A stretch of DNA of 33,121 nucleotides from a virus (lineage: Duplodnaviria; Heunggongvirae; Uroviricota; Caudoviricetes). The stretch lies in IMG/VR virus record IMGVR_UViG_2874945390_000004; one strand, given 5' to 3'. This document shows, in pieces, positions 1-33,121 of this stretch; positions within the stretch are counted from its first letter, which is position 1; each line of letters begins with the position of its first letter. A model generated the notes under the pieces. The model did not search any database. It had not been told where the DNA came from and was given only the letters and a program-made list of their open reading frames with translations. Made by a program: the position numbers and the translations under genes.

Positions 1-318
1 ATGAAAAAGATAGCTGCTATATCATTAATTAGTATTTTTCTTATATCTGGTTGTGCTGTGCATAATGATGAAACAAGTATCGGTAAATTTGGTCTTGCAT
101 ATAAAAGTAATATTCAGCGTAAACTCGATAACCAATACTACACCGAAGCCGAAGCTTCTTTAGCCAGGGGCAGAATATCTGGTGCAGAAAATATAGTAAA
201 AAATGATGCAGCCCATTTCTGTGTTACTCAGGGCAAAAAAATGCAGATAGTTGACCTGAAGACAGAAGGTGCAGGATTACATGGCGTCGCTCGTCTGACA
301 TTCAAATGTGGAGAGTGA
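1..318 (+). CDS. yegR: Putative lipoprotein, YegR-like host gene (105 aa)
   Basis: Full ORF with a lipoprotein-type signal peptide and lipobox (LISGC). Size and position opposite cyaR/yegQ match the E. coli yegQ-cyaR-ogrK-yegZ-yegR locus as recalled. GC content is host-like. Confidence 0.6.
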   Translation: MKKIAAISLISIFLISGCAVHNDETSIGKFGLAYKSNIQRKLDNQYYTEAEASLARGRISGAENIVKNDAAHFCVTQGKKMQIVDLKTEGAGLHGVARLTFKCGE

Positions 319-488
319 GAATATTTTTTGGTAAGCGTCAAACATGCGCGTTCTGGCTGTGCGTAGCCGGAACCTGGGCGAGCACGATACCGTTACGTGA
401 AAGGCATTGTGCTATGAAGGGGGATTCTATCGATGTGGTCAATGGAAGACGGTTATCAGGGATCAATCCTTCTTTACAGCTTATGTAC

Positions 489-515
489 AAAAAATAAGCC
501 CGTGTAAGGGAGATT
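489..515. repeat. attL core: 27-bp direct repeat identical to 31589..31615
   Basis: AAAAAATAAGCCCGTGTAAGGGAGATT occurs exactly at 489..515 and 31589..31615, bracketing the phage gene block with int adjacent to the left copy. Confidence 0.8.
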
Positions 516-594
516 TAGGGTGTCACCAGTAGGGGCTTTCAACGGTACAATGCGGGTTTGAGCGGCATAAATTACCACTGAAAGCCCTTAAACG

Positions 595-1608
595 TTACTC
601 TACTGTGGACACTGTGTGGACACTCTCGGCTTCAGTACCACCTCTTAGCGGATTAAGAGAAATGGCGTCCTGAAGGTACTCTGGCGCAAAATGAGCGTAA
701 ACCATAGTTTGCTCAATCCGCGTGTGACCTAGTATCCGTTGTAGCGTGATAATACTTCCTCCATTAATCATGAAATGAGTGGCAAAGCTGTGCCTTAGTG
801 CATGTGTGGCTTGCCCCGTTGGCAAATCCGGTTTTATTGCTTTCATTGTTCGTCTGAAGCGAGGGTAATCAGCATCAGGGAATAAAAAACCTCGTTTGTT
901 ATCCGCGATCATTTTGGCAACAGCCTCTGAGATCGGGACGGTGCGTGGTTTGTTTGTTTTCGTTTTAACAAACGTGACGCGGTTATGGATGATATTTTCT
1001 GCTTTCAAACGAGCTGCTTCTCCCCAACGTGCTCCTGTACTCAGGCAAAGAATCGCAATCTTTTTGTTGTCGCCGTCAAGTGCTGCAAGCAGTAAGGCAA
1101 TTTCTTCCTGTGTGAGATAGCCTGTTTCTGGTTTTTCCTCCTTAAGCCTCTTTGTCCCTCTGATAGGGTGCTCACCAAAGAATAACTCCGCTTCAATCAG
1201 GGCTGTAAACATGCCGCTAATACATGTTAAATCACGATTGATACTCGAAGGTTTAATACCCTGACTTCTTCGGGTGGCGCAGTACTGGCTGATAAGGGAT
1301 TTCGTGATTTGAAATGCGCATGGGTCATTCGTTATTTTTGTGAAGATTTCAATTTTTCCAAGATTAGATTTCCCATGCTCTTCGTGTTTACCCTTTAAAT
1401 CCCACCAGATCTGGGTCAGTTCCGACAGACGTCGTTTGTCTGTTGGTTTTGATAGCCATTCTTTATTGTGGTGGTTGTACAACGTGTATTTTTCGAAAGC
1501 GACAGCTTCGCTTTTCTTATCAAACTTCCTACGGATGCGTTTTCCGTTACGTCCAGTAGGGCGGATGTCCACTTCATATCGACCATCATCGAGTTTTTTG
1601 ATTGCCAT
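595..1608 (-). CDS. int: Tyrosine integrase, P2 Int-like (337 aa)
   Basis: 337-aa ORF beginning MAIKKLDDGRYEVDIRPTG with C-terminal catalytic R..HxLRH..Y residues; GGAGGG ribosome-binding site upstream; lies next to attL. Confidence 0.95.
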   Translation of the reverse strand: MAIKKLDDGRYEVDIRPTGRNGKRIRRKFDKKSEAVAFEKYTLYNHHNKEWLSKPTDKRRLSELTQIWWDLKGKHEEHGKSNLGKIEIFTKITNDPCAFQITKSLISQYCATRRSQGIKPSSINRDLTCISGMFTALIEAELFFGEHPIRGTKRLKEEKPETGYLTQEEIALLLAALDGDNKKIAILCLSTGARWGEAARLKAENIIHNRVTFVKTKTNKPRTVPISEAVAKMIADNKRGFLFPDADYPRFRRTMKAIKPDLPTGQATHALRHSFATHFMINGGSIITLQRILGHTRIEQTMVYAHFAPEYLQDAISLNPLRGGTEAESVHTVSTVE

Positions 1609-1723
1609 CAGAAAACCCTCCGAGTGGTACTTTTTTTTGCTACTACTAATCGCTTTTTTCGTGGTGGCTGAAATTTAGCCACCAATAGTAGGCACTTGTG
1701 ATGAATATATTCACGATAAATTG

Positions 1724-2023
1724 TTAACCAGTCTTTTGACCGGAGTGGGGCGACGTTGTTTCGTTTTGCCCAAAGTGTGCGAGAGCGGGCGCAATTTGCC
1801 CGGCTTCTGGAGCTACCTGATCAGTCATGAACCACAAAGTATATTTAGTAAATCTGGGATGTTGTAAGACCTTCATTATGGCTTCAACTCCAGCGTTTTT
1901 TGACCGGCTCTCATAGCTCGAAAGTGAGCTGTAGGCTACACCAGTTAATTCACTGAATTCTTTACGGTTTAACCTTTCAGATTCACGGATTAGCTTCAAC
2001 TTCTCCGAAACGTCTATTGACAT
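1724..2023 (-). CDS. C: Immunity repressor C (99 aa, HTH)
   Basis: Start chosen at the internal ATG (MSIDVSEKLKLIRESE...) with a GGAG ribosome-binding site. The C-terminus QIAPALAHFGQNETTSPHSGQKTG matches P2 C as recalled. Divergent from cox. Confidence 0.85.
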   Translation of the reverse strand: MSIDVSEKLKLIRESERLNRKEFSELTGVAYSSLSSYESRSKNAGVEAIMKVLQHPRFTKYTLWFMTDQVAPEAGQIAPALAHFGQNETTSPHSGQKTG

Positions 2024-2100
2024 AATTACTCCGATTGCGTAATTTCTTGCTGATAGTGTGAAATGTTGTGCTTCTGGAGTTATCCTTTTAGGCAATAATT

Positions 2101-2119
2101 AGCCATTAGGAGCCATTAG
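2101..2119 (+). promoter_or_regulatory. Tandem direct repeat AGCCATTAG-G-AGCCATTAG in the C/cox switch region; candidate C operator half-sites over the early promoter
   Basis: Two exact 9-bp direct repeats 10 bp apart, 26 bp upstream of the cox ATG. P2 C is known to bind directly repeated half-sites at the early promoter; the exact operator assignment is inferred. Confidence 0.45.
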
Positions 2120-2144
2120 AAGCACTAAGGGAGAATCGTAGCAG

Positions 2145-2420
2145 ATGAATAGACAGCTTGTAAGCGTGACTGATGCCGTGCCTTATCAGGAGTTTGCAAA
2201 ACTCATTGGTAAAACTCCAAGAGCTGTAAGGGGCATGATTGAGAAAGGGAAATTACCAGTTATTGAGATTACTGACCCTCAGTCAGTATCGGGGCGTGCT
2301 GGTGAATATTGGGTATACCTTCCGGCATGGAATAACGGACTAAAACTGGCTTATGAAAGCCGTCCTAAAGAGATTCGTGACGGCTGGTTGATGTGGTTAG
2401 GTCTCGGTGAACCACGTTAA
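2145..2420 (+). CDS. cox: Cox (excisionase / control of excision, 91 aa)
   Basis: 91-aa ORF divergent from C with an AAGGGAG ribosome-binding site; size and sequence (MNRQLVSVTDAVPYQEFAKLIGKTPRAVRGMIEKGKLP) match P2 Cox as recalled. Confidence 0.9.
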   Translation: MNRQLVSVTDAVPYQEFAKLIGKTPRAVRGMIEKGKLPVIEITDPQSVSGRAGEYWVYLPAWNNGLKLAYESRPKEIRDGWLMWLGLGEPR

Positions 2421-2430
2421 GGAGAACCGT

Positions 2431-2601
2431 ATGAATGAGCCTCGTTGTATTGCTCAGTTATTGCGTAACGAAAGCCCCAGGGCGATTGACTTCACCATCA
2501 CCCACGGTAAGGGGCGTAAGGGAATCATTATCCGCACCAAAAAACAGAGTCCGGTAAAAAAGGCTCTGACCTTTCTGAAAAGCCGGAGGGTCTGGAAATG
2601 A
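2431..2601 (+). CDS. Hypothetical small early protein (56 aa)
   Basis: ATG preceded by a strong AAGGAG ribosome-binding site at 6-nt spacing; its stop overlaps the B start (ATGA). Function unknown. Confidence 0.55.
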   Translation: MNEPRCIAQLLRNESPRAIDFTITHGKGRKGIIIRTKKQSPVKKALTFLKSRRVWK

Positions 2602-3098
2602 CAGTGATGACGCTCAATCTCGTTGAAAAACAGCCAGCAGCTATGCGCCGGATAATTGGTAAGCATCTTGCCGTTCCTCGCTGGCAGGATACATGTGATT
2701 ATTATAATCAGATGATGGAGCGCGAACGGTTAACGGTTTGCTTCCATGCTCAGTTAAAACAGCGTCACGCAACGATGCGTTTTGAAGAAATGAACGACGT
2801 CGAACGTGAACGACTGGTATGTGCAATTGATGAATTGCGCGGGGCATTCTCAAAACGCCGTCAGGTTGGCGCAAGTGAGTATGCATATATTAGTTTTTTA
2901 ACAGTCAGTCAGCGTCGCACTTTATTTATGCACGCACGACTGACAGAAAAAGAATTTAACCAGCCATACTGGCGAATTAATGAAGAATCATGTTACTGGC
3001 GTGATGCTTTATTCCGTGCATTACGTGAATTATTCAGTCTGTTTGAGTATGCACCGACAATTCTGACGTCGGTAAAACCAGAGCAATATCTGCATTAA
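2598..3098 (+). CDS. B: Replication protein B (166 aa)
   Basis: 166-aa ORF MTVMTLNLVEKQPAAMRRIIGKHLAVPRWQD... matching P2 gpB in size and sequence as recalled. Confidence 0.9.
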   Translation: MTVMTLNLVEKQPAAMRRIIGKHLAVPRWQDTCDYYNQMMERERLTVCFHAQLKQRHATMRFEEMNDVERERLVCAIDELRGAFSKRRQVGASEYAYISFLTVSQRRTLFMHARLTEKEFNQPYWRINEESCYWRDALFRALRELFSLFEYAPTILTSVKPEQYLH

Positions 3099-3161
3099 GT
3101 AATTAACCAGAGTTTTTAACGCACTTAATCGTGCGGGGCTTCTTTTTGCCTGGAGAAAGTC

Positions 3162-3386
3162 ATGCATACAGTTTCTGAAAATCAGTGCGGTAAATACGCA
3201 TTACTGCTGCAACAGGCCAGAACCGAAGCACAGGCTGATGCTGCGACGCGCTTTTCTTCTCATCTTGACGCCATGATTCGCCACATCACAAAGGCGGAGT
3301 TATCCCGCGTGGAGATAGTCGAGCTGCTCAGTCAGGAGTCGGAAAAATTTCACAACATCGGATTGTCTCGCGGGGAGGTGCTTTGA
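3162..3386 (+). CDS. Hypothetical early protein (74 aa), P2 orf80 position
   Basis: ORF with a GGAGA ribosome-binding site in the B-to-A interval, where P2 has four small ORFs (orf80 to orf83). Confidence 0.6.
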
Positions 3387-3688
3387 TGTCCTGTTCTCGT
3401 TCAGTTGTTTTACTGAACAATGCCTTAAAAATCGCCGTTATGAAAAATGGCGATTTGTCTCTTATTCAACTTGGTCTTGATAAAGAAAAACGCGAAATAA
3501 CTGAATCTGTTATCGCGATTTATCAGAGTGAATTAAACCTCCTGTCTGATGTGGTCAATTTACTTGTTAAACGCGCTGTATTTCACAAGCAAATTTCCTC
3601 CGTGGATGAACTGACGAAATTAACGACAGAAATCGCCAGCTATTGCGCTGATGAATTTAAAAAACTGAACGACAAAAGGAACTGGTAA
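3383..3688 (+). CDS. Hypothetical early protein (101 aa), P2 orf81 position
   Basis: ORF translationally coupled to the preceding one (overlapping stop and start). Confidence 0.6.
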
Positions 3689-3912
3689 TGCCGGACAACG
3701 TAGATTTTATTCAGGAACAACAGGCTGAATTACTGGAGCGCCAGATTAACGCGGCAAGGGTAAAACATTGCGGTGCTTCTGCGCTGGTTTGCGAAGAGTG
3801 TGACGCGCCAATACCTGCTGCCCGTCGTGCGGCTTATCCGTCAGCCACGCGTTGTGTTTCCTGTCAGGCAGTCTTTGAAGCAAAAAACAAACATTACCGG
3901 AGAACGGCATGA
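3688..3912 (+). CDS. TraR/DksA-type C4 zinc-finger protein (74 aa), P2 orf82 position
   Basis: CxxC...CxxC spacing (CEEC...CVSC) typical of the TraR/DksA zinc-finger family; start coupled to the upstream stop. Confidence 0.6.
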   Translation: MPDNVDFIQEQQAELLERQINAARVKHCGASALVCEECDAPIPAARRAAYPSATRCVSCQAVFEAKNKHYRRTA

Positions 3913-4184
3913 GTATTCGTATTGAAATTGGCGAACGTTATGTCGTTACCAGTGACAGCTTTCAGTTTATTCTCCACGAGAAAAAGAGAGCGGAAAGCGG
4001 TAAAAACGCCGGTCAGGAATGGCTGTCGGTGGTTGGTTATTACCCGAAATTAAGCCAGCTCGTTTCCGGCCTGATGCATCACGATATTCTGACCGGAAGC
4101 GCAAAGTCTTTTGCTGATTTAAACGCGCAGGTTGAGCAACTCAGCAAGCGTTGTTCAGAGGCTTTTGGCTCATATGGCCGTTAA
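3909..4184 (+). CDS. Hypothetical early protein (91 aa), P2 orf83 position
   Basis: ORF whose last codons overlap the start of A. Confidence 0.6.
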   Translation: MSIRIEIGERYVVTSDSFQFILHEKKRAESGKNAGQEWLSVVGYYPKLSQLVSGLMHHDILTGSAKSFADLNAQVEQLSKRCSEAFGSYGR

Positions 4185-6459
4185 AGCCTCCGGGCGTTTT
4201 GTCCCTCCGTCAGCATTTGCCGCAGGCACCGGTGAGACGTTTACCGGTGCTTATGCATGGAACGCGCCACGCGAGGCCGTCGGGCGAGAAAGACCTCTTA
4301 CACGTGACGAGATGCGTCAGGTGCAAGGTGTTTTATCCACGATAAATCGCCTGCCTTATTTTTTGCGCTCGCTGTTTACTTCACGCTATGACTACATCCG
4401 GCGCAATAAAAGCCCGGTGCACGGGTTTTATTTCCTCACATCCACTTTTCAGCGTCGTTTATGGCCGCGTATTGAGCGTGTGAATCAGCGCCATGAAATG
4501 AACACCGACGCGTCGTTGCTGTTTTTGGCAGAGCGTGACCACTATGCACGCCTGCCGGGAATGAATGACAAGGAGCTGAAAAAGTTTGCCGCCCGTATCT
4601 CATCGCAGCTTTTCATGATGTATGAGGAACTCTGCGATGCCTGGGTGGATGCGCATGGCGAAAAAGAATCGCTGTTTACGGATGAGGCGCAGGCTCACCT
4701 GTATGGTCATGTTGCTGGCGCTGCACGTGCTTTCAATATTCCCCCTCTCTACTGGAAAAAATACCGTAAAGGGCAGATGACCACGAGGCAGGCATATTCT
4801 GCCATTGCCCGTCTGTTTAACGATGAGTGGTGGACTCATCAGCTTAAAGGCCAGCGTATGCGTTGGCATGAGGCGTTACTGATTGCTGTCGGGGAGGTAA
4901 ATAAAGACCGTTCACCTTATGCCAGTAAACATGCTATTCGTGATGTGCGTGCGCGCCGCCAGGCAAATCTGGAATTTCTTAAATCGTGTGACCTTGAAAA
5001 CAGGGAAACCGGCGAACGCATCGACCTTATCAGTAAGGTGATGGGCAGTATTTCTAATCCAGAAATTCGCCGGATGGAGCTGATGAACACCATCGCCGGA
5101 ATTGAGCGTTACGCCGCCGCAGAGGGTGATGTGGGGATGTTTATCACGCTGACCGCGCCGTCAAAGTATCACCCGACACGTCAGGTCGGAAAAGGCGAAA
5201 GTAAAACCGTCCAGCTTAATCACGGCTGGAACCATGAGGCATTTAATCCAAAGGATGCGCAGCGTTATCTCTGCCGTATCTGGAGCCTGATGCGCACGGC
5301 ATTCAAGGATAATGATTTACAGGCCTACGGTTTGCGTGTCGTTGAGCCACACCACGACGGAACGCCGCACTGGCATATGATGCTTTTTTGTAATCCACGC
5401 CAGCGTAACCAGATTATTGAAATCATGCGTCGCTACGCGCTCAAAGAGGATGGAGACGAAAGAGGAGCTGCGCGAAACCGTTTTCAGGCAAAACACCTTA
5501 ACCGGGGCGGTGCTGCGGGATATATCGCGAAATACATTTCAAAAAACATCGACGGCTATGCACTGGATGGTCAGCTCGATAACGATACCGGCAGGCCGCT
5601 GAAAGACACTGCCGCGGCTGTTACCGCATGGGCGTCAACGTGGCGCATTCCGCAATTTAAAACGGTTGGCCTGCCGACAATGGGGGCTTACCGTGAACTA
5701 CGCAAATTGCCTCGCGGCGTCAGCATTGCTGATGAGTTTGACGAACGCGTCGAGGCTGCACGCGCTGCCGCAGACAGTGGCGATTTTGCGCTGTATATCA
5801 GCGCGCAGGGTGGGGCAAATGTCCCGCGCGATTGTCAGACTGTCAGGGTCGCCCGTAGCCCGTCGGATGACGTTAACGAGTACGAGGAAGAGGTCGAGAG
5901 AGTGGTCGGCATTTACGCGCCGCATCTCGGTGCGCGTCATATTCATATCACCAGAACGACGGACTGGCGCATTGTGCCGAAAGTACCGGTCGTTGAGCCT
6001 TTGACTTTAAAAAGCGGCATCGCCGCGCCTCGGAGTCCTGTCAATAACTGTGGAAAGCTCACCGGTGGTGATACTTCGTTACCGGCTCCCACACCTTCTG
6101 AGCACGCCGCAGCAGTGCTTAATCTGGTTGATGACGGTGTTATCGAATGGAGTGACCCGGAGGTCGTGAGGGCGCTCAGAGGTGCATTAAAACACGGTCG
6201 GAGAACGCCAGGTCGTCAGCAAAGAAACGGAAGCCCGTTAAAACCACATGAAATTGCACCATCGGCCAGACTGACCCGGTCGGAAAGAATGCAAATTACC
6301 CGTATCCGCGTTGACCTTGCTCAGAACGGTATCAGGCCTCAGCGATGGGAGCTTGAGGCGCTGGCGCGTGGAGCGACCGTAAATTATGACGGGAAAAAAT
6401 TCACGTATCCGGTCGCTGATGAGTGGCCGGGATTCTCAACAGTAATGGAGTGGACATAA
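4174..6459 (+). CDS. A: Replication initiation endonuclease A (rolling-circle initiator, 761 aa)
   Basis: Start placed at MAVKASGRFVPPSAF (ATG 4174), giving 761 aa as in P2 gpA; contains the HUH-type region (PHWHMMLF) and an AAGYIAKYISK motif. Confidence 0.95.
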   Translation: MAVKASGRFVPPSAFAAGTGETFTGAYAWNAPREAVGRERPLTRDEMRQVQGVLSTINRLPYFLRSLFTSRYDYIRRNKSPVHGFYFLTSTFQRRLWPRIERVNQRHEMNTDASLLFLAERDHYARLPGMNDKELKKFAARISSQLFMMYEELCDAWVDAHGEKESLFTDEAQAHLYGHVAGAARAFNIPPLYWKKYRKGQMTTRQAYSAIARLFNDEWWTHQLKGQRMRWHEALLIAVGEVNKDRSPYASKHAIRDVRARRQANLEFLKSCDLENRETGERIDLISKVMGSISNPEIRRMELMNTIAGIERYAAAEGDVGMFITLTAPSKYHPTRQVGKGESKTVQLNHGWNHEAFNPKDAQRYLCRIWSLMRTAFKDNDLQAYGLRVVEPHHDGTPHWHMMLFCNPRQRNQIIEIMRRYALKEDGDERGAARNRFQAKHLNRGGAAGYIAKYISKNIDGYALDGQLDNDTGRPLKDTAAAVTAWASTWRIPQFKTVGLPTMGAYRELRKLPRGVSIADEFDERVEAARAAADSGDFALYISAQGGANVPRDCQTVRVARSPSDDVNEYEEEVERVVGIYAPHLGARHIHITRTTDWRIVPKVPVVEPLTLKSGIAAPRSPVNNCGKLTGGDTSLPAPTPSEHAAAVLNLVDDGVIEWSDPEVVRALRGALKHGRRTPGRQQRNGSPLKPHEIAPSARLTRSERMQITRIRVDLAQNGIRPQRWELEALARGATVNYDGKKFTYPVADEWPGFSTVMEWT
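6025..6044 (+). other. Candidate replication origin / gpA nick-site region inside the 3' part of A
   Basis: The P2 origin is known to lie inside the A coding sequence; GCGCCTCGGAGTCCTGTCAA matches the nick-site region as I recall it. Exact sequence recall is uncertain. Confidence 0.3.
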
Positions 6460-6911
6460 TGGCAAAAATTCACGAGGTAAAGCTGCACGCGAAATATTTC
6501 GACCTTGTGCTGGAAGGAAAGAAACGTGCAGAGTTCCGGAAAAATGACCGTAATTATGAGCGCGGGGACACGTTGATTTTGCATGAATGGGTGCAGGGTG
6601 TGTATACGGGGCGAAAGGTTGAAGCCCGGATAACAGATGTTACTGACCTGTCAGACTGGCTGGAAGATTATGTCTTGCTAAGTATTGAGCGGCTTAATAC
6701 AGGCGCATGTGAGATTGTGAACTGGAAAGAACTTAGTGAGCGTGGTCTGGTATTCAGAATTAATCATGAAATTATGCATCAGCTCGGCCTTGCTGTTATG
6801 TATGAACCAGAGACGGGGATGTCTGGCGGGGCAATGGTTGCCACGGATGGAGCATGGAACTATTCAGATGAACAGATGGAGCGTGCACAGCAAAACGGGT
6901 GGCTTGGATAA
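6459..6911 (+). CDS. DUF3850 / ASCH-like domain protein (150 aa)
   Basis: Start overlaps the A stop (TAATG). N-terminus KIHEVKLHAKYFDLVLEGKKRAEFRKNDRNYERGDTLILHEW resembles the DUF3850 (ASCH-like) fold family as recalled. Confidence 0.55.
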   Translation: MAKIHEVKLHAKYFDLVLEGKKRAEFRKNDRNYERGDTLILHEWVQGVYTGRKVEARITDVTDLSDWLEDYVLLSIERLNTGACEIVNWKELSERGLVFRINHEIMHQLGLAVMYEPETGMSGGAMVATDGAWNYSDEQMERAQQNGWLG

Positions 6912-7117
6912 TGCACAGAATACCAGGCGAGATACCGCACCATAAAACTAAAAATATCAAGCTGATGGCTATTGTTCAGCGTTTACAGCGGATTATGGTC
7001 AACGAAAATCTGACGCCGGATGAGCTGGTCGGGTGTGCCGAAATAGTACGGGATAATTACGGGCAGCTTAACTATATCGGTCAGTCCAGAGTTGCGCCAC
7101 CACCACGAAGACGATAG
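6911..7117 (+). CDS. Hypothetical protein (68 aa)
   Basis: ATG overlapping the upstream stop (TAATG); no recognisable motif. Confidence 0.4.
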   Translation: MHRIPGEIPHHKTKNIKLMAIVQRLQRIMVNENLTPDELVGCAEIVRDNYGQLNYIGQSRVAPPPRRR

Positions 7118-7340
7118 AGAACGCCGCCAGTCGTGAAACTTGTTTTCAGGGCTGGCGGGGTTGAACAACGAGCGAAGCGAGGCGTTAGTTGACAGACATA
7201 TTTTTACTGCGTTGGTGCCGGTTTTTGACGGTTGAAAGGAGTTAGGTTGGAGAGCTAACAACTTACAAATATTCAAAAGTAAGCATCCTGTTGCTAACAT
7301 GAGGTCGATTTTTTATGTGGATGATGTAAAAAGGATAGCT

Positions 7341-8072
7341 ATGGATACTATAATCGCTTTTCTATCACTCGCTTTTTTCGCTGCTTTCTTCATCGGGTTA
7401 ATCAAGCCATCACTGGTGCGAATGCCAAACCGCAAACGTGCAAGTGCGGTTTATCTCGGAGGAGGTTTTGTATTGAGCATAATTGGTTCAATACTCTATC
7501 CAACAGAAAAAAGCCAGCCAGTTGCTAAAACTGAAACATCAACCGTTGCAGAACACAAAGTCCAAAAAACATTCGAATATGGTGAAAAAACACTCAAGGA
7601 ATATCGGAACGAGTCAAAGAAAACACGACACGATATTGTGAATAGTTACATTGATTTTAAGGAAGTTCCAGCCACCGCGTCAGATGCGTTTTATGCCTGC
7701 ATGAGTGAGTATACATTTACCAAAGATGATGAGTTGAAACTCGGTGATGTTCTTGGGTGGTGCTTTAATGATTATGAAAATGACCCGAATTCACTAAACA
7801 ATAAAATCAATCTTGATACATTTCAGAGTAATTTTAGTGGTTGGGATGGTTCTTATCGTCCATTGGAAAAACTAATTAAAGATAATATGAACGATGATTC
7901 ATCTTATAAACATGTGTCAACGGTATATCATCTGGTTTTGAATAAAGACCCGCATGCCATTGTGAAAACCACGTTTCGCGGAACTAATGCTTATGGAGGA
8001 GTGGTGAAACAGACGATTGCTGCGCGTGTTGATATAAAAACTGGTAAGGTGATATCAATCATAGATAATTGA
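7341..8072 (+). CDS. Uncharacterised membrane-anchored protein (about 243 aa), cargo island 1
   Basis: AT-rich ORF with an AAGGA ribosome-binding site before ATG 7341 (alternative upstream starts at 7299 and 7314). N-terminus has two hydrophobic helices followed by a soluble domain with no motif I recognise. Followed by a terminator. Confidence 0.6.
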   Translation: MDTIIAFLSLAFFAAFFIGLIKPSLVRMPNRKRASAVYLGGGFVLSIIGSILYPTEKSQPVAKTETSTVAEHKVQKTFEYGEKTLKEYRNESKKTRHDIVNSYIDFKEVPATASDAFYACMSEYTFTKDDELKLGDVLGWCFNDYENDPNSLNNKINLDTFQSNFSGWDGSYRPLEKLIKDNMNDDSSYKHVSTVYHLVLNKDPHAIVKTTFRGTNAYGGVVKQTIAARVDIKTGKVISIIDN

Positions 8073-8081
8073 TATCTTACA

Positions 8082-8122
8082 ATGCCGACGCTGAATATTT
8101 AATTGGGTGTCGGCATTTTTTT
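8082..8122 (+). terminator. Rho-independent terminator
   Basis: 8-bp stem ATGCCGAC/GTCGGCAT followed by a run of seven T. Confidence 0.7.
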
Positions 8123-8182
8123 GACTATTAGAGCGGCAGAACCGAGATTTGTTACGTATGAGATTAGCACTGCGAGAATGTT

Positions 8183-8965
8183 ATGAAAGTTATAAACCAA
8201 CTTAAGAAGTTTGATAAGAAAAGAACGCCAGATGATGGCCGTATTAGTTTGTTATATGAAAACGCGATTAAGTATGATATGTACTCTGTATATATTAAAG
8301 ATAAAAATGATACAGAATACCTCTTTGACTGTTTGGTTGATGGGAAGATAAAGGCTTTTAAATGGGATGATGAGGAGCGTAGATTTCATATAAGTTCATA
8401 CTTGGATATTTCTGAGCTTACGCCTGATTCTTTTTTTGGTGTTTATTACTACCGTGCGCATGAGTTGCGATTTAACTCTTTAAATGATTTAACCTTTTTA
8501 AGGGAGTTGTTTTTTAGAGTGAAGTCTAATTATGAAAATATAAAGTTTAGTCGTGAAAAATATATTTATCGACAGCAAAAAAAAGAAATAATTGATGTGA
8601 TGCTTGTTCTCTCAACGATTATAAGAATGTATCGTGAACGGGATGCTGAAACTGTGTTTAGTGAGTTTTCAATAATGGCCGAAGTCGCTGGTAGTTTATG
8701 GGTATACCATGACGATAAAAACAGGATGCGTAAAGAGCTTCGTTTATGCCTGAATTCTCTTGTTCAGAATGGAGATCTTGTTGAAACAAGTAGTGGATTT
8801 AGGCTAACAGGAAAGGCACTGAACACAATATCTACATTCAATAAAGATGAGTTGCGGTACAGAGAGAATTTGAGCACTCAGAAGAAAATGTTTTGGGCTA
8901 CTTTTTTCGCAGCAGTCGGCGGCGTAGGAAGTATGATTGCAGCTATAATAGGGCTTCTAAAATGA
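8183..8965 (+). CDS. Uncharacterised protein with C-terminal transmembrane anchor (260 aa), cargo island 1
   Basis: AT-rich ORF; C-terminal hydrophobic segment MFWATFFAAVGGVGSMIAAIIGLL; no recognisable catalytic motif. Separate transcription unit after the terminator. Confidence 0.6.
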   Translation: MKVINQLKKFDKKRTPDDGRISLLYENAIKYDMYSVYIKDKNDTEYLFDCLVDGKIKAFKWDDEERRFHISSYLDISELTPDSFFGVYYYRAHELRFNSLNDLTFLRELFFRVKSNYENIKFSREKYIYRQQKKEIIDVMLVLSTIIRMYRERDAETVFSEFSIMAEVAGSLWVYHDDKNRMRKELRLCLNSLVQNGDLVETSSGFRLTGKALNTISTFNKDELRYRENLSTQKKMFWATFFAAVGGVGSMIAAIIGLLK

Positions 8966-9125
8966 GCCAACAAAATCGTATGATGAAGTATTGAGTGAAA
9001 AGCATTCTTTATATGCATTATTTTGCATGCAACATATGCTATACATTTTAGCTATGAATTGTCAGACGTGGCAGTACTTCTGTATGGTAATGCAACTGCA
9101 TTAAAACCGCCCCATGAAGCGGGCG

Positions 9126-9144
9126 GGCGAGGCGGGGAAAGCAC
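9126..9144. other. cos site (19-nt cohesive-end sequence GGCGAGGCGGGGAAAGCAC)
   Basis: Exact match to the P2 cohesive-end sequence as recalled, located upstream of the Q/P packaging genes as expected for P2. Confidence 0.75.
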
Positions 9145-9285
9145 TGCGCGCTGGCGGTGGTGCTGATTTTATTTTTTCAGCGTCTGAGCGCGTCGTGATG
9201 GCGTTTAGATTGTTCGCCGGGGCGTTGGCGTGTATGCGGGCTGTTTTGTGCGGTGGTGAGCGTGTGAGGGCGTGATGACGGGGTG

Positions 9286-9309
9286 TAAAAAAGCCGCCCG
9301 CAGGCGGCG
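9286..9309 (-). terminator. Rho-independent terminator downstream of Q
   Basis: On the minus strand, GC-rich stem GCCGCCTGCGGGCGGC followed by a T run, immediately 3' of the Q stop. Confidence 0.6.
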
Positions 9310-9313
9310 ATGT

Positions 9314-10348
9314 TCAGCCGTTGTCAGTGTCCAGTGAGTAGTTTTTAAAGCGGATGACCTCCTGACCGAGCCAGCCGTTTATCTCGCGGATCCTGTCCTG
9401 TAACGGGATAAGCTCATTGCGGACAAAGACCTTTGCCACTTTCTCAATATCACCCAGCGACCCGACGTTCTCCGGCTTGCCGCCCATCAACTGAAAGGGG
9501 ATGCGGTGCGCGTCCAGCAAGTCAGCGGCGCTGGCTTTTTTGATATTAAAAAAATCGTCCTTCGTTGCCACTTCACTGAGCGGGATAATTTTAATGCCGT
9601 CGGCTTTTCCCTGCGGGGCATAGAGAAACAGATTTTTAAAGTTGTTGCGGCCTTTCGACTTGACCATGTTTTCGCGAAGCATTTCGATATCGTTGCGATC
9701 CTGCACGGCATCAGTGACGTACATGATGTATCCGGCATGTGCGCCGTTTTCGTAATACTTGCGGCGGAACAGCGTGGCTGACTCATTCAGCCAGGCAGAA
9801 TTAAGGGCGCTGAGATATTCCGGCAGGCCGTACAGCTCCTGATTAATATCCGGCTCCAGCAGGTGAAACACGGAGCCGGGCGCGAAGGCTGTCGGCTCGT
9901 TGAAGGACGGCACCCACCAGTAAACATCCTCCTCCACACCACGGCGGGTATATTTTGCCGGTGAGGTTTCCAGTCTGATGACCTTACCGGTGGTGCTGTA
10001 ACGCTTTTCCAGAAACGCATTACCGAACACCAGAAAATCCAGCACAAAGCGGCTGAAATCCTGCTGGGAAAGCCACGGGTGCGGAATAAACGTTGAAGCC
10101 AGAATATTACGTTTGACGTAAATCGGTGAGCTGTGATGCACGGCAGCACGCAGGCTTTTTGCCAGACCGGTAAAGCTGACCGGTGGCTCATACCATCTGC
10201 CGTTACTGATGCACTCGACGTAATCCAGAATGTCACGGCGGTCGAGTACCGGCACCGGCTCACCAAAGGTGAATGCCTCCATTTTTGGGGCGCTGGCAGT
10301 CATTTTTTTTGCCGCAGGTTGCGGTGTTTTCCCTTTTTTCTTGCTCAT
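9314..10348 (-). CDS. Q: Portal protein Q (344 aa)
   Basis: 344-aa ORF as in P2 gpQ; start overlaps the P stop (TGATG on the minus strand). Confidence 0.95.
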   Translation of the reverse strand: MSKKKGKTPQPAAKKMTASAPKMEAFTFGEPVPVLDRRDILDYVECISNGRWYEPPVSFTGLAKSLRAAVHHSSPIYVKRNILASTFIPHPWLSQQDFSRFVLDFLVFGNAFLEKRYSTTGKVIRLETSPAKYTRRGVEEDVYWWVPSFNEPTAFAPGSVFHLLEPDINQELYGLPEYLSALNSAWLNESATLFRRKYYENGAHAGYIMYVTDAVQDRNDIEMLRENMVKSKGRNNFKNLFLYAPQGKADGIKIIPLSEVATKDDFFNIKKASAADLLDAHRIPFQLMGGKPENVGSLGDIEKVAKVFVRNELIPLQDRIREINGWLGQEVIRFKNYSLDTDNG

Positions 10349-12119
10349 CAGTAAAACTCCAGAATGGTGGATGTCAGCGGGGTGCTGATACCGGCGGTGA
10401 GTGGCTCATTTAACAGGGCGTGCATGGTCGCCCAGGCGAGGTCGGCGTGGCTGGCTTCCTCGCTGCGGCTGGCCTCATAGGTGGCGCTGCGTCCGCTGCT
10501 GGTCATGGTCTTGCGGATAGCCATAAACGAGCTGGTGATGTCGGTGGCGCTGACGTCATATTCCAGACAGCCACGACGGATAACGTCTTTTGCCTTGAGC
10601 ACCATTGCGGTTTTCATTTCCGGTGTGTAGCGGATATCGCGCGCGGCGGGATAGAACGAGCGCACGAGCTGGAACACGCCGACACCGAGGCCGGTGGCAT
10701 CAATACCGATGTATTCGACGTTGTATTTTTCGGTGAGTTTGCGGATGGATTCAGCCTGGGTGGCAAAGTCCATGCCTTTCCACTGGTGACGCTCAAGTAT
10801 TCTGAATTTGCCACCGGCCACCACCGGCGGTGCCAGCACCACGCATCCGGCACTGTCGCCACGGTGTGACGGGTCGTAACCAATCCAGACCGGGCGGGAG
10901 CCGAACGGATTCGCGGCAAACGGCGCATAGTCTTCCCATTCTTCCAGCGTGTCGACCATGCAGCGTTGCAGCTCCTCGAACGGGAATACCGACGCCTTGT
11001 CGTCAACAAATTCACACATGAACAGGTTTTTAAAATCGTCGGCGCTGTTTTCGCGTTTAAGCTGCTCAATGTCGAACAGCGTGCAGCCACCTTTCAGGGC
11101 GTCCTCAATGGTGACAATCTGCCGCCACTGGCCGTCCGCACAGAGAAGCCCACCGGCAAGGGCGTTATGACTGACGTCGATTTCCACGCGTTCGGCGGCG
11201 CTGGCGCGTCCCCGGTTGAACAGTTCACCCGACCAGAACGGATAGGCGTCGTGCGCCAGCGTGGACGGGGTGGAGAAATAGGTCGAGCGCAGGTGACTCT
11301 GTGAGGCCATACCTGATGCCACCTTACGCAGTACCTGAAAATTCGGGATCCAGAAAATCTCGTCGACGTACAGGTCACCGTTATGGCTCTGTGCGGTGTT
11401 GGAGTTGGTGCCGAGAAAAATCAGTTTTGCGCCGTTATTGCCCAGGACAATCGGGTCACCGGTCAGGTCAACGTCAACCAGCCGGGCAAAGGCGATGATG
11501 TATTCGCGGAACACATACGCCTGCGTTTTACTGGCCGACAGAAAAATCTGGTTATGACCGGTTTTCAGGGCGCGCAGCAGCGCCTCGCGGGAAAAATAAA
11601 ACGTTGCGCCAATCTGGCGGGATTTCAGGATATCGCGGATGCGGTGCTCAAGCCCGGCGCGATACCAGTGCAACTGATATTCGAAAGACTGCTCAAAGAA
11701 AATCTGCTCCAGCTTTTCGATGGCCTCGTCACTGAAAAAATTCTTTTTCGGTTTGCGACGCCCGCCTTTGTTGCGGTTAGCGACGTTCGGATTAAGGTCT
11801 GCCTCGTTGCCGGTCTGACTGTAACGGTTGACCCGTGCCAGTCGTTCAATCTGGCGTCCGAGCAGGTCAATTTCCTTGAAGTCACCGCCGGTTTTCTGCG
11901 GTTTGATGATGAGCTGGGTCAGCCGCGCTTCCAGACTCATTTCGACACGGCTGATGGGGCAACGCTGTCCCAGCCGTCGCGCTGTTTCCTGCTCTGCACC
12001 GTCGGGCGTTTCATCTGCAACATGGCGGCAATCTGCGGCACGGAAAACTCCTGCCAGTACAGCAGCGCCGCCTGACGACGCGGGTCGTGTAAAAGAGTGG
12101 TGTCTGTGGTGATGGTCAT
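10348..12119 (-). CDS. P: Terminase large (ATPase) subunit P, frameshifted as sequenced
   Basis: The N-terminal 53 codons (MTITTDTTLLHDPRRQAALLYWQEF...DSVAP, from ATG 12119) are in one frame and the remainder (ISRVEMSLEARLTQ... to 10348) in another. The frames join at about 11953..11960 (GCCCCATCAGCC), consistent with loss of a single base. Restoring it gives 590 aa, the P2 gpP length. Confidence 0.85.
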
Positions 12120-12185
12120 GAATACCTCGCCGTGATGAATACACGGCAAGGCTACTGAGTCGCGTCCCGCGATTCGCTAAGGTGC

Positions 12186-12205
12186 TGTTGTGTCAGTGAT
12201 AAGCC
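12186..12205 (+). promoter_or_regulatory. Candidate late-promoter activator (Ogr) site in the divergent P/O promoter region
   Basis: TGTTGTGTCAGTGATAAGCC shares a TGTTGT-N(10-12)-A(C/G)C pattern with elements upstream of V and FI; resembles the imperfect TGT-N12-ACA dyad of P2 late promoters. Confidence 0.35.
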
Positions 12206-12292
12206 ATCCGGGACTGATGGCGGAGGATGCGCATCGTCGGGAAACTGATGCCGACATGTGACTCCTCTAATCACTATTCAGGACTCCTGACA

Positions 12293-13147
12293 ATGGCAAA
12301 AAAAGCATCAAAATTCTTTCGTATCGGCGTTGAGGGTGACACCTGTGACGGGCGTGTCATCAGTGCGCAGGATATTCAGGAAATGGCCGAAACCTTTGAC
12401 CCGCGTGTCTATGGTTGCCGTATTAACCTGGAACATCTGCGCGGCATCCTGCCTGACGGTATTTTTAAGCGTTATGGCGATGTGATCGAACTGAAGGCCG
12501 AAAAGATTGACGATGATTCGGCGCTGAAAGGCAAATGGGCGCTGTTTGCGAAAATCACCCCGACCGATGACCTTATCGCGATGAACAAGGCCGCGCAGAA
12601 GGTCTATACCTCAATGGAAATTCAGCCGAACTTTGCCAACACCGGCAAGTGTTATCTGGTGGGGCTGGCCGTCACCGATGACCCGGCAAGCCTCGGCACG
12701 GAATACCTGGAATTTTGCCGCACGGCAAAACACAACCCCCTGAACCGCTTCAAATTAAGCCCTGAAAACCTGATTTCAGTGGCAACGCCGGTTGAGCTGG
12801 AATTTGAAGACCTGCCTGAAACCGTGTTCACCGCCCTGACCGAAAAGGTGAAATCCATTTTTGGCCGCAAACAGGCCAGCGATGACGCCCGTCTGAATGA
12901 CGTGCATGAAGCGGTGACCGCTGTCGCTGAGCATGTGCAGGAAAAACTGAGCGCCACTGAGCAGCGCCTTGCTGAGATGGAAACCGCCTTTTCCGCACTT
13001 AAGCAGGATGTGACTGACAGGGCGGATGAAACCAGTCAGGCATTCACCCGCCTGAAAAACAGTCTCGACCACACCGAAAGTCTGACCCAGCAGCGCCGCA
13101 GCAAAGCCACCGGCGGTGGCGGTGACGCCCTGATGACGAACTGCTGA
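12293..13147 (+). CDS. O: Capsid scaffolding protein O (284 aa)
   Basis: Start MAKKASKFFRIGVEGDTCDGRVISAQD; 284 aa as in P2 gpO. Confidence 0.9.
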   Translation: MAKKASKFFRIGVEGDTCDGRVISAQDIQEMAETFDPRVYGCRINLEHLRGILPDGIFKRYGDVIELKAEKIDDDSALKGKWALFAKITPTDDLIAMNKAAQKVYTSMEIQPNFANTGKCYLVGLAVTDDPASLGTEYLEFCRTAKHNPLNRFKLSPENLISVATPVELEFEDLPETVFTALTEKVKSIFGRKQASDDARLNDVHEAVTAVAEHVQEKLSATEQRLAEMETAFSALKQDVTDRADETSQAFTRLKNSLDHTESLTQQRRSKATGGGGDALMTNC

Positions 13148-13205
13148 CCGGCGTCAGTCAGTCCGGGAAAACCTTCACGATTAACCCTTAATTTCAGGAA
13201 AAACT

Positions 13206-14279
13206 ATGCGCCAGGAAACCCGCTTTAAATTTAATGCCTACCTGTCCCGTGTTGCCGAACTGAACGGCATCGACGCCGGTGATGTGTCGAAAAAATTCAC
13301 CGTTGAACCGTCGGTCACCCAGACCCTGATGAACACCATGCAGGAGTCCTCTGACTTTCTGACCCGCATCAACATTGTGCCGGTCAGCGAAATGAAAGGG
13401 GAAAAAATTGGTATTGGTGTCACCGGCTCCATCGCCAGCACCACCGACACCGCCGGTGGCACCGAGCGTCAGCCGAAGGACTTCTCGAAGCTGGCGTCAA
13501 ACAAGTACGAATGCGACCAGATTAACTTCGATTTTTATATCCGCTACAAAACGCTGGACCTGTGGGCGCGTTATCAGGATTTCCAGCTCCGTGTCCGTAA
13601 CGCCATTATCAAACGCCAGTCCCTTGATTTAATCATGGCCGGTTTTAACGGCGTGAGGCGTGCCGAAACCTCTGACCGCAGCAGTAACCAGATGCTGCAG
13701 GATGTGGCGGTCGGCTGGCTGCAGAAATACCGCAATGAAGCCCCGGCGCGCGTGATGAGCAAGGTTACTGACGAGGAAGGTCACACGACCTCTGAGGTCA
13801 TCCGCGTGGGTAAGGGCGGTGATTATGCCAGCCTCGATGCACTGGTGATGGATGCGACCAACAACCTGATTGAGCCGTGGTATCAGGAAGACCCTGACCT
13901 TGTGGTGATTGTGGGGCGTCAGCTGCTGGCGGACAAATATTTCCCCATCGTCAACAGGGAGCAGGACAACAGCGAAATGCTGGCCGCTGACGTCATCATC
14001 AGCCAGAAACGCATCGGTAACCTGCCGGCGGTACGCGTCCCGTACTTCCCGGCGGATGCGATGCTCATCACGAAGCTGGAAAACCTGTCCATCTACTACA
14101 TGGATGACAGCCATCGCCGCGTGATTGAGGAAAACCCGAAACTCGACCGCGTGGAGAACTACGAGTCAATGAACATTGATTACGTGGTGGAAGACTACGC
14201 CGCCGGTTGTCTGGTGGAAAAAATTAAGGTCGGTGATTTCTCCACACCGGCTAAAGCGACCGCAGAGCCGGGAGCGTAA
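13206..14279 (+). CDS. N: Major capsid protein N (357 aa)
   Basis: 357-aa ORF as in P2 gpN, in the conserved position after O. Confidence 0.95.
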   Translation: MRQETRFKFNAYLSRVAELNGIDAGDVSKKFTVEPSVTQTLMNTMQESSDFLTRINIVPVSEMKGEKIGIGVTGSIASTTDTAGGTERQPKDFSKLASNKYECDQINFDFYIRYKTLDLWARYQDFQLRVRNAIIKRQSLDLIMAGFNGVRRAETSDRSSNQMLQDVAVGWLQKYRNEAPARVMSKVTDEEGHTTSEVIRVGKGGDYASLDALVMDATNNLIEPWYQEDPDLVVIVGRQLLADKYFPIVNREQDNSEMLAADVIISQKRIGNLPAVRVPYFPADAMLITKLENLSIYYMDDSHRRVIEENPKLDRVENYESMNIDYVVEDYAAGCLVEKIKVGDFSTPAKATAEPGA

Positions 14280-14282
14280 CCG

Positions 14283-15026
14283 ATGACGAGTCCCGCACAG
14301 CGCCACATGATGCGGGTCTCGGCAGCGATGACCGCGCAGCGGGAAGCCGCCCCGCTGCGACATGCAACTGTCTATGAGCAGATGCTGGTTAAGCTCGCCG
14401 CAGACCAGCGCACACTGAAAGCGATTTATTCAAAAGAGCTTAAGGCCGCGAAAAAACGCGAACTGCTGCCGTTCTGGTTGCCGTGGGTGAACGGCGTGCT
14501 GGAGCAGGGCAAAGGTGCACAGGATGACATTCTGATGACGGTCATGCTGTGGCGTCTGGATACCGGCGATATTGCCGGTGCGCTGGAGATTGCCCGTTAT
14601 GCCCTGAAGTACGGTCTGACCATGCCGGGTAAACACCGCCGCACCCCGCCGTACATGTTCACCGAGGAGGTGGCGCTTGCGGCCATGCGCGCCCACGCTG
14701 CCGGTGAGTCTGTGGATACCCGCCTGCTGACGGAGACCCTTGCACTGACCGCCACGGCAGACATGCCTGATGAAGTGCGCGCAAAGCTGCACAAAATCAC
14801 CGGTCTGTTTCTGCGTGACGCTGGTGATGCCGCCGGTGCGCTGGCTCACCTGCAACGTGCGACACAGCTCGACTGTCAGGCAGGCGTCAAAAAAGAGATT
14901 GAACGACTGGAGCGGGAGCTGAAACCGAAGCCGGAGCCGCAGCCCAAAGCGGCCACCCGCGCCCTGCGTAAGACCCGGAGCGTGACACCGGCAAAACGTG
15001 GACGCCCGAAAAAGAAAGCCAGTTAA
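14283..15026 (+). CDS. M: Terminase small (endonuclease) subunit M (247 aa)
   Basis: 247-aa ORF as in P2 gpM; lysine/arginine-rich C-terminus. Confidence 0.9.
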   Translation: MTSPAQRHMMRVSAAMTAQREAAPLRHATVYEQMLVKLAADQRTLKAIYSKELKAAKKRELLPFWLPWVNGVLEQGKGAQDDILMTVMLWRLDTGDIAGALEIARYALKYGLTMPGKHRRTPPYMFTEEVALAAMRAHAAGESVDTRLLTETLALTATADMPDEVRAKLHKITGLFLRDAGDAAGALAHLQRATQLDCQAGVKKEIERLERELKPKPEPQPKAATRALRKTRSVTPAKRGRPKKKAS

Positions 15027-15125
15027 CAACCGAATGCGCCCCGCGCCAGGGCGGCACGCCGGTCAGTGAGGGTGAATCACCTGACACTGCACCGGCGTCC
15101 ACCGCCCGACTTTTCAGAGGTAGTC

Positions 15126-15635
15126 ATGATGACGCTGATTATTCCGCGAAAGGAGGCTCCCGTGTCCGGTGAGGGTACGGTGGTCATCCCGCAACCGGCA
15201 GGCGACGAGCCGGTGATTAAAAACACGTTCTTTTTTCCCGATATCGACCCGAAGCGCGTCCGGGAACGTATGCGCCTTGAGCAGACCGTCGCCCCCGCCC
15301 GTCTGCGTGAGGCCATCAAGTCAGGCATGGCGGAGACGAATGCGGAGCTGTACGAGTACCGCGAACAGAAAATTGCCGCCGGTTTTACGCGTCTGGCGGA
15401 AGTCCCGGCGGACGACATCGACGGTGAAAGCATCAAAGTTTTTTACTACGAGCGCGCCGTGTGTGCGATGGCGACCGCATCGCTTTATGAGCGTTATCGC
15501 GGCGTGGATGCCAGTGCCAAAGGCGACAAGAAGGCCGACAGCATTGACAGCACCATTGATGAGCTGTGGCGGGATATGCGCTGGGCAGTGGCGCGAATCC
15601 AGGACAAGCCGCGCTGCATTGTGAGTCAAATCTGA
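15126..15635 (+). CDS. L: Head completion/stabilisation protein L (169 aa)
   Basis: Start MMTLIIPRKEAPVSGEGTVVIPQP with a GAGG ribosome-binding site; 169 aa as in P2 gpL. Confidence 0.9.
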   Translation: MMTLIIPRKEAPVSGEGTVVIPQPAGDEPVIKNTFFFPDIDPKRVRERMRLEQTVAPARLREAIKSGMAETNAELYEYREQKIAAGFTRLAEVPADDIDGESIKVFYYERAVCAMATASLYERYRGVDASAKGDKKADSIDSTIDELWRDMRWAVARIQDKPRCIVSQI

Positions 15636-15838
15636 TGAAGACCTTTGCGCTACAGGGCGACACGCTCGACGCCATCTGTGTCCGGTATTACGGGCGCACT
15701 GAGGGCGTGGTCAAGGCCGTGCTCGCCGCAAATCCGGGACTGGCTGAACTGGGAGCGGTGCTGCCGCACGGCACCGCCGTCGAACTGCCCGACGTTCAGA
15801 CCGCGCCCGTGGCTGAAACTGTCAATCTGTGGGAGTAA
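15635..15838 (+). CDS. X: Tail protein X (LysM-like, 67 aa)
   Basis: Start overlaps the L stop (TGATG); MKTFALQGDTLDAICVRYYGRTEGV; 67 aa as in P2 gpX. Confidence 0.85.
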   Translation: MKTFALQGDTLDAICVRYYGRTEGVVKAVLAANPGLAELGAVLPHGTAVELPDVQTAPVAETVNLWE

Positions 15839-15841
15839 CGC

Positions 15842-16225
15842 ATGACAGCAGAAGAAAAAAGCGTCCTGTCGCTTTTCATGATTGGGGTGCTGATTGTTGT
15901 CGGCAAGGTGCTTGCCGGTGGTGAACCCATCACCCCGCGTCTGTTTATCGGGCGCATGTTGCTCGGTGGTTTTGTCTCGATGGTTGCCGGTGTTGTTCTG
16001 GTGCAGTTTCCTGACCTGTCACTGCCTGCGGTGTGCGGCATCGGCTCCATGCTGGGTATCGCCGGTTATCAGGTGATTGAGATTGCCATTCAGCGCCGCT
16101 TTAAGGGCAGGGGAAACAGTAATGCCGGTAATCAACACGCATCAGAATATCGCTGCCTTTCTCGACATGCTGGCCGTGTCCGAAGGGACGGCGAATCATC
16201 CGCTGACGAAAAACCGTGGCTATGA
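15842..16225 (+). CDS. Y: Holin Y, with an apparent C-terminal extension from a 1-nt deletion (127 aa as sequenced; 93 aa expected)
   Basis: Matches P2 gpY up to ...IQRRFKGRG. An A run at 16114..16116 appears one base short, so the frame misses the TAATG stop/start junction with K at 16120..16124 and reads on to 16225. Confidence 0.8.
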   Translation: MTAEEKSVLSLFMIGVLIVVGKVLAGGEPITPRLFIGRMLLGGFVSMVAGVVLVQFPDLSLPAVCGIGSMLGIAGYQVIEIAIQRRFKGRGNSNAGNQHASEYRCLSRHAGRVRRDGESSADEKPWL

Positions 16226-16619
16226 CGTGATAGTCACCGGACTGGACGGGAAGTCGGAAATTTTCACCGACTACAGTGACCACCCGTTCGCGCATGGCCG
16301 ACCGGCGAAGGTGTTTAACCGTCGCGGTGAAAAAACAACGGCCTCCGGTCGCTATCAGCAGCTTTACCTGTTCTGGCCGCATTACCGCAAACAGCTTGCC
16401 CTGCCGGATTTCAGTCCGTTGTCACAGGACAGACTCGCCATTCAGTTGATCCGCGAACGCGGTGCACTGGATGACATCCGGGCGGGACGCATTGAGCGCG
16501 CCATTTCACGCTGTCGCAATATCTGGGCGTCCCTGCCGGGTGCCGGTTACGGTCAGCGTGAGCATTCACTGGAAAAACTGGTCACCGTCTGGCGTACCGC
16601 CGGCGGCGTACCGGCTTAA
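16122..16619 (+). CDS. K: Endolysin K (lysozyme, 165 aa)
   Basis: Start MPVINTHQNIAAFLDMLAVSEGT; 165 aa as in P2 gpK. Confidence 0.9.
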   Translation: MPVINTHQNIAAFLDMLAVSEGTANHPLTKNRGYDVIVTGLDGKSEIFTDYSDHPFAHGRPAKVFNRRGEKTTASGRYQQLYLFWPHYRKQLALPDFSPLSQDRLAIQLIRERGALDDIRAGRIERAISRCRNIWASLPGAGYGQREHSLEKLVTVWRTAGGVPA

Positions 16620-16633
16620 ACGGAGTAAACACC

Positions 16634-17059
16634 ATGAAGAAATTATCCCTTTCACTGATGCTGAACGTGTCGCTGGCGCTGATGCTGGCACTGTCACTGA
16701 TTTACCCGCAGAGCGTGGCCGTCAGTTTTGTCGCTGCCTGGGCGATTCTGGCGACGGTTATCTGTGTGGTTGCCGGTGGTGTCGGCGTGTATGCCACTGA
16801 GTATGTGCTGGAACGCTACGGGCGGGAGCTGCCGCCGGAATCGCTGGCCGTGAAGATTGTCACGTCGCTGTTTTTGCAGCCGGTGCCGTGGCGCAGGCGG
16901 GCAGCGGCTCTGGTGGTGATGGTGGCGACATTTATCTCGCTGGTCGCTGCCGGGTGGATTTTTACTGCGCTGATTTACCTCGTGGCGTCGCTGTTCTTCC
17001 GGCTGATACGTACGGCCTGCCGTCAGCGTTTTGAGGGGCGGGAACCATGTCAAAGCTGA
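16634..17059 (+). CDS. lysA: LysA lysis-timing membrane protein (141 aa)
   Basis: Multi-pass hydrophobic 141-aa ORF in the P2 lysA position with a GGAG ribosome-binding site. Confidence 0.8.
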   Translation: MKKLSLSLMLNVSLALMLALSLIYPQSVAVSFVAAWAILATVICVVAGGVGVYATEYVLERYGRELPPESLAVKIVTSLFLQPVPWRRRAAALVVMVATFISLVAAGWIFTALIYLVASLFFRLIRTACRQRFEGREPCQS

Positions 17060-17472
17060 TGACTGTGCTGGTTGTGTTGTTATCACTGGCGGTGGCGGGG
17101 CTGTTTCTGGTGAAGCATGAAAATGCCAGCCTGCGCACCTCACTGGACAGGGCGAACAGCGTCGCCAGCGGGCAGCAGACGACCATCACCATGCTGAAAA
17201 ATCAGCTTCATGTTGCCCTCACCAGGGCAGACAAAAACGAGCTGGCGCAGGTGGCACTGCGTCAGGAACTGGAAAACGCCGCGAAGCGTGAAGCTCAGCG
17301 CGAGAAAACCATCACGAGATTACTCAATGAAAACGAAGATTTCCGCCGCTGGTACGGTGCTGACCTGCCTGATGTTGTGCGCCGGTTGCACCAGCGTCCG
17401 GCCTGCACCGACGCCAGTGATTGTCGCCAACGCCTGCCCGAAAGTGAGTCTTTGCCCGATGCCGGGCAGTGA
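17047..17472 (+). CDS. lysB: LysB, Rz-like inner-membrane spanin (141 aa)
   Basis: N-terminal transmembrane helix followed by a charged coiled-coil-like region; P2 lysB position and size. Confidence 0.8.
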   Translation: MSKLMTVLVVLLSLAVAGLFLVKHENASLRTSLDRANSVASGQQTTITMLKNQLHVALTRADKNELAQVALRQELENAAKREAQREKTITRLLNENEDFRRWYGADLPDVVRRLHQRPACTDASDCRQRLPESESLPDAGQ

Positions 17473-17617
17473 CCCGCAGACGAACGGCGATTTAAGTGCC
17501 GATATCCGGCAGCTTGAGAACGCGCTGGCACGCTGTGCCAGCCAGGTAAAAATGATTAAACACTGTCAGGATGAAAACGATGCTCAAACCCGACAGCCTG
17601 CGCAGGGCGCTGACTGA
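17327..17617 (+). CDS. lysC: LysC, Rz1-like outer-membrane lipoprotein spanin (96 aa), embedded in the +1 frame of lysB
   Basis: ORF in an alternative frame within lysB that runs into R; lipobox LCAGC after a signal peptide (MKTKISAAGTVLTCLMLCAGC); 96 aa as in P2 LysC. Confidence 0.7.
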   Translation: MKTKISAAGTVLTCLMLCAGCTSVRPAPTPVIVANACPKVSLCPMPGSDPQTNGDLSADIRQLENALARCASQVKMIKHCQDENDAQTRQPAQGAD

Positions 17618-18047
17618 TGCCGTCACGGTGCTGAAAACCAGTCCAGAGATGCTGCGGATATTCGTGGATAACGGGAGTATTGCCTCCACACTGGCGACGT
17701 CGTTGTCATTCGAAAAGCGTTACACGCTCAATGTGATTGTGACCGACTTTACCGGTGATTTTGACCTGCTCATCGTGCCGGTGCTGGCGTGGCTGCGGGA
17801 AAATCAGCCCGACATCATGACCACCGACGAAGGCCAGAAAAAGGGCTTCACGTTTTATGCAGACATCAACAATGACAGCAGCTTTGATATCAGTATCAGC
17901 CTGATGCTGACCGAGCGCACGCTGGTCAGTGAGGTGGACGGCGCGCTGCATGTGAAGAATATCCCGGAACCTCCGCCGCCGGAGCCGGTCACCCGCCCGA
18001 TGGAGCTGTATATCAATGGCGAACTCGTGAGTAAGTGGGATGAATGA
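17580..18047 (+). CDS. R: Tail completion protein R (155 aa)
   Basis: MLKPDSLRRALTDAVTVLK...; 155 aa as in P2 gpR. An alternative in-frame ATG lies at 17571. Confidence 0.85.
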   Translation: MLKPDSLRRALTDAVTVLKTSPEMLRIFVDNGSIASTLATSLSFEKRYTLNVIVTDFTGDFDLLIVPVLAWLRENQPDIMTTDEGQKKGFTFYADINNDSSFDISISLMLTERTLVSEVDGALHVKNIPEPPPPEPVTRPMELYINGELVSKWDE

Positions 18048-18492
18048 GTTTAAGCGTTTTGAAGACCGGCTGACCGGACTGATTGAGTCGCTGTCACCGT
18101 CAGGGCGTCGGCGACTGAGTGCCGAACTGGCGAAACGTCTGCGGCAGAGTCAGCAGCGTCGGGTGATGGCACAGAAAGCCCCGGATGGCACACCCTATGC
18201 GCCACGCCAGCAGCAGAGCGCCAGAAAAAAGACCGGTCGCGTTAAGCGAAAAATGTTTGCGAAACTTATCACCAGTCGTTTTTTGCATATCCGCGCCAGC
18301 CCGGAACAGGCATCAATGGAATTTTACGGCGGGAAGTCACCGAAAATCGCCAGCGTGCATCAGTTTGGTCTGTCGGAAGAAACCCGGAAAGACGGTAAGA
18401 AAATTGATTATCCGGCGCGTCCTCTGCTCGGCTTTACCGGTGAGGATGTGCAGATGATTGAAGAGATTATCCTGGCTCACCTCGACCGTTAG
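18040..18492 (+). CDS. S: Tail completion protein S (150 aa)
   Basis: 150-aa ORF overlapping the R stop; P2 gpS size and position. Confidence 0.85.
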   Translation: MNEFKRFEDRLTGLIESLSPSGRRRLSAELAKRLRQSQQRRVMAQKAPDGTPYAPRQQQSARKKTGRVKRKMFAKLITSRFLHIRASPEQASMEFYGGKSPKIASVHQFGLSEETRKDGKKIDYPARPLLGFTGEDVQMIEEIILAHLDR

Positions 18493-18511
18493 TTGTGCCA
18501 TTCCCGACACC
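18493..18511 (+). promoter_or_regulatory. Candidate late-promoter activator site upstream of V
   Basis: TTGTGCCATTCCCGACACC about 60 bp upstream of the V start, sharing the TGTTGT-N-AC(C) pattern with the O and FI upstream regions. Confidence 0.3.
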
Positions 18512-18558
18512 TCATCGTTACATTGCCGCCGGTATGACCCGGCGGCATCCTTCCCGTT

Positions 18559-19224
18559 ATGAACACTCTCGCAAATATCCAGGAACTCGCGCGCGCACTG
18601 CGCAACATGATCCGCACCGGCCTTGTCGTCGAAACCAACCTTAAAGCCGGTCGCTGCCGTGTGCAGACCGGCGGCATGTGCACCGACTGGCTTCAGTGGC
18701 TGACCCATCGCGCCGGTCGTTCGCGCACATGGTGGGCACCTTCCGTGGGGGAGCAGGTGCTGATTCTGGCCGTGGGCGGTGAACTTGACACGGCGTTTGT
18801 TCTGCCGGGGATTTATTCCGGCGATAACCCCGCGCCGTCTGCGTCGGCGGATGCCCTGCATATCCGTTTCCCTGACGGGGCGGTGATTGAGTATGAACCC
18901 GAAACCAGTGCACTCACGGTAAGCGGAATTAAAACGGCCAGCGTGACGGCTTCTGATTCTGTTACTGCCACGGTGCCGGTGGTCATGGTGAAAGCATCAA
19001 CCCGCGTCACCCTGGACACACCGGAGGTGGTCTGCACCAACAGGCTGATTACCGGCACGCTGGAAGTGCAGAAGGGCGGGACGATGCGCGGCAACATTGA
19101 ACACACCGGCGGTGAACTCTCATCAAACGGTAAGGTACTGCATACCCATAAACACCCGGCGACAGCGGCGGCACAACCGGGAGCCCTCTATGACAGCGCG
19201 TTATCTCGGAATGAATCGCAGTGA
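18559..19224 (+). CDS. V: Baseplate spike protein V, with a C-terminal frameshift as sequenced (221 aa; 211 aa expected)
   Basis: Matches P2 gpV to ...HTHKHP. A G run at 19158..19159 appears one base short; the alternative frame reads GDSGGTTGSPL and stops at TGA 19191..19193, overlapping the W ATG (ATGA), which gives exactly 211 aa. Confidence 0.85.
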   Translation: MNTLANIQELARALRNMIRTGLVVETNLKAGRCRVQTGGMCTDWLQWLTHRAGRSRTWWAPSVGEQVLILAVGGELDTAFVLPGIYSGDNPAPSASADALHIRFPDGAVIEYEPETSALTVSGIKTASVTASDSVTATVPVVMVKASTRVTLDTPEVVCTNRLITGTLEVQKGGTMRGNIEHTGGELSSNGKVLHTHKHPATAAAQPGALYDSALSRNESQ

Positions 19225-19537
19225 TGGCCTGACTGTCACTGACCTTGAGCATATCAGCCAGAGTATCGGCGATATCCTGCGCACACCGGTCGGCTCACGG
19301 GTGATGCGCCGTGATTACGGCTCGTTGCTGGCGTCAATGATTGACCAGCCGCAGACCCCGGCGCTTGAGTTGCAGATTAAGGTCGCCTGTTACATGGCGG
19401 TGCTGAAATGGGAACCCCGCGTCACCCTGTCATCCGTCACCACTGAGCGCAGTTTTGACGGGCGAATGACGGTCACGTTAACCGGCCAGCACAACGACAC
19501 CGGCCAGCCACTTTCGTTAACCATCCCTGTGAGTTGA
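19190..19537 (+). CDS. W: Baseplate wedge protein W (115 aa)
   Basis: MTARYLGMNRSDGLTVTDLEHISQSIGDIL; 115 aa as in P2 gpW. Confidence 0.9.
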   Translation: MTARYLGMNRSDGLTVTDLEHISQSIGDILRTPVGSRVMRRDYGSLLASMIDQPQTPALELQIKVACYMAVLKWEPRVTLSSVTTERSFDGRMTVTLTGQHNDTGQPLSLTIPVS

Positions 19538-19541
19538 AACC

Positions 19542-20450
19542 ATGCCGATTATCGACCTGAACCAGCTACCCGCACCGGATGTGGTCGAGGAGCTGGACTT
19601 TGAAACCATTCTTGCCGAACGCAAGGCGACACTGATTTCCCTTTACCCGGAAGACCAGCAGGAGGCGGTTGCCCGTACCCTGACGCTGGAATCCGAGCCT
19701 CTCGTCAAACTGCTGGAGGAAAATGCTTATCGTGAGCTTATCTGGCGTCAGCGTGTGAATGAGGCCGCACGGGCGGTAATGCTGGCCTGTGCCGCCGGTA
19801 ATGACCTTGATGTGATTGGTGCCAATTACAACACCACGCGCCTGATTATCACCCCGGCAGATGATTCGACCATCCCGCCGACACCGGCAGTGATGGAGTC
19901 TGACACCGATTATCGTCTGCGTATTCAGCAGGCGTTTGAGGGCTTAAGCGTCGCCGGGTCGGTGGGAGCCTATCAGTATCATGGTCGCAGTGCCGACGGG
20001 CGTGTCGCGGATATTTCTGTCACCAGTCCGTCTCCGGCCTGCGTCACCATCTCTGTGCTGTCACGTGAAAATAACGGCGTCGCATCCGAAGACCTGCTGG
20101 CCGTGGTGCGTAACGCCCTTAATGGCGAGGACGTCAGGCCGGTGGCCGACCGCGTGACCGTGCAGTCTGCCGCCATCGTTGAATACCAGATAAACGCCAC
20201 GCTTTACCTTTACCCTGGTCCTGAAAGCGAACCCATCCGCGCTGCTGCCGTGAAAAAACTGGAAGCGTACATCACAGCACAGCACCGGCTGGGGCGTGAC
20301 ATCCGTCTGTCTGCCATTTATGCCGCTTTGCATGTGGAAGGCGTGCAGCGTGTTGAACTGGCTTCACCACTGGCCGACATCGTGCTCAACAGTACGCAGG
20401 CGTCTTTCTGTACCGAATACCGCGTCGTGACCGGAGGCTCGGATGAGTGA
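19542..20450 (+). CDS. J: Baseplate protein J (302 aa)
   Basis: 302-aa ORF as in P2 gpJ. Confidence 0.9.
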   Translation: MPIIDLNQLPAPDVVEELDFETILAERKATLISLYPEDQQEAVARTLTLESEPLVKLLEENAYRELIWRQRVNEAARAVMLACAAGNDLDVIGANYNTTRLIITPADDSTIPPTPAVMESDTDYRLRIQQAFEGLSVAGSVGAYQYHGRSADGRVADISVTSPSPACVTISVLSRENNGVASEDLLAVVRNALNGEDVRPVADRVTVQSAAIVEYQINATLYLYPGPESEPIRAAAVKKLEAYITAQHRLGRDIRLSAIYAALHVEGVQRVELASPLADIVLNSTQASFCTEYRVVTGGSDE

Positions 20451-20973
20451 TTCGCGACTGCTGCCGACCGGCTCATCACCGCTTGAAGTTGCCGCCGCAC
20501 AAGCCTGTGCGGAAATTGAAAAAACGCCGGTCAGGATTCGTGAACTGTGGAACCCGGATACCTGTCCGGCAAATCTGCTGCCGTGGCTGGCGTGGGCGTT
20601 TTCGGTCGACAGGTGGGATGAAAAGTGGCCGGAAGCGACAAAACGCGCCGTTATCCGCGATGCCTATTTCATCCACTGTCATAAAGGCACTATCGGCGCA
20701 ATCCGGCGTGTGGTGGAGCCGCTCGGCTATCTCATCAACGTGACGGAGTGGTGGGAAAACAGTGACCCGCCCGGCACCTTCCGGCTTGATATTGGTGTAC
20801 TGGAAAGCGGCATCACAGAGGCAATGTATCAGGAAATGGAACGGCTTATTGCTGATGCCAAACCTGCAAGCCGTCATCTTATTGGCCTGAACATTACCCG
20901 GGACATTCCCGGCTACCTGTTCGCCGGTGGTGTGGCTTACGACGGCGATGTAATTACGGTTTACCCCGGATAA
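20443..20973 (+). CDS. I: Baseplate protein I (176 aa)
   Basis: 176-aa ORF overlapping the J stop; P2 gpI size. Confidence 0.9.
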   Translation: MSDSRLLPTGSSPLEVAAAQACAEIEKTPVRIRELWNPDTCPANLLPWLAWAFSVDRWDEKWPEATKRAVIRDAYFIHCHKGTIGAIRRVVEPLGYLINVTEWWENSDPPGTFRLDIGVLESGITEAMYQEMERLIADAKPASRHLIGLNITRDIPGYLFAGGVAYDGDVITVYPG

Positions 20974-20983
20974 GTGAGGAATA

Positions 20984-23302
20984 ATGAGCACAAAATTCAG
21001 AACCGTTATCACCACTGCCGGTGCAGCAAAGCTGGCAGCGGCAACCGCACCGGGAGGGCGGAAGGTCAACATTACCACGATGGCCGTCGGGGATGGCGGT
21101 GGTAAATTGCCTGTCCCGGATGCCGGACAGACCGGGCTTATCCACGAAGTCTGGCGACATACGCTGAACAAAATCAGCCAGGACAAACGAAACAGTAATT
21201 ATATTATCGCAGAGCTGGTTATTCCGCCGGAGGTGGGCGGTTTCTGGATGCGTGAGCTTGGCCTGTACGATGATGCGGGAACGTTAATTGCCGTGGCGAA
21301 CATGGCCGAAAGTTATAAGCCAGCTCTTGCCGAAGGCTCAGGGCGTTCGCAGACCTGTCGCATGGTCATCATCGTCAGCAGTGTGGCCTCGGTGGAGCTG
21401 ACCATTGACACCACAACGGTGATGGCGACACAGGATTACGTTGATGACAAAATTGCAGAGCACGAACAGTCACGACGTCACCCGGACGCCTCGCTGACCG
21501 CAAAAGGTTTTACTCAGTTAAGCAGTGCGACCAACAGCACGTCTGAAACACTGGCCGCAACGCCGAAAGCGGTAAAGGCCGCCTATGACCTTGCTAACGG
21601 GAAATATACCGCACAGGACGCTACCACAGCGCGAAAAGGTCTTGTCCAGCTCAGTAGTGCCACCAACAGCACGTCTGAAACGCTTGCGGCAACGCCAAAG
21701 GCGGTTAAGACAGCGTATGACCTTGCTAACGGGAAATACACTGCACAGGACGCCACTACAGCGCGAAAAGGTCTTGTCCAGCTCAGTAGCGCCACCAACA
21801 GCGATTCTGAAACGCTTGCGGCAACACCAAAGGCGGTTAAGACAGCGTATGACCTTGCTAACGGGAAATACACTGCACAGGATGCCACCACAGCGCGAAA
21901 AGGTCTTGTCCAGCTAAGTAGTGCCATCAACAGCGATTCTGAAACGCTGGCCGCAACGCCAAAAGCAGTGAAGTCTGCCTATGACAATGCTGAAAAACGT
22001 CTTCAGAAAGATCAGAACGGTGCGGATATTCCGGGAAAGGATACCTTCACGAAAAATATCGGTGCCTGTCGTGCTTATAGCGGCGCTTTGAGCACTGAAG
22101 CCGGAAACTGGACAACCGCTCAGTTTATTGAATGGCTGGATTCCCGTGGTGCATTTAATCATCCGTACTGGATGTGCAAAGGCTCCTGGTCATATGCAAA
22201 TAACAAAATCATTACGGATACCGGATGTGGTGATATCCACCTGGCTGGTTGTGTCGTCGAGGTCATGGGAACAAAATCTGCAATCACTATTCGAGTGACC
22301 ACGCCGACAACATCAAGCGGTGGCGGTACAACCAGCGCGCAATTCACTTACATTAATCATGGGGACGGCTACTCCCCCGGCTGGCGTCGTGACTGGAATC
22401 GTCAGGGCGACGCAATGACCGGAACGATTAATCAGGATGGCGGAAGCCAGAATGCCTATATGTCTACGGCCTTATGTTCAGGCACCAGAGGCGGCAAAAA
22501 ATATCTCAGAAAGTTTCGTGGTGGAGAAGGAGACACTATCTGGCATGAAACAGTGCAGGGCGGGGTAATTCGCTGGGCGACAGGAAACTATGACGCTCAG
22601 GAAGAATTATCACTCAGCTCTGCTTATGGTCTTCGTTCAAGAGGTGAAATTACATCACTCAGTGCTAATGGTCTGCGCATTGCTTATGGCAATTATGGAT
22701 TCTTTATCAGGAATGATGGTGGCAGCACATATTTAATGCTGACGGCCTCTGGTGATAAATTTGGGACATGGAACGGTTTAAGGCCGCTGACTATCAATAA
22801 CGCTAATGGCGGAGTGTCAATGGGGCATGGCCTGAGTGTTACTGGTGATATTGCCTCAAGTACCAAAGTACGTGCCGGTAGCGGGAAAAAGTTCACGGTC
22901 AGCAGCAGCAATACATCCACGAAGGAAGCCGCATTCAATTTGTGGGGAAACTCAAGTCGTCCTGTGGTGGCTGAATTAGGTGATGATGCAGGCTGGCATT
23001 TTTACAGTCAGAGAAATACAGATAACAGCATCACTTTTGCTGTTAACGGGCAGGTATCACCATCTAACTATAGTAATTTTGATTCACGCTATGTCCGGGA
23101 TATCCGGCTTGGTGGTGCTGCCACATACAAACCTGCGAACAATGGCATGACATGGACACATCAGGCACCGTCCGGGTGTGTATATTCCGGCATTATTGTT
23201 CAGGATACCGGCTCAAACTCTGCCGATAACATTGGTGGCATATATTACAGACCGGTGCAGAAATACATTAACGGGACTTGGTATAACGTGGCGCAGGTAT
23301 AA
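20984..23302 (+). CDS. H: Tail fibre protein H (772 aa) with an expanded internal tandem repeat and a divergent C-terminal receptor-binding region
   Basis: N-terminal about 170 aa match P2 gpH (MSTKFRTVITTAGAAKLAAATAPGG...), followed by repeats of QLSSATNSTSETLAATPKAVKxAYDLANGKYTAQDATTARKGLV and a lower-GC C-terminal domain. Longer than the 669 aa I recall for P2 gpH. Confidence 0.9.
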   Translation: MSTKFRTVITTAGAAKLAAATAPGGRKVNITTMAVGDGGGKLPVPDAGQTGLIHEVWRHTLNKISQDKRNSNYIIAELVIPPEVGGFWMRELGLYDDAGTLIAVANMAESYKPALAEGSGRSQTCRMVIIVSSVASVELTIDTTTVMATQDYVDDKIAEHEQSRRHPDASLTAKGFTQLSSATNSTSETLAATPKAVKAAYDLANGKYTAQDATTARKGLVQLSSATNSTSETLAATPKAVKTAYDLANGKYTAQDATTARKGLVQLSSATNSDSETLAATPKAVKTAYDLANGKYTAQDATTARKGLVQLSSAINSDSETLAATPKAVKSAYDNAEKRLQKDQNGADIPGKDTFTKNIGACRAYSGALSTEAGNWTTAQFIEWLDSRGAFNHPYWMCKGSWSYANNKIITDTGCGDIHLAGCVVEVMGTKSAITIRVTTPTTSSGGGTTSAQFTYINHGDGYSPGWRRDWNRQGDAMTGTINQDGGSQNAYMSTALCSGTRGGKKYLRKFRGGEGDTIWHETVQGGVIRWATGNYDAQEELSLSSAYGLRSRGEITSLSANGLRIAYGNYGFFIRNDGGSTYLMLTASGDKFGTWNGLRPLTINNANGGVSMGHGLSVTGDIASSTKVRAGSGKKFTVSSSNTSTKEAAFNLWGNSSRPVVAELGDDAGWHFYSQRNTDNSITFAVNGQVSPSNYSNFDSRYVRDIRLGGAATYKPANNGMTWTHQAPSGCVYSGIIVQDTGSNSADNIGGIYYRPVQKYINGTWYNVAQV
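21515..21985 (+). repeat. Tandem repeat of 132 bp (44 codons), about 3.5 copies, inside H
   Basis: Near-identical units start at 21515, 21647, 21779 and 21911 (partial). The repeat also produces the spurious mirrored ORFs on both strands at 21583..21930. Confidence 0.9.
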
Positions 23303-23305
23303 TTT

Positions 23306-23833
23306 ATGCAGCATTTGATAAATATAACGGCAGGTAATCCAAAAACGGTTGAACAATATCAATTGACAAAGGACTTTGATGTTGTCTGGTTTTTTTCAGA
23401 AGATGGTAAGAACTGGTACGAAGAACAAAAGTATTTTGCTGATGACACGATAAAAATAGCGTACGACAAAGATAATATTATCCGCTATGTGGAAAAGGAT
23501 GTGACAGCTATCAGACCGGATGGATTAAGTGTTGTTGAAGTGCCGGATATTACTGCTAACCGACGGGCGGACATTTCAGGGAACTGGATGTTTAAGGACG
23601 GTACAGTGATTAAACGAATTTATACGGCAGAGGAATTGCAGCAGCAGGCAGAAAATCGGAAAGCCAGACTTCTTGCAGATGCTGAATCCGTGATTTTGCC
23701 GCTGGAGCGCGCTGTCAGGCTGAATATGGCAACAGATGAGGAGCGCAGCCTACTGGAAGCATGGGAACGCTACAGCGTTCTGGTCAGTCGTGTGGATCCT
23801 GCAAATCCTGAATGGCCGGAAATGCCGCAATAA
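23306..23833 (+). CDS. G: Tail fibre assembly chaperone G (175 aa)
   Basis: 175-aa ORF directly after H; C-terminal region typical of tail-fibre assembly proteins ([25 protein letters not shown]). Confidence 0.85.
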
Positions 23834-23947
23834 GTTGTATGAGCTCTGGTGTGAGCTTACATATCTATGGCACAGAGTAAAGCCTAATCTGAGAGTCCGC
23901 TCTGTGCCAGAAGTAGACGCACAAGGTGGGCGTGTCTTTTTCTTAAG

Positions 23948-25365
23948 CTACATCGGGCTCTTATATGGGGAATGAGAGTTTTTGAAACGCGGTTCTTCAT
24001 GCTTCGGACTGTAAATTCTTGCATGATTATCTATCACAACTTTACTTCCAAGAATATCTCGAGCTTCTCCTAACGACCACACAGTAGAAAGATCATTAGT
24101 CAAATTTCGATAGAGAGCACGAAACCCCTTGGGTTTTTTAAGATCATATAAGAAATCAGGAACTTTAACTTTAAAATTAAAGGTCGGTAGTTTCGGAAGG
24201 GAATTAATAGCCGCAACAGTATTGTATACATGTACAAGCTTAGTTACAGGTACACCTTGTCTAGTCTTGAGCCCATACTTAGTTCGAATATAATCTGATT
24301 CTTTCGATACTTCAGTAAGCAATGCTCTTACTGACTTATTAGCTTGAGGCAATTCATTTTCATCAAACAAGCGCTTTATTTCTCGCATTTTCTCACGGGC
24401 CCTTACAAATTCGTTGTTGTCCCTTATGTTATAAGCAGCTTCAACAATACAACTTGGATCACCAGTTTCTTTTGCGAGCCATGCCGAAAATAAAGGAAGC
24501 GAAGTTGCTGTTGCTACAGCTTTACCACCAGAATGAATATCAATGAGATCATGACTTAACGAAGTGGAAAAGTTTTCTACAATATGTTTAGCATAGTCAA
24601 AACCATACTGACAGTTTTGGCTTAAATATGTCTGTTGATACGCCTGACGTAATGGATATAAAAAAGTATCTGCTTGAAGGTACTTAGCTGTGAGAGAATA
24701 AAATACTGCCCGATTAGCCAGCCATACAAGCGAAGCCACGAATGCTTTGATTGCATCTGATGCTTCACCAGCAGATGTGCCATCCCCCATTTTGCTCCGG
24801 GAACTTTGTACCCCTTGCGAATAGGGTTGCCAAATCGATCGAGAAGTTCAACATCGCCATTTGTTCTATTACCAGACTCAGCAGCATCACGCAGTTCTGA
24901 AAAAATGGCAGCAGCAATGTTACCATATTTTTCAAACTCCTTACCTCCATCAGATAAGTTCTTCAGTGTTAGATGATAAACACTTGAACTAATGTCCCAT
25001 GTACATATGATATGTGTCTGAAGAAGTTCAATTAGTTTTTTAAAATCGTCATTAACAAATGTTCCACCACGAATTTTAGGTTTCAATGCATCAGATATTT
25101 TTTTTTGCTTCACTTTCAATTTCATCCAACCCATATTGTGCTTTATCAAGAAATAATATCTCTCTGAAACTTGAAATCCTACTCCCACGGTACTCTGGAA
25201 TATAATCATCAACCGCGATAACGTGATCATAGAACAAAATAGACTGTATATAGTTCTCAAATGCTATTATGTCTGTATCTACTGAGTCCTTCGATCTTGT
25301 TTTTACTTTCCCTCGATTCTTTGGACTGCAGTTAGAGTTGAATTATCAATCAGTGCGTATGTCAT
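23948..25365 (-). CDS. Large uncharacterised leftward cargo gene (about 472 aa if three single-base frame breaks are repaired), P2 Z/fun position
   Basis: AT-rich. ATG at 25365 with an AAGGA ribosome-binding site opens MTYALIDNSTLTAVQRIEGK. Coding-like translation continues through three frame changes at homopolymer runs (G run near 25311..25313, A9 run 25093..25101, G5 run 24788..24792), joining the ORF-track pieces 24622..25260 and 23948..24790. No known domain recognised. Confidence 0.55.
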
Positions 25366-25682
25366 TTACATTCCTTAAATAAAAAACATTAATGGTTGCT
25401 CCAAAAATACTAGCAACCTTATTTCAGTGAAGTCAATTTTTTAACATTAATCATTTACACACGCTTGAAAAGTGATCGCTGAAAATGGCATTTACTACAT
25501 TATCAAAGTTCCCATCGAAGATAATCGAAATTTTTCCCGGTAGCAGATATCGTGAGATTTAACGCTTTTCGCTCATAGCAGGCTGTCAGATTTGATAGCG
25601 TTTGGGCTATGTAAACTGTCAGTCGGAAAATGAGTGTGTACAAATCAGGACATGCGGGCGAATTGCCCGCATTTTCTTTATC

Positions 25683-25702
25683 TGTTGTTTCATCCACTGA
25701 CC
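25683..25702 (+). promoter_or_regulatory. Candidate late-promoter activator site upstream of FI
   Basis: TGTTGTTTCATCCACTGACC about 90 bp upstream of the FI ATG; shares the TGTTGT-N-ACC pattern with the O and V upstream elements. Confidence 0.35.
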
Positions 25703-25775
25703 AGCCAGGTCAAATAGCGTCTCATGCACTGCCCAACAGAAAATAGTTGCACCCATTAACCACGGAGTTAAACGG

Positions 25776-26606
25776 ATGAGTGACTATCATCACGGCGTGC
25801 AGGTGCTGGAGATTAACGACGGCACCCGCGTCATTTCCACCGTATCCACTGCCATTGTCGGCATGGTCTGCACGGCCAGCGATGCGGATGCGGAAACCTT
25901 CCCCCTCAATAAACCGGTGCTGATTACCAATGTGCAGAGCGCAATTGCAAAGGCCGGTAAAAAAGGCACGCTGGCGGCATCGTTGCAGGCCATCGCCGAC
26001 CAGTCAAAACCGGTCACCGTTGTCGTGCGTGTGGAAGACGGCACCGGCGACGACGAGGAAACGAAACTCGCGCAGACCGTTTCCAATATCATCGGCACCA
26101 CCGACGAAAACGGTCAGTACACCGGACTGAAAGCCCTGCTGGCGGCGGAGTCGGTAACCGGTGTTAAACCGCGTATTCTCGGCGTGCCGGGACTGGACAC
26201 CAAAGAGGTGGCTGTTGCACTGGCATCAGTCTGTCAGAAGCTGCGCGCTTTCGGGTATATCAGCGCATGGGGCTGTAAGACCGTTTCCGAGGTGAAAGCC
26301 TACCGTCAGAATTTCAGCCAGCGTGAGCTGATGGTCATCTGGCCGGATTTCCTCGCATGGGATACGGTCGCCAGTACCACCGCCACCGCGTATGCCACCG
26401 CCCGTGCGCTGGGTCTGCGCGCTAAAATCGACACCGGCGAGGGTAAACAGGGAGAAGACACCGAGTCGAAAATCTCCGTGGTCTGCACCTATTTCCGGCT
26501 GACGATGGACGGTAAGGAGCTGGTCGAAATCGACACCATCAACATGATTGAGAAGGTGAACGGCGTCGACCGGCTGGAGCAACACCGCCGCAATATCGGC
26601 CTGTAA
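25776..26606 (+). CDS. FI: Tail sheath FI N-terminal portion fused in frame to the tail tube FII C-terminus (276 aa; deletion derivative)
   Basis: The first ~230 aa match P2 sheath gpFI (MSDYHHGVQVLEINDGTRVISTVSTAIVGMV...ARALGLRAKID). The sequence then continues as TGEGKQGEDTESKISVVCTYFRLTMDGKELVEIDTINMIEKVNGVDRLEQHRRNIGL, which I recall as the C-terminus of P2 tube protein FII. E follows directly and no separate FII gene is present. Confidence 0.75.
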   Translation: MSDYHHGVQVLEINDGTRVISTVSTAIVGMVCTASDADAETFPLNKPVLITNVQSAIAKAGKKGTLAASLQAIADQSKPVTVVVRVEDGTGDDEETKLAQTVSNIIGTTDENGQYTGLKALLAAESVTGVKPRILGVPGLDTKEVAVALASVCQKLRAFGYISAWGCKTVSEVKAYRQNFSQRELMVIWPDFLAWDTVASTTATAYATARALGLRAKIDTGEGKQGEDTESKISVVCTYFRLTMDGKELVEIDTINMIEKVNGVDRLEQHRRNIGL

Positions 26607-26662
26607 TTTTCATCCGGTCAGCCTGGCTGACCGGTTAACCCCGATTCAGAAGTGAGAAAACC

Positions 26663-26938
26663 ATGAACAAAGAAAATGTGATTACCCTGGACAATCCGGT
26701 CAAGCGTGGTGAGCAGGTTATCGAACAGGTCACGCTGATGAAACCCAGTGCGGGGACGCTGCGCGGTGTCAGTCTGGCTGCGGTCGCAAACTCAGAAGTC
26801 GATGCACTGATTAAGGTGCTGCCGCGCATGACGGCACCGATGCTGACCGAGCAGGAAGTCGCCGCGCTGGAACTGCCTGACCTTGTGGCGCTGGCCGGTA
26901 AGGTGGTCGGTTTTTTGTCGCCGAACTCGGTGCAGTGA
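26663..26938 (+). CDS. E: Tail assembly chaperone E (91 aa)
   Basis: MNKENVITLDNPVKRGEQVIEQVTLMKPSAG...; 91 aa as in P2 gpE. Confidence 0.85.
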   Translation: MNKENVITLDNPVKRGEQVIEQVTLMKPSAGTLRGVSLAAVANSEVDALIKVLPRMTAPMLTEQEVAALELPDLVALAGKVVGFLSPNSVQ

Positions 26939-27090
26939 CGCTTCCGAAAAATCTGTCGGTCGATGACCTGATGGCGGATGTGGCAGTGATATTTCACTGG
27001 CCGCCATCAGAACTGTATCCCATGAGCCTGACCGAACTCATCACATGGCGCGAAAAGGCGCTCAGGCGAAGCGGAAACACGAATGAGTAA
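26663..27090 (+). CDS. E': E+E' tail assembly chaperone made by programmed -1 ribosomal frameshift (142 aa)
   Basis: Slippery sequence G GTT TTT TG at 26910..26917 near the end of E. The -1 frame stays open to TAA at 27088..27090, overlapping the T start, giving 142 aa as for P2 E+E'. Confidence 0.7.
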
Positions 27091-29530
27091 CAATGTAAAA
27101 TTACAGGTATTGCTCAGGGCTGTTGACCAGGCGTCCCGCCCGTTTAAATCCATCCGCACAGCGAGTAAGTTGCTGTCGGGGGATATCCGGGAAACACAAA
27201 AATCACTGCGCGAGCTGAACGGTCACGCATCCCGTATTGAGGGATTCCGCAAGACCAGTGCACAGCTCGCCGTGACTGGTCATGCACTTGAAAAGGCACG
27301 GCAGGAGGCCGAAGCCCTTGCCACACAGTTTAAAAACACCGAACGCCCGACCCGTGCTCAGGCGAAAGTGCTGGAATCCGCAAAGCGTGCGGCGGAGGAC
27401 TTACAGGCGAAATATAACCGCCTGACAGATTCCGTTAAACGCCAGCAGCGGGAACTGGCCGCTGTGGGAATTAATACCCGCAATCTTGCACATGATGAGC
27501 AGGGACTGAAAAACCGTATCAGTGAAACCACCGCCCAGCTTAACCGGCAGCGTGACGCGCTGGCGCGTGTCAGTGCGCAACAGGCAAAACTTAACGCAGT
27601 CAAACAGCGTTATCAGGCCGGAAAGGAACTGGCCGGAAATATGGCCTCAGTGGGCGCTGCCGGTGTGGGGATTGCTGCTGCGGGAACGATAGCCGGAGTT
27701 AAGCTGCTGATGCCAGGTTATGAGTTTGCGCAGAAAAACTCAGAATTGCAGGCTGTGCTCGGTGTGGCAAAAGACTCCGCCGAAATGGCTGCACTCCGCA
27801 AGCAGGCGCGCCAGCTCGGTGACAACACCGCCGCCTCAGCGGATGATGCGGCCGGTGCACAGATTATCATTGCGAAAGCGGGTGGGGATGTTGATGCCAT
27901 TCAGGCGGCAACGCCGGTCACGCTGAATATGGCGCTGGCGAACCGCCGCACAATGGAAGAAAACGCCGCCCTGCTGATGGGGATGAAATCCGCCTTTCAG
28001 CTTTCAAACGATAAGGTCGCTCATATCGGGGATGTTCTCTCCATGACGATGAACAAAACCGCCGCTGATTTTGACGGCATGAGCGATGCGCTGACCTATG
28101 CCGCACCAGTGGCAAAAAATGCCGGTGTCAGCATTGAAGAAACCGCCGCAATGGTCGGGGCGCTGCATGATGCAAAAATCACAGGCTCAATGGCGGGGAC
28201 GGGAAGCCGTGCCGTGTTAAGTCGCCTGCAGGCACCGACTGGAAAAGCATGGGATGCACTCAAAGAGCTTGGCGTGAAAACCTCAGACAGTAAGGGAAAC
28301 ACCCGACCAGTATTTACCATTCTGAAAGAAATGCAGGCCAGCTTTGAGAAAAACCGGCTCGGTACTGCCCAGCAGGCCGAATACATGAAAACCATTTTCG
28401 GGGAGGAGGCCAGCTCAGCCGCCGCTGTGCTGATGACTGCCGCGTCAACCGGAAAGCTGGACAAACTGACCGCTGCGTTTAAAGCCTCAGACGGGAAGAC
28501 CGCAGAGCTGGTAAATATCATGCAGGACAACCTCGGCGGTGACTTTAAGGAGTTTCAGTCCGCTTATGAGGCGGTGGGGACAGACCTGTTTGACCAGCAG
28601 GAAGGCGCGCTACGTAAGCTCACGCAGACGGCCACAAAGTATGTGTTAAAACTCGACGGCTGGGTACAGAAAAACAAATCACTGGCGTCAACCATTGGCC
28701 TCATTGCCGGTGGCGCGCTGGCGCTGACTGGCATCATCGGTGCAATTGGTCTTGTAGCCTGGCCGGTTATCACCGGCATCAATGCCATCATCGCGGCAGC
28801 AGGCGCAATGGGGGCAATCTTCACGACGGTTGGTAGTGCCGTTATGACGGCCATCGGGGCGATTAGCTGGCCGGTTGTGGCTGTGGTGGCCGCCATTGTC
28901 GCCGGGGCGTTGCTTATCCGTAAATACTGGGAGCCTGTCAGCGCATTCTTTGGCGGTGTGGTTGAAGGGCTGAAAGCGGCATTTGCGCCGGTGGGGGAGC
29001 TGTTCACGCCACTGAAACCGGTGTTTGACTGGCTGGGCGAAAAGTTACAGGCTGCGTGGCAGTGGTTTAAAAACCTGATTGCCCCGGTCAAAGCCACCCA
29101 GGACACCCTGAACCGTTGCCGTGACACGGGCGTCATGTTCGGGCAGGCACTGGCTGACGCGCTGATGCTGCCGCTTAATGCGTTCAACAAATTGCGCAGC
29201 GGCATTGACTGGGTACTGGAAAAGCTCGGGGTCATCAACAAAGAGTCAGACACACTTGACCAGACCGCCGCCAGAACTCATGCCGCCACGTATGGCACCG
29301 GTGGTTATATTCCGGCGACCAGCTCTTATGCAGGCTATCAGGCTTATCAGCCGGTCACGGCACCGGCTGGCCGCTCTTATGTGGACCAGAGTAAAAACGA
29401 ATATCACATCAGCCTGACGGGTGGTACTGCGCCGGGGACACAGCTTGACCGCCAGTTACAGGATGCGCTCGAAAAATACGAGCGGGATAAACGTGCGCGT
29501 GCCCGTGCCAGCATGATGCATGACGGTTAA
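27083..29530 (+). CDS. T: Tail tape measure protein T (815 aa)
   Basis: 815-aa ORF with coiled-coil-rich N-terminal half and glycine/alanine-rich hydrophobic segments; size equals P2 gpT. Confidence 0.9.
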   Translation: MSNNVKLQVLLRAVDQASRPFKSIRTASKLLSGDIRETQKSLRELNGHASRIEGFRKTSAQLAVTGHALEKARQEAEALATQFKNTERPTRAQAKVLESAKRAAEDLQAKYNRLTDSVKRQQRELAAVGINTRNLAHDEQGLKNRISETTAQLNRQRDALARVSAQQAKLNAVKQRYQAGKELAGNMASVGAAGVGIAAAGTIAGVKLLMPGYEFAQKNSELQAVLGVAKDSAEMAALRKQARQLGDNTAASADDAAGAQIIIAKAGGDVDAIQAATPVTLNMALANRRTMEENAALLMGMKSAFQLSNDKVAHIGDVLSMTMNKTAADFDGMSDALTYAAPVAKNAGVSIEETAAMVGALHDAKITGSMAGTGSRAVLSRLQAPTGKAWDALKELGVKTSDSKGNTRPVFTILKEMQASFEKNRLGTAQQAEYMKTIFGEEASSAAAVLMTAASTGKLDKLTAAFKASDGKTAELVNIMQDNLGGDFKEFQSAYEAVGTDLFDQQEGALRKLTQTATKYVLKLDGWVQKNKSLASTIGLIAGGALALTGIIGAIGLVAWPVITGINAIIAAAGAMGAIFTTVGSAVMTAIGAISWPVVAVVAAIVAGALLIRKYWEPVSAFFGGVVEGLKAAFAPVGELFTPLKPVFDWLGEKLQAAWQWFKNLIAPVKATQDTLNRCRDTGVMFGQALADALMLPLNAFNKLRSGIDWVLEKLGVINKESDTLDQTAARTHAATYGTGGYIPATSSYAGYQAYQPVTAPAGRSYVDQSKNEYHISLTGGTAPGTQLDRQLQDALEKYERDKRARARASMMHDG

Positions 29531-29544
29531 GGAGGTGACGAAAA

Positions 29545-30024
29545 ATGATGCTCGCGTTAGGTATGTTTGTTTTTATGCGCCAGACGCTGCCACACCAGAC
29601 CATGCAGCGTGAATCAGATTATCGCTGGCCGTCAAATTCCCGTATCGGTAAACGGGATGCCTTTCAGTTTCTCGGTGTGGGTGAGGAAAACATGACGCTT
29701 GCCGGCGTGCTTTATCCCGAACTGACCGGCGGGAATCTGACGATGACCACGCTCAGGCTGATGGCAGAGGAAGGCCGGGCGTGGCCGTTGCTGGATGGCA
29801 CCGGCATGATTTACGGCATGTATGTCATCAGCAGGGTGAGTGAAACAGGGAGTATTTTCTTTGCAGACGGCACACCCCGGAAAATTGATTTTACGCTGTC
29901 GCTCACCCGCGTGGATGAATCACTGGCCGCGCTTTATGGCGATATCGGTAAACAGGCGGAATCGCTCATCGGTAAGGCTGGCAGTGTGGCGACCAGATTC
30001 ACGGGTATGACGGGGGCGGGATAA
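29545..30024 (+). CDS. U: Tail protein U (159 aa)
   Basis: MMLALGMFVFMRQTLPHQTMQRESDYRW; 159 aa as in P2 gpU. Confidence 0.9.
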   Translation: MMLALGMFVFMRQTLPHQTMQRESDYRWPSNSRIGKRDAFQFLGVGEENMTLAGVLYPELTGGNLTMTTLRLMAEEGRAWPLLDGTGMIYGMYVISRVSETGSIFFADGTPRKIDFTLSLTRVDESLAALYGDIGKQAESLIGKAGSVATRFTGMTGAG

Positions 30025-31187
30025 TGCTGGATGCGCTGACATTTGATGCAGGCAGTACGCTGACGCCGGATTACATGCTGATGCTCGACAGCAGGGATAT
30101 TACCGGCAATATCAGCGACCGTCTGATGAGCATGACCCTGACGGATAACCGGGGCTTTGAGGCTGACCAGCTTGATATTGAACTGAACGATGCCGACGGG
30201 CAGGTCGAACTGCCGGTTCGTGGTGCTGTTCTGACGGTGTATATCGGCTGGAAAGGTTTTGCCCTGGTATGCAAAGGGAAATTTACCGTTGATGAGGTTG
30301 AACACCGGGGCGCACCGGATGTGGTCACCATCCGCGCCCGGAGTGCAGATTTTCGCGGGACGCTCAATTCCCGCCGTGAAGGCTCATGGCATGACACCAC
30401 GCTCGGTGCGATTGTTGAGGCGATAGCCTCCCGTAACAAGCTGGAAGCCAGTGTCGCGCCGTCACTGGCCGGAATTAAAATCCCGCACATCGACCAGTCG
30501 CAGGAGTCTGATGCGAAATTCCTGACCCGTCTTGCTGAACGCAACGGCGGTGAGGTGTCGGTAAAAATGGGAAAACTGTTGTTTCTCAAAGCGGGGCAGG
30601 GGGTGACGGCCAGCGGTAAAAAAATCCCGCAGGTCACCATAACCCGCAGCGACGGCGACCGCCATCATTTTGCGATTGCTGACCGTGGAGCCTATACCGG
30701 CGTAACGGCAAAGTGGTTACACACCAAAGACCCGAAGCCGCAAAAGCAGAAGGTAAAACTGAAACGCAAAAAGAAAGAGAAACACCTGCGCGCACTGGAG
30801 CACCCGAAAGCGAAACCAGTCACGCAGAAGAAAGCGCCAAAAGTACCGGAAGCGCGCGAAGGTGAATACATGGCTGGTGAGGCTGACAATGTTTTTGCCC
30901 TGACTACGGTATATGCCACAAAAGCGCAGGCCATGCGCGCCGCTCAGGCGAAGTGGGATAAACTGCAACGGGGCGTTGCGGAGTTCTCCATCAGCCTGGC
31001 TACCGGTCGGGCAGATATTTACACGGAAACGCCGGTCAAAGTATCAGGCTTTAAGCGCGTCATAGACGAGCAGGACTGGACAATCACTAAGGTGACACAT
31101 TTTCTGAATAATAGCGGCTTCACGACGTCCTTAGAGCTTGAGGTCATGCTTTCTGATGTGGAGTACGAAACAGAAGATGATGGGTGA
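30024..31187 (+). CDS. D: Late control / tail protein D (387 aa)
   Basis: Start overlaps the U stop (TAATG); 387 aa as in P2 gpD. Confidence 0.9.
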   Translation: MLDALTFDAGSTLTPDYMLMLDSRDITGNISDRLMSMTLTDNRGFEADQLDIELNDADGQVELPVRGAVLTVYIGWKGFALVCKGKFTVDEVEHRGAPDVVTIRARSADFRGTLNSRREGSWHDTTLGAIVEAIASRNKLEASVAPSLAGIKIPHIDQSQESDAKFLTRLAERNGGEVSVKMGKLLFLKAGQGVTASGKKIPQVTITRSDGDRHHFAIADRGAYTGVTAKWLHTKDPKPQKQKVKLKRKKKEKHLRALEHPKAKPVTQKKAPKVPEAREGEYMAGEADNVFALTTVYATKAQAMRAAQAKWDKLQRGVAEFSISLATGRADIYTETPVKVSGFKRVIDEQDWTITKVTHFLNNSGFTTSLELEVMLSDVEYETEDDG

Positions 31188-31268
31188 TGTTTTTATTTTA
31201 TCTGTTTGTTTTATAAGGATAAATTAACTAAAATGGCACCATCAACAAAACCGGAAGAGGTGCTCGCG

Positions 31269-31487
31269 ATGTTTCATTGTCCTTTATGCCAGCATGCCGC
31301 ACATGCGCGTACAAGTCGCTATATCACTGACACGACAAAAGAGCGTTATCACCAGTGCCAGAACGTGAATTGCAGCGCCACGTTCATCACTTATGAGTCG
31401 GTACAGCGATACATCGTGAAGCCGGGAGAAGTCCACGCCGTAAGGCCGCACCCGTTGCCGTCAGGGCAGCAAATTATGTGGATGTAA
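31269..31487 (+). CDS. ogr: Late-gene transcription activator Ogr (zinc finger, 72 aa)
   Basis: Start MFHCPLCQHAAHARTSRYITDTTKERYHQCQNVNCSATF with a GAGGTG ribosome-binding site; Cys4 zinc finger; 72 aa as in P2 Ogr and E. coli OgrK. Confidence 0.9.
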   Translation: MFHCPLCQHAAHARTSRYITDTTKERYHQCQNVNCSATFITYESVQRYIVKPGEVHAVRPHPLPSGQQIMWM

Positions 31488-31498
31488 TTACAAACAGG

Positions 31499-31524
31499 AA
31501 GCCCCTCAGTCGAGGGGCTTTTTT
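31499..31524 (+). terminator. Rho-independent terminator downstream of ogr
   Basis: Stem AAGCCCCTC/GAGGGGCTT with a 4-nt loop followed by a T run. Confidence 0.75.
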
Positions 31525-31588
31525 GTCGATGTGGTCAATGTGTGGACGTGACCAGAAATAAATCCTTTTATTTCATTGTATTACGCGT

Positions 31589-31615
31589 AAAAAATAAGCC
31601 CGTGTAAGGGAGATT
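31589..31615. repeat. attR core: 27-bp direct repeat identical to 489..515; also the 3' terminator end of cyaR
   Basis: Exact 27-bp identity with 489..515; contains the stem-loop and U-tail of the cyaR terminator on the minus strand. Confidence 0.8.
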
Positions 31616-31675
31616 ACACAGGCTAAGGAGGTGGTTCCTGGTACAGCTAGCATTTTATGGGTTATGTTTTTCAGC
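31589..31675 (-). ncRNA. cyaR: CyaR (RyeE) Hfq-dependent small RNA, about 87 nt
   Basis: The minus-strand sequence GCTGAAAAACATAACCCATAAAATGCTAGCTGTACCAGGAACCACCTCCTTAGCCTGTGTAATCTCCCTTACACGGGCTTATTTTTT matches CyaR as recalled, including the CCUCCUU region and intrinsic terminator. It lies between yegQ and ogr as in E. coli. Confidence 0.75.
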
Positions 31676-31707
31676 GAAACGGATGATAACCTTAATAAAT
31701 GCAGCTG

Positions 31708-31727
31708 TATGTGATCGGTTTCTAAGA
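31708..31727 (-). promoter_or_regulatory. Candidate CRP-binding site of the cyaR promoter
   Basis: A TGTGA half-site followed by a degenerate second half-site (TGTGATCGGTTTCTAA), centred about 41 bp upstream of the inferred cyaR 5' end. CyaR is known to be CRP-activated; the site match is partial. Confidence 0.3.
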
Positions 31728-31759
31728 ATTTTCCATCCGGGAAAAATAATCGAAATTAA

Positions 31760-33121
31760 TCACTTACCGTGGGGGTTACGCGTGGTTTCCCCGGAGAAAT
31801 TACGCATTAGCAGCGCGTAATTTAGCTCAAGATCCTGCGGGACCGGGAGCCACACAGTATAACCATCGCCTGGTGCGACCGGCATAGCTTCGCCTTTGGC
31901 GTTTTCCATGTGCTCAAGGGTAAAGTTAATGTTGCCTTGCGGCGTCATCAGCTCAAGACTGTCGCCAACGGAGAATTTATTTTTCACCGCTACCGCTGCG
32001 AGGTCCCCCTTGCGCTCACCGGTAAACTCACCAACAAACTGCTGGCGGTCAGAAACTGAATAACCGTATTCGTAGTTCTGATAATCGTCGTGAGTATGAC
32101 GACGCAGGAAACCTTCGGTATAGCCACGATGCGCCAGACCTTCCAGAGTTTCCAGCAGGCTGGTATCGAACGGTTTTCCCGCAGCGGCGTCATCGATAGC
32201 TTTGCGGTAAACCTGTGCGGTGCGTGCGCAATAGTAGAAAGATTTGGTACGACCTTCGATTTTCAGCGAATGCACGCCCATTTTGGTCAGGCGTTCTACA
32301 TGGGCGATGGCGCGCAGATCTTTCGAGTTCATGATGTAAGTGCCGTGCTCATCTTCAAACGCGGTCATATACTCGCCCGGACGCTGGGCCTCTTCGATCA
32401 TAAACACTTTGTCGGTTGGCGCGCCGATACCCAGCGTCGGCTCAACATTTTGCACCGGAATCGGCTCGTACTTGTGTACGATGTTGCCAACGTCATCTTC
32501 TTTCCCTTCCTGGACGTTGTACTCCCAGCGGCAGGCGTTGGTGCAGGTACCCTGGTTCGGATCGCGCTTGTTGATATAGCCAGAGAGCAGGCAGCGACCG
32601 GAGTAGGCCATGCACAGTGCGCCGTGAACGAAGATCTCGATCTCCATATCCGGCACCTGATTGCGGATCTCTTCAATCTCTTCAAGCGACAGCTCGCGAG
32701 AGAGGATCACGCGGGTCAGGCCCATTTGCTGCCAGAATTTCACCGTCGCCCAGTTTACGGCGTTAGCCTGCACCGAGAGGTGGATCGGCATTTCAGGGAA
32801 GTGCTCACGCACCAGCATAATCAGCCCTGGATCGGACATAATCAGCGCATCCGGCCCCATTTCCACCACCGGTTTCAGGTCACGGATAAAGGTTTTCAGC
32901 TTGGCGTTGTGCGGTGCAATGTTGACCACGACATAAAACTTTTTCCCCAGCGCGTGGGCTTCATTGATGCCGAGCTGAAGATTTTCGTGGTTGAATTCGT
33001 TGTTGCGCACACGTAGGGAGTAACGCGGCTGGCCCGCATAAACAGCATCTGCGCCATAAGCGAAAGCGTAACGCATATTTTTCAGCGTTCCCGCCGGGGA
33101 AAGGAGTTCCGGTTTAAACAT
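31760..33121 (-). CDS. yegQ: Peptidase U32-family protein YegQ/TrhP (453 aa), host gene
   Basis: Full 453-aa ORF MFKPELLSPAGTLKNMRYAFAYGADAVYAGQPRY... matching E. coli YegQ as recalled; the start codon is at the window end. Confidence 0.85.
   Translation of the reverse strand: MFKPELLSPAGTLKNMRYAFAYGADAVYAGQPRYSLRVRNNEFNHENLQLGINEAHALGKKFYVVVNIAPHNAKLKTFIRDLKPVVEMGPDALIMSDPGLIMLVREHFPEMPIHLSVQANAVNWATVKFWQQMGLTRVILSRELSLEEIEEIRNQVPDMEIEIFVHGALCMAYSGRCLLSGYINKRDPNQGTCTNACRWEYNVQEGKEDDVGNIVHKYEPIPVQNVEPTLGIGAPTDKVFMIEEAQRPGEYMTAFEDEHGTYIMNSKDLRAIAHVERLTKMGVHSLKIEGRTKSFYYCARTAQVYRKAIDDAAAGKPFDTSLLETLEGLAHRGYTEGFLRRHTHDDYQNYEYGYSVSDRQQFVGEFTGERKGDLAAVAVKNKFSVGDSLELMTPQGNINFTLEHMENAKGEAMPVAPGDGYTVWLPVPQDLELNYALLMRNFSGETTRNPHGK

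Follow-up and report, generated by a model that had tools for sequence, protein, structure and literature searches.

Organization of the locus

The window, i.e. the whole 33,121-nt stretch of DNA that we analysed, is a P2-type prophage whose integrase, C and Cox are of P2 type and not of 186 type. Between the replication gene gpA and the cohesive-end site cos it carries two genes (here called gene 1 and gene 2), and Table 1 lists the features of this region. A sequence-only reading had described two AT-rich genes between the replication genes and cos, which our data bear out: both ORFs are present, with a GC content of 0.383 (gene 1) and 0.349 (gene 2), whereas gpA has 0.535, the portal gene 0.528 and the window as a whole 0.517, and GC is 0.31–0.40 across 7200..9000 as compared to 0.52–0.59 in the flanks. 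The 19-mer that marks cos has a single exact match in the window and none in shuffled sequences, and the corresponding place in P2 carries the annotated cosR. An Rfam scan of 6800..9400 found no family near its gathering score.

Table 1. Features of the gpA–cos region and its right flank (positions in the window)
Feature	Position	Strand	Size, extent or basis
gpA	4132..6459	+	
DUF3850/ASCH + DUF7415 fusion gene	6459..6911	+	150 aa; directly after gpA
ORF	6899..7117	+	72 aa
Border element	7118..7192	+	~70 bp (75 bp here); left edge of the variable cargo; hairpin 7120..7162
Gene 1	7341..8072	+	243 aa
Gene 1, TM1	about 7344..7403	+	residues ~2–21; hydropathy, AlphaFold model
Gene 1, loop between TM1 and TM2			positively charged, five basic residues
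Gene 1, TM2	about 7431..7496	+	residues ~31–52; hydropathy, AlphaFold model
Gene 1, linker			disordered; between TM2 and C-terminal domain
Gene 1, C-terminal domain	about 7572..8069	+	conserved
Intrinsic-terminator-like hairpin and U run	8081..8122	+	between genes 1 and 2; inverted repeat I3
Gene 2	8183..8965	+	260 aa
Gene 2, six-strand beta domain	about 8270..8473	+	residues 32–97; model
Gene 2, PadR-like winged helix with long C-terminal helix	about 8555..8806	+	winged helix residues ~161–208; model
Gene 2, C-terminal TM helix	about 8888..8959	+	residues ~236–259; hydropathy, model
cos	9126..9144	+	identical to the 19-nt cohesive-end sequence of P2; limits the hotspot on the right
Portal gene	9314..10348	-	right of cos; terminase genes also on -

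The intergenic hairpin (8081..8117, with the U run reaching 8122) has a folding energy of -21.4 kcal/mol (z -6.35) and none of 200 shuffled sequences was as stable, in agreement with the terminator proposed earlier at this place. Each gene had also been given an upstream region of its own. The intergenic space is there (223 nt upstream of gene 1 and 110 nt upstream of gene 2), but separate promoters did not emerge, as scanning for the sigma-70 consensus yielded nothing promoter-like immediately 5' of gene 1 or gene 2. For gene 1 we favour the start at 7341, which has an AAGGA Shine-Dalgarno sequence and agrees both with the annotation of phage 186 and with the length of almost every homologue (243 aa); an in-frame ATG at 7299 would lengthen the protein by 14 residues (257 aa).

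Like Tin and Old of P2, the two genes occupy the hotspot between the replication genes and cos as non-essential lysogenic-conversion cargo. They differ from Tin and Old in lying on the opposite strand, in encoding membrane rather than soluble proteins, and in having neither a Walker A nor a TOPRIM motif. BLASTP against P2 Old gave a best E-value of 0.06 (over 24 residues) and against P2 Tin one of 4.3, neither of them significant, and a PADLOC scan of both proteins, like Pfam, gave no significant match. The earlier statement that neither gene has the features of Old therefore holds.

A few smaller features of the region can be added. P2 Orf91, which occupies the same place as the gene directly downstream of gpA, is shorter (110 codons with the stop), and the DUF3850/ASCH part of the window's gene is an RNA-binding-like domain. 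A GC-rich hairpin with a T run on the - strand (9107..9126) abuts the left end of cos and is terminator-like; it is the second such site, the first being at 9293..9308, 3' of the portal gene.

Gene 1 and the Orf97 family

Judged by alignment, gene 1 is a homologue of orf97 of phage 186 and a member of the Orf97 family (phrog_3403). In a tblastn search of phage genomes it shares 76.6% identity with 186 Orf97 (NP_052294) over residues 22–243 (E-value 2e-115; the alignment starts at residue 22 because the low-complexity filter masks TM1), it aligns with phrog_3403 over residues 1–243 of 243 (E-value 1e-146), and the homology of the window to 186 extends to the DNA level (7291..8014, 75%). Scans of gene 1 against Pfam, NCBIfam and PADLOC were without significant match.

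In the 186 record (NC_001317) orf97 (243 aa) is the last gene before cos, in the order LexA-controlled p95, tum, partial terminator t95a, orf97 and terminator t95b, and it is annotated with the words "expression from plasmid blocks 186 infection". Gene 1 had been presented as uncharacterised, which does not survive this comparison. A passage in a Salmonella prophage paper that cites Brumby et al. 1996 describes tum and orf97 as the 186 SOS operon (PMC5322425). A literature search found no paper on Orf97 exclusion, and a search by accession returned no paper. We read gene 1 as a putative superinfection-exclusion protein, from the phenotype that the GenBank note gives for plasmid-borne expression of a protein with 77% identity to it. 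The earlier proposal for the locus was exclusion or abortive infection, possibly novel; its exclusion part is supported for gene 1, and gene 1 is therefore not novel. It seems unlikely that gene 1 is instead a lysogenic-conversion envelope factor, e.g. a periplasmic chaperone-like stress protein, with no part in exclusion.

Hydropathy and the AlphaFold models agree with the membrane segments proposed earlier for both proteins, i.e. two N-terminal TM helices in gene 1 and a C-terminal anchor in gene 2. Gene 1 shares the protein architecture of the Orf97 family, in which two TM helices at the N terminus precede a conserved C-terminal domain that bears the WDGSYRPLE motif and a pair of cysteines; C120 and C141 are its only cysteines, and both are invariant in 31 homologues. 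The fold combines HdeA-like helices with a cystatin-like sheet. Distant relatives keep the Orf97 domain, with both cysteines and WDGSYRPLE, behind different anchors: a lipoprotein signal peptide with an LAGC lipobox in Oxalobacter, a single TM helix in Sulfurimonas, and a zinc ribbon plus a TM helix in Xenorhabdus. The C-terminal domain of gene 1 probably faces the periplasm, because it is preceded in distant relatives by a lipoprotein signal or by just one TM helix, and it is probably disulfide-bonded. As for the Oxalobacter relative (a metagenome-assembled genome, L027 4938..6351), the gene for the lipoprotein-signal Orf97-domain protein is followed by genes for two small predicted lipoproteins and adjoined by a repressor-like gene.

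With this topology, the two helices would anchor the protein in the inner membrane, leaving the basic loop in the cytoplasm and the conserved domain in the periplasm. Like 186 Orf97, the protein would most likely exclude superinfecting P2/186-type phages; we infer that the block falls at or just after tail penetration, where delivery of DNA across the periplasm and the inner membrane would be disturbed. Envelope superinfection-exclusion proteins include P1 Sim, T4 Imm and Sp, P22 SieA, lactococcal Sie2009 and the Ltp lipoprotein of Streptococcus phage TP-J34. By analogy, gene 1 would resemble these in being a small phage-encoded protein with a membrane or lipid anchor and an extracytoplasmic domain that blocks related phages; it differs from all of them in having no sequence or family match (searched in Pfam, annotated PHROGs and PADLOC) and in its own combination of folds.

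Placement of orf97 relative to the border element

Gene 1 and 186 Orf97 are alike in length (243 aa), in having two TM helices and a C-terminal domain, in their place just before cos and in a downstream terminator; they are unlike in their surroundings, as gene 1 is without tum, the LexA site and p95, lies on the cargo side of the border element and sits in a P2-type prophage. No LexA box was matched near gene 1 (around 7118..7340), and a tum/DinI homologue is absent from loci of the window's type. Because no LexA-box match lies nearby, there is no support for SOS control of gene 1 of the kind known from 186. To lie 3' of tum in an SOS operon under LexA control is a trait of the 186 context and not of the protein.

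The border element, whose hairpin has a folding energy of -36 kcal/mol (z -3.2), is conserved in P2, Wphi, 186, Yersinia P2-like phages and many other relatives (in 186 at 4345..4413 of locus L048; also in loci L005–L014 and L059–L071). In 186 and many 186-like prophages it lies immediately 3' of orf97, with variable cargo, including gene 2 homologues, beyond it. In the window it lies 5' of gene 1, which places gene 1 on the cargo side. Because the element is 3' of orf97 there and 5' of gene 1 here, orf97 counts as backbone among 186 and its kin but as cargo in the P2 lineage of the window. The two genes had been described as cargo at a place where P2-like phages swap anti-phage systems, and this stands as far as the hotspot position is concerned; in 186-like phages, however, orf97 belongs to a tum-orf97 SOS backbone. 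The border element looks like the joint where cargo is exchanged; it may be a recombination joint of the hotspot, or a processing or termination site.

Co-occurrence of the two genes

Among 5426 complete E. coli genomes, 95 contain gene 1, 16 contain a gene similar to gene 2, and six (IHE3034, MS7163 and APEC O78 among them) contain the pair as arranged in the window. In phage 186, in several Yersinia, Salmonella and Erwinia phages, and in Kluyvera, a homologue of gene 1 precedes the portal gene on its own. Many 186-like prophages have a homologue of gene 2 (54–62% identity) 3' of one of gene 1. In IMG/VR contigs the gene 2 homologue follows gene 1 in about 21 of 36 and something else, namely gpA, tum or a type VI retron, in the other ~15, which are without gene 1. 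Distant relatives of gene 2 have no gene 1 nearby in the contexts examined.

The same separation is seen in the catalogue of Rousset et al. 2022, in which Table S5B for the P2 hotspot contains gene 1 as entry 12 ("2 TM", 210 occurrences) and gene 2 as entry 68 ("1 TM", 62 occurrences), as separate single-gene entries that are absent from the protective systems of the main text (PMC9122126). Neither protein is present in the supplements of Vassallo et al. 2022.

Genes 1 and 2 are thus independent single-gene cassettes and not a pair. An obligate two-gene system was rejected because each gene occurs without the other. A looser version, in which the two would form one two-component system (e.g. 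a periplasmic sensor that signals to a cytoplasmic or membrane effector), draws on the order gene 1–gene 2 being kept at 54–79% protein identity in Enterobacter, Klebsiella, Cronobacter and the ~21 IMG/VR contigs above. We nevertheless consider it quite improbable, as a strong terminator separates the genes here and the conserved border element separates them in 186-like phages, gene 1 is backbone in 186 and usually occurs without gene 2 (95 vs 6 complete E. coli genomes), homologues of gene 2 lack an accompanying gene 1 in every distant context and in ~15 of the 36 contigs, and the two are catalogued as separate entries (PMC9122126).

Structure and family of gene 2

The AlphaFold model of gene 2 (pLDDT 82) shows a short N-terminal helix, a beta domain, two long helices, a winged helix and a C-terminal helix of 50 residues, of which the last 24 are hydrophobic. 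In this model gene 2 has the PadR-like arrangement, i.e. a wHTH fold followed by a C-terminal helix. Differences from the PadR family are the extra N-terminal beta domain and the lack of a PadR match: a Pfam scan of gene 2 returned no PadR or other HTH profile, and among 56 relatives only two match an HTH profile (HTH_45, E-value 0.002). The earlier reading had found no domain it could name in either protein. Pfam and NCBIfam are indeed silent; gene 1 is nonetheless placed in the Orf97 family and gene 2 has a predicted PadR-like winged helix.

A full HMMER profile search recovered 658 clusters (50% identity) of gene 2 relatives at E-value ≤ 1e-3 and 255 at ≤ 1e-10, as compared to only 26 clusters by a word-index search. 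Family members are nearly all 250–300 residues long and align end to end, and 55 of 56 sampled members have the C-terminal hydrophobic helix. Neither NCBIfam nor PADLOC gave a significant match to gene 2 (best PADLOC match DruD, E-value 0.015), and searching the 56 members against Pfam and PADLOC-DB 2.0 added only stray single PADLOC matches with E-values above 0.003. PDB sequence-profile searches gave nothing below an E-value of 0.3, and Foldseek against BFVD gave no match at E-value ≤ 0.001, only partial matches to the winged helix. No catalytic motif is conserved in the family, and the searches returned no relative of the N-terminal beta domain. As modelled, gene 2 is a tail-anchored PadR-like winged-helix protein of a large unnamed family. 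A literature search for a tail-anchored wHTH defence protein found no paper. The lactococcal AbiP is a membrane-anchored nucleic-acid-binding Abi protein; its anchor is N-terminal, whereas that of gene 2 is C-terminal.

Genomic contexts of gene 2 relatives

We examined eight contexts of gene 2 relatives, a sample that is anecdotal rather than a statistical enrichment. One relative follows a complete type VI retron (PADLOC RT_VI, E-value 9e-106; HTH_VI, 2e-31), one (L089 2..1691) starts 1 bp after a PglX/type IIG enzyme (E-value 1e-133), and one (L036 5121..6837) lies 17 bp after a Mrr_cat protein with Shedu SduA (E-value 9e-115) 5 kb off. Of the others, one is near HEPN_LA2681 and SduA_C, one stands by itself where an HP1-like prophage ends, one borders a umuDC/Prim-Pol/terminase element, one is beside ccdAB, and one shares a metagenome contig with an HNH gene. 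Anecdotal as they are, such contexts fit the pattern expected of defence or moron genes. The 1-bp and 17-bp spacings suggest operon-level coupling with restriction-type genes elsewhere.

In the P2 hotspot of ten complete E. coli genomes and several IMG/VR contigs, a complete type VI retron (HTH_VI and RT_VI) is followed after 165 bp by a homologue of gene 2 with 55% identity, and orf97 is missing (e.g. E. coli EH01-18-02, L049 1837..4039; also L066, L068, L074 and L082). The type VI retron entry of Rousset et al. 2022 consists of two genes only (PMC9122126). Gene 2 shows no obligate linkage to RT_VI and HTH_VI, there being no RT in the window or in most loci, and gene 2 as a retron effector was rejected, as most copies are without a nearby RT.

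Proposed functions

We lean modestly towards explaining the locus as two independent cassettes side by side in the gpA–cos hotspot, with exclusion as the proposed role of gene 1 and stand-alone defence as that of gene 2. In this scheme the gene 2 protein would face the cytoplasm from its tail anchor and act at the inner membrane face as a stand-alone defence protein, either by binding incoming phage DNA or a phage protein and thus blocking establishment, or by a binding event that triggers a membrane lesion (abortive infection). Taken by itself, a defence role for gene 2 is plausible, and we stop just short of calling it probable.

The main rival to a defence role is a regulatory or DNA-tethering one, in which gene 2 would be a membrane-tethered transcription factor or DNA-tethering protein that serves prophage or host regulation, neighbouring immune genes or genome maintenance; we regard this as possible, with a real if minor chance. 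A winged helix of PadR/MarR type that runs on into a long helix, the arrangement of PadR dimers, would suit such a protein, as would having no enzymatic or pore-forming domain, and wHTH regulators are common beside defence operons. Cargo with no defence role, including toxins and partition systems, is likewise known from P2 hotspots (PMC9122126). A regulator is harder to reconcile with gene 2 mostly standing last or by itself in the cargo, where no operon offers itself as an obvious target, and with a TM anchor conserved across the family despite there being no extracytoplasmic sensor; recurrence in hotspots and at element edges is, moreover, typical of morons and defence genes.

Returning to the defence reading, we tentatively raise the possibility that gene 2 founds a new and widespread single-gene anti-phage family of tail-anchored PadR-like DNA binders at the inner membrane face. 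Members of such a family, comprising at least 658 clusters from many bacteria and absent from Pfam and PADLOC, might capture entering phage DNA or turn recognition into membrane failure.

New immune systems have demonstrably come from P2 and P4 hotspots, and some half of the P2 cargo is still unassigned. Entry 12 of Rousset et al. can now be equated with the 186 Orf97 exclusion gene, so that this frequent entry acquires a name, a topology open to test and, in P2/186-type phages, a likely class of targets. It also illustrates how a gene that is fixed in the SOS-operon backbone of one lineage can be movable cargo elsewhere. Both genes were already catalogued by Rousset et al. 2022. The main value of the island is as a pointer to the gene 2 family, whose many membrane-anchored winged-helix members, as yet without a family name, recur beside retrons, BREX/type IIG and Shedu. 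If gene 2 is a defence gene, it would be a compact single-gene system with an unusual sensor-at-membrane design; if it is a regulator, it would represent a new class of defence-island-associated membrane-tethered wHTH proteins.

Other occurrences of orf97

Elsewhere the cargo after gene 1 is unrelated; in P22H4, S164 and P24A7b it belongs to a family of 2-TM proteins. The three divergent members in this slot after orf97 (P22H4, L001 4054..4752; S164, L002 4052..4699; P24A7b, L003 4168..4866) have 24–29% identity, match nothing in Pfam or PADLOC, and have two N-terminal TM helices and a beta-rich C-terminal domain. Homologues of Orf97 are also found outside P2-like prophages. The one in Yersinia rohdei (L019 5082..5729) is chromosomal and lies between an apparent cpxP and fieF-pfkA, and those in Brenneria and Mixta (L018 and L024) adjoin P4-type integrases.

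Follow-up and report, generated by a model that had tools for sequence, protein, structure and literature searches.

The window analysed here, a stretch of 33,121 nucleotides, was identified by exact-protein look-ups as part of the 5.1-Mb Shigella boydii chromosome CP026836.1 (NCBI GCA_002950135.1). The record is also cited as Shigella boydii in the literature. The window holds a P2-like prophage lying between yegR (1..318) and yegQ/trhP (31760..33121), and this element is collinear with phage P2 and with many E. coli prophages integrated at the same site. The yegR-yegQ/trhP site is very commonly occupied by P2-like prophages, and the element studied here resembles the defective ones known from this position in E. 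coli and Shigella, with which it shares the site; here an internal deletion affects the tail genes. K-12 keeps only an ogrK/yegZ remnant at yegR-yegQ. Unlike the K-12 remnant, the prophage of the window is nearly full-length, and its real lesions are an 891-bp FI-FII fusion and missense changes.

Compared with E. coli H10, the window has an insertion of 12 bp (463..474) between yegR and the integrase gene, close to the left attachment site, and the same stretch aligns poorly to E. coli 89-3156. Further in, three cargo genes are located between the replication gene A and the portal gene Q (window 6423..8965):

6423..6911, DUF3850/ASCH/DUF7415 protein, assigned by Pfam match
7299..8072, ORF of 257 aa, without a Pfam or PADLOC match
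8183..8965, ORF of 260 aa, without a Pfam or PADLOC match

Scanned with Pfam and PADLOC, the accessory genes gave no match other than DUF3850/ASCH on one of them. In other prophages at the same site, the A-Q slot harbors different cargo, including SIR2, AAA_13 and methylase/HATPase genes.

Gene P, encoding the P2-type terminase, adjoins Q, lies on its strand and diverges from O-N-M-L. As given in the window, it does not form a single frame of about 590 codons but is read as 60 aa and 530 aa in two different frames. The features of this region are the following:

10348..12119, minus strand, gene P, P2-type terminase ATPase/large subunit, whole span with the missing base restored (590 aa), assigned by nucleotide identity, repaired translation and Pfam
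11937..12119, minus strand, N-terminal fragment ORF of 60 aa, in which SAVSK and a stop come after native residues 1-55 (E24 and R44 included), and which spans the Terminase_5 HTH
11956..11959, shortened homopolymer in P, read as GGGG on the plus strand and as CCCC in the gene, five bases long in all relatives and in a read-based assembly of the same prophage
10348..11940, minus strand, C-terminal ORF of 530 aa, identical to reference residues 61-590 (ATPase and nuclease) and starting at the native Met61 (ATG 11938..11940)
11937..11940, minus strand, ATGA overlap, with the TGA of the short ORF over the ATG of Met61, by direct reading

Gene P shares 98.4-98.8% nucleotide identity with P of P2, L-413C, Wphi, fiAA91-ss and others. 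With P2 gpP (590 aa) in particular, the identity around the site is 98.6%, and the domain order, the repaired length and the Q-P / O-N-M-L neighbourhood are alike. What sets the window apart from P2 gpP is the loss of one C of a C5 run and, as the real allele of this lineage, the substitutions G24E and W44R in the HTH. Alignment of the coding (minus) strand shows GTTGCCCCATCAGCC in the window and GTTGCCCCCATCAGCC in both P2 (L002) and the prophage of E. coli strain 144 (L001). The short frame starting from the ATG at 12119 ends at a TGA at 11937..11939, and the codon of Pro55 changes from CCC to CCA, so that the proline is kept.

A sequence-only reading of this DNA had proposed that P is split by one base missing from a short homopolymer, and had suggested aligning the region to gpP of P2-like phages. 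This alignment bears the proposal out. The P2 and E. coli copies aligned carry the C5 run in one frame, and all 76 of 76 phage matches, as well as all E. coli matches listed, span 502 bases where the query spans 501. Because the matched relatives are one base longer, the C4 window is the odd one out, and the break is not a chance pattern of frames. Adding one base back gives a translation of exactly 590 aa, the length of P2 gpP, as had been predicted. The extent of the first frame needs correction, in that 55 native codons, and not 53, precede the break before SAVSK begins. The order of domains is that of a P2-type terminase, namely the Terminase_5 (PF06056) HTH, then the Terminase_6N ATPase, then the Terminase_6C RNaseH-like nuclease. 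Terminase_5 scored 71.5 bits (residues 12-60), and the 530-aa part matched Terminase_6N with 203.5 bits and Terminase_6C with 161 bits.

The same reading had also pointed to breaks in genes Y and V and had left open whether all three reflect systematic homopolymer sequencing error or real decay of the prophage. To follow the lineage in public data, we used as a handle the fusion protein encoded by the following ORF:

25776..26606, FI-FII fusion ORF, in frame, 276 aa, with 891 bp of the tail sheath/tube genes gone, defined by comparison with L003 and L004

The junction lies at an 8-bp microhomology, AAATCGAC (window 26425..26432), and the chimera has an N-terminal sheath match and a C-terminal tube match in Pfam. 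The exact fusion protein was found on 5 contigs, 4 of them from Logan read-based assemblies, in which the prophage occupies the same chromosomal site. Since the 891-bp deletion is common to read-based assemblies, it is real. It must prevent the formation of tails and is the true cause of the prophage's defect.

The proteins P, Y and V were then repaired, with the window's own substitutions retained, and looked up exactly. All three repaired proteins are present exactly in public data. Repaired P (P0021, with E24 and R44) occurs on 2 Logan contigs, repaired Y equals the P2 holin (P0022), and repaired V (P0037) is recorded on at least 1000 contigs. Conversely, the exact 60-aa product of P with E24 and R44 is recorded only in CP026836.1, and exact look-ups of the frameshifted 221-aa V and 127-aa Y likewise found the source record only.

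A Logan assembly (L020, run ERR200293) covers window 348..21493 in an alignment of 21,149 bp, which contains 0 substitutions and exactly 3 gaps. Each of these gaps is a loss of 1 nt from the window in a run of G or C, and they fall in P (at window 11955/11956), Y and V. The breaks in Y and V are thus the same phenomenon as that in P, as the sequence-only reading had supposed. In L020, the genes encode 590 aa (P), 93 aa (Y) and 211 aa (V), and all three terminase domains lie on the single 590-aa product. The P of L020 is the same allele with the base present, because E24 and R44, otherwise unique to the window, are carried there as well.

The remainder of the window was covered by a second assembly (L019, run ERR200294), whose alignment to window 21853..33121 extends across 11,271 bp and shows 1 synonymous SNP and 3 homopolymer indels. 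All three indels are within one accessory gene. The genes affected besides P are therefore these:

16110..16113, holin gene Y, G5 apparently read as G4, turning 93 aa into a 127-aa ORF; gap against L020 at window 16109/16110
19155..19157, baseplate spike gene V, C4 apparently read as C3, turning 211 aa into a 221-aa ORF; gap against L020 at window 19154/19155
23948..25365, minus strand, accessory gene between the tail-fibre assembly gene G and FI, with three probable homopolymer miscalls against L019

The three changes in the accessory gene are C6 to C5 at 24784..24788, T8 to T9 at 25098..25106 and C4 to C3 at 25310..25312. The gene is an intact ORF of 472 aa in L019, as opposed to 280 + 53 aa in L018. 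It holds the position that Z/fun has in P2, is without a Pfam or PADLOC match, and is also present as an intact 472-aa ORF in E. coli 89-3156.

Overall, 6 homopolymer indels, 5 of them under-calls, were counted against 1 substitution over 32.4 kb. Under a binomial model in which 10% of real mutations are indels, finding at least 6 indels in 7 differences has a probability of 6e-6; with 20%, it is 4e-4. The fraction of runs affected was 1/1 for C6, 2/~17 for G/C5, 2/~89 for G/C4 and 0/~450 for G/C3. In 6/6 cases, the read-based version restores the ORF and fits the run length of the relatives compared. The position of the frameshifts close to gene ends (the 5' end of P, the 3' ends of Y and V) had been considered as a possible sign of tolerant selection; this was rejected, as none of them is found in the read-based assembly.

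When L003 and L004, the complete E. coli prophages nearest to the window, were compared with it, the single-base indels in well-aligned sequence were all in homopolymers. They are located at 9280 (intergenic), 11956 (P), 16110 (Y), 19155 (V) and at 24784, 25098 and 25310 (the one accessory gene). The first of these sites is of another kind:

9280..9283, intergenic G4 upstream of Q, G5 in E. coli 89-3156, G4 common to the window and L020 (ERR200293)

Because the ERR200293 assembly has the same length here, this G4 is a real polymorphism.

Two further differences in gene P were found to be shared with the read-based copy:

12048..12050, minus strand, codon 24, GAG (Glu) where all other copies examined have GGG (Gly), from alignment and L020
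11988..11990, minus strand, codon 44, AGG (Arg) where all other copies examined have TGG (Trp), in the region of the HTH recognition helix, from alignment and L020

G24E and W44R are true substitutions of the lineage and not errors. Their joint effect is a drop of 13.6 bits in the Terminase_5 score (85.1 to 71.5), while HTH_23 falls from 36.3 to 25.5 and HTH_28 from 30.3 to 18.3. With regard to their distribution, 2 of the 55 N-terminal codons of gpP are substituted against 0 of the remaining 535 (Fisher p = 0.0085). This looks like relaxed constraint in a prophage that would no longer be able to form particles.

Taken together, we are confident that the break in P has no biological origin and comes from an erroneous consensus in the source assembly CP026836.1. 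A ratio of six homopolymer indels to one substitution is typical of long-read consensus error and not of mutation: all six are 1-nt changes inside a mononucleotide run, the majority are under-calls, and those in P, Y and V are absent from L020. The C5 run in P would have been called as C4 in an assembly that was probably made from PacBio reads only, and the actual DNA of the prophage lineage would encode a continuous gpP of 590 aa. The same mode of error would give rise to the breaks in Y and V and to the three breaks in the accessory gene, and neither recoding nor a pseudogenisation event would have occurred at the P site. Two assumptions underlie this explanation: the technology used to sequence the source, and an origin of the ERR runs from the same strain or from one in which no mutation has intervened. 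As for the technology, the accession block CP026774-CP026878 is attributed to a PacBio-only data set, and CP026836.1 falls inside this block, which is our ground for taking the record to be probably made from PacBio reads only.

Errors of this type have been documented. In one finished genome, PacBio RS II called homopolymers too short, which produced ~240 spurious 1-nt deletions and many frameshifts that were not real, as Sanger sequencing confirmed (PMC4687164). The window resembles this case, that of Clostridium autoethanogenum, where false frameshifts arose from 1-base losses in runs of ~4-8 bases with deletions predominating (PMC4687164). In both, the errors vanish on comparison with short reads, with the proviso that the read type and the isolate of the ERR runs are assumed here. 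The two cases differ in that the published one had ~240 errors in 4.35 Mb and ours 6 in 32 kb, about threefold the density, which has to be counted against a miscall. They also differ in that one of our six is an over-call (T8 to T9) and that our technology is deduced from the accession block. It likewise counts against a miscall that no indel was found in the 6.5 kb of host DNA comparable between the source and the read-based assemblies, so that the error is shown within the prophage alone. This includes 4.8 kb of additional host DNA, which revealed no differences.

The main alternative is a real decay private to the isolate, in which the PacBio-sequenced isolate, once separated from those of ERR200293 and ERR200294, lost one C in P and one base in each of Y, V and the accessory gene. 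P would then be a genuine pseudogene in an already defective prophage. The two runs possibly represent sister isolates, and the isolate sequenced by PacBio could have a mutation that they lack. Moreover, the FI-FII deletion is common to the read-based assemblies, so further frameshifts would be neutral and selection would not oppose them, and gpP had already acquired two radical HTH substitutions in its N-terminal codons. Homopolymers are natural hot spots of slippage too, and the identical C5-to-C4 change is recorded on another background in 50 public contigs. On the other hand, no natural mutation spectrum comes close to 6 indels and 1 substitution over 32.4 kb, and for six independent frameshifts to arise in the time of at most one SNP, indels would have to occur at a rate of about 2e-4 per bp. 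In addition, a stretch of 530 bp in one gene holds three of the six indels, and the lesions are exclusively under- or over-calls of runs, with no other type among them. The FI-FII deletion was reproduced in independent data, but the frameshifts in P, Y, V and the accessory gene were not. We thus regard such decay as improbable. Of the two possibilities raised by the sequence-only reading, it is systematic homopolymer error that the data favor, since the six indels are absent from read-based assemblies that are otherwise identical bar one SNP. Real decay at the P site did not find support, although the prophage is defective for other reasons (the FI-FII deletion and the HTH substitutions in gpP).

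It is more doubtful still that C4 is real in some strains, be it the PacBio-sequenced isolate or the lineage of the 50 contigs, with the ATGA overlap giving a working two-piece terminase. If true, this would be a natural two-piece P2 large terminase, with the N-terminal HTH acting in trans or being dispensable.

Least credible of all is a functionally split or recoded terminase at this gene. Ribosomes would either slip by -1 on the C-run or terminate and reinitiate at the ATGA, the latter yielding an HTH peptide of 60 aa on its own and a separate ATPase-nuclease of 530 aa. In its favor, the TGA of the first frame overlaps the ATG of Met61, the break falls where the Terminase_5 HTH (residues 12-60) gives way to the Terminase_6N/6C body, and databases name stand-alone "terminase gpP N-terminus-related DNA-binding protein" entries. 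Against it, the read-based copy of the same allele is unsplit, the C4 form, looked for on the common background too, has an exact match in 0/1,728 P copies from 5,426 complete E. coli genomes, and many of the stand-alone entries are marked partial and represent fragments at contig ends. Read directly, GCC CCA UCA does not contain an X XXY YYZ slippery heptamer, and Met61 is not preceded by a sequence resembling a Shine-Dalgarno motif. The ATGA overlap arises automatically from the one-base deletion and is a mere by-product of the missing base. Nor is the two-frame arrangement conserved, as every other full copy fetched has C5 and a single frame.

If the breaks are consensus errors, as we conclude, at least six false frameshifts lie in 33 kb of a "complete" Shigella chromosome, which is a warning about data quality. 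Pseudogene counts, calls of prophage intactness and inferences of gene decay drawn from CP026836.1 would be inflated unless the sequence is polished with short reads, and sister PacBio-only records are probably inflated likewise. The correct picture would be that of a P2-like element truly defective through its sheath/tube fusion and through damaging substitutions in the DNA-binding domain of gpP, and not through frameshifts in P, Y and V.

Among other loci, we observed further lesions that leave the 530-aa ORF starting at Met61, namely W44* (L010) and an 8-bp duplication (L007). Four large deletions (L008, L009, L011, L012) end within ~20 nt upstream of Met61 and also leave this ORF. These loci were retrieved by looking up the exact 530-aa product, so a clustering of end points is expected, and an apparent deletion hot spot upstream of Met61 was judged to be a selection bias.

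On the common G24/W44 background, the change from C5 to C4 yields a 60-aa peptide (P0052), which is carried by the 50 contigs mentioned above (NCBI, ENA and Logan), GHK16300.1 among them. Two examples are located as follows:

L013 (SRR13748967), 2822..3004, C4 on the G24/W44 background
L014 (SRR2014853), 2822..3004, C4 on the G24/W44 background

What the first reader, a model, noticed from the sequence alone, without database searches (positions are those of the whole stretch)
23834..25775. Leftward-transcribed large cargo gene at the Z/fun position, opposite to the late operons
Between G and FI, where P2 carries the exclusion gene Z/fun, a strongly AT-rich gene of about 472 codons runs on the opposite strand to all surrounding late genes, with about 410 bp of non-coding DNA before FI. 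The reconstructed protein (MTYALIDNSTLTAVQRIEGKVKTRSKDSVDTDIIAFENYIQSILFYDHVIAVDDY...KWGDGTSAGEAS...) contains a GTSAG (GxSxG-like) element but no family I can assign. It is a candidate defence or exclusion gene, possibly a Fun(Z) relative or a new one.
Basis: partly seen in the sequence, partly recalled or inferred. Interest (0 to 1): 0.72.

Follow-up and report, generated by a model that had tools for sequence, protein, structure and literature searches.

The report
Orphan cargo gene in P2 defence hotspot
A P2-like prophage carries, where phage P2 keeps its exclusion gene, a 472-codon gene of an uncharacterised, widely transferred protein family that is a plausible but untested new anti-phage gene; in this sequence three single-base slips break its reading frame.

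Summary
Between tail genes G and FI lies a low-GC (37.8%) leftward gene, ATG 25365 to stop 23948, with 410 bp before FI. In the window three single-base homopolymer length changes break it. Once repaired it is identical to E. coli WP_000220361.1 (472 aa, "hypothetical protein"), which is intact at the same site in 7 of 5,426 complete E. coli genomes.

It is not related to P2 Fun(Z). The GTSAG element is not conserved. It matches no Pfam, NCBIfam or PADLOC model and no PDB sequence or fold.

The family is compact: about 325 clusters among 1.84 billion representatives, one architecture of about 460-475 aa. It is under purifying selection (dN/dS 0.06-0.17) and scattered across distant phyla. It travels as a solo 1.65-kb cassette in prophage hotspots, conjugative elements, an integron-like array and islands beside Hachiman, Lamassu-like, Mks and OLD genes.

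One divergent clade always (8 of 8 loci) has a minimal GGDEF-type cyclase gene overlapping its start. This hints at a nucleotide-linked effector.

Best reading: a new single-protein exclusion or abortive-infection candidate with unknown mechanism. Nothing has been shown experimentally.

The parts
23948..25365 (-). Cargo CDS, 472 codons plus stop once repaired. Equals WP_000220361.1 and is frame-broken in the window.
   Evidence: identical to L001:6411-7829 apart from three 1-nt homopolymer indels. Full-length match to PHROG 13435, function unknown.
25309..25313 (-). Frame break 1: G4->G3 run in the gene's orientation, at codon ~18-19.
25098..25106 (-). Frame break 2: A8->A9 run, at codons ~87-90.
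   Evidence: A RefSeq Shigella ORF of 379 aa starts right after this tract.
24783..24789 (-). Frame break 3: G6->G5 run, at codon ~193.
25407..25436 (-). Sigma-70-like promoter of the cargo gene: TTGACT, 18-nt spacer, TG-TAGTAT.
   Evidence: This is only a consensus match; the region had 4 such sites against 5.6 expected from shuffles. The promoter region is conserved with the gene in Lonsdalea, Pantoea and Serratia copies.
25371..25376 (-). Shine-Dalgarno-like AAGGAA, 5 nt before the ATG.
   Evidence: Read directly. GAGG/AAGGA is conserved in homologues.
23915..25568 (.). The inserted cassette (~1,654 bp), defined as the stretch with no similarity to phage P2.
   Evidence: P2 similarity ends at 23914 on the G side and resumes at 25569 on the FI side. 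About 235 nt of 5' region and the 3' hairpin travel with the gene in other hosts.
23869..23908 (.). 9-bp perfect inverted repeat (GGCACAGAG...CTCTGTGCC) in the P2-conserved stretch after G. Probably the shared terminator of the converging G and cargo transcripts.
   Evidence: Read. It lies inside the P2-similar flank. The function is inferred.
25569..25775 (+). P2-conserved FI upstream region (97.6% identical to P2) with a terminator-like hairpin at 25652-25672. This is not part of the cargo.
   Evidence: That it holds the late promoter of the FI operon comes from general knowledge of P2 and was not tested.

Best explanation
A self-contained, horizontally mobile 1.65-kb cassette occupies the Z/fun hotspot of a P2-like prophage integrated between yegR and cyaR/yegQ. 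It carries one 472-aa soluble, basic protein of an unannotated family and its own sigma-70-type promoter, which points against the late operons. I infer that it is expressed in the lysogen.

Most likely it is a single-protein anti-phage exclusion or abortive-infection module of a new family.

Inferred mechanism, at low confidence: the N-terminal Rossmann-like alpha/beta domain binds or hydrolyses a nucleotide or nucleic-acid ligand. This domain holds the conserved cluster D7 and G19/D32/Y55/R63 (invariant), and N8, R16, E37, D53, D54 (>=90%). The helical alpha/beta remainder couples that event to growth arrest or phage inhibition. It holds invariant W215, P238, R240, P291 and R324, >=90%-conserved R219 and Y223, and a nearly invariant C-terminal W-K-x-P-M.

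The nucleotide link rests on one divergent clade, in which the gene is always translationally coupled to a minimal GGDEF-type cyclase.

In this window the gene is frame-broken. Most probably these are homopolymer sequencing errors; less probably they reflect real decay.
For: Location: the G-FI gap is a known P2 defence hotspot that holds fun and several validated PD systems. Other E. coli P2-like prophages carry different cargo between the same flanks. 1,017 genomes share the flanks and only 7 carry this gene.

Cassette anatomy: low GC, its own promoter and SD, opposite strand, no P2 similarity at 23915-25568.

A real, constrained protein: dN/dS is 0.06-0.17. The gene keeps 37-43% GC in hosts whose loci are 52-59% GC.

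Patchy spread with high identity across phyla: 72% identity to Desulfotalea and Nitrospira copies. It occurs in 43 of 185,579 species genomes.

Mobile or defence contexts:
- inside a conjugative element
- on an integrase/relaxase island with an OLD-type ATPase
- in an integron-like cassette array
- next to MksBEF
- next to HEPN/TA/SMC genes
- next to complete Hachiman HamA/HamB at Pseudomonas locus L042 (E 1e-250 and below), with BLASTP-clustered homologues of both genes at L045 and L059
- next to a DUF4365-TPR-PIN giant protein (5 Pseudomonas loci) and a LmuB-like ATPase (3 of them)

No neighbour is conserved family-wide, so it works alone.

Nucleotide link: a 120-140-aa minimal GGDEF-like ORF that retains DIDxF and SDE[FY] ends on or overlaps the start codon. 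This holds in 8 of 8 loci of one clade, which keeps all family invariants.

Against: There is no experiment, and no similarity to any validated defence protein: PADLOC v2 gives 0 hits.

The PIN acidic tetrad is not fully conserved; D124 varies.

Many homologues sit alone among housekeeping genes (Acinetobacter, Methylorubrum, Rhodopseudomonas).

Hotspot cargo is not always defence.

The cyclase partner is absent from the E. coli cassette and from about 95% of genome loci.

The promoter is only a consensus match, found at a density no higher than in shuffled sequence.

Newer DefenseFinder or PADLOC models could not be queried.
Confidence: 0.5

Rival explanations
1. In this particular prophage the gene is a genuine pseudogene. 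The three frameshifts are real mutations in a decaying, defective prophage, so nothing functional is encoded here.
For: The window also carries an 883-bp in-frame FI::FII deletion. It has homopolymer frameshifts in terminase P (11955), at the end of holin (16109) and in V (19154).

RefSeq Shigella entries hold a 379-aa ORF that starts just after the same A-tract, and a 157-aa truncated form.

Three of the seven indels fall in the 1.4-kb gene (P ~0.005 by run count).
Against: All 7 single-base indels are in homopolymers, and 6 of 7 are G/C-run contractions. That is the signature of long-read consensus error.

The 1.9-kb cargo interval has 0 substitutions against L001. The whole stretch 23777-29430 has 1 substitution against L073/L074.

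Three independent real frameshifts without any substitution would be very unusual. One would suffice to kill the gene.

The indels hit the longest runs in the region (C6, T8).
Confidence: 0.3
2. The gene is cargo unrelated to phage defence. It is a lysogenic-conversion or signalling protein that changes host physiology, for example by binding or degrading c-di-GMP-type messengers.

For: Many homologues sit among housekeeping genes. P2 hotspots also carry non-defence cargo.
Confidence: 0.15
3. It is a counter-defence or pro-phage factor, for example an enzyme that destroys host immune nucleotides, used by the P2-like phage itself.
For: A Rossmann-like domain with a conserved acidic cluster could be a phosphodiesterase. 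The gene is phage-borne.
Against: The gene is oriented against all lytic operons and has its own constitutive-type promoter.

tblastn finds no copy in any of 50,697 deposited phage genomes. Most copies are in non-phage contexts.
Confidence: 0.07
4. It is a Fun(Z) homologue, or a GxSxG serine hydrolase or lipase.
For: It sits at the same locus as fun. One GTSAG string occurs at residues 196-200.
Against: BLASTP against the P2 Z/fun-position ORF gives E = 0.19, so there is no homology.

The GTSAG loop is gapped and variable in the 51-member alignment. Neither the Ser nor the second Gly is conserved.

No alpha/beta-hydrolase hit appears in Pfam or the fold searches.
Confidence: 0.02

Closest known systems
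P2 Fun(Z) and the PD systems of the P2 'fun' hotspot (PD-T4-9/CmdTAC, PD-T4-5, PD-T4-10, PD-lambda-5; Vassallo 2022)
   Same: Same genomic slot between G and FI of P2-like prophages. Small, AT-rich cargo exchanged between otherwise near-identical phages and presumed to be expressed in the lysogen.
   Different: No sequence similarity to the P2 Z/fun-position ORF or to any PADLOC model, which include the PD systems. It is transcribed opposite to the late genes, whereas the P2 ORF at this slot is co-directional with them. No phenotype is known.
Two-gene nucleotide-signalling defence systems with a minimal palm-domain cyclase (Panoptes mCpol-OptE, type II Panoptes CARF-TM; also CBASS and type III CRISPR-CARF effectors)
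   Same: In one clade of the family, a 120-140-aa minimal GGDEF-type palm-domain ORF is translationally coupled to the 472-aa protein. That protein's N-terminus is a Rossmann-like domain, the general fold class of CARF/SAVED sensors (PMC12657218).
   Different: The small ORF matches GGDEF rather than the Pfam mCpol model. The large protein is soluble, with no TM segment, and has no detectable CARF, SAVED or HEPN similarity. The E. coli/P2 version has no cyclase at all. No nucleotide has been identified.
PIN-domain (VapC-like) and HAD-type phosphoesterases
PHROG 13435
   Same: Full-length match at E = 1e-293. This is the family's existing catalogue entry.
   Different: It carries no functional annotation.

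Membership tests
P2 Fun(Z) | Sequence homology to the P2 Z/fun protein | tested here: not met
   BLASTP against the 299-aa ORF at the Z/fun position of a P2 genome (L008:1820-2719): best E = 0.19.
P2 Fun(Z) | Location between G and FI of a P2-like phage | tested here: met
P2 Fun(Z) | Blocks phage T5 in lysogens | not testable with these tools
   Needs plaque assays.
Known anti-phage defence families (PADLOC-DB v2.0.0, including PD-T4/PD-lambda/PD-T7, PDC candidates, Abi families) | Match to a family HMM | tested here: not met
   0 families at E <= 1. DefenseFinder and post-2023 models were not available.
Pfam / NCBIfam curated families | Match to any model | tested here: not met
   0 hits for the E. 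coli protein. No family is shared by more than 2 of 51 diverse members.
PIN-domain nucleases | PIN fold | tested here: inconclusive
PIN-domain nucleases | Four conserved acidic active-site residues | tested here: not met
   D7 and E37 are conserved. No conserved acidic residue occupies the strand-3 or strand-4 positions; D124 varies to N/Q/H/E/K.
alpha/beta-hydrolase (GxSxG) enzymes | Conserved G-x-S-x-G nucleophile elbow | tested here: not met
   Residues 196-200 lie in a gapped, variable loop in alignment A2.
HEPN RNases (Csm6-like) | Conserved R-x4-6-H motif and HEPN fold | tested here: not met
   No His is conserved across A2. Csm6 appears only at Foldseek E 0.35-0.76 with TM ~0.1.
Cyclase-effector signalling systems (CBASS/Panoptes-like) | Adjacent nucleotide cyclase gene | tested here: not met
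   For the window and other solo copies: no cyclase in the cassette, and tblastn with the small GGDEF ORFs is negative. For the Bacteroidota-type clade the feature is met in 8 of 8 loci.
Cyclase-effector signalling systems (CBASS/Panoptes-like) | Effector binds the cyclase product | not testable with these tools
   Needs biochemistry.
Insertion sequence / self-mobile element | Terminal inverted repeats, recognisable transposase, multiple copies | tested here: not met
   No terminal inverted repeats at the cassette ends. No transposase domain. Single copy per genome.

The most novel reading that the evidence does not exclude
The family is a new soluble effector with a Rossmann-like sensor domain that reads a GGDEF-made nucleotide.

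In Bacteroidota-type hosts it brings its own minimal GGDEF cyclase. From general knowledge, not tested here, those hosts largely lack c-di-GMP signalling.

In Proteobacteria and the P2 prophage it works solo. There it would monitor a host-made nucleotide pool and fire when a phage perturbs that pool, a Panoptes-like guard built on a previously unseen fold.
Probability: 0.15. Interest if true: 0.8.

Novelty: new variant of a known kind. Interest (0 to 1): 0.5.

Why it matters
If the gene protects lysogens, it adds a new single-protein immune family with no detectable relative among solved structures. It is ready to clone: 1.65 kb including its promoter. It is already known to move between phages, conjugative elements, integron arrays and defence islands across many phyla.

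The conserved coupling to a minimal GGDEF cyclase in one clade gives a concrete, testable entry point to its ligand. It would also extend the cyclase-plus-effector immune logic (CBASS, type III CRISPR, Panoptes) to GGDEF enzymes.

If the gene shows no phenotype, it is simply one more unannotated hotspot passenger.

Tried and rejected
- Fun(Z) homology: rejected.
- GxSxG hydrolase: rejected.
- HEPN R-x4-6-H motif: the C-terminal R460-x4-H465 is not conserved outside close relatives.
- PD-(D/E)xK reading of 'DDYK': K56 is Ile in the E. coli clade.
- Transposon or IS reading: no terminal inverted repeats.
- ncRNA in the 5' region: Rfam finds nothing. Small ORFs there are no longer than 6 codons (read).
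- Domain-fusion relatives that could annotate the family: none. All 325 clusters, plus a second search seeded from the most divergent member, show the same ~460-475-aa architecture with no Pfam domains.
- PDB sequence searches with full-length and N-domain profiles: only noise.
- Foldseek against afdb50: the library was not installed.
A1 was used instead.
- Literature: no hit for the accession, locus tags, PHROG id or N-terminal peptide. Nothing in the DefensePredictor supplements. The NAR 2026 P2/P4 paper has no held supplements.
- A per-locus count of defence neighbours could not be made.

Full report
**What is in the window**

The window is a complete P2-like prophage. It lies between yegR (1-318) and the CyaR sRNA gene (31592-31677, Rfam 100.7 bits) followed by yegQ (31760-33121). 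G ends at 23833 and FI begins at 25776.

Between them, on the minus strand, an ATG at 25365 preceded by AAGGAA opens a frame that ends at TAG 23950-23948. As given, the frame is broken into pieces.

Alignment with an intact E. coli copy shows exactly three differences in the 1,942-bp interval. All are one-base length changes in homopolymers and none is a substitution. In the gene's orientation they are G4->G3, A8->A9 and G6->G5.

The repaired product is 472 aa and identical to WP_000220361.1, annotated 'hypothetical protein'. In other E. coli genomes it sits between the tail fibre assembly gene and the tail sheath gene.

The gene has 37.8% GC against 55.6% for the late genes. The protein is soluble (no TM segment), 53 kDa, pI 8.6.

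**Are the frame breaks real?**

Against the best complete-genome relative (97.7% identical overall), the window has seven single-base indels, all in homopolymers. Six are contractions of G/C runs. They lie at:
- 9279, intergenic
- 11955, terminase P, about codon 55
- 16109, the last codons of holin
- 19154, the C-terminus of V
- three sites in the cargo gene

There is also an 883-bp deletion that fuses FI residues ~1-219 in frame to the last ~57 residues of FII.

Against two IMG/VR P2-like contigs, the stretch 23777-29430 differs by one substitution, the three indels and the deletion.

Three independent frameshifts without a single substitution point to consensus error in homopolymers. The cargo gene also holds the longest runs in the region. 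I put about 70% on artefact.

Real decay is not excluded. The FI::FII deletion is not a homopolymer error. RefSeq Shigella records contain a 379-aa ORF that starts just after the same A-tract, and a 157-aa truncation.

**The cassette**

Similarity to phage P2 ends at 23914 and resumes at 25569. The insert is therefore about 1,654 bp: the gene plus 203 bp of its own 5' region.

A sigma-70-like site (TTGACT, 18-nt spacer, TG-TAGTAT, 25436-25407) lies 40 bp before the ATG. It is only a consensus match, and such sites are no denser here than in shuffled sequence.

The gene, about 235 nt upstream and a 3' hairpin are conserved together in Lonsdalea, Pantoea and Serratia, in unrelated surroundings. 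There are no terminal inverted repeats and no Rfam match.

The remaining 207 bp before FI are 97.6% identical to P2 and belong to the phage.

Of 5,426 complete E. coli genomes, 1,017 share the flanks and only 7 carry this cargo. The others have DUF4145, 'lysogenic conversion', SMEK and other genes there. By tblastn, none of 50,697 deposited phage genomes encodes it. Ten IMG/VR contigs do; three were confirmed as P2-like with the gene at the same slot.

**What the protein is not**

- It has no Pfam, NCBIfam or PADLOC match at E <= 1. Its only catalogue entry is PHROG 13435, function unknown.
- Scanning 51 diverse members against Pfam gives nothing consistent.
- It is unrelated to the ORF at the P2 Z/fun position (E = 0.19).
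- The GTSAG string lies in a variable, gapped loop.
- PDB sequence searches return only noise.
- Foldseek finds nothing at E <= 1e-3.

**The family**

A profile search of 1.84 billion representatives finds only 325 clusters. All are full-length proteins of about 455-485 aa or fragments, with no domain fusions. A second search seeded from the most divergent member adds an alphaproteobacterial branch of about 459 aa, again without annotation.

Close relatives of exactly 472 aa occur in:
- Enterobacterales, Acinetobacter, Halomonas, Vibrio and Psychrobacter
- Desulfotalea and Nitrospira, at 72% identity
- Cyanobium, at 60% identity

More distant members occur in Pseudomonas, Verrucomicrobiota, Chloroflexota, Clostridia, Bacteroidota and Armatimonadota. 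Only 43 of 185,579 species genomes carry it.

dN/dS is 0.06-0.17. The gene keeps 37-43% GC whatever the host locus. This combination indicates a strongly constrained gene spread by horizontal transfer.

Across members of 21-69% identity:
- invariant residues are G19, D32, Y55, R63, W123, L132, W215, P238, R240, P291 and R324
- conserved at >=90% are D7, N8, R16, E37, D53, D54, F67, G101, S128, R219, Y223, G433 and the C-terminal P-M

The extreme C-terminus (W/F-K-x-P-M-COOH) is unusually conserved, yet it is modelled as disordered.

**Context**

No neighbour is conserved across the family, so the protein works alone. The surroundings are often mobile or conflict-related:
- MksBEF in Desulfotalea
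- IS elements in Ca. Tenderia
- a HEPN-Toprim protein, TA modules and a CTD1/MComp1/SMC system in Pectobacterium
- an integrase/relaxase island with an OLD-type ATPase in Pantoea
- an integron-like cassette array in Vibrio vulnificus
- the cargo region of a conjugative element in Serratia
- ParDE in Halomonas
- complete Hachiman (HamA/HamB, E down to 1e-276) at Pseudomonas locus L042, with BLASTP-clustered homologues of both genes at L045 and L059
- a 1,321-aa DUF4365-TPR-PIN protein in five Pseudomonas loci, three of which also have a LmuB-like ATPase

Other copies sit alone among housekeeping genes. The association with defence is therefore suggestive, not quantified.

**A mechanistic lead**

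In two Bacteroidota genomes, five metagenome contigs and one Logan contig, a 120-140-aa ORF ends on or overlaps the start codon of the family gene. That is every locus of one clade for which upstream DNA is available, 8 of 8.

These small ORFs are 36-77% identical to one another. They match the GGDEF domain from profile position 37 onward (Pfam 2.8e-7; PDB GGDEF domains 1e-5; TIGR00254 1e-8). They keep the DIDxF metal site and an SDE[FY] version of GGDEF. The large proteins of this clade keep all family invariants.

A minimal palm-domain cyclase coupled to an effector with a Rossmann-like sensor is the layout of Panoptes and related systems (PMC12657218).

I therefore infer that the family binds or processes a nucleotide-type ligand. 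The E. coli/P2 cassette has no cyclase, so its ligand, if any, must come from the host or the infecting phage. This step is inference only.

**Verdict**

The most likely reading is a new single-protein exclusion or abortive-infection module with a possibly nucleotide-linked mechanism (about 0.5). Nothing has been shown experimentally, and in this sequence the gene is frame-broken.

Noticed in passing
window 25776-26606 (junction 26425-26432): The 'FI' ORF is an in-frame FI(1-~219)::FII(C-terminal ~57 aa) fusion. An 883-bp deletion with 8-bp microhomology created it. The tail sheath C-terminus and most of the tail tube gene are missing, so the prophage as given cannot build tails, unless this is an assembly collapse.
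   Followed up: yes
window 9279, 11955, 16109, 19154: Four further single-base contractions of G/C runs relative to relatives. They frameshift terminase P at about codon 55, alter the last codons of holin, and alter the C-terminus of baseplate protein V. The pattern matches the three breaks in the cargo gene.
   Followed up: partly
window 6983-8965: The other P2 hotspot (between A and Q, the old/tin position) is also AT-rich (35-37% GC). It holds ORFs of 105 aa (minus strand), 257 aa and 260 aa with no Pfam or PADLOC match. These are further unannotated cargo candidates. The relative NZ_CP027366 has an 'ATP-dependent nuclease' gene there instead.
   Followed up: partly
window 6423-6911: A 162-aa ORF downstream of the replication gene A, overlapping its 3' end (6423-6459), has ASCH/DUF3850 and DUF7415 domains.
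   Followed up: no
window 31592-31677 (-): The CyaR/RyeE sRNA gene (Rfam 100.7 bits) lies immediately outside the prophage, next to yegQ. The prophage occupies the yegR-cyaR/yegQ site where E. coli K-12 keeps the ogrK remnant (the K-12 point is from general knowledge).
   Followed up: no
L056:9633-9998, L057:2797-3159, L067:204-563, L068:255-611, L069:636-995, L070:2648-2998, L072:2651-3010, L083:1273-1695: A minimal GGDEF-like ORF (120-140 aa; DIDxF and SDE[FY] retained; N-terminal ~35 residues of the canonical domain absent) is translationally coupled to the family gene in every locus of one clade. It may be an undescribed cyclase-effector pair.
   Followed up: partly
L009:3552-8008 (P. aeruminosa megaplasmid NZ_CP095921): A distant family member is split into an N-terminal 166-aa piece and a C-terminal piece. 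The insertion between them carries a 417-aa ORF whose sequence resembles a reverse transcriptase (judged by eye, not domain-tested) and transposase-like ORFs.
   Followed up: no
L036:10001-11415 (Pantoea sp. Eser, stink-bug symbiont): This 80%-identical copy is 1 nt short and has 10 in-frame stops. It is a pseudogene in a symbiont genome.
   Followed up: no
window 21400-21990 (gene H): The tail fibre gene H (772 aa, against 669 aa for P2 H, the latter figure recalled from memory) contains several tandem ~130-bp repeats. They encode the motif '...LSSATNS(T/D)SETLAATPKAVK.AYDLANGKYTAQDATTARKGLVQ'.
   Followed up: no
L013:9420-9520 vs window 23860-23947: In Pantoea sp. Cy-640 the family gene lies on an integrase/relaxase island. 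Even so, it is followed by the same ~80 bp, including the GGCACAGAG...CTCTGTGCC hairpin, that follow gene G in P2-like phages. This suggests the cassette was picked up from, or delivered to, a P2-type hotspot.
   Followed up: no

What the first reader, a model, noticed from the sequence alone, without database searches (positions are those of the whole stretch)
24780..25320. Three frame changes, each at a homopolymer run, inside the island-2 gene
Coding-like translation switches frame at a G run (about 25311..25313), an A9 run (25093..25101) and a G5 run (24788..24792). The first and third behave as single-base deletions and the second as a single-base insertion, so the net change is minus one base and repair gives an exact multiple of three. 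This pattern is typical of homopolymer miscalls in sequencing, but could also reflect real decay or slipped-strand phase variation of a costly cargo gene.
Basis: seen in the sequence. Interest (0 to 1): 0.5.

Follow-up and report, generated by a model that had tools for sequence, protein, structure and literature searches.

The report
Homopolymer frameshifts, probably assembly errors
The three frame breaks are really in the deposited sequence and split one 472-codon prophage cargo gene, but near-identical sister strains carry the gene intact, so they are most likely one-base homopolymer miscalls in this genome assembly, not biology.

Summary
Observation confirmed. The window is 100% identical to Shigella boydii chromosome CP026836.1. 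It holds a tail-defective P2-like prophage between yegR and yegQ. The "island-2 gene" (23948..25365, minus strand) lies in the P2 fun hotspot between tail-fibre assembly G and sheath FI. Against the intact 472-aa allele it shows zero substitutions and exactly three one-base homopolymer changes: G4>G3, A8>A9, G6>G5. The net change is -1 nt.

A sister assembly, Logan ERR200294, carries the same rare 891-bp sheath-tube deletion. It has the gene intact and differs by one other base in 11.3 kb.

The same record has three more one-base G/C-run deletions that sisters lack, in terminase, holin and gpV. Only two substitutions are private to it. Six indels to two substitutions, clustered, does not fit ordinary mutation. 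It fits residual homopolymer-length errors of a long-read assembly (about 0.7).

Real recent decay is not excluded (about 0.24). The prophage is already dead, 5.3 kb of host flank is clean, and a real A8>A7 allele of this gene recurs in three S. sonnei assemblies. Phase variation is unlikely.

The gene itself is an unannotated, widely spread family with a weakly PIN-like N-terminal domain. It is a plausible defence candidate.

The parts
23948..25365 (-). Cargo gene ('island-2 gene'), 1418 nt as deposited. The intact allele is 1419 nt and encodes 472 aa. ATG at 25365..25363, AAGGAA ribosome-binding site upstream, stop at 23948..23950.
25310..25312 (-). First frame break: coding-strand G3 (+ strand CCC). 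All intact alleles have G4 (codons E18-G19). As deposited, translation stops after 20 aa (ORF 25303..25365).
25098..25106 (-). Second frame break: coding-strand A9 (+ strand T9). Intact alleles have A8 (codons A87-K88-K89-I90). An S. sonnei lineage has A7.
24784..24788 (-). Third frame break: coding-strand G5 (+ strand C5). Intact alleles have G6 (codons W193-G194-D195). With G6 this would be the longest G/C run in the window.
23948..24790 (-). 280-aa 3' ORF left by the third break. It is annotated as WP_284542155.1 'hypothetical protein [Shigella boydii]' and is on record in one contig only.
11956..11959 (-). G4 where sister L013 and at least 15 other fetched loci have G5. It splits terminase P into 60 aa + 530 aa. 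Two substitutions private to this record (11990, 12049) lie within 95 nt.
16110..16113 (+). G4 where sister L013 and 16 other loci have G5. It shifts the last codons of holin Y, giving 127 aa instead of 93. This 127-aa variant is on 1 contig only.
19155..19157 (+). C3 where 11 other loci have C4. It shifts the 3' end of baseplate gpV, giving 221 aa instead of 211. This variant is on 1 contig only.
25776..26606 (+). In-frame sheath(FI)-tube(FII) fusion ORF of 276 aa, made by an 891-bp deletion between two copies of AAATCGAC (junction 26425..26432). It is a real lineage marker shared by 5 contigs, and it makes the prophage tail-defective.
23306..23833 (+). Tail fibre assembly gene G. Together with FI (25776..) it bounds the cargo slot, which is the P2 fun position (defence hotspot 2).

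Best explanation
The three frame breaks are most likely residual homopolymer-length consensus errors in the deposited long-read-based chromosome of Shigella boydii (CP026836.1). In the organism the gene is probably the intact 472-aa cargo gene of the P2 fun hotspot.

Shown:
- The window is that record.
- The lesions are +/-1 nt in homopolymers with no accompanying substitution.
- They occur only in this record, and near-identical sisters have the intact gene.
- The same record carries three further G/C-run one-base deletions in phage genes that sisters have intact.

Inferred:
- A single 5.1-Mb contig of an IS-rich Shigella genome implies long reads. The platform was not verified.
- The lesions arose in base-calling or polishing, not in the cell.
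For: - The window is 100% identical to CP026836.1 over 17-19 kb. That record is named as S. boydii in PMC12817139.
- Against the intact allele there are 0 substitutions and 3 homopolymer indels in 1521 nt.
- Logan ERR200294 (L006) has the same exact 276-aa sheath-tube fusion protein and an intact 472-aa gene. Over 11,271 nt it differs from the window only by the three indels and one substitution.
- The 280-aa fragment, the 127-aa holin and the 221-aa gpV variants each occur on one contig only, the source. The intact 472-aa sequence is on at least 1000 contigs.
- Sister L013 (99.96% identical) has G5 at 11955 and at 16109, and a 211-aa gpV.
- Polarising with 9-18 other loci shows all six indels derived in this record, with only two private substitutions.
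- In about 1,600-1,700 homologous prophage copies in complete E. coli genomes, the best match to each of the three phage-gene segments still carries the extra base.
- Six indels among eight private changes has P = 2e-4 if indels are 15% of mutations and P = 4e-3 if they are 25%. Sister L013's private changes are 4 substitutions and 0 homopolymer indels (Fisher P = 0.03).
- The eight private changes are clustered: 4 of 7 gaps are under 320 nt, P = 4e-4. That is expected from locally poor consensus and not from independent mutations.
- Five of the six indels are deletions in G/C runs, with a gradient by run length: 2/90 G4, 2/17 G5, 1/1 G6, 1/4 A/T8.
- Long-read bacterial assemblies typically retain homopolymer-length errors, especially in repeats where polishing fails (PMC8812927), and these fragment genes (PMC12007338).
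- Pseudogenes of defence genes are rare in P2 hotspots (PMC13586616).
Against: - No reads were available, so nothing here is read-level proof, and the sequencing platform of the record was not verified.
- The 5.3 kb of host flank from the same record and the outer about 20 kb of the prophage show no such indel. All six lie in 11955..25312, so the error rate would have to be locally high.
- The prophage is already tail-defective and Shigella is prone to pseudogenes, so real neutral decay is expected there.
- These tracts do slip in vivo. An A8>A7 allele of this same gene, with no other change, recurs in three independent S. sonnei assemblies.
- The terminase G5>G4 change also occurs in two Logan assemblies of an unrelated (98.15% identical) P2-like prophage.
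Confidence: 0.7

Rival explanations
1. The frameshifts are real, recent slippage mutations in this S. boydii strain. The P2-like prophage was already dead through the sheath-tube deletion, so its genes, including the cargo gene, are accumulating homopolymer indels without selection. A strain with raised slippage, such as a mismatch-repair defect or long storage, could add to this.
For: - The 891-bp sheath-tube deletion is real and shared across the lineage, so selection on phage genes is relaxed.
- All six indels lie inside the prophage, and 5.3 kb of host flank is clean.
- A real A7 allele exists in S. sonnei.
- A 157-aa truncated form exists in other S. boydii assemblies.
- The terminase G4 allele recurs in an unrelated prophage lineage.
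- With steep dependence on run length, three hits in the cargo gene are not very surprising (P = 0.1-0.19).
Against: - A ratio of 6 indels to 2 substitutions is improbable for wild-type or mismatch-repair-deficient spectra (P = 2e-4 to 4e-3).
- There are zero substitutions in the cargo gene.
- Sisters that differ by about 1 substitution per 10 kb have every one of the affected genes intact.
- The hits favour short G/C runs, while 61 A/T runs of 6-7 nt are untouched.
- Private changes cluster (P = 4e-4).
- No other contig on record reproduces the 280-aa, 127-aa or 221-aa products.
Confidence: 0.24
2. The A-run, and perhaps the G-runs, are contingency tracts. The cargo gene is phase-variable by slipped-strand mispairing, and the window caught an OFF state.
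For: A7 (S. sonnei, three assemblies), A8 (common) and A9 (this record) all exist with otherwise identical sequence. The gene sits in a defence hotspot, where costly genes could benefit from switching.
Against: - Three independent OFF lesions would need three reversions.
- G4 and G6 are short for switching tracts.
- The A8 and G4 runs are absent from the Pectobacterium, Acinetobacter and Citrifermentans orthologues, and G6 merely follows from conserved W-G-D codons.
- The same lesion type hits terminase, holin and gpV.
- At least 1000 contigs carry the exact intact (A8) protein, whereas the A7 allele is on 3 contigs and A9 on 1.
Confidence: 0.04
3. The segments are separate small genes, or the breaks are bypassed by programmed ribosomal frameshifting.
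For: None beyond the existence of ORFs of 20, 48, 212 and 280 aa.
Against: - The segments are collinear with, and 100% identical to, one 472-aa gene that keeps its length in 113 of the homologues aligned, at 51-90% identity.
- The first break gives a stop codon immediately, without a slippery site.
- No homologue is split at these points except the S. sonnei A7 allele.
Confidence: 0.01

Closest known systems
Residual homopolymer-length errors in long-read bacterial genome assemblies ('gene-fragmenting errors'; PMC8812927, PMC12007338)
   Same: One-base length changes confined to homopolymers. No accompanying substitutions. Genes are split into adjacent ORFs. The changes occur only in one assembly, affect unrelated genes in the same record, and cluster locally.
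   Different: The platform and read depth of CP026836.1 were not checked. About 25 kb of neighbouring sequence (the outer ~20 kb of the prophage and 5.3 kb of host flank) shows none. One of the six sites (terminase G5>G4) has the same allele in other assemblies.
Genuine homopolymer-slippage pseudogenes of Shigella (reductive evolution)
   Same: Shigella host, dispensable prophage cargo, homopolymer +/-1 lesion. The S. sonnei A8>A7 allele of this very gene is a true example, reproduced in three assemblies.
   Different: The window's lesions are not reproduced in any other assembly. Sisters are intact. Three hits fall in one gene without a single substitution.
Phase-variable contingency loci (slipped-strand mispairing at simple repeats)
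   Same: A coding-region A8 tract near the 5' third of the gene with A7, A8 and A9 variants among strains.
   Different: Several short tracts are hit at once, the tracts are not conserved in orthologues, and there is no evidence of reversibility.
P2 fun-locus defence hotspot cargo (second P2 hotspot of Vassallo et al. 2022, PMC9519451)
   Same: A single, AT-rich (38% vs 52% G+C), opposite-strand gene between tail-fibre assembly G and sheath FI. Other prophages carry different genes, or none, in the same slot.
   Different: The gene matches no PADLOC, Pfam or NCBIfam model. No defence activity has been shown.
PIN-domain (VapC-like) nucleases

Membership tests
Long-read assembly homopolymer-length error | The change is +/-1 nt inside a homopolymer, without nearby substitutions | tested here: met
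   G4>G3, A8>A9 and G6>G5, with 0 substitutions in 1521 nt
Long-read assembly homopolymer-length error | Found only in one assembly; absent from independent assemblies of close relatives | tested here: met
   L006 (same 891-bp deletion) has the gene intact. The 280-aa fragment is on 1 contig. Nine other loci all have G4/A8/G6.
Long-read assembly homopolymer-length error | The same kind of change is scattered over unrelated genes of the same record, including conserved ones | tested here: inconclusive
   Met inside the prophage: terminase, holin and gpV. Not seen in 5.3 kb of host flank. The rest of the genome could not be fetched.
Long-read assembly homopolymer-length error | Accurate reads of the same strain disagree with the consensus | not testable with these tools
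   No read data are accessible
Genuine pseudogene by decay | The lesion is reproduced in independent assemblies of the lineage | tested here: not met
   Not reproduced for the window's three lesions. By contrast it is met for the S. sonnei A7 allele.
Genuine pseudogene by decay | Mutation spectrum typical of neutral decay (substitutions at least as common as indels) | tested here: not met
   6 private indels against 2 private substitutions in 33 kb, and 0 substitutions in the gene
Phase-variable contingency locus | One long simple-repeat tract whose length varies among close relatives | tested here: inconclusive
   A7, A8 and A9 variants exist, but A8 is on at least 1000 contigs against 3 and 1. 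The G runs are only 4 and 6 nt.
Phase-variable contingency locus | The tract is conserved in orthologues | tested here: not met
   The A8 and G4 runs are absent in the Pectobacterium, Acinetobacter and Citrifermentans genes
Phase-variable contingency locus | Reversible ON/OFF switching within a population | not testable with these tools
   Needs culture or deep-read data
P2 hotspot anti-phage defence gene | Located in a variable cargo slot of P2-like prophages known to hold defence genes | tested here: met
   It lies between G and FI. Other prophages hold different cargo there. The fun locus is described as a second defence-enriched P2 hotspot.
P2 hotspot anti-phage defence gene | Homology to a known defence protein, or demonstrated protection | tested here: not met
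   No PADLOC, Pfam or NCBIfam hit. Protection was not tested.
PIN-domain nuclease (N-terminal domain of the 472-aa protein) | PIN fold | tested here: inconclusive
PIN-domain nuclease (N-terminal domain of the 472-aa protein) | Four conserved acidic active-site residues | tested here: inconclusive
   D7, E37 and D124 are conserved (D7 and D124 in at least 90% of sequences, E37 invariant). A fourth residue and their geometry were not established.

The most novel reading that the evidence does not exclude
The breaks are real. In that case an uncharacterised, widely spread 472-aa candidate defence nuclease in the P2 fun hotspot is being switched off repeatedly in Shigella by slippage at its homopolymer tracts: A7 in S. 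sonnei, and A9 plus two G-run deletions in this S. boydii. That would be a natural example of fast, slippage-driven shut-down of a costly prophage cargo gene. It would run against the reported rarity of defence pseudogenes in P2 hotspots.
Probability: 0.2. Interest if true: 0.4.

Novelty: not a real feature. Interest (0 to 1): 0.15.

Why it matters
Mostly as a caution. The deposited record turns one intact gene into fragments (a 280-aa piece now has its own RefSeq protein accession). It also makes the terminase, holin and gpV of this prophage look broken. Pseudogene counts, prophage "intactness" calls and defence-gene censuses that use this assembly would all be misled.

If the breaks were real, they would be an ordinary kind of pseudogenisation, though an unusually indel-rich one.

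The useful by-product is the gene itself. It belongs to a length-invariant family of 472 aa that keeps 51-90% identity across Gammaproteobacteria and Desulfobacterota. It has no annotation and a weakly PIN-like N-terminal domain. It sits in a known P2 defence hotspot and, in Pectobacterium, in a defence island. That makes it a reasonable candidate for a new single-gene anti-phage system.

Tried and rejected
- **More host DNA from the source record.** I tried to test for genome-wide homopolymer errors by look-ups with yegQ and the integrase. Both proteins are too common and the source record was not returned.
- **Annotation of the source record.** NZ_CP026836.1 is not in the annotated collections.
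- **Function by sequence.** Pfam, PADLOC and NCBIfam gave nothing; PHROGs gave only an unnamed family. A Pfam scan of 30 members gave only noise. A PDB sequence search gave only coiled-coil noise. There was no match in the phage collection by DNA or protein.
- **Ideas dropped.**
  - The 9279 G4 is not an error; it is shared by 10 loci.
  - The enrichment of hits in the cargo gene is not significant once run length is modelled steeply.
  - Programmed frameshifting and three separate genes were rejected.
  - A gene-conversion import of the terminase cluster finds no donor allele in 1,727 places in complete E. coli genomes.
- **Literature.** A search for WP_000220361 found nothing.

Full report
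**What is there**

The window is a complete P2-like prophage. It runs from integrase to ogr and is inserted between yegR (1..318) and yegQ (31760..33121). It is 100% identical to GCA_002950135.1 / CP026836.1 over 17-19 kb. PMC12817139 names that record as S. boydii.

The finding lies in a minus-strand, AT-rich gene (38% G+C against 52% for the window). The gene occupies 23948..25365, between tail-fibre assembly gene G (23306..23833) and sheath gene FI (25776..). From my own knowledge of the P2 map, this is the position of P2 fun. Vassallo et al. describe the fun locus as a second defence-enriched P2 hotspot.

**Checking the observation**

Translation of the minus strand shows one coding path that changes frame three times. 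Seven complete E. coli genomes carry the same DNA at 99.4-99.8% identity with one more base, annotated as one 472-aa hypothetical protein (WP_000220361.1 in 89-3156).

Against E. coli 89-3156 the 1521-nt stretch has no substitution and exactly three one-base indels:
- coding-strand G4>G3 (+ strand 25310..25312)
- A8>A9 (25098..25106)
- G6>G5 (24784..24788)

As deposited, the gene stops after codon 20.

**Are the breaks real biology?**

*Sisters.* The prophage carries an 891-bp in-frame deletion between two AAATCGAC repeats. It fuses sheath FI to tube FII as a 276-aa ORF (25776..26606). That exact fusion protein is on five contigs: the source and four contigs of 20-50 kb. The one shown is a Logan assembly of run ERR200294; three similar places were not displayed. 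So the deletion is a real lineage marker.

In ERR200294 (L006) the cargo gene is intact at 472 aa. Over 11,271 nt, L006 differs from the window only by the three indels and one substitution at 25997, a site that is polymorphic elsewhere.

*Uniqueness.* The exact intact protein is on at least 1000 contigs. The 280-aa fragment (WP_284542155.1, S. boydii) is on one contig only.

*Other lesions in the same record.* Compared with relatives, the window has three more one-base deletions in G/C runs:
- 11956-59 (G5>G4): terminase split into 60 + 530 aa
- 16110-13 (G5>G4): holin 127 aa instead of 93
- 19155-57 (C4>C3): gpV 221 aa instead of 211

Sister L013 (GCA_002968135.1, 99.96% identical) has G5 at both G sites and a 211-aa gpV. 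Eleven to nineteen other fetched loci have the longer run or an interrupted run of the same length at each site. The best matches among about 1,600-1,700 homologous places in complete E. coli genomes all carry the extra base. The 127-aa holin and 221-aa gpV variants are on one contig only. A seventh candidate, G4 at 9279, is shared by ten loci and was dropped.

*Spectrum.* The record has six derived homopolymer indels but only two derived substitutions in 33 kb (11990 and 12049). Both substitutions lie within 95 nt of the terminase indel.
- Six or more indels among eight changes has P = 2e-4 if indels make up 15% of mutations, and P = 4e-3 at 25%.
- L013's private changes are four substitutions and no homopolymer indel (Fisher P = 0.03).
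- The eight changes are clustered: four of seven gaps are under 320 nt (P = 4e-4).
- Five of the six indels are G/C-run deletions, with a gradient by run length of 2/90, 2/17 and 1/1 for G/C runs of 4, 5 and 6.
- None of the 61 A/T runs of 6-7 nt is hit.

This pattern is what residual homopolymer-length errors of long-read assemblies look like. Such errors persist where polishing is weak (PMC8812927) and fragment genes (PMC12007338). A single 5.1-Mb contig for an IS-rich Shigella genome implies long reads. That is inference; I did not verify the platform.

**What speaks for real mutations**

- All six indels lie within 11955..25312 of a prophage that is already dead.
- The 5.3 kb of host flank from the same record has no homopolymer indel against the sister assemblies. 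The outer about 20 kb of the prophage has none against sister L013 (1..11954), sister L006 and the E. coli 89-3156 reference (26425..33121).
- Slippage at these tracts happens in nature. Three independent assemblies attributed to S. sonnei carry this same gene with A8>A7 as the only difference, giving 93-aa and 379-aa ORFs. They are Logan SRR32915726, GCA_000258635.1 and GCA_001258435.1.
- Two Logan assemblies of an unrelated P2-like prophage (98.15% identical) share the terminase G4.
- A 157-aa truncated form exists in other S. boydii assemblies.
- Three hits in the cargo gene are not in themselves remarkable. The gene holds the window's longest G/C run and one of its four A/T 8-runs, giving P = 0.1-0.19 under steep dependence on run length.

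I could not obtain more of the source chromosome to see whether housekeeping genes are hit as well.

**Phase variation and other readings**

The A8 and G4 runs are not conserved in the Pectobacterium, Acinetobacter or Citrifermentans orthologues. G6 follows from conserved W-G-D codons. Three simultaneous OFF lesions, with the same lesion type in terminase, holin and gpV, do not look like a switch. Separate genes and programmed frameshifting are excluded by collinearity with a family whose length does not vary.

A 2026 survey reports that defence pseudogenes are rare in P2 and P4 hotspots (PMC13586616). That slightly lowers the prior for real decay.

**Verdict on the finding**

- Assembly artefact: about 0.70
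- Real recent slippage mutations in a dead prophage: about 0.24
- Phase variation: about 0.04
- Other readings: about 0.01

**The gene itself**

The 472-aa protein has no Pfam, PADLOC or NCBIfam match and only an unnamed PHROG. At least 282 homologues were found. Of the 120 listed, nearly all are 472-474 aa, with 51-90% identity across Enterobacterales, Vibrio, Acinetobacter, Halomonas, Psychrobacter, Desulfotalea and Citrifermentans.

Genomic contexts vary:
- the P2 slot in E. coli and Shigella
- a defence island in Pectobacterium, with HEPN/Toprim, toxin-antitoxin and CTD1/MComp1/SMC genes
- solitary insertions elsewhere

My working guess is a single-gene PIN-like nuclease effector with a large sensor or regulatory domain, acting in anti-phage defence. 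That is inference only.

Noticed in passing
window 25776..26606 (junction 26425..26432): An 891-bp in-frame deletion between two AAATCGAC repeats fuses sheath FI (to about residue 219) to tube FII (from about residue 114) as a 276-aa ORF. The exact protein is on 5 contigs, so the deletion is real and the prophage cannot build a tail.
   Followed up: yes
window 11956..11959, 16110..16113, 19155..19157: One-base G/C-run deletions, absent from sister assemblies, break terminase P (60 + 530 aa), extend holin Y (127 aa vs 93) and alter the gpV 3' end (221 aa vs 211). They are the same kind of lesion as in the finding.
   Followed up: yes
window 11990 and 12049: These are the only two substitutions private to this record in 33 kb, and both lie within 95 nt of the terminase indel. 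This suggests a locally poor consensus or a small imported patch. No donor allele turned up in 1,727 places in complete E. coli genomes.
   Followed up: partly
L042, L043, L044 (gene at 1223..2640 of each locus): Assemblies attributed to S. sonnei carry the same cargo gene with A8>A7 as the only difference, split into 93 + 379 aa. It is reproduced in three independent assemblies, so it is a genuine slippage allele. Intact alleles also exist in S. sonnei.
   Followed up: partly
window 23948..25365; homologues P0001-P0120: The cargo protein belongs to an unannotated family of near-constant length (472 aa) with 51-90% identity across distant Proteobacteria and Desulfobacterota. Its N-terminal domain is weakly PIN-like. 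It is a candidate new single-gene defence system.
   Followed up: partly
window 6459..8965: The other P2 hotspot, between gpA and portal Q, holds ORFs of 150 aa (ASCH/DUF3850), 68, 243 and 260 aa. The three tested (150, 243 and 260 aa) have no PADLOC match, and the 243-aa and 260-aa proteins have no precomputed Pfam hit. The 260-aa protein is listed in 126 blocks of the collection.
   Followed up: partly
window 21499..21985: The tail fibre gene H contains about 130-nt internal direct repeats (repeated 'KGLVQLSSATNS...TAQDATTAR' units), seen as self-matches in BLAST.
   Followed up: no
L013 (GCA_002968135.1) against window 6235..6722: The sister assembly lacks about 486 bp spanning the end of gpA and the ASCH gene (gpA is called as 691 aa). 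It also lacks one 7-nt TAAACAG repeat unit in the yegS-yegR spacer, just outside the window.
   Followed up: no
L039 (Logan ERR9979385): This contig shows several extra homopolymer indels relative to the window (10333-4, 12304, 12504, 13295). Some Logan assemblies are therefore themselves homopolymer-noisy and should not be taken as truth without checking.
   Followed up: no

Follow-up and report, generated by a model that had tools for sequence, protein, structure and literature searches.

In bacteriophage P2, gpFI is the tail sheath protein and gpFII the tail tube protein (NC_001895 record; bioRxiv 10.1101/2023.02.25.529910), and the two are made as separate products of 396 and 172 aa, respectively. 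The closest solved structures to the product described below are those of the R2 pyocin (PDB 3J9Q, 6PYT), in which the sheath PA0622 (386 aa) and the tube PA0623 (167-168 aa) are likewise separate and complete. The locus analysed here occupies the same operon place as P2 FI and FII, between the G/cargo region and E, and shares the upstream region with P2, but in place of two genes it carries a single 276-aa chimera that lacks PF17482 and tube residues 1-115. In a search of the PDB, residues 4-241 of the fusion aligned with residues 3-234 of the 386-residue R2-pyocin sheath (E = 1.4e-22) and residues 207-276 with residues 98-167 of the 167-residue tube (E = 2e-11), covering ~60% and ~40% of the respective chains. 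We interpret this ORF as the scar of a recent 891-bp direct-repeat deletion that fused FI and FII in a P2-like prophage and disabled its tails in the course of ordinary prophage decay, a reading to which we assign a probability of roughly 0.93.

Prophage context of the fusion

The DNA analysed (hereafter the window, 33,121 nt at its full length) is identical to CP026836.1 (GCA_002950135.1), an accession listed as S. boydii (PMC12817139), and it contains an entire prophage of the P2-like (Peduovirus) type, inserted beside yegQ/trhP in the chromosome of Shigella boydii/E. coli (Table 1). The right flank consists of ogr followed by host yegQ/trhP, a pair that is annotated ogrK/yegQ in E. coli genomes. 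When 42 P2 proteins were compared with the window by tblastn, the essential genes proved to be collinear with those of P2, at 93-100% identity apart from the mosaic H and G, and full length except for FI, FII, and P, the last of which is split at residue 54 by a 1-nt homopolymer shift. The gene order was that of P2 (int-C-cox-B-A ... Q-P / O-N-M-L-X-Y-K-lys-R-S / V-W-J-I-H-G / FI-FII-E-T-U-D-ogr), while the P2 proteins of orf30, fun(Z), tin, and old gave no tblastn match in the window. Retention of the regulatory genes (int, C, cox, B, A, and ogr) and of both cargo islands, as the original prediction had it, was borne out by the tblastn comparison. The PF region upstream of the fusion also aligned with the annotated PF region of P2, and it is predicted from its sequence to be an active promoter. 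Downstream of the fusion, the -1 slippery site GGTTTTTTG, which begins at position 26909, was intact in a context exactly that of P2.

Table 1. Positions of the fusion ORF, its parts, and the prophage landmarks around it in the window
Feature	Position	Strand	Basis
attL core, left prophage end	489..516	+	Exact match to the 28-nt P2 attP core
Undamaged upstream region of the F operon with late promoter (PF) and ribosome-binding site	25565..25775	+	~97% contiguous to plaque-forming P2-like phages
FI::FII fusion ORF, deletion scar	25776..26606	+	ORF list; Pfam; PDB matches
FI-derived part, sheath gene nt 1-657 (codons 1-219)	25776..26432	+	FI of HCM-28C-2, 100% identity
Deletion junction, one kept copy of the 8-bp direct repeat AAATCGAC	26425..26432	+	Overlap of BLAST pieces
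FII-derived part, tube gene codons 116-172 and native stop	26433..26606	+	FII of HCM-28C-2; Pfam Phage_tube
E and E+E' tail assembly chaperone genes	26663..27090	+	E 100% identical to P2 gpE
T, full length	27083..29530	+	tblastn, P2 T 1-815; F-operon T/U/D at 98-99% identity
U, full length	29545..30024	+	tblastn, P2 U 1-159; T/U/D at 98-99% identity
D, full length	30024..31187	+	tblastn, P2 D 1-386/387; T/U/D at 98-99% identity
ogr late-gene activator	31269..31487	+	100% identical to P2 Ogr
attR core, right prophage end, adjoins host yegQ/trhP	31589..31616	+	P2 attP core, 1 mismatch

Several other parts of the prophage diverged from P2. Identity to the P2 proteins fell to only 65% in the repressor C (1727..2023, minus strand) and to 84% in Cox (2145..2417, plus strand), amid neighbouring genes that were 98-100% identical to those of P2, and the immunity specificity of the prophage therefore probably differs from that of P2. 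H (20984..23302) and G were mosaic relative to P2, with the H C-terminus 59% and G 75% identical. H also contained a 132-bp tandem repeat at 21524..21985 (3.5 copies, 90% identity, ~44-aa segments), at which short-read contigs break.

Unrelated low-GC cargo occupied the P2 fun(Z) and tin/old sites. In siblings, the cargo gene at the fun(Z) site (23948..~25365, minus strand, GC ~0.39-0.41) forms one 472-aa ORF (WP_000220361.1, hypothetical). Different cargo occupied the site in some siblings that share the G gene, with a RelA_SpoT protein in one (our locus L040) and an AAA_21/DUF4435 protein in another (L043); the fun(Z) spot is therefore a variable hotspot, possibly one devoted to anti-phage defence. 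The second island (~6900..9300, GC 0.36-0.41), at the tin/old site, comprised ORFs at 7299..8072 and 8183..8965 (both plus strand; ~243-257 and 260 aa), and relatives with the same portal gene had many different genes at this site. No Pfam or PADLOC match was obtained for the cargo proteins of either island.

Anatomy of the fusion ORF

The 276-aa ORF couples codons 1-219 of P2 gpFI to codons 116-172 of gpFII in one reading frame. In tblastn searches of the window, P2 gpFI aligned over residues 1-223, with 96% amino acid identity in the FI-derived part, and gpFII over residues 109-172. In the comparison with the P2 proteins themselves (NC_001895), fusion residues 1-219 were 96% identical to gpFI 1-219 and residues 218-276 matched gpFII 114-172. 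No further FI or FII segment was found in the window with any of the P2 proteins, in agreement with the original prediction that a separate FII gene is missing. That prediction had also assigned the last ~55 residues to FII; their derivation from FII stood, but the count is 57 (59 with the shared I-D included). The ORF ends, as had been noted, 57 bp upstream of the E start (26606 versus 26663).

The domain content of the product pointed to the same composite origin. Pfam searches placed Gp18_domIII_N at aa 26-86 (E = 5.8e-14), Phage_sheath_1 (PF04984) at aa 113-219 (profile positions 1-112 of 168), and Phage_tube (PF04985) at aa 204-275 (profile positions 94-165 of 165, i.e., the final 72). 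Since the parental FI spans the entire Phage_sheath_1 profile (1-168), the subtilisin-like domain is incomplete in the fusion, and since the parental FII spans Phage_tube from 1 to 165, the fusion also lacks a full-length tube domain. PF17482 (Phage_sheath_1C), which the parental FI has at aa 280-382 and which all intact siblings carry, was not found in the fusion by Pfam. The ORF is thus derived from two well-known families and is a functional member of neither. Together with matches of 100% to the intact FI and FII genes of a sibling prophage (see below), the sheath and tube domains confirmed that this is an in-frame FI-FII fusion, as first proposed from the sequence.

Endpoints and size of the deletion

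A megablast search of ~50,000 phage records matched positions 25564..27100 of the window to P2-like phages (R18C, D8, P2 isolates, and others) at ~97%. The match always fell into two pieces, with a span of 2427 bp in intact P2-like phages versus 1536 bp here. As the best proxy for the parental sequence we used the intact prophage of E. coli HCM-28C-2, which agrees with the window in the length of its fibre gene (772 aa) and in its 472-aa cargo gene. Relative to both R18C and HCM-28C-2, the left piece stopped at 26432, the right piece opened at 26425, and 891 bp were missing; the distance from the FI start to the E start was accordingly 887 bp here versus 1778 bp in R18C, close to the roughly 1.8 kb that had been expected. 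The earlier estimate of a ~0.9-kb deletion that removed the C-terminal half of the sheath and most of the tube could thereby be fixed at exactly 891 bp, with tube residues 1-115 gone. The lost DNA comprised FI codons 220-396 plus the stop (534 nt), a 12-nt spacer, and FII codons 1-115 (345 nt).

The two BLAST pieces overlapped by exactly 8 nt when compared with R18C, HCM-28C-2, and eight sibling loci. In the HCM-28C-2 parents, the repeat AAATCGAC occurs once per gene, at FI nt 650-657 and FII nt 338-345. There were no filler bases at the junction, the flanks were 100% identical to those of HCM-28C-2, and positions 26425..26606 showed 100% nucleotide identity to nt 338-519 of its intact FII. 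Because both portions of the ORF match the intact FI and FII of this sibling at 100% nucleotide identity, the resemblance of the ORF to both families is not due to chance. At the protein level the junction corresponds to K-I-D in FI and E-I-D in FII; the short shared motif at which the original prediction had placed the join is, in the DNA, an exact 8-bp repeat and is consistent with a microhomology-mediated deletion.

Deletions between short direct repeats, arising by slippage or in a microhomology-mediated manner, are classically described for lacI in enterobacteria; in such events both copies are present in the parent and one is kept, without filler. The present case showed the same features, with the repeat at both parental endpoints, a single copy left, and nothing inserted, and there is nothing unusual in a repeat of 8 bp. 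FI and FII have 24 different 8-mers in common, however; many other repeats could have served, and the one used is by itself no proof of slippage over other forms of end-joining. Since FI and FII lie in the same frame, any deletion of 3n nucleotides fuses them, and because 891 = 3 x 297 the result is one ORF that opens at the start codon of FI and closes at the stop codon of FII. This in-frame outcome has no special meaning, its prior being about 1/3, and a functional meaning for it was rejected on the basis of that prior and of the independent lesions described below, which are out of frame.

Sibling prophages and other lesions

Look-ups with the prophage's own T, G, and H proteins returned a prophage family whose members are near-identical and, with few exceptions, sit at one and the same chromosomal site; most of them have an FI of 396 aa and an FII of 172 aa (PSSP01000001.1, LSGB01000070.1, SRR8186635, SRR3020569, ERR200279, and others). 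Intact siblings differed from the window by 0 substitutions upstream and by 0-2 substitutions in 6.7 kb downstream, host flank included. Those at the yegQ/ogr site, among them that of E. coli HCM-28C-2, have H, G, and T proteins identical to those of the window, share its 472-aa cargo gene, and diverge from it by 0-3 substitutions per 10 kb, yet they retain the 891 bp. The run accession of one intact sibling, ERR200279, is just 15 away from that of ERR200294, which bears the fusion. Because such near-identical siblings are intact, the deletion happened very recently, in a single sub-lineage to which it is private.

The family also included members that are damaged differently. ABBSSL010000021.1 and SRR4787083 share a +A frameshift at FI codon 244 (nt ~731), outside any homopolymer, and this allele was seen in several samples; ABBSSL010000021.1 has a +A frameshift in W as well. 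FI has therefore been inactivated by two independent events within a near-clonal prophage family. PSSP01000001.1 showed a gap of 486 bp (3 x 162) at window positions 6236..6721, either a real loss or an assembly error, which spans the end of the replication gene A and the start of an orf91/DUF3850 gene and has almost no junction homology. Outside the family, the unrelated strain E. coli GPEC1240 (NZ_CM142783.1; positions 3551..4443 of our locus L003) carries an independent 829-bp out-of-frame FI-FII deletion, the only one of its kind among 5,426 complete E. coli genomes. The 3' part of the sheath gene and the 5' part of the tube gene were lost from a P2-like prophage in this strain also, and PGAP annotates two partial pseudogenes there, but the endpoints differ and the junction homology amounts to a few nucleotides, compared with the 8-bp repeat here. 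Taken together, the lesions are scattered, the pattern of a prophage that is decaying under relaxed selection.

Proposed origin and consequences of the deletion

We propose that the two copies of AAATCGAC, one in FI and one in FII, misaligned during replication, most simply by RecA-independent slippage, and that FI codons 220-396, the 12-nt spacer, and FII codons 1-115 were thereby lost in one recent sub-lineage. The scar would then read as one 276-aa ORF whose chimeric product, without the sheath C-terminal domain and without the N-terminal two-thirds of the tube fold, should serve neither as sheath nor as tube, and contractile tails and infectious particles should not be made. That the prophage should be unable to form infectious particles follows from the roles of gpFI and gpFII. 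The genes for integration, immunity, replication, head formation, and lysis, the other tail genes, and the two cargo islands would all have been kept, and no polar effect on E, T, U, and D is expected, given that the reading frame is preserved. The prophage may well still excise, replicate, assemble heads, and cause lysis, and we infer that the deletion was selectively neutral. P2-type prophages are classically not SOS-inducible, and for that reason induction with mitomycin C, one of the checks suggested in the original prediction, would be a poor test.

Particles could still form despite the loss of FI and FII from this prophage if both proteins came in trans from a second P2-like prophage or from a tailocin-type cluster elsewhere in the genome, a situation that we consider unlikely. 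Many E. coli genomes do contain more than one P2-like element, since places with sheath/tube DNA number up to 6 per genome; an intact element registers as two places with a junction-spanning query, and the median of 2 in the complete E. coli genomes thus corresponds to one element. The other genes of the prophage, its cos-proximal functions, and its att sites also appear intact. The look-ups with the prophage's own proteins, on the other hand, found one place only on CP026836.1, although a divergent second prophage would escape them, and particles completed in trans would still deliver to a new host a genome incapable of making tails.

A different account would make the fusion a selected product rather than the debris of decay. 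The chimera might be expressed from the Ogr/delta-responsive PF as a dominant-negative fragment acting against an incoming phage or satellite, or tail loss itself might be favoured in the host and have been selected repeatedly in the Shigella lineage. In the first version, a heteroimmune P2-like phage or a P4-like satellite would supply Ogr or delta, PF would be switched on, and the chimera would cap sheath or tube polymerisation, making it, if true, an assembly-poisoning defence. The ORF is in frame, with its promoter region intact and its stop native, and two independent FI inactivations have occurred in a nearly clonal family, with the FI-FII deletion of GPEC1240 as a third lesion of the region. 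We nevertheless regard selection as very improbable. The prior of an in-frame outcome is about 1/3, and the reading frame is lost both in the GPEC1240 deletion and in the +A allele. The clustering of lesions is subject to ascertainment bias, the survey having been centred on the FI region. The allele, moreover, is limited to one small sub-lineage: the junction was found in 0 of 5,426 complete E. coli genomes (a collection outside which CP026836.1, labelled S. boydii, falls), even though 1,677 of them have P2-like sheath/tube DNA, and the junction 34-mer had no match in IMG/VR, JGI metagenomes, or GTDB representatives. Finally, with zero sequence divergence since the deletion there has been no time for selection to show.

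Authenticity of the junction

The evidence for the junction consists of assembled sequences, namely CP026836.1 and short-read Logan assemblies; the culture itself may hold a mixed population. The exact 276-aa protein was also encoded on four Logan contigs of 20-50 kb, those of ERR200294 and three similar ones. ERR200294 had the identical junction together with one private synonymous SNP, and it was free of the three homopolymer indels that split the cargo gene in CP026836.1. The deletion is therefore common to at least two distinguishable genomes.

It could be argued that about 0.9 kb was collapsed or passed over when the long reads were assembled and that the true genome has intact FI and FII, as does the sister 5.1-Mb assembly PSSP01000001.1. 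CP026836.1 does appear to contain errors: it has six private 1-nt indels, at ~11958 (P), 16109 (Y), 19154 (V), and 24783, 25098, and 25309 (the cargo gene), all in homopolymer runs and all absent from every sibling that covers those positions. These indels split or extend P (terminase), Y (holin, 127 versus 93 aa), V (221 versus 211 aa), and the 472-aa cargo gene. All six are probably long-read consensus errors; for those in P, Y, and V this is a probable extension from the behaviour of the cargo-gene indels, which are missing from the fusion-bearing ERR200294. In PSSP01000001.1 both P and V are intact, and the P frameshift is probably a consensus error because an extra P base is present in that sister assembly and all relatives and because the six indels are uniformly homopolymeric. 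If errors, such indels would inflate pseudogene counts for CP026836.1. They are, however, slips of 1 nt in homopolymers, not losses of kilobases. Because the same junction occurs in independent assemblies, ERR200294 being distinct from CP026836.1 by its own SNP and by the cargo-gene errors that it lacks, and because an 8-bp repeat is far below the length needed for assembly collapse, we take the deletion to be genuine and consider an artefact highly improbable.

A native sheath variant with a tube-like C-terminus and no deletion, the outcome that the original prediction had named as one that would overturn it and for which the uninterrupted ORF speaks and nothing more, is refuted, since the C-terminal 59 residues are 100% identical at the nucleotide level to sibling FII, no FII gene lies downstream of the ORF by tblastn, and the other 37 members of the 90% protein cluster of the fusion are ordinary sheath fragments cut at contig ends that continue ...RAKIDQEQGWHK..., as do the intact siblings, which carry PF17482.

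Implications

The event is known in kind, a textbook short-direct-repeat deletion in a textbook prophage, and the understanding of contractile tails or of deletions is unchanged by it. For annotation, "sheath/tube fusion pseudogene" is a better label for the ORF than "tail sheath protein", and the prophage is best recorded as defective in particle production, with excision, replication, and lysis possibly kept and with two cargo islands at the P2 variable sites. The deletion also offers a PCR marker for the sub-lineage (0.94 kb versus 1.83 kb). With near-identical siblings that are either intact or differently damaged, this locus provides a clean and datable example of prophage decay in the Shigella lineage.

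Follow-up and report, generated by a model that had tools for sequence, protein, structure and literature searches.

The 33,121-nt stretch of viral DNA analysed here, called the window throughout, almost certainly contains a P2-type (Peduovirus) prophage at locI, the primary P2 site of E. coli, and this site is the last 27 bp of the small RNA gene cyaR. No sequence evidence against integration at locI/cyaR was found. The arrangement explains why the ogrK/yegZ remnant of K-12 lies beside cyaR and how the sRNA survives lysogeny. For annotation, it means that the prophage borders can be fixed to the base, that the 27-nt fragment at attL should not be called as a gene, and that cyaR should be recorded as intact. 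The features of the window are as follows.

1-318, plus strand: yegR, host gene flanking attL (annotated as such in the E. coli genomes that match this stretch)
430-488: relic P arm of P2 type in the host flank of attL; it has a single arm-type Int site, TCGATGTGGTCAATG, and an IHF region that is degenerate (blastn and alignment)
489-515, no strand: attL core, displaced copy of the final 27 nt of cyaR (exact repeat, equal to the P2 attP core)
532-629: P' side of att, with the Cox-binding region at 532-605 and the Int P' arm site at 603-629 (transferred from P2 24399-24472 and 24470-24496)
595-1608, minus strand: int, P2-type tyrosine integrase (Pfam Int_N 1.3e-24, Phage_integrase 5.7e-22; collinear with P2 int)
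1724-2095, minus strand: C-like HTH repressor, part of the immunity switch at 1724-2420 (Pfam HTH_3)
2145-2420, plus strand: cox, part of the same immunity switch (Pfam Phage_Cox 1.7e-42)
30024-31187, plus strand: gene D, tail/late control (Pfam Phage_GPD 1.1e-26)
31269-31487, plus strand: ogr, late-gene activator (Pfam Ogr_Delta 2e-21; coordinates from P2 ogr 24036-24254, the ORF being listed from an upstream TTG at 31206)
31498-31521: terminator hairpin of ogr and the F operon, convergent with cyaR (P2 annotation 24265-24288; hairpin found at 31499-31520)
31526-31590: P arm of attR, with Int arm-type sites at 31526-31553 and an IHF site at 31557-31590 (P2 24293-24320 and 24324-24357)
31589-31615, no strand: attR core, equal to the 3'-terminal 27 nt of cyaR (exact repeat, sequence comparison and fold)
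31589-31675, minus strand: cyaR, intact, 87 nt (Rfam RF00112; identity to the unoccupied site and K-12)
31597-31624, minus strand: predicted intrinsic terminator hairpin of CyaR, 11 pairs including one U-G, followed by UAUUUUUU (fold and terminator scan)
31710-31725, minus strand: CRP-like site TTAGAAACCGATCACA, which agrees with the consensus at 8 of 10 bases and has its centre at about -42 from the cyaR start, on the bacterial side
31760-33121, minus strand: yegQ/trhP, host gene on the attR side (Pfam Peptidase_U32; annotation of matching E. coli loci)

Attachment core and flanking sites

The 27-mer AAAAAATAAGCCCGTGTAAGGGAGATT occurs in two exact copies in the window, at 489-515 and 31589-31615. 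No third copy was found in the window with up to three mismatches allowed, and the chance expectation for a 27-mer repeat was 0 in 100 shuffles. The core is identical at 27 of 27 positions to the attP core annotated in P2 (GenBank AF063097, 24356-24382). The body of cyaR is present only once in the window, at attR beside ogr, and attL has just the 27 nt. The exact repeat at the cyaR 3' end and the single intact copy of the gene had both been claimed in the original prediction, and both were borne out.

The order of elements in the window is host flank, core and P' at attL, and P arm, core and cyaR at attR. The P' flank, taken as the 110 bp right of the attL core, is identical to P2. The P flank of attR is near-identical to P2 and contains TGTGGTCA and TGTGGACG; the arm-type consensus of Int is given as tgTGGaCa (PMC3448106). 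Arm-type Int, IHF and Cox sites were found around the core as they are in attP. The 27 nt of attL together with P' were also considered as a terminator of int and rejected: the minus-strand fold of 478-600 has no hairpin at the U tract (z = -1.6), and the terminator scan at attL found none.

The cyaR gene and its terminator

The Rfam model CyaR_RyeE (RF00112) matches the minus strand at 31592-31677 and scores 100.7 bits (E 3e-19), the gathering threshold being 47; the match spans model positions 1-85 of 85. The interval 31589-31675 corresponds to the 87-nt cyaR from its G start through the last base of the U tract. To the right of the attR core, 110 bp are identical to the unoccupied site and to K-12. 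Folding and the terminator scan predict that CyaR ends in a rho-independent terminator and U tail, its Hfq-binding module, composed of the 5' arm AGCCUGUGUAA, the loop UCUCCC, the 3' arm UUACACGGGCU and the tail. The core corresponds to RNA nt 63-89. The earlier equation of the core with the terminator hairpin and U-tail thus holds for the tail, the complete 3' arm, the loop and the two 5'-arm bases that adjoin it, and fails for the other 9 nt of that arm (window 31616-31624), which lie outside the repeat and are bacterial. The seed region and the promoter of cyaR likewise lie outside the repeat, on the bacterial side. A sigma-70 scan for the cyaR promoter found none; cyaR is described as CRP-dependent in the literature.

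The prophage between the cores

Judging from the nucleotide match to P2, positions 516-31588 are a P2-like prophage of about 31 kb between yegR and yegQ. Of the first 24.5 kb, 78% aligns to P2 (AF063097) with 96.5% nucleotide identity, and the blastn map is collinear with P2 through P' arm, int, C, cox, B, A, cos, Q, P ... D, ogr and P arm, giving a gene order from attL-int-C-cox at one end to D-ogr-attR at the other. P2 positions 18309-19191 (883 bp) are absent from the prophage, with the junction near 26425-26432. In the ORF at 25776-26606, N-terminal tail-sheath domains (FI) are fused to C-terminal tail-tube sequence (FII), and the set of essential morphogenetic genes is incomplete because of this fusion. 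Given the deletion between sheath and tube, the prophage is probably tail-defective and not a viable phage. The deletion touches viability and not the identity of the integration module, and by its sequence the att/int/cox module looks intact despite the loss in the tail genes.

Non-P2 cargo was found at two places in the prophage, at 6680-9125 replacing orf91-tin-old and at 23914-25562 replacing fun(Z), and both regions occupy positions of phage-exclusion genes in P2. The cargo ORFs at 7299-8072, 8183-8965, 23948-24790 and 24622-25260 had no PADLOC or Pfam match, and the ORF at 6423-6911 encodes an ASCH/DUF3850 protein. The tail-fibre gene (20984-23302) contains three tandem 132-bp units at 21502-21991, which are mutually 82-88% identical; the unit occurs once in gene H of P2.

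Proposed course of integration

We propose that the P2 tyrosine integrase, assisted by IHF, brought about recombination between attP and attB, whose 27-bp cores are identical. A crossover within the core would leave the host's original 3' segment of cyaR at attL, beside int, and the identical copy of the phage, followed by the P arm and the ogr terminator, would complete cyaR at attR. What remains bacterial is the promoter, together with the seed region and the terminator's 5' arm, and the loop-proximal 3' arm and U tail would be supplied by the phage. Because the two cores of the window are identical, the sequence of CyaR would be unchanged and normal production is expected.

Unoccupied sites and the K-12 remnant

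E. coli MS14386, which has no prophage at this place, shows the order yegR, a single 27-bp core at the cyaR 3' end, cyaR and yegQ. Comparison with an unoccupied locus had been proposed as a check in the original prediction, and an empty site lacking the 27 bp, named there as the contrary outcome, is not what was found. Among 5,426 complete E. coli genomes, the junction yegR-core-int was detected in 812 and the junction ogr-P arm-core-cyaR in 1,127. The difference of about 315 corresponds to K-12-like remnants and variants. For most of the other E. coli genomes the match starts at the first base of the core or just before it. Unoccupied genomes were taken as the complement of the ogr-junction count, as the direct count of 4,572 is inflated by pieces joined across the K-12 remnant.

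The order in K-12 (MC1061) is yegR, a D pseudogene (D'), ogrK, P arm, core and cyaR, and the 110 bp left of the K-12 core equal the attR of the window save for 1 nt. The presence of the ogrK/yegZ remnant beside cyaR is thus explained as the original prediction had it. MC1061 also retains a shortened attL core, AAAAAATAAGCCCGTGTA (L002 3478-3495), which is fused straight to the D pseudogene. The deletion that made the remnant therefore has one end inside the core, after position 18. We infer only that a break at this position would be compatible with an aberrant event at the place of crossover. A different rearrangement was observed in E. coli B7A (L245, NZ_CP035812.1 2975000-3013000), where a P2-like prophage extends from the attL at yegR past ogrK to pflB/focA, in place of cyaR/yegQ. 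No attR core was found at the pflB/focA end, and the layout of the locus suggests that the chromosome was rearranged, with one breakpoint at the end of the prophage or close to it.

Origin of the cyaR 3' end

The attL and attR cores are identical in the window, so that the origin of each attR base is unreadable from the window alone. Relatives with unequal cores are informative in this respect. In TK3889 (L246 595-621 and 34394-34420), the attL core beside the host flank reads AAAAAATAGGCCC... (TAGGCC), whereas the attR core beside cyaR reads AAAAAATAAGCCC... (TAAGCC) as in P2, core position 9 being G at attL and A at attR. The G allele also occurs at the 3' end of cyaR in unoccupied E. coli genomes that share this host flank, with 100% identity over 164 nt. 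These alleles indicate that integration moved the 3' end of the host cyaR to attL and put the phage copy into cyaR.

A second unequal pair comes from an IMG/VR prophage (L164/L201), with GCCTGCGT at attL and GCCCGTGT at attR. The two differ at core positions 13 and 15, which places the crossover right of position 15, within the stretch that specifies the terminator loop. As the counterpart, an unoccupied E. coli site combining the GCCTGCGT core with the flank of L201 was sought, and no full-length match was found; this flank is a diverged P arm from an older remnant. The earlier statement that cyaR is rebuilt by phage-derived sequence therefore stands for TK3889 and for L164/L201, and is invisible in the window, where the cores are the same.

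The cyaR site in other genera

A scan of species-representative genomes for cyaR gave at least 120 loci in Enterobacterales, and across these species (at least 120) the loop is conserved and the stem is variable. Among the matches listed, the exact P2 core was present in E. coli, in some Kluyvera and in one genome labelled Enterobacter hormaechei, and P arms of P2 type were found immediately 3' of cyaR in two Citrobacter species, in Buttiauxella, in an Enterobacter and in one more isolate. The P arms came from a search by P-arm motif and alignment, which was more sensitive than tblastn and detected five loci and the E. coli relic described below. By tblastn of the Ogr, D and Int proteins of the window against 120 species representatives, only Citrobacter youngae was found among the matches listed. 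The junction cores of P2-like prophages in IMG/VR are GCCCGTGT (93), GCCTGCGT (19) and GCCCGCGT (5), and the adjacent cyaR alleles match them. Taken together, the P arms in several genera and the matching IMG/VR cores point to the cyaR 3' end as an attachment site common to a clade of P2-like phages, with cores that track the host gene.

The overlap with cyaR could also be incidental, if the phage merely targeted an intergenic sequence of dyad symmetry and there were no selective link between the core and the sRNA. P2 does use secondary sites unrelated to cyaR, namely locH, locII and locIII. A review of the P2 group places integration of the P2 type mostly "between other genes" (PMC3448106), so that not every account stresses the overlap with an sRNA gene. 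Against this, P2-like prophages or P arms recur directly 3' of cyaR in the genera named above, and the IMG/VR cores vary in step with the 3' arm of the adjacent host cyaR, a covariation expected if the phage must carry the 3' end of the gene. We consider an incidental overlap unlikely. It is far less probable still, to the point of being negligible, that cyaR is an sRNA carried as phage cargo and not a host gene. This idea could draw on the position of cyaR, which adjoins ogr here and a phage remnant in K-12, but cyaR and its promoter stand next to yegQ in unoccupied sites as well, the cyaR pattern matched genomes of at least 120 species across Enterobacterales, and the P2 genome has only the 27-bp core without the cyaR body. 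The unoccupied sites refute it, and cyaR is best read as a host gene whose 3' end serves as the P2 attachment site.

A relic P arm at the host side of attL

The host flank of attL was found to resemble a P arm itself. By blastn, window positions 430-515 are collinear with P2 24293-24382, local alignments of the relic arm score 38-41 against at most 29 in 2000 shuffles, and the relic arm lies at a similar distance from the core as the true P arm. Among the matches listed for 120 species, P-arm scores above background were obtained only from the five occupied loci and E. coli. The relic arm, with TCGATGTGGTCAATG and a weaker resemblance to the P2 P arm around it, is present in K-12 (L002 3430-3477) and in all unoccupied E. 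coli sites examined (among them L001 2430-2477), and long and short alleles of it exist. Between yegR and the relic arm, at window 355-400, there is an inverted repeat that looks perfect, GAGCACGATACCGTTACGTGAAAGGCATTGTGCT, and it is conserved in unoccupied sites. The 3' arm of E. coli cyaR forms a U-G wobble against the bacterial 5' arm.

Judged by these alignments, the "empty" E. coli site appears to be the scar of an old attR and to have been used again. As the relic arm is found at unoccupied sites, the 3' end of E. coli cyaR is possibly such a scar. More generally, we tentatively suggest, as a possibility that we rate below an even chance, that P2-like phages repeatedly overwrite the 3' arm and U tail of the cyaR terminator and that the 3' end found throughout E. 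coli could be a fixed attR scar. If this were true, phage drive would govern the evolution of the Hfq-binding terminator module in a core sRNA, and phage cores and host 3' arms would co-vary across Enterobacteriaceae. The replacement of alleles, the relic arm and the covariation of core and allele offer a cheap and testable handle on how temperate phages shape sRNA terminators, as an incremental advance.

Effect of integration on CyaR

The original prediction had added that readthrough from the ogr side or changes in the terminator could affect the formation of the CyaR 3' end. No support for this was found in the window, where the U tract is unchanged and the downstream flank is as in K-12. 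In its wider form, the proposal is that a lysogen differs from a non-lysogen because the CyaR 3' end or termination efficiency is altered, or because convergent transcription of ogr and the F operon interferes. In its favour, the DNA beyond the U tract switches from host to phage, the T tract has 7 rather than 6 T in some unoccupied sites (L001 vs L073), and in hosts with the G allele one terminator base is altered by integration. The CyaR terminator is moreover leaky, with about 41% readthrough in a double-terminator assay on a plasmid in a K-12 delta-hfq strain (PMC9765468), and readthrough RNA would therefore cross the P arm, antisense towards ogr, and meet the ogr hairpin about 70 nt on.

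On the other side, cyaR of the window equals the unoccupied and K-12 alleles through the U tract. The DNA past it is like that of K-12 (110 bp, 1 nt off), and the junction is present in about 1,127 of 5,426 genomes. The ogr gene and the F operon have their own annotated terminator about 70 bp before cyaR, and the P2 late operons are silent in the lysogen. Readthrough into the P arm applies equally to K-12, the strain in which CyaR was characterised. The proposed difference between lysogen and non-lysogen is improbable on this evidence, and with alleles as they are in the window an effect on CyaR appears unlikely. A small effect is conceivable only where the host allele differs from the phage core.

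Comparison with known systems

The arrangement is already known and belongs to a textbook type. The locI site of P2, its 27-bp core and the ogr-D' remnant of K-12 were reportedly described by Barreiro and Haggard-Ljungquist in 1992. The window shares with P2 at locI and with the K-12 ogrK-D' (yegZ) remnant the 27-bp core, the arms and the layout of Int, Cox and IHF sites, as well as the flanking genes yegR, cyaR and yegQ and the position of ogr next to cyaR. It differs from P2 at 6.7-9.1 kb (orf91-tin-old) and 23.9-25.6 kb (fun(Z)), in the triplicated 132-bp tail-fibre unit and in the sheath-tube deletion. In the E. coli W genome paper (2011), Wphi2 (P2), the K-12 ogr-D' and P2*B of strain B are all entered with "cyaR RNA" as their insertion site (PMC3032704 Table 2).

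As a member of the CyaR/RyeE family (RF00112), the gene in the window has the full-length match, the conserved seed and terminator loop, the synteny with yegQ and the CRP-like site at about -42. No difference from the family was found in its sequence; as in K-12, phage-derived DNA is confined to the part downstream of the U tract.

Integration into the 3' ends of RNA genes with reconstitution of the gene is a classical principle (PMC3448106). Comparable cases among temperate phages and islands, in tRNA, tmRNA and sRNA genes, are 186 in tRNA-Ile, HP1 in tRNA-Leu, Fels-2 and SopE-phi in ssrA, P2-like elements at rybB and phages at sdsR. In these systems as in the window, the core covers the 3' end of a structured RNA, and one junction has the intact gene and the other a 3' fragment. 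The replacement 3' end is supplied by the phage in these systems, and presumably in the window as well. In contrast to them, the core of the window is short, its 27 bp being exceeded by the cores of the 186-type integrases (PMC3448106), and it covers the loop, 3' arm and U tail of an intrinsic terminator without any tRNA-like domain.
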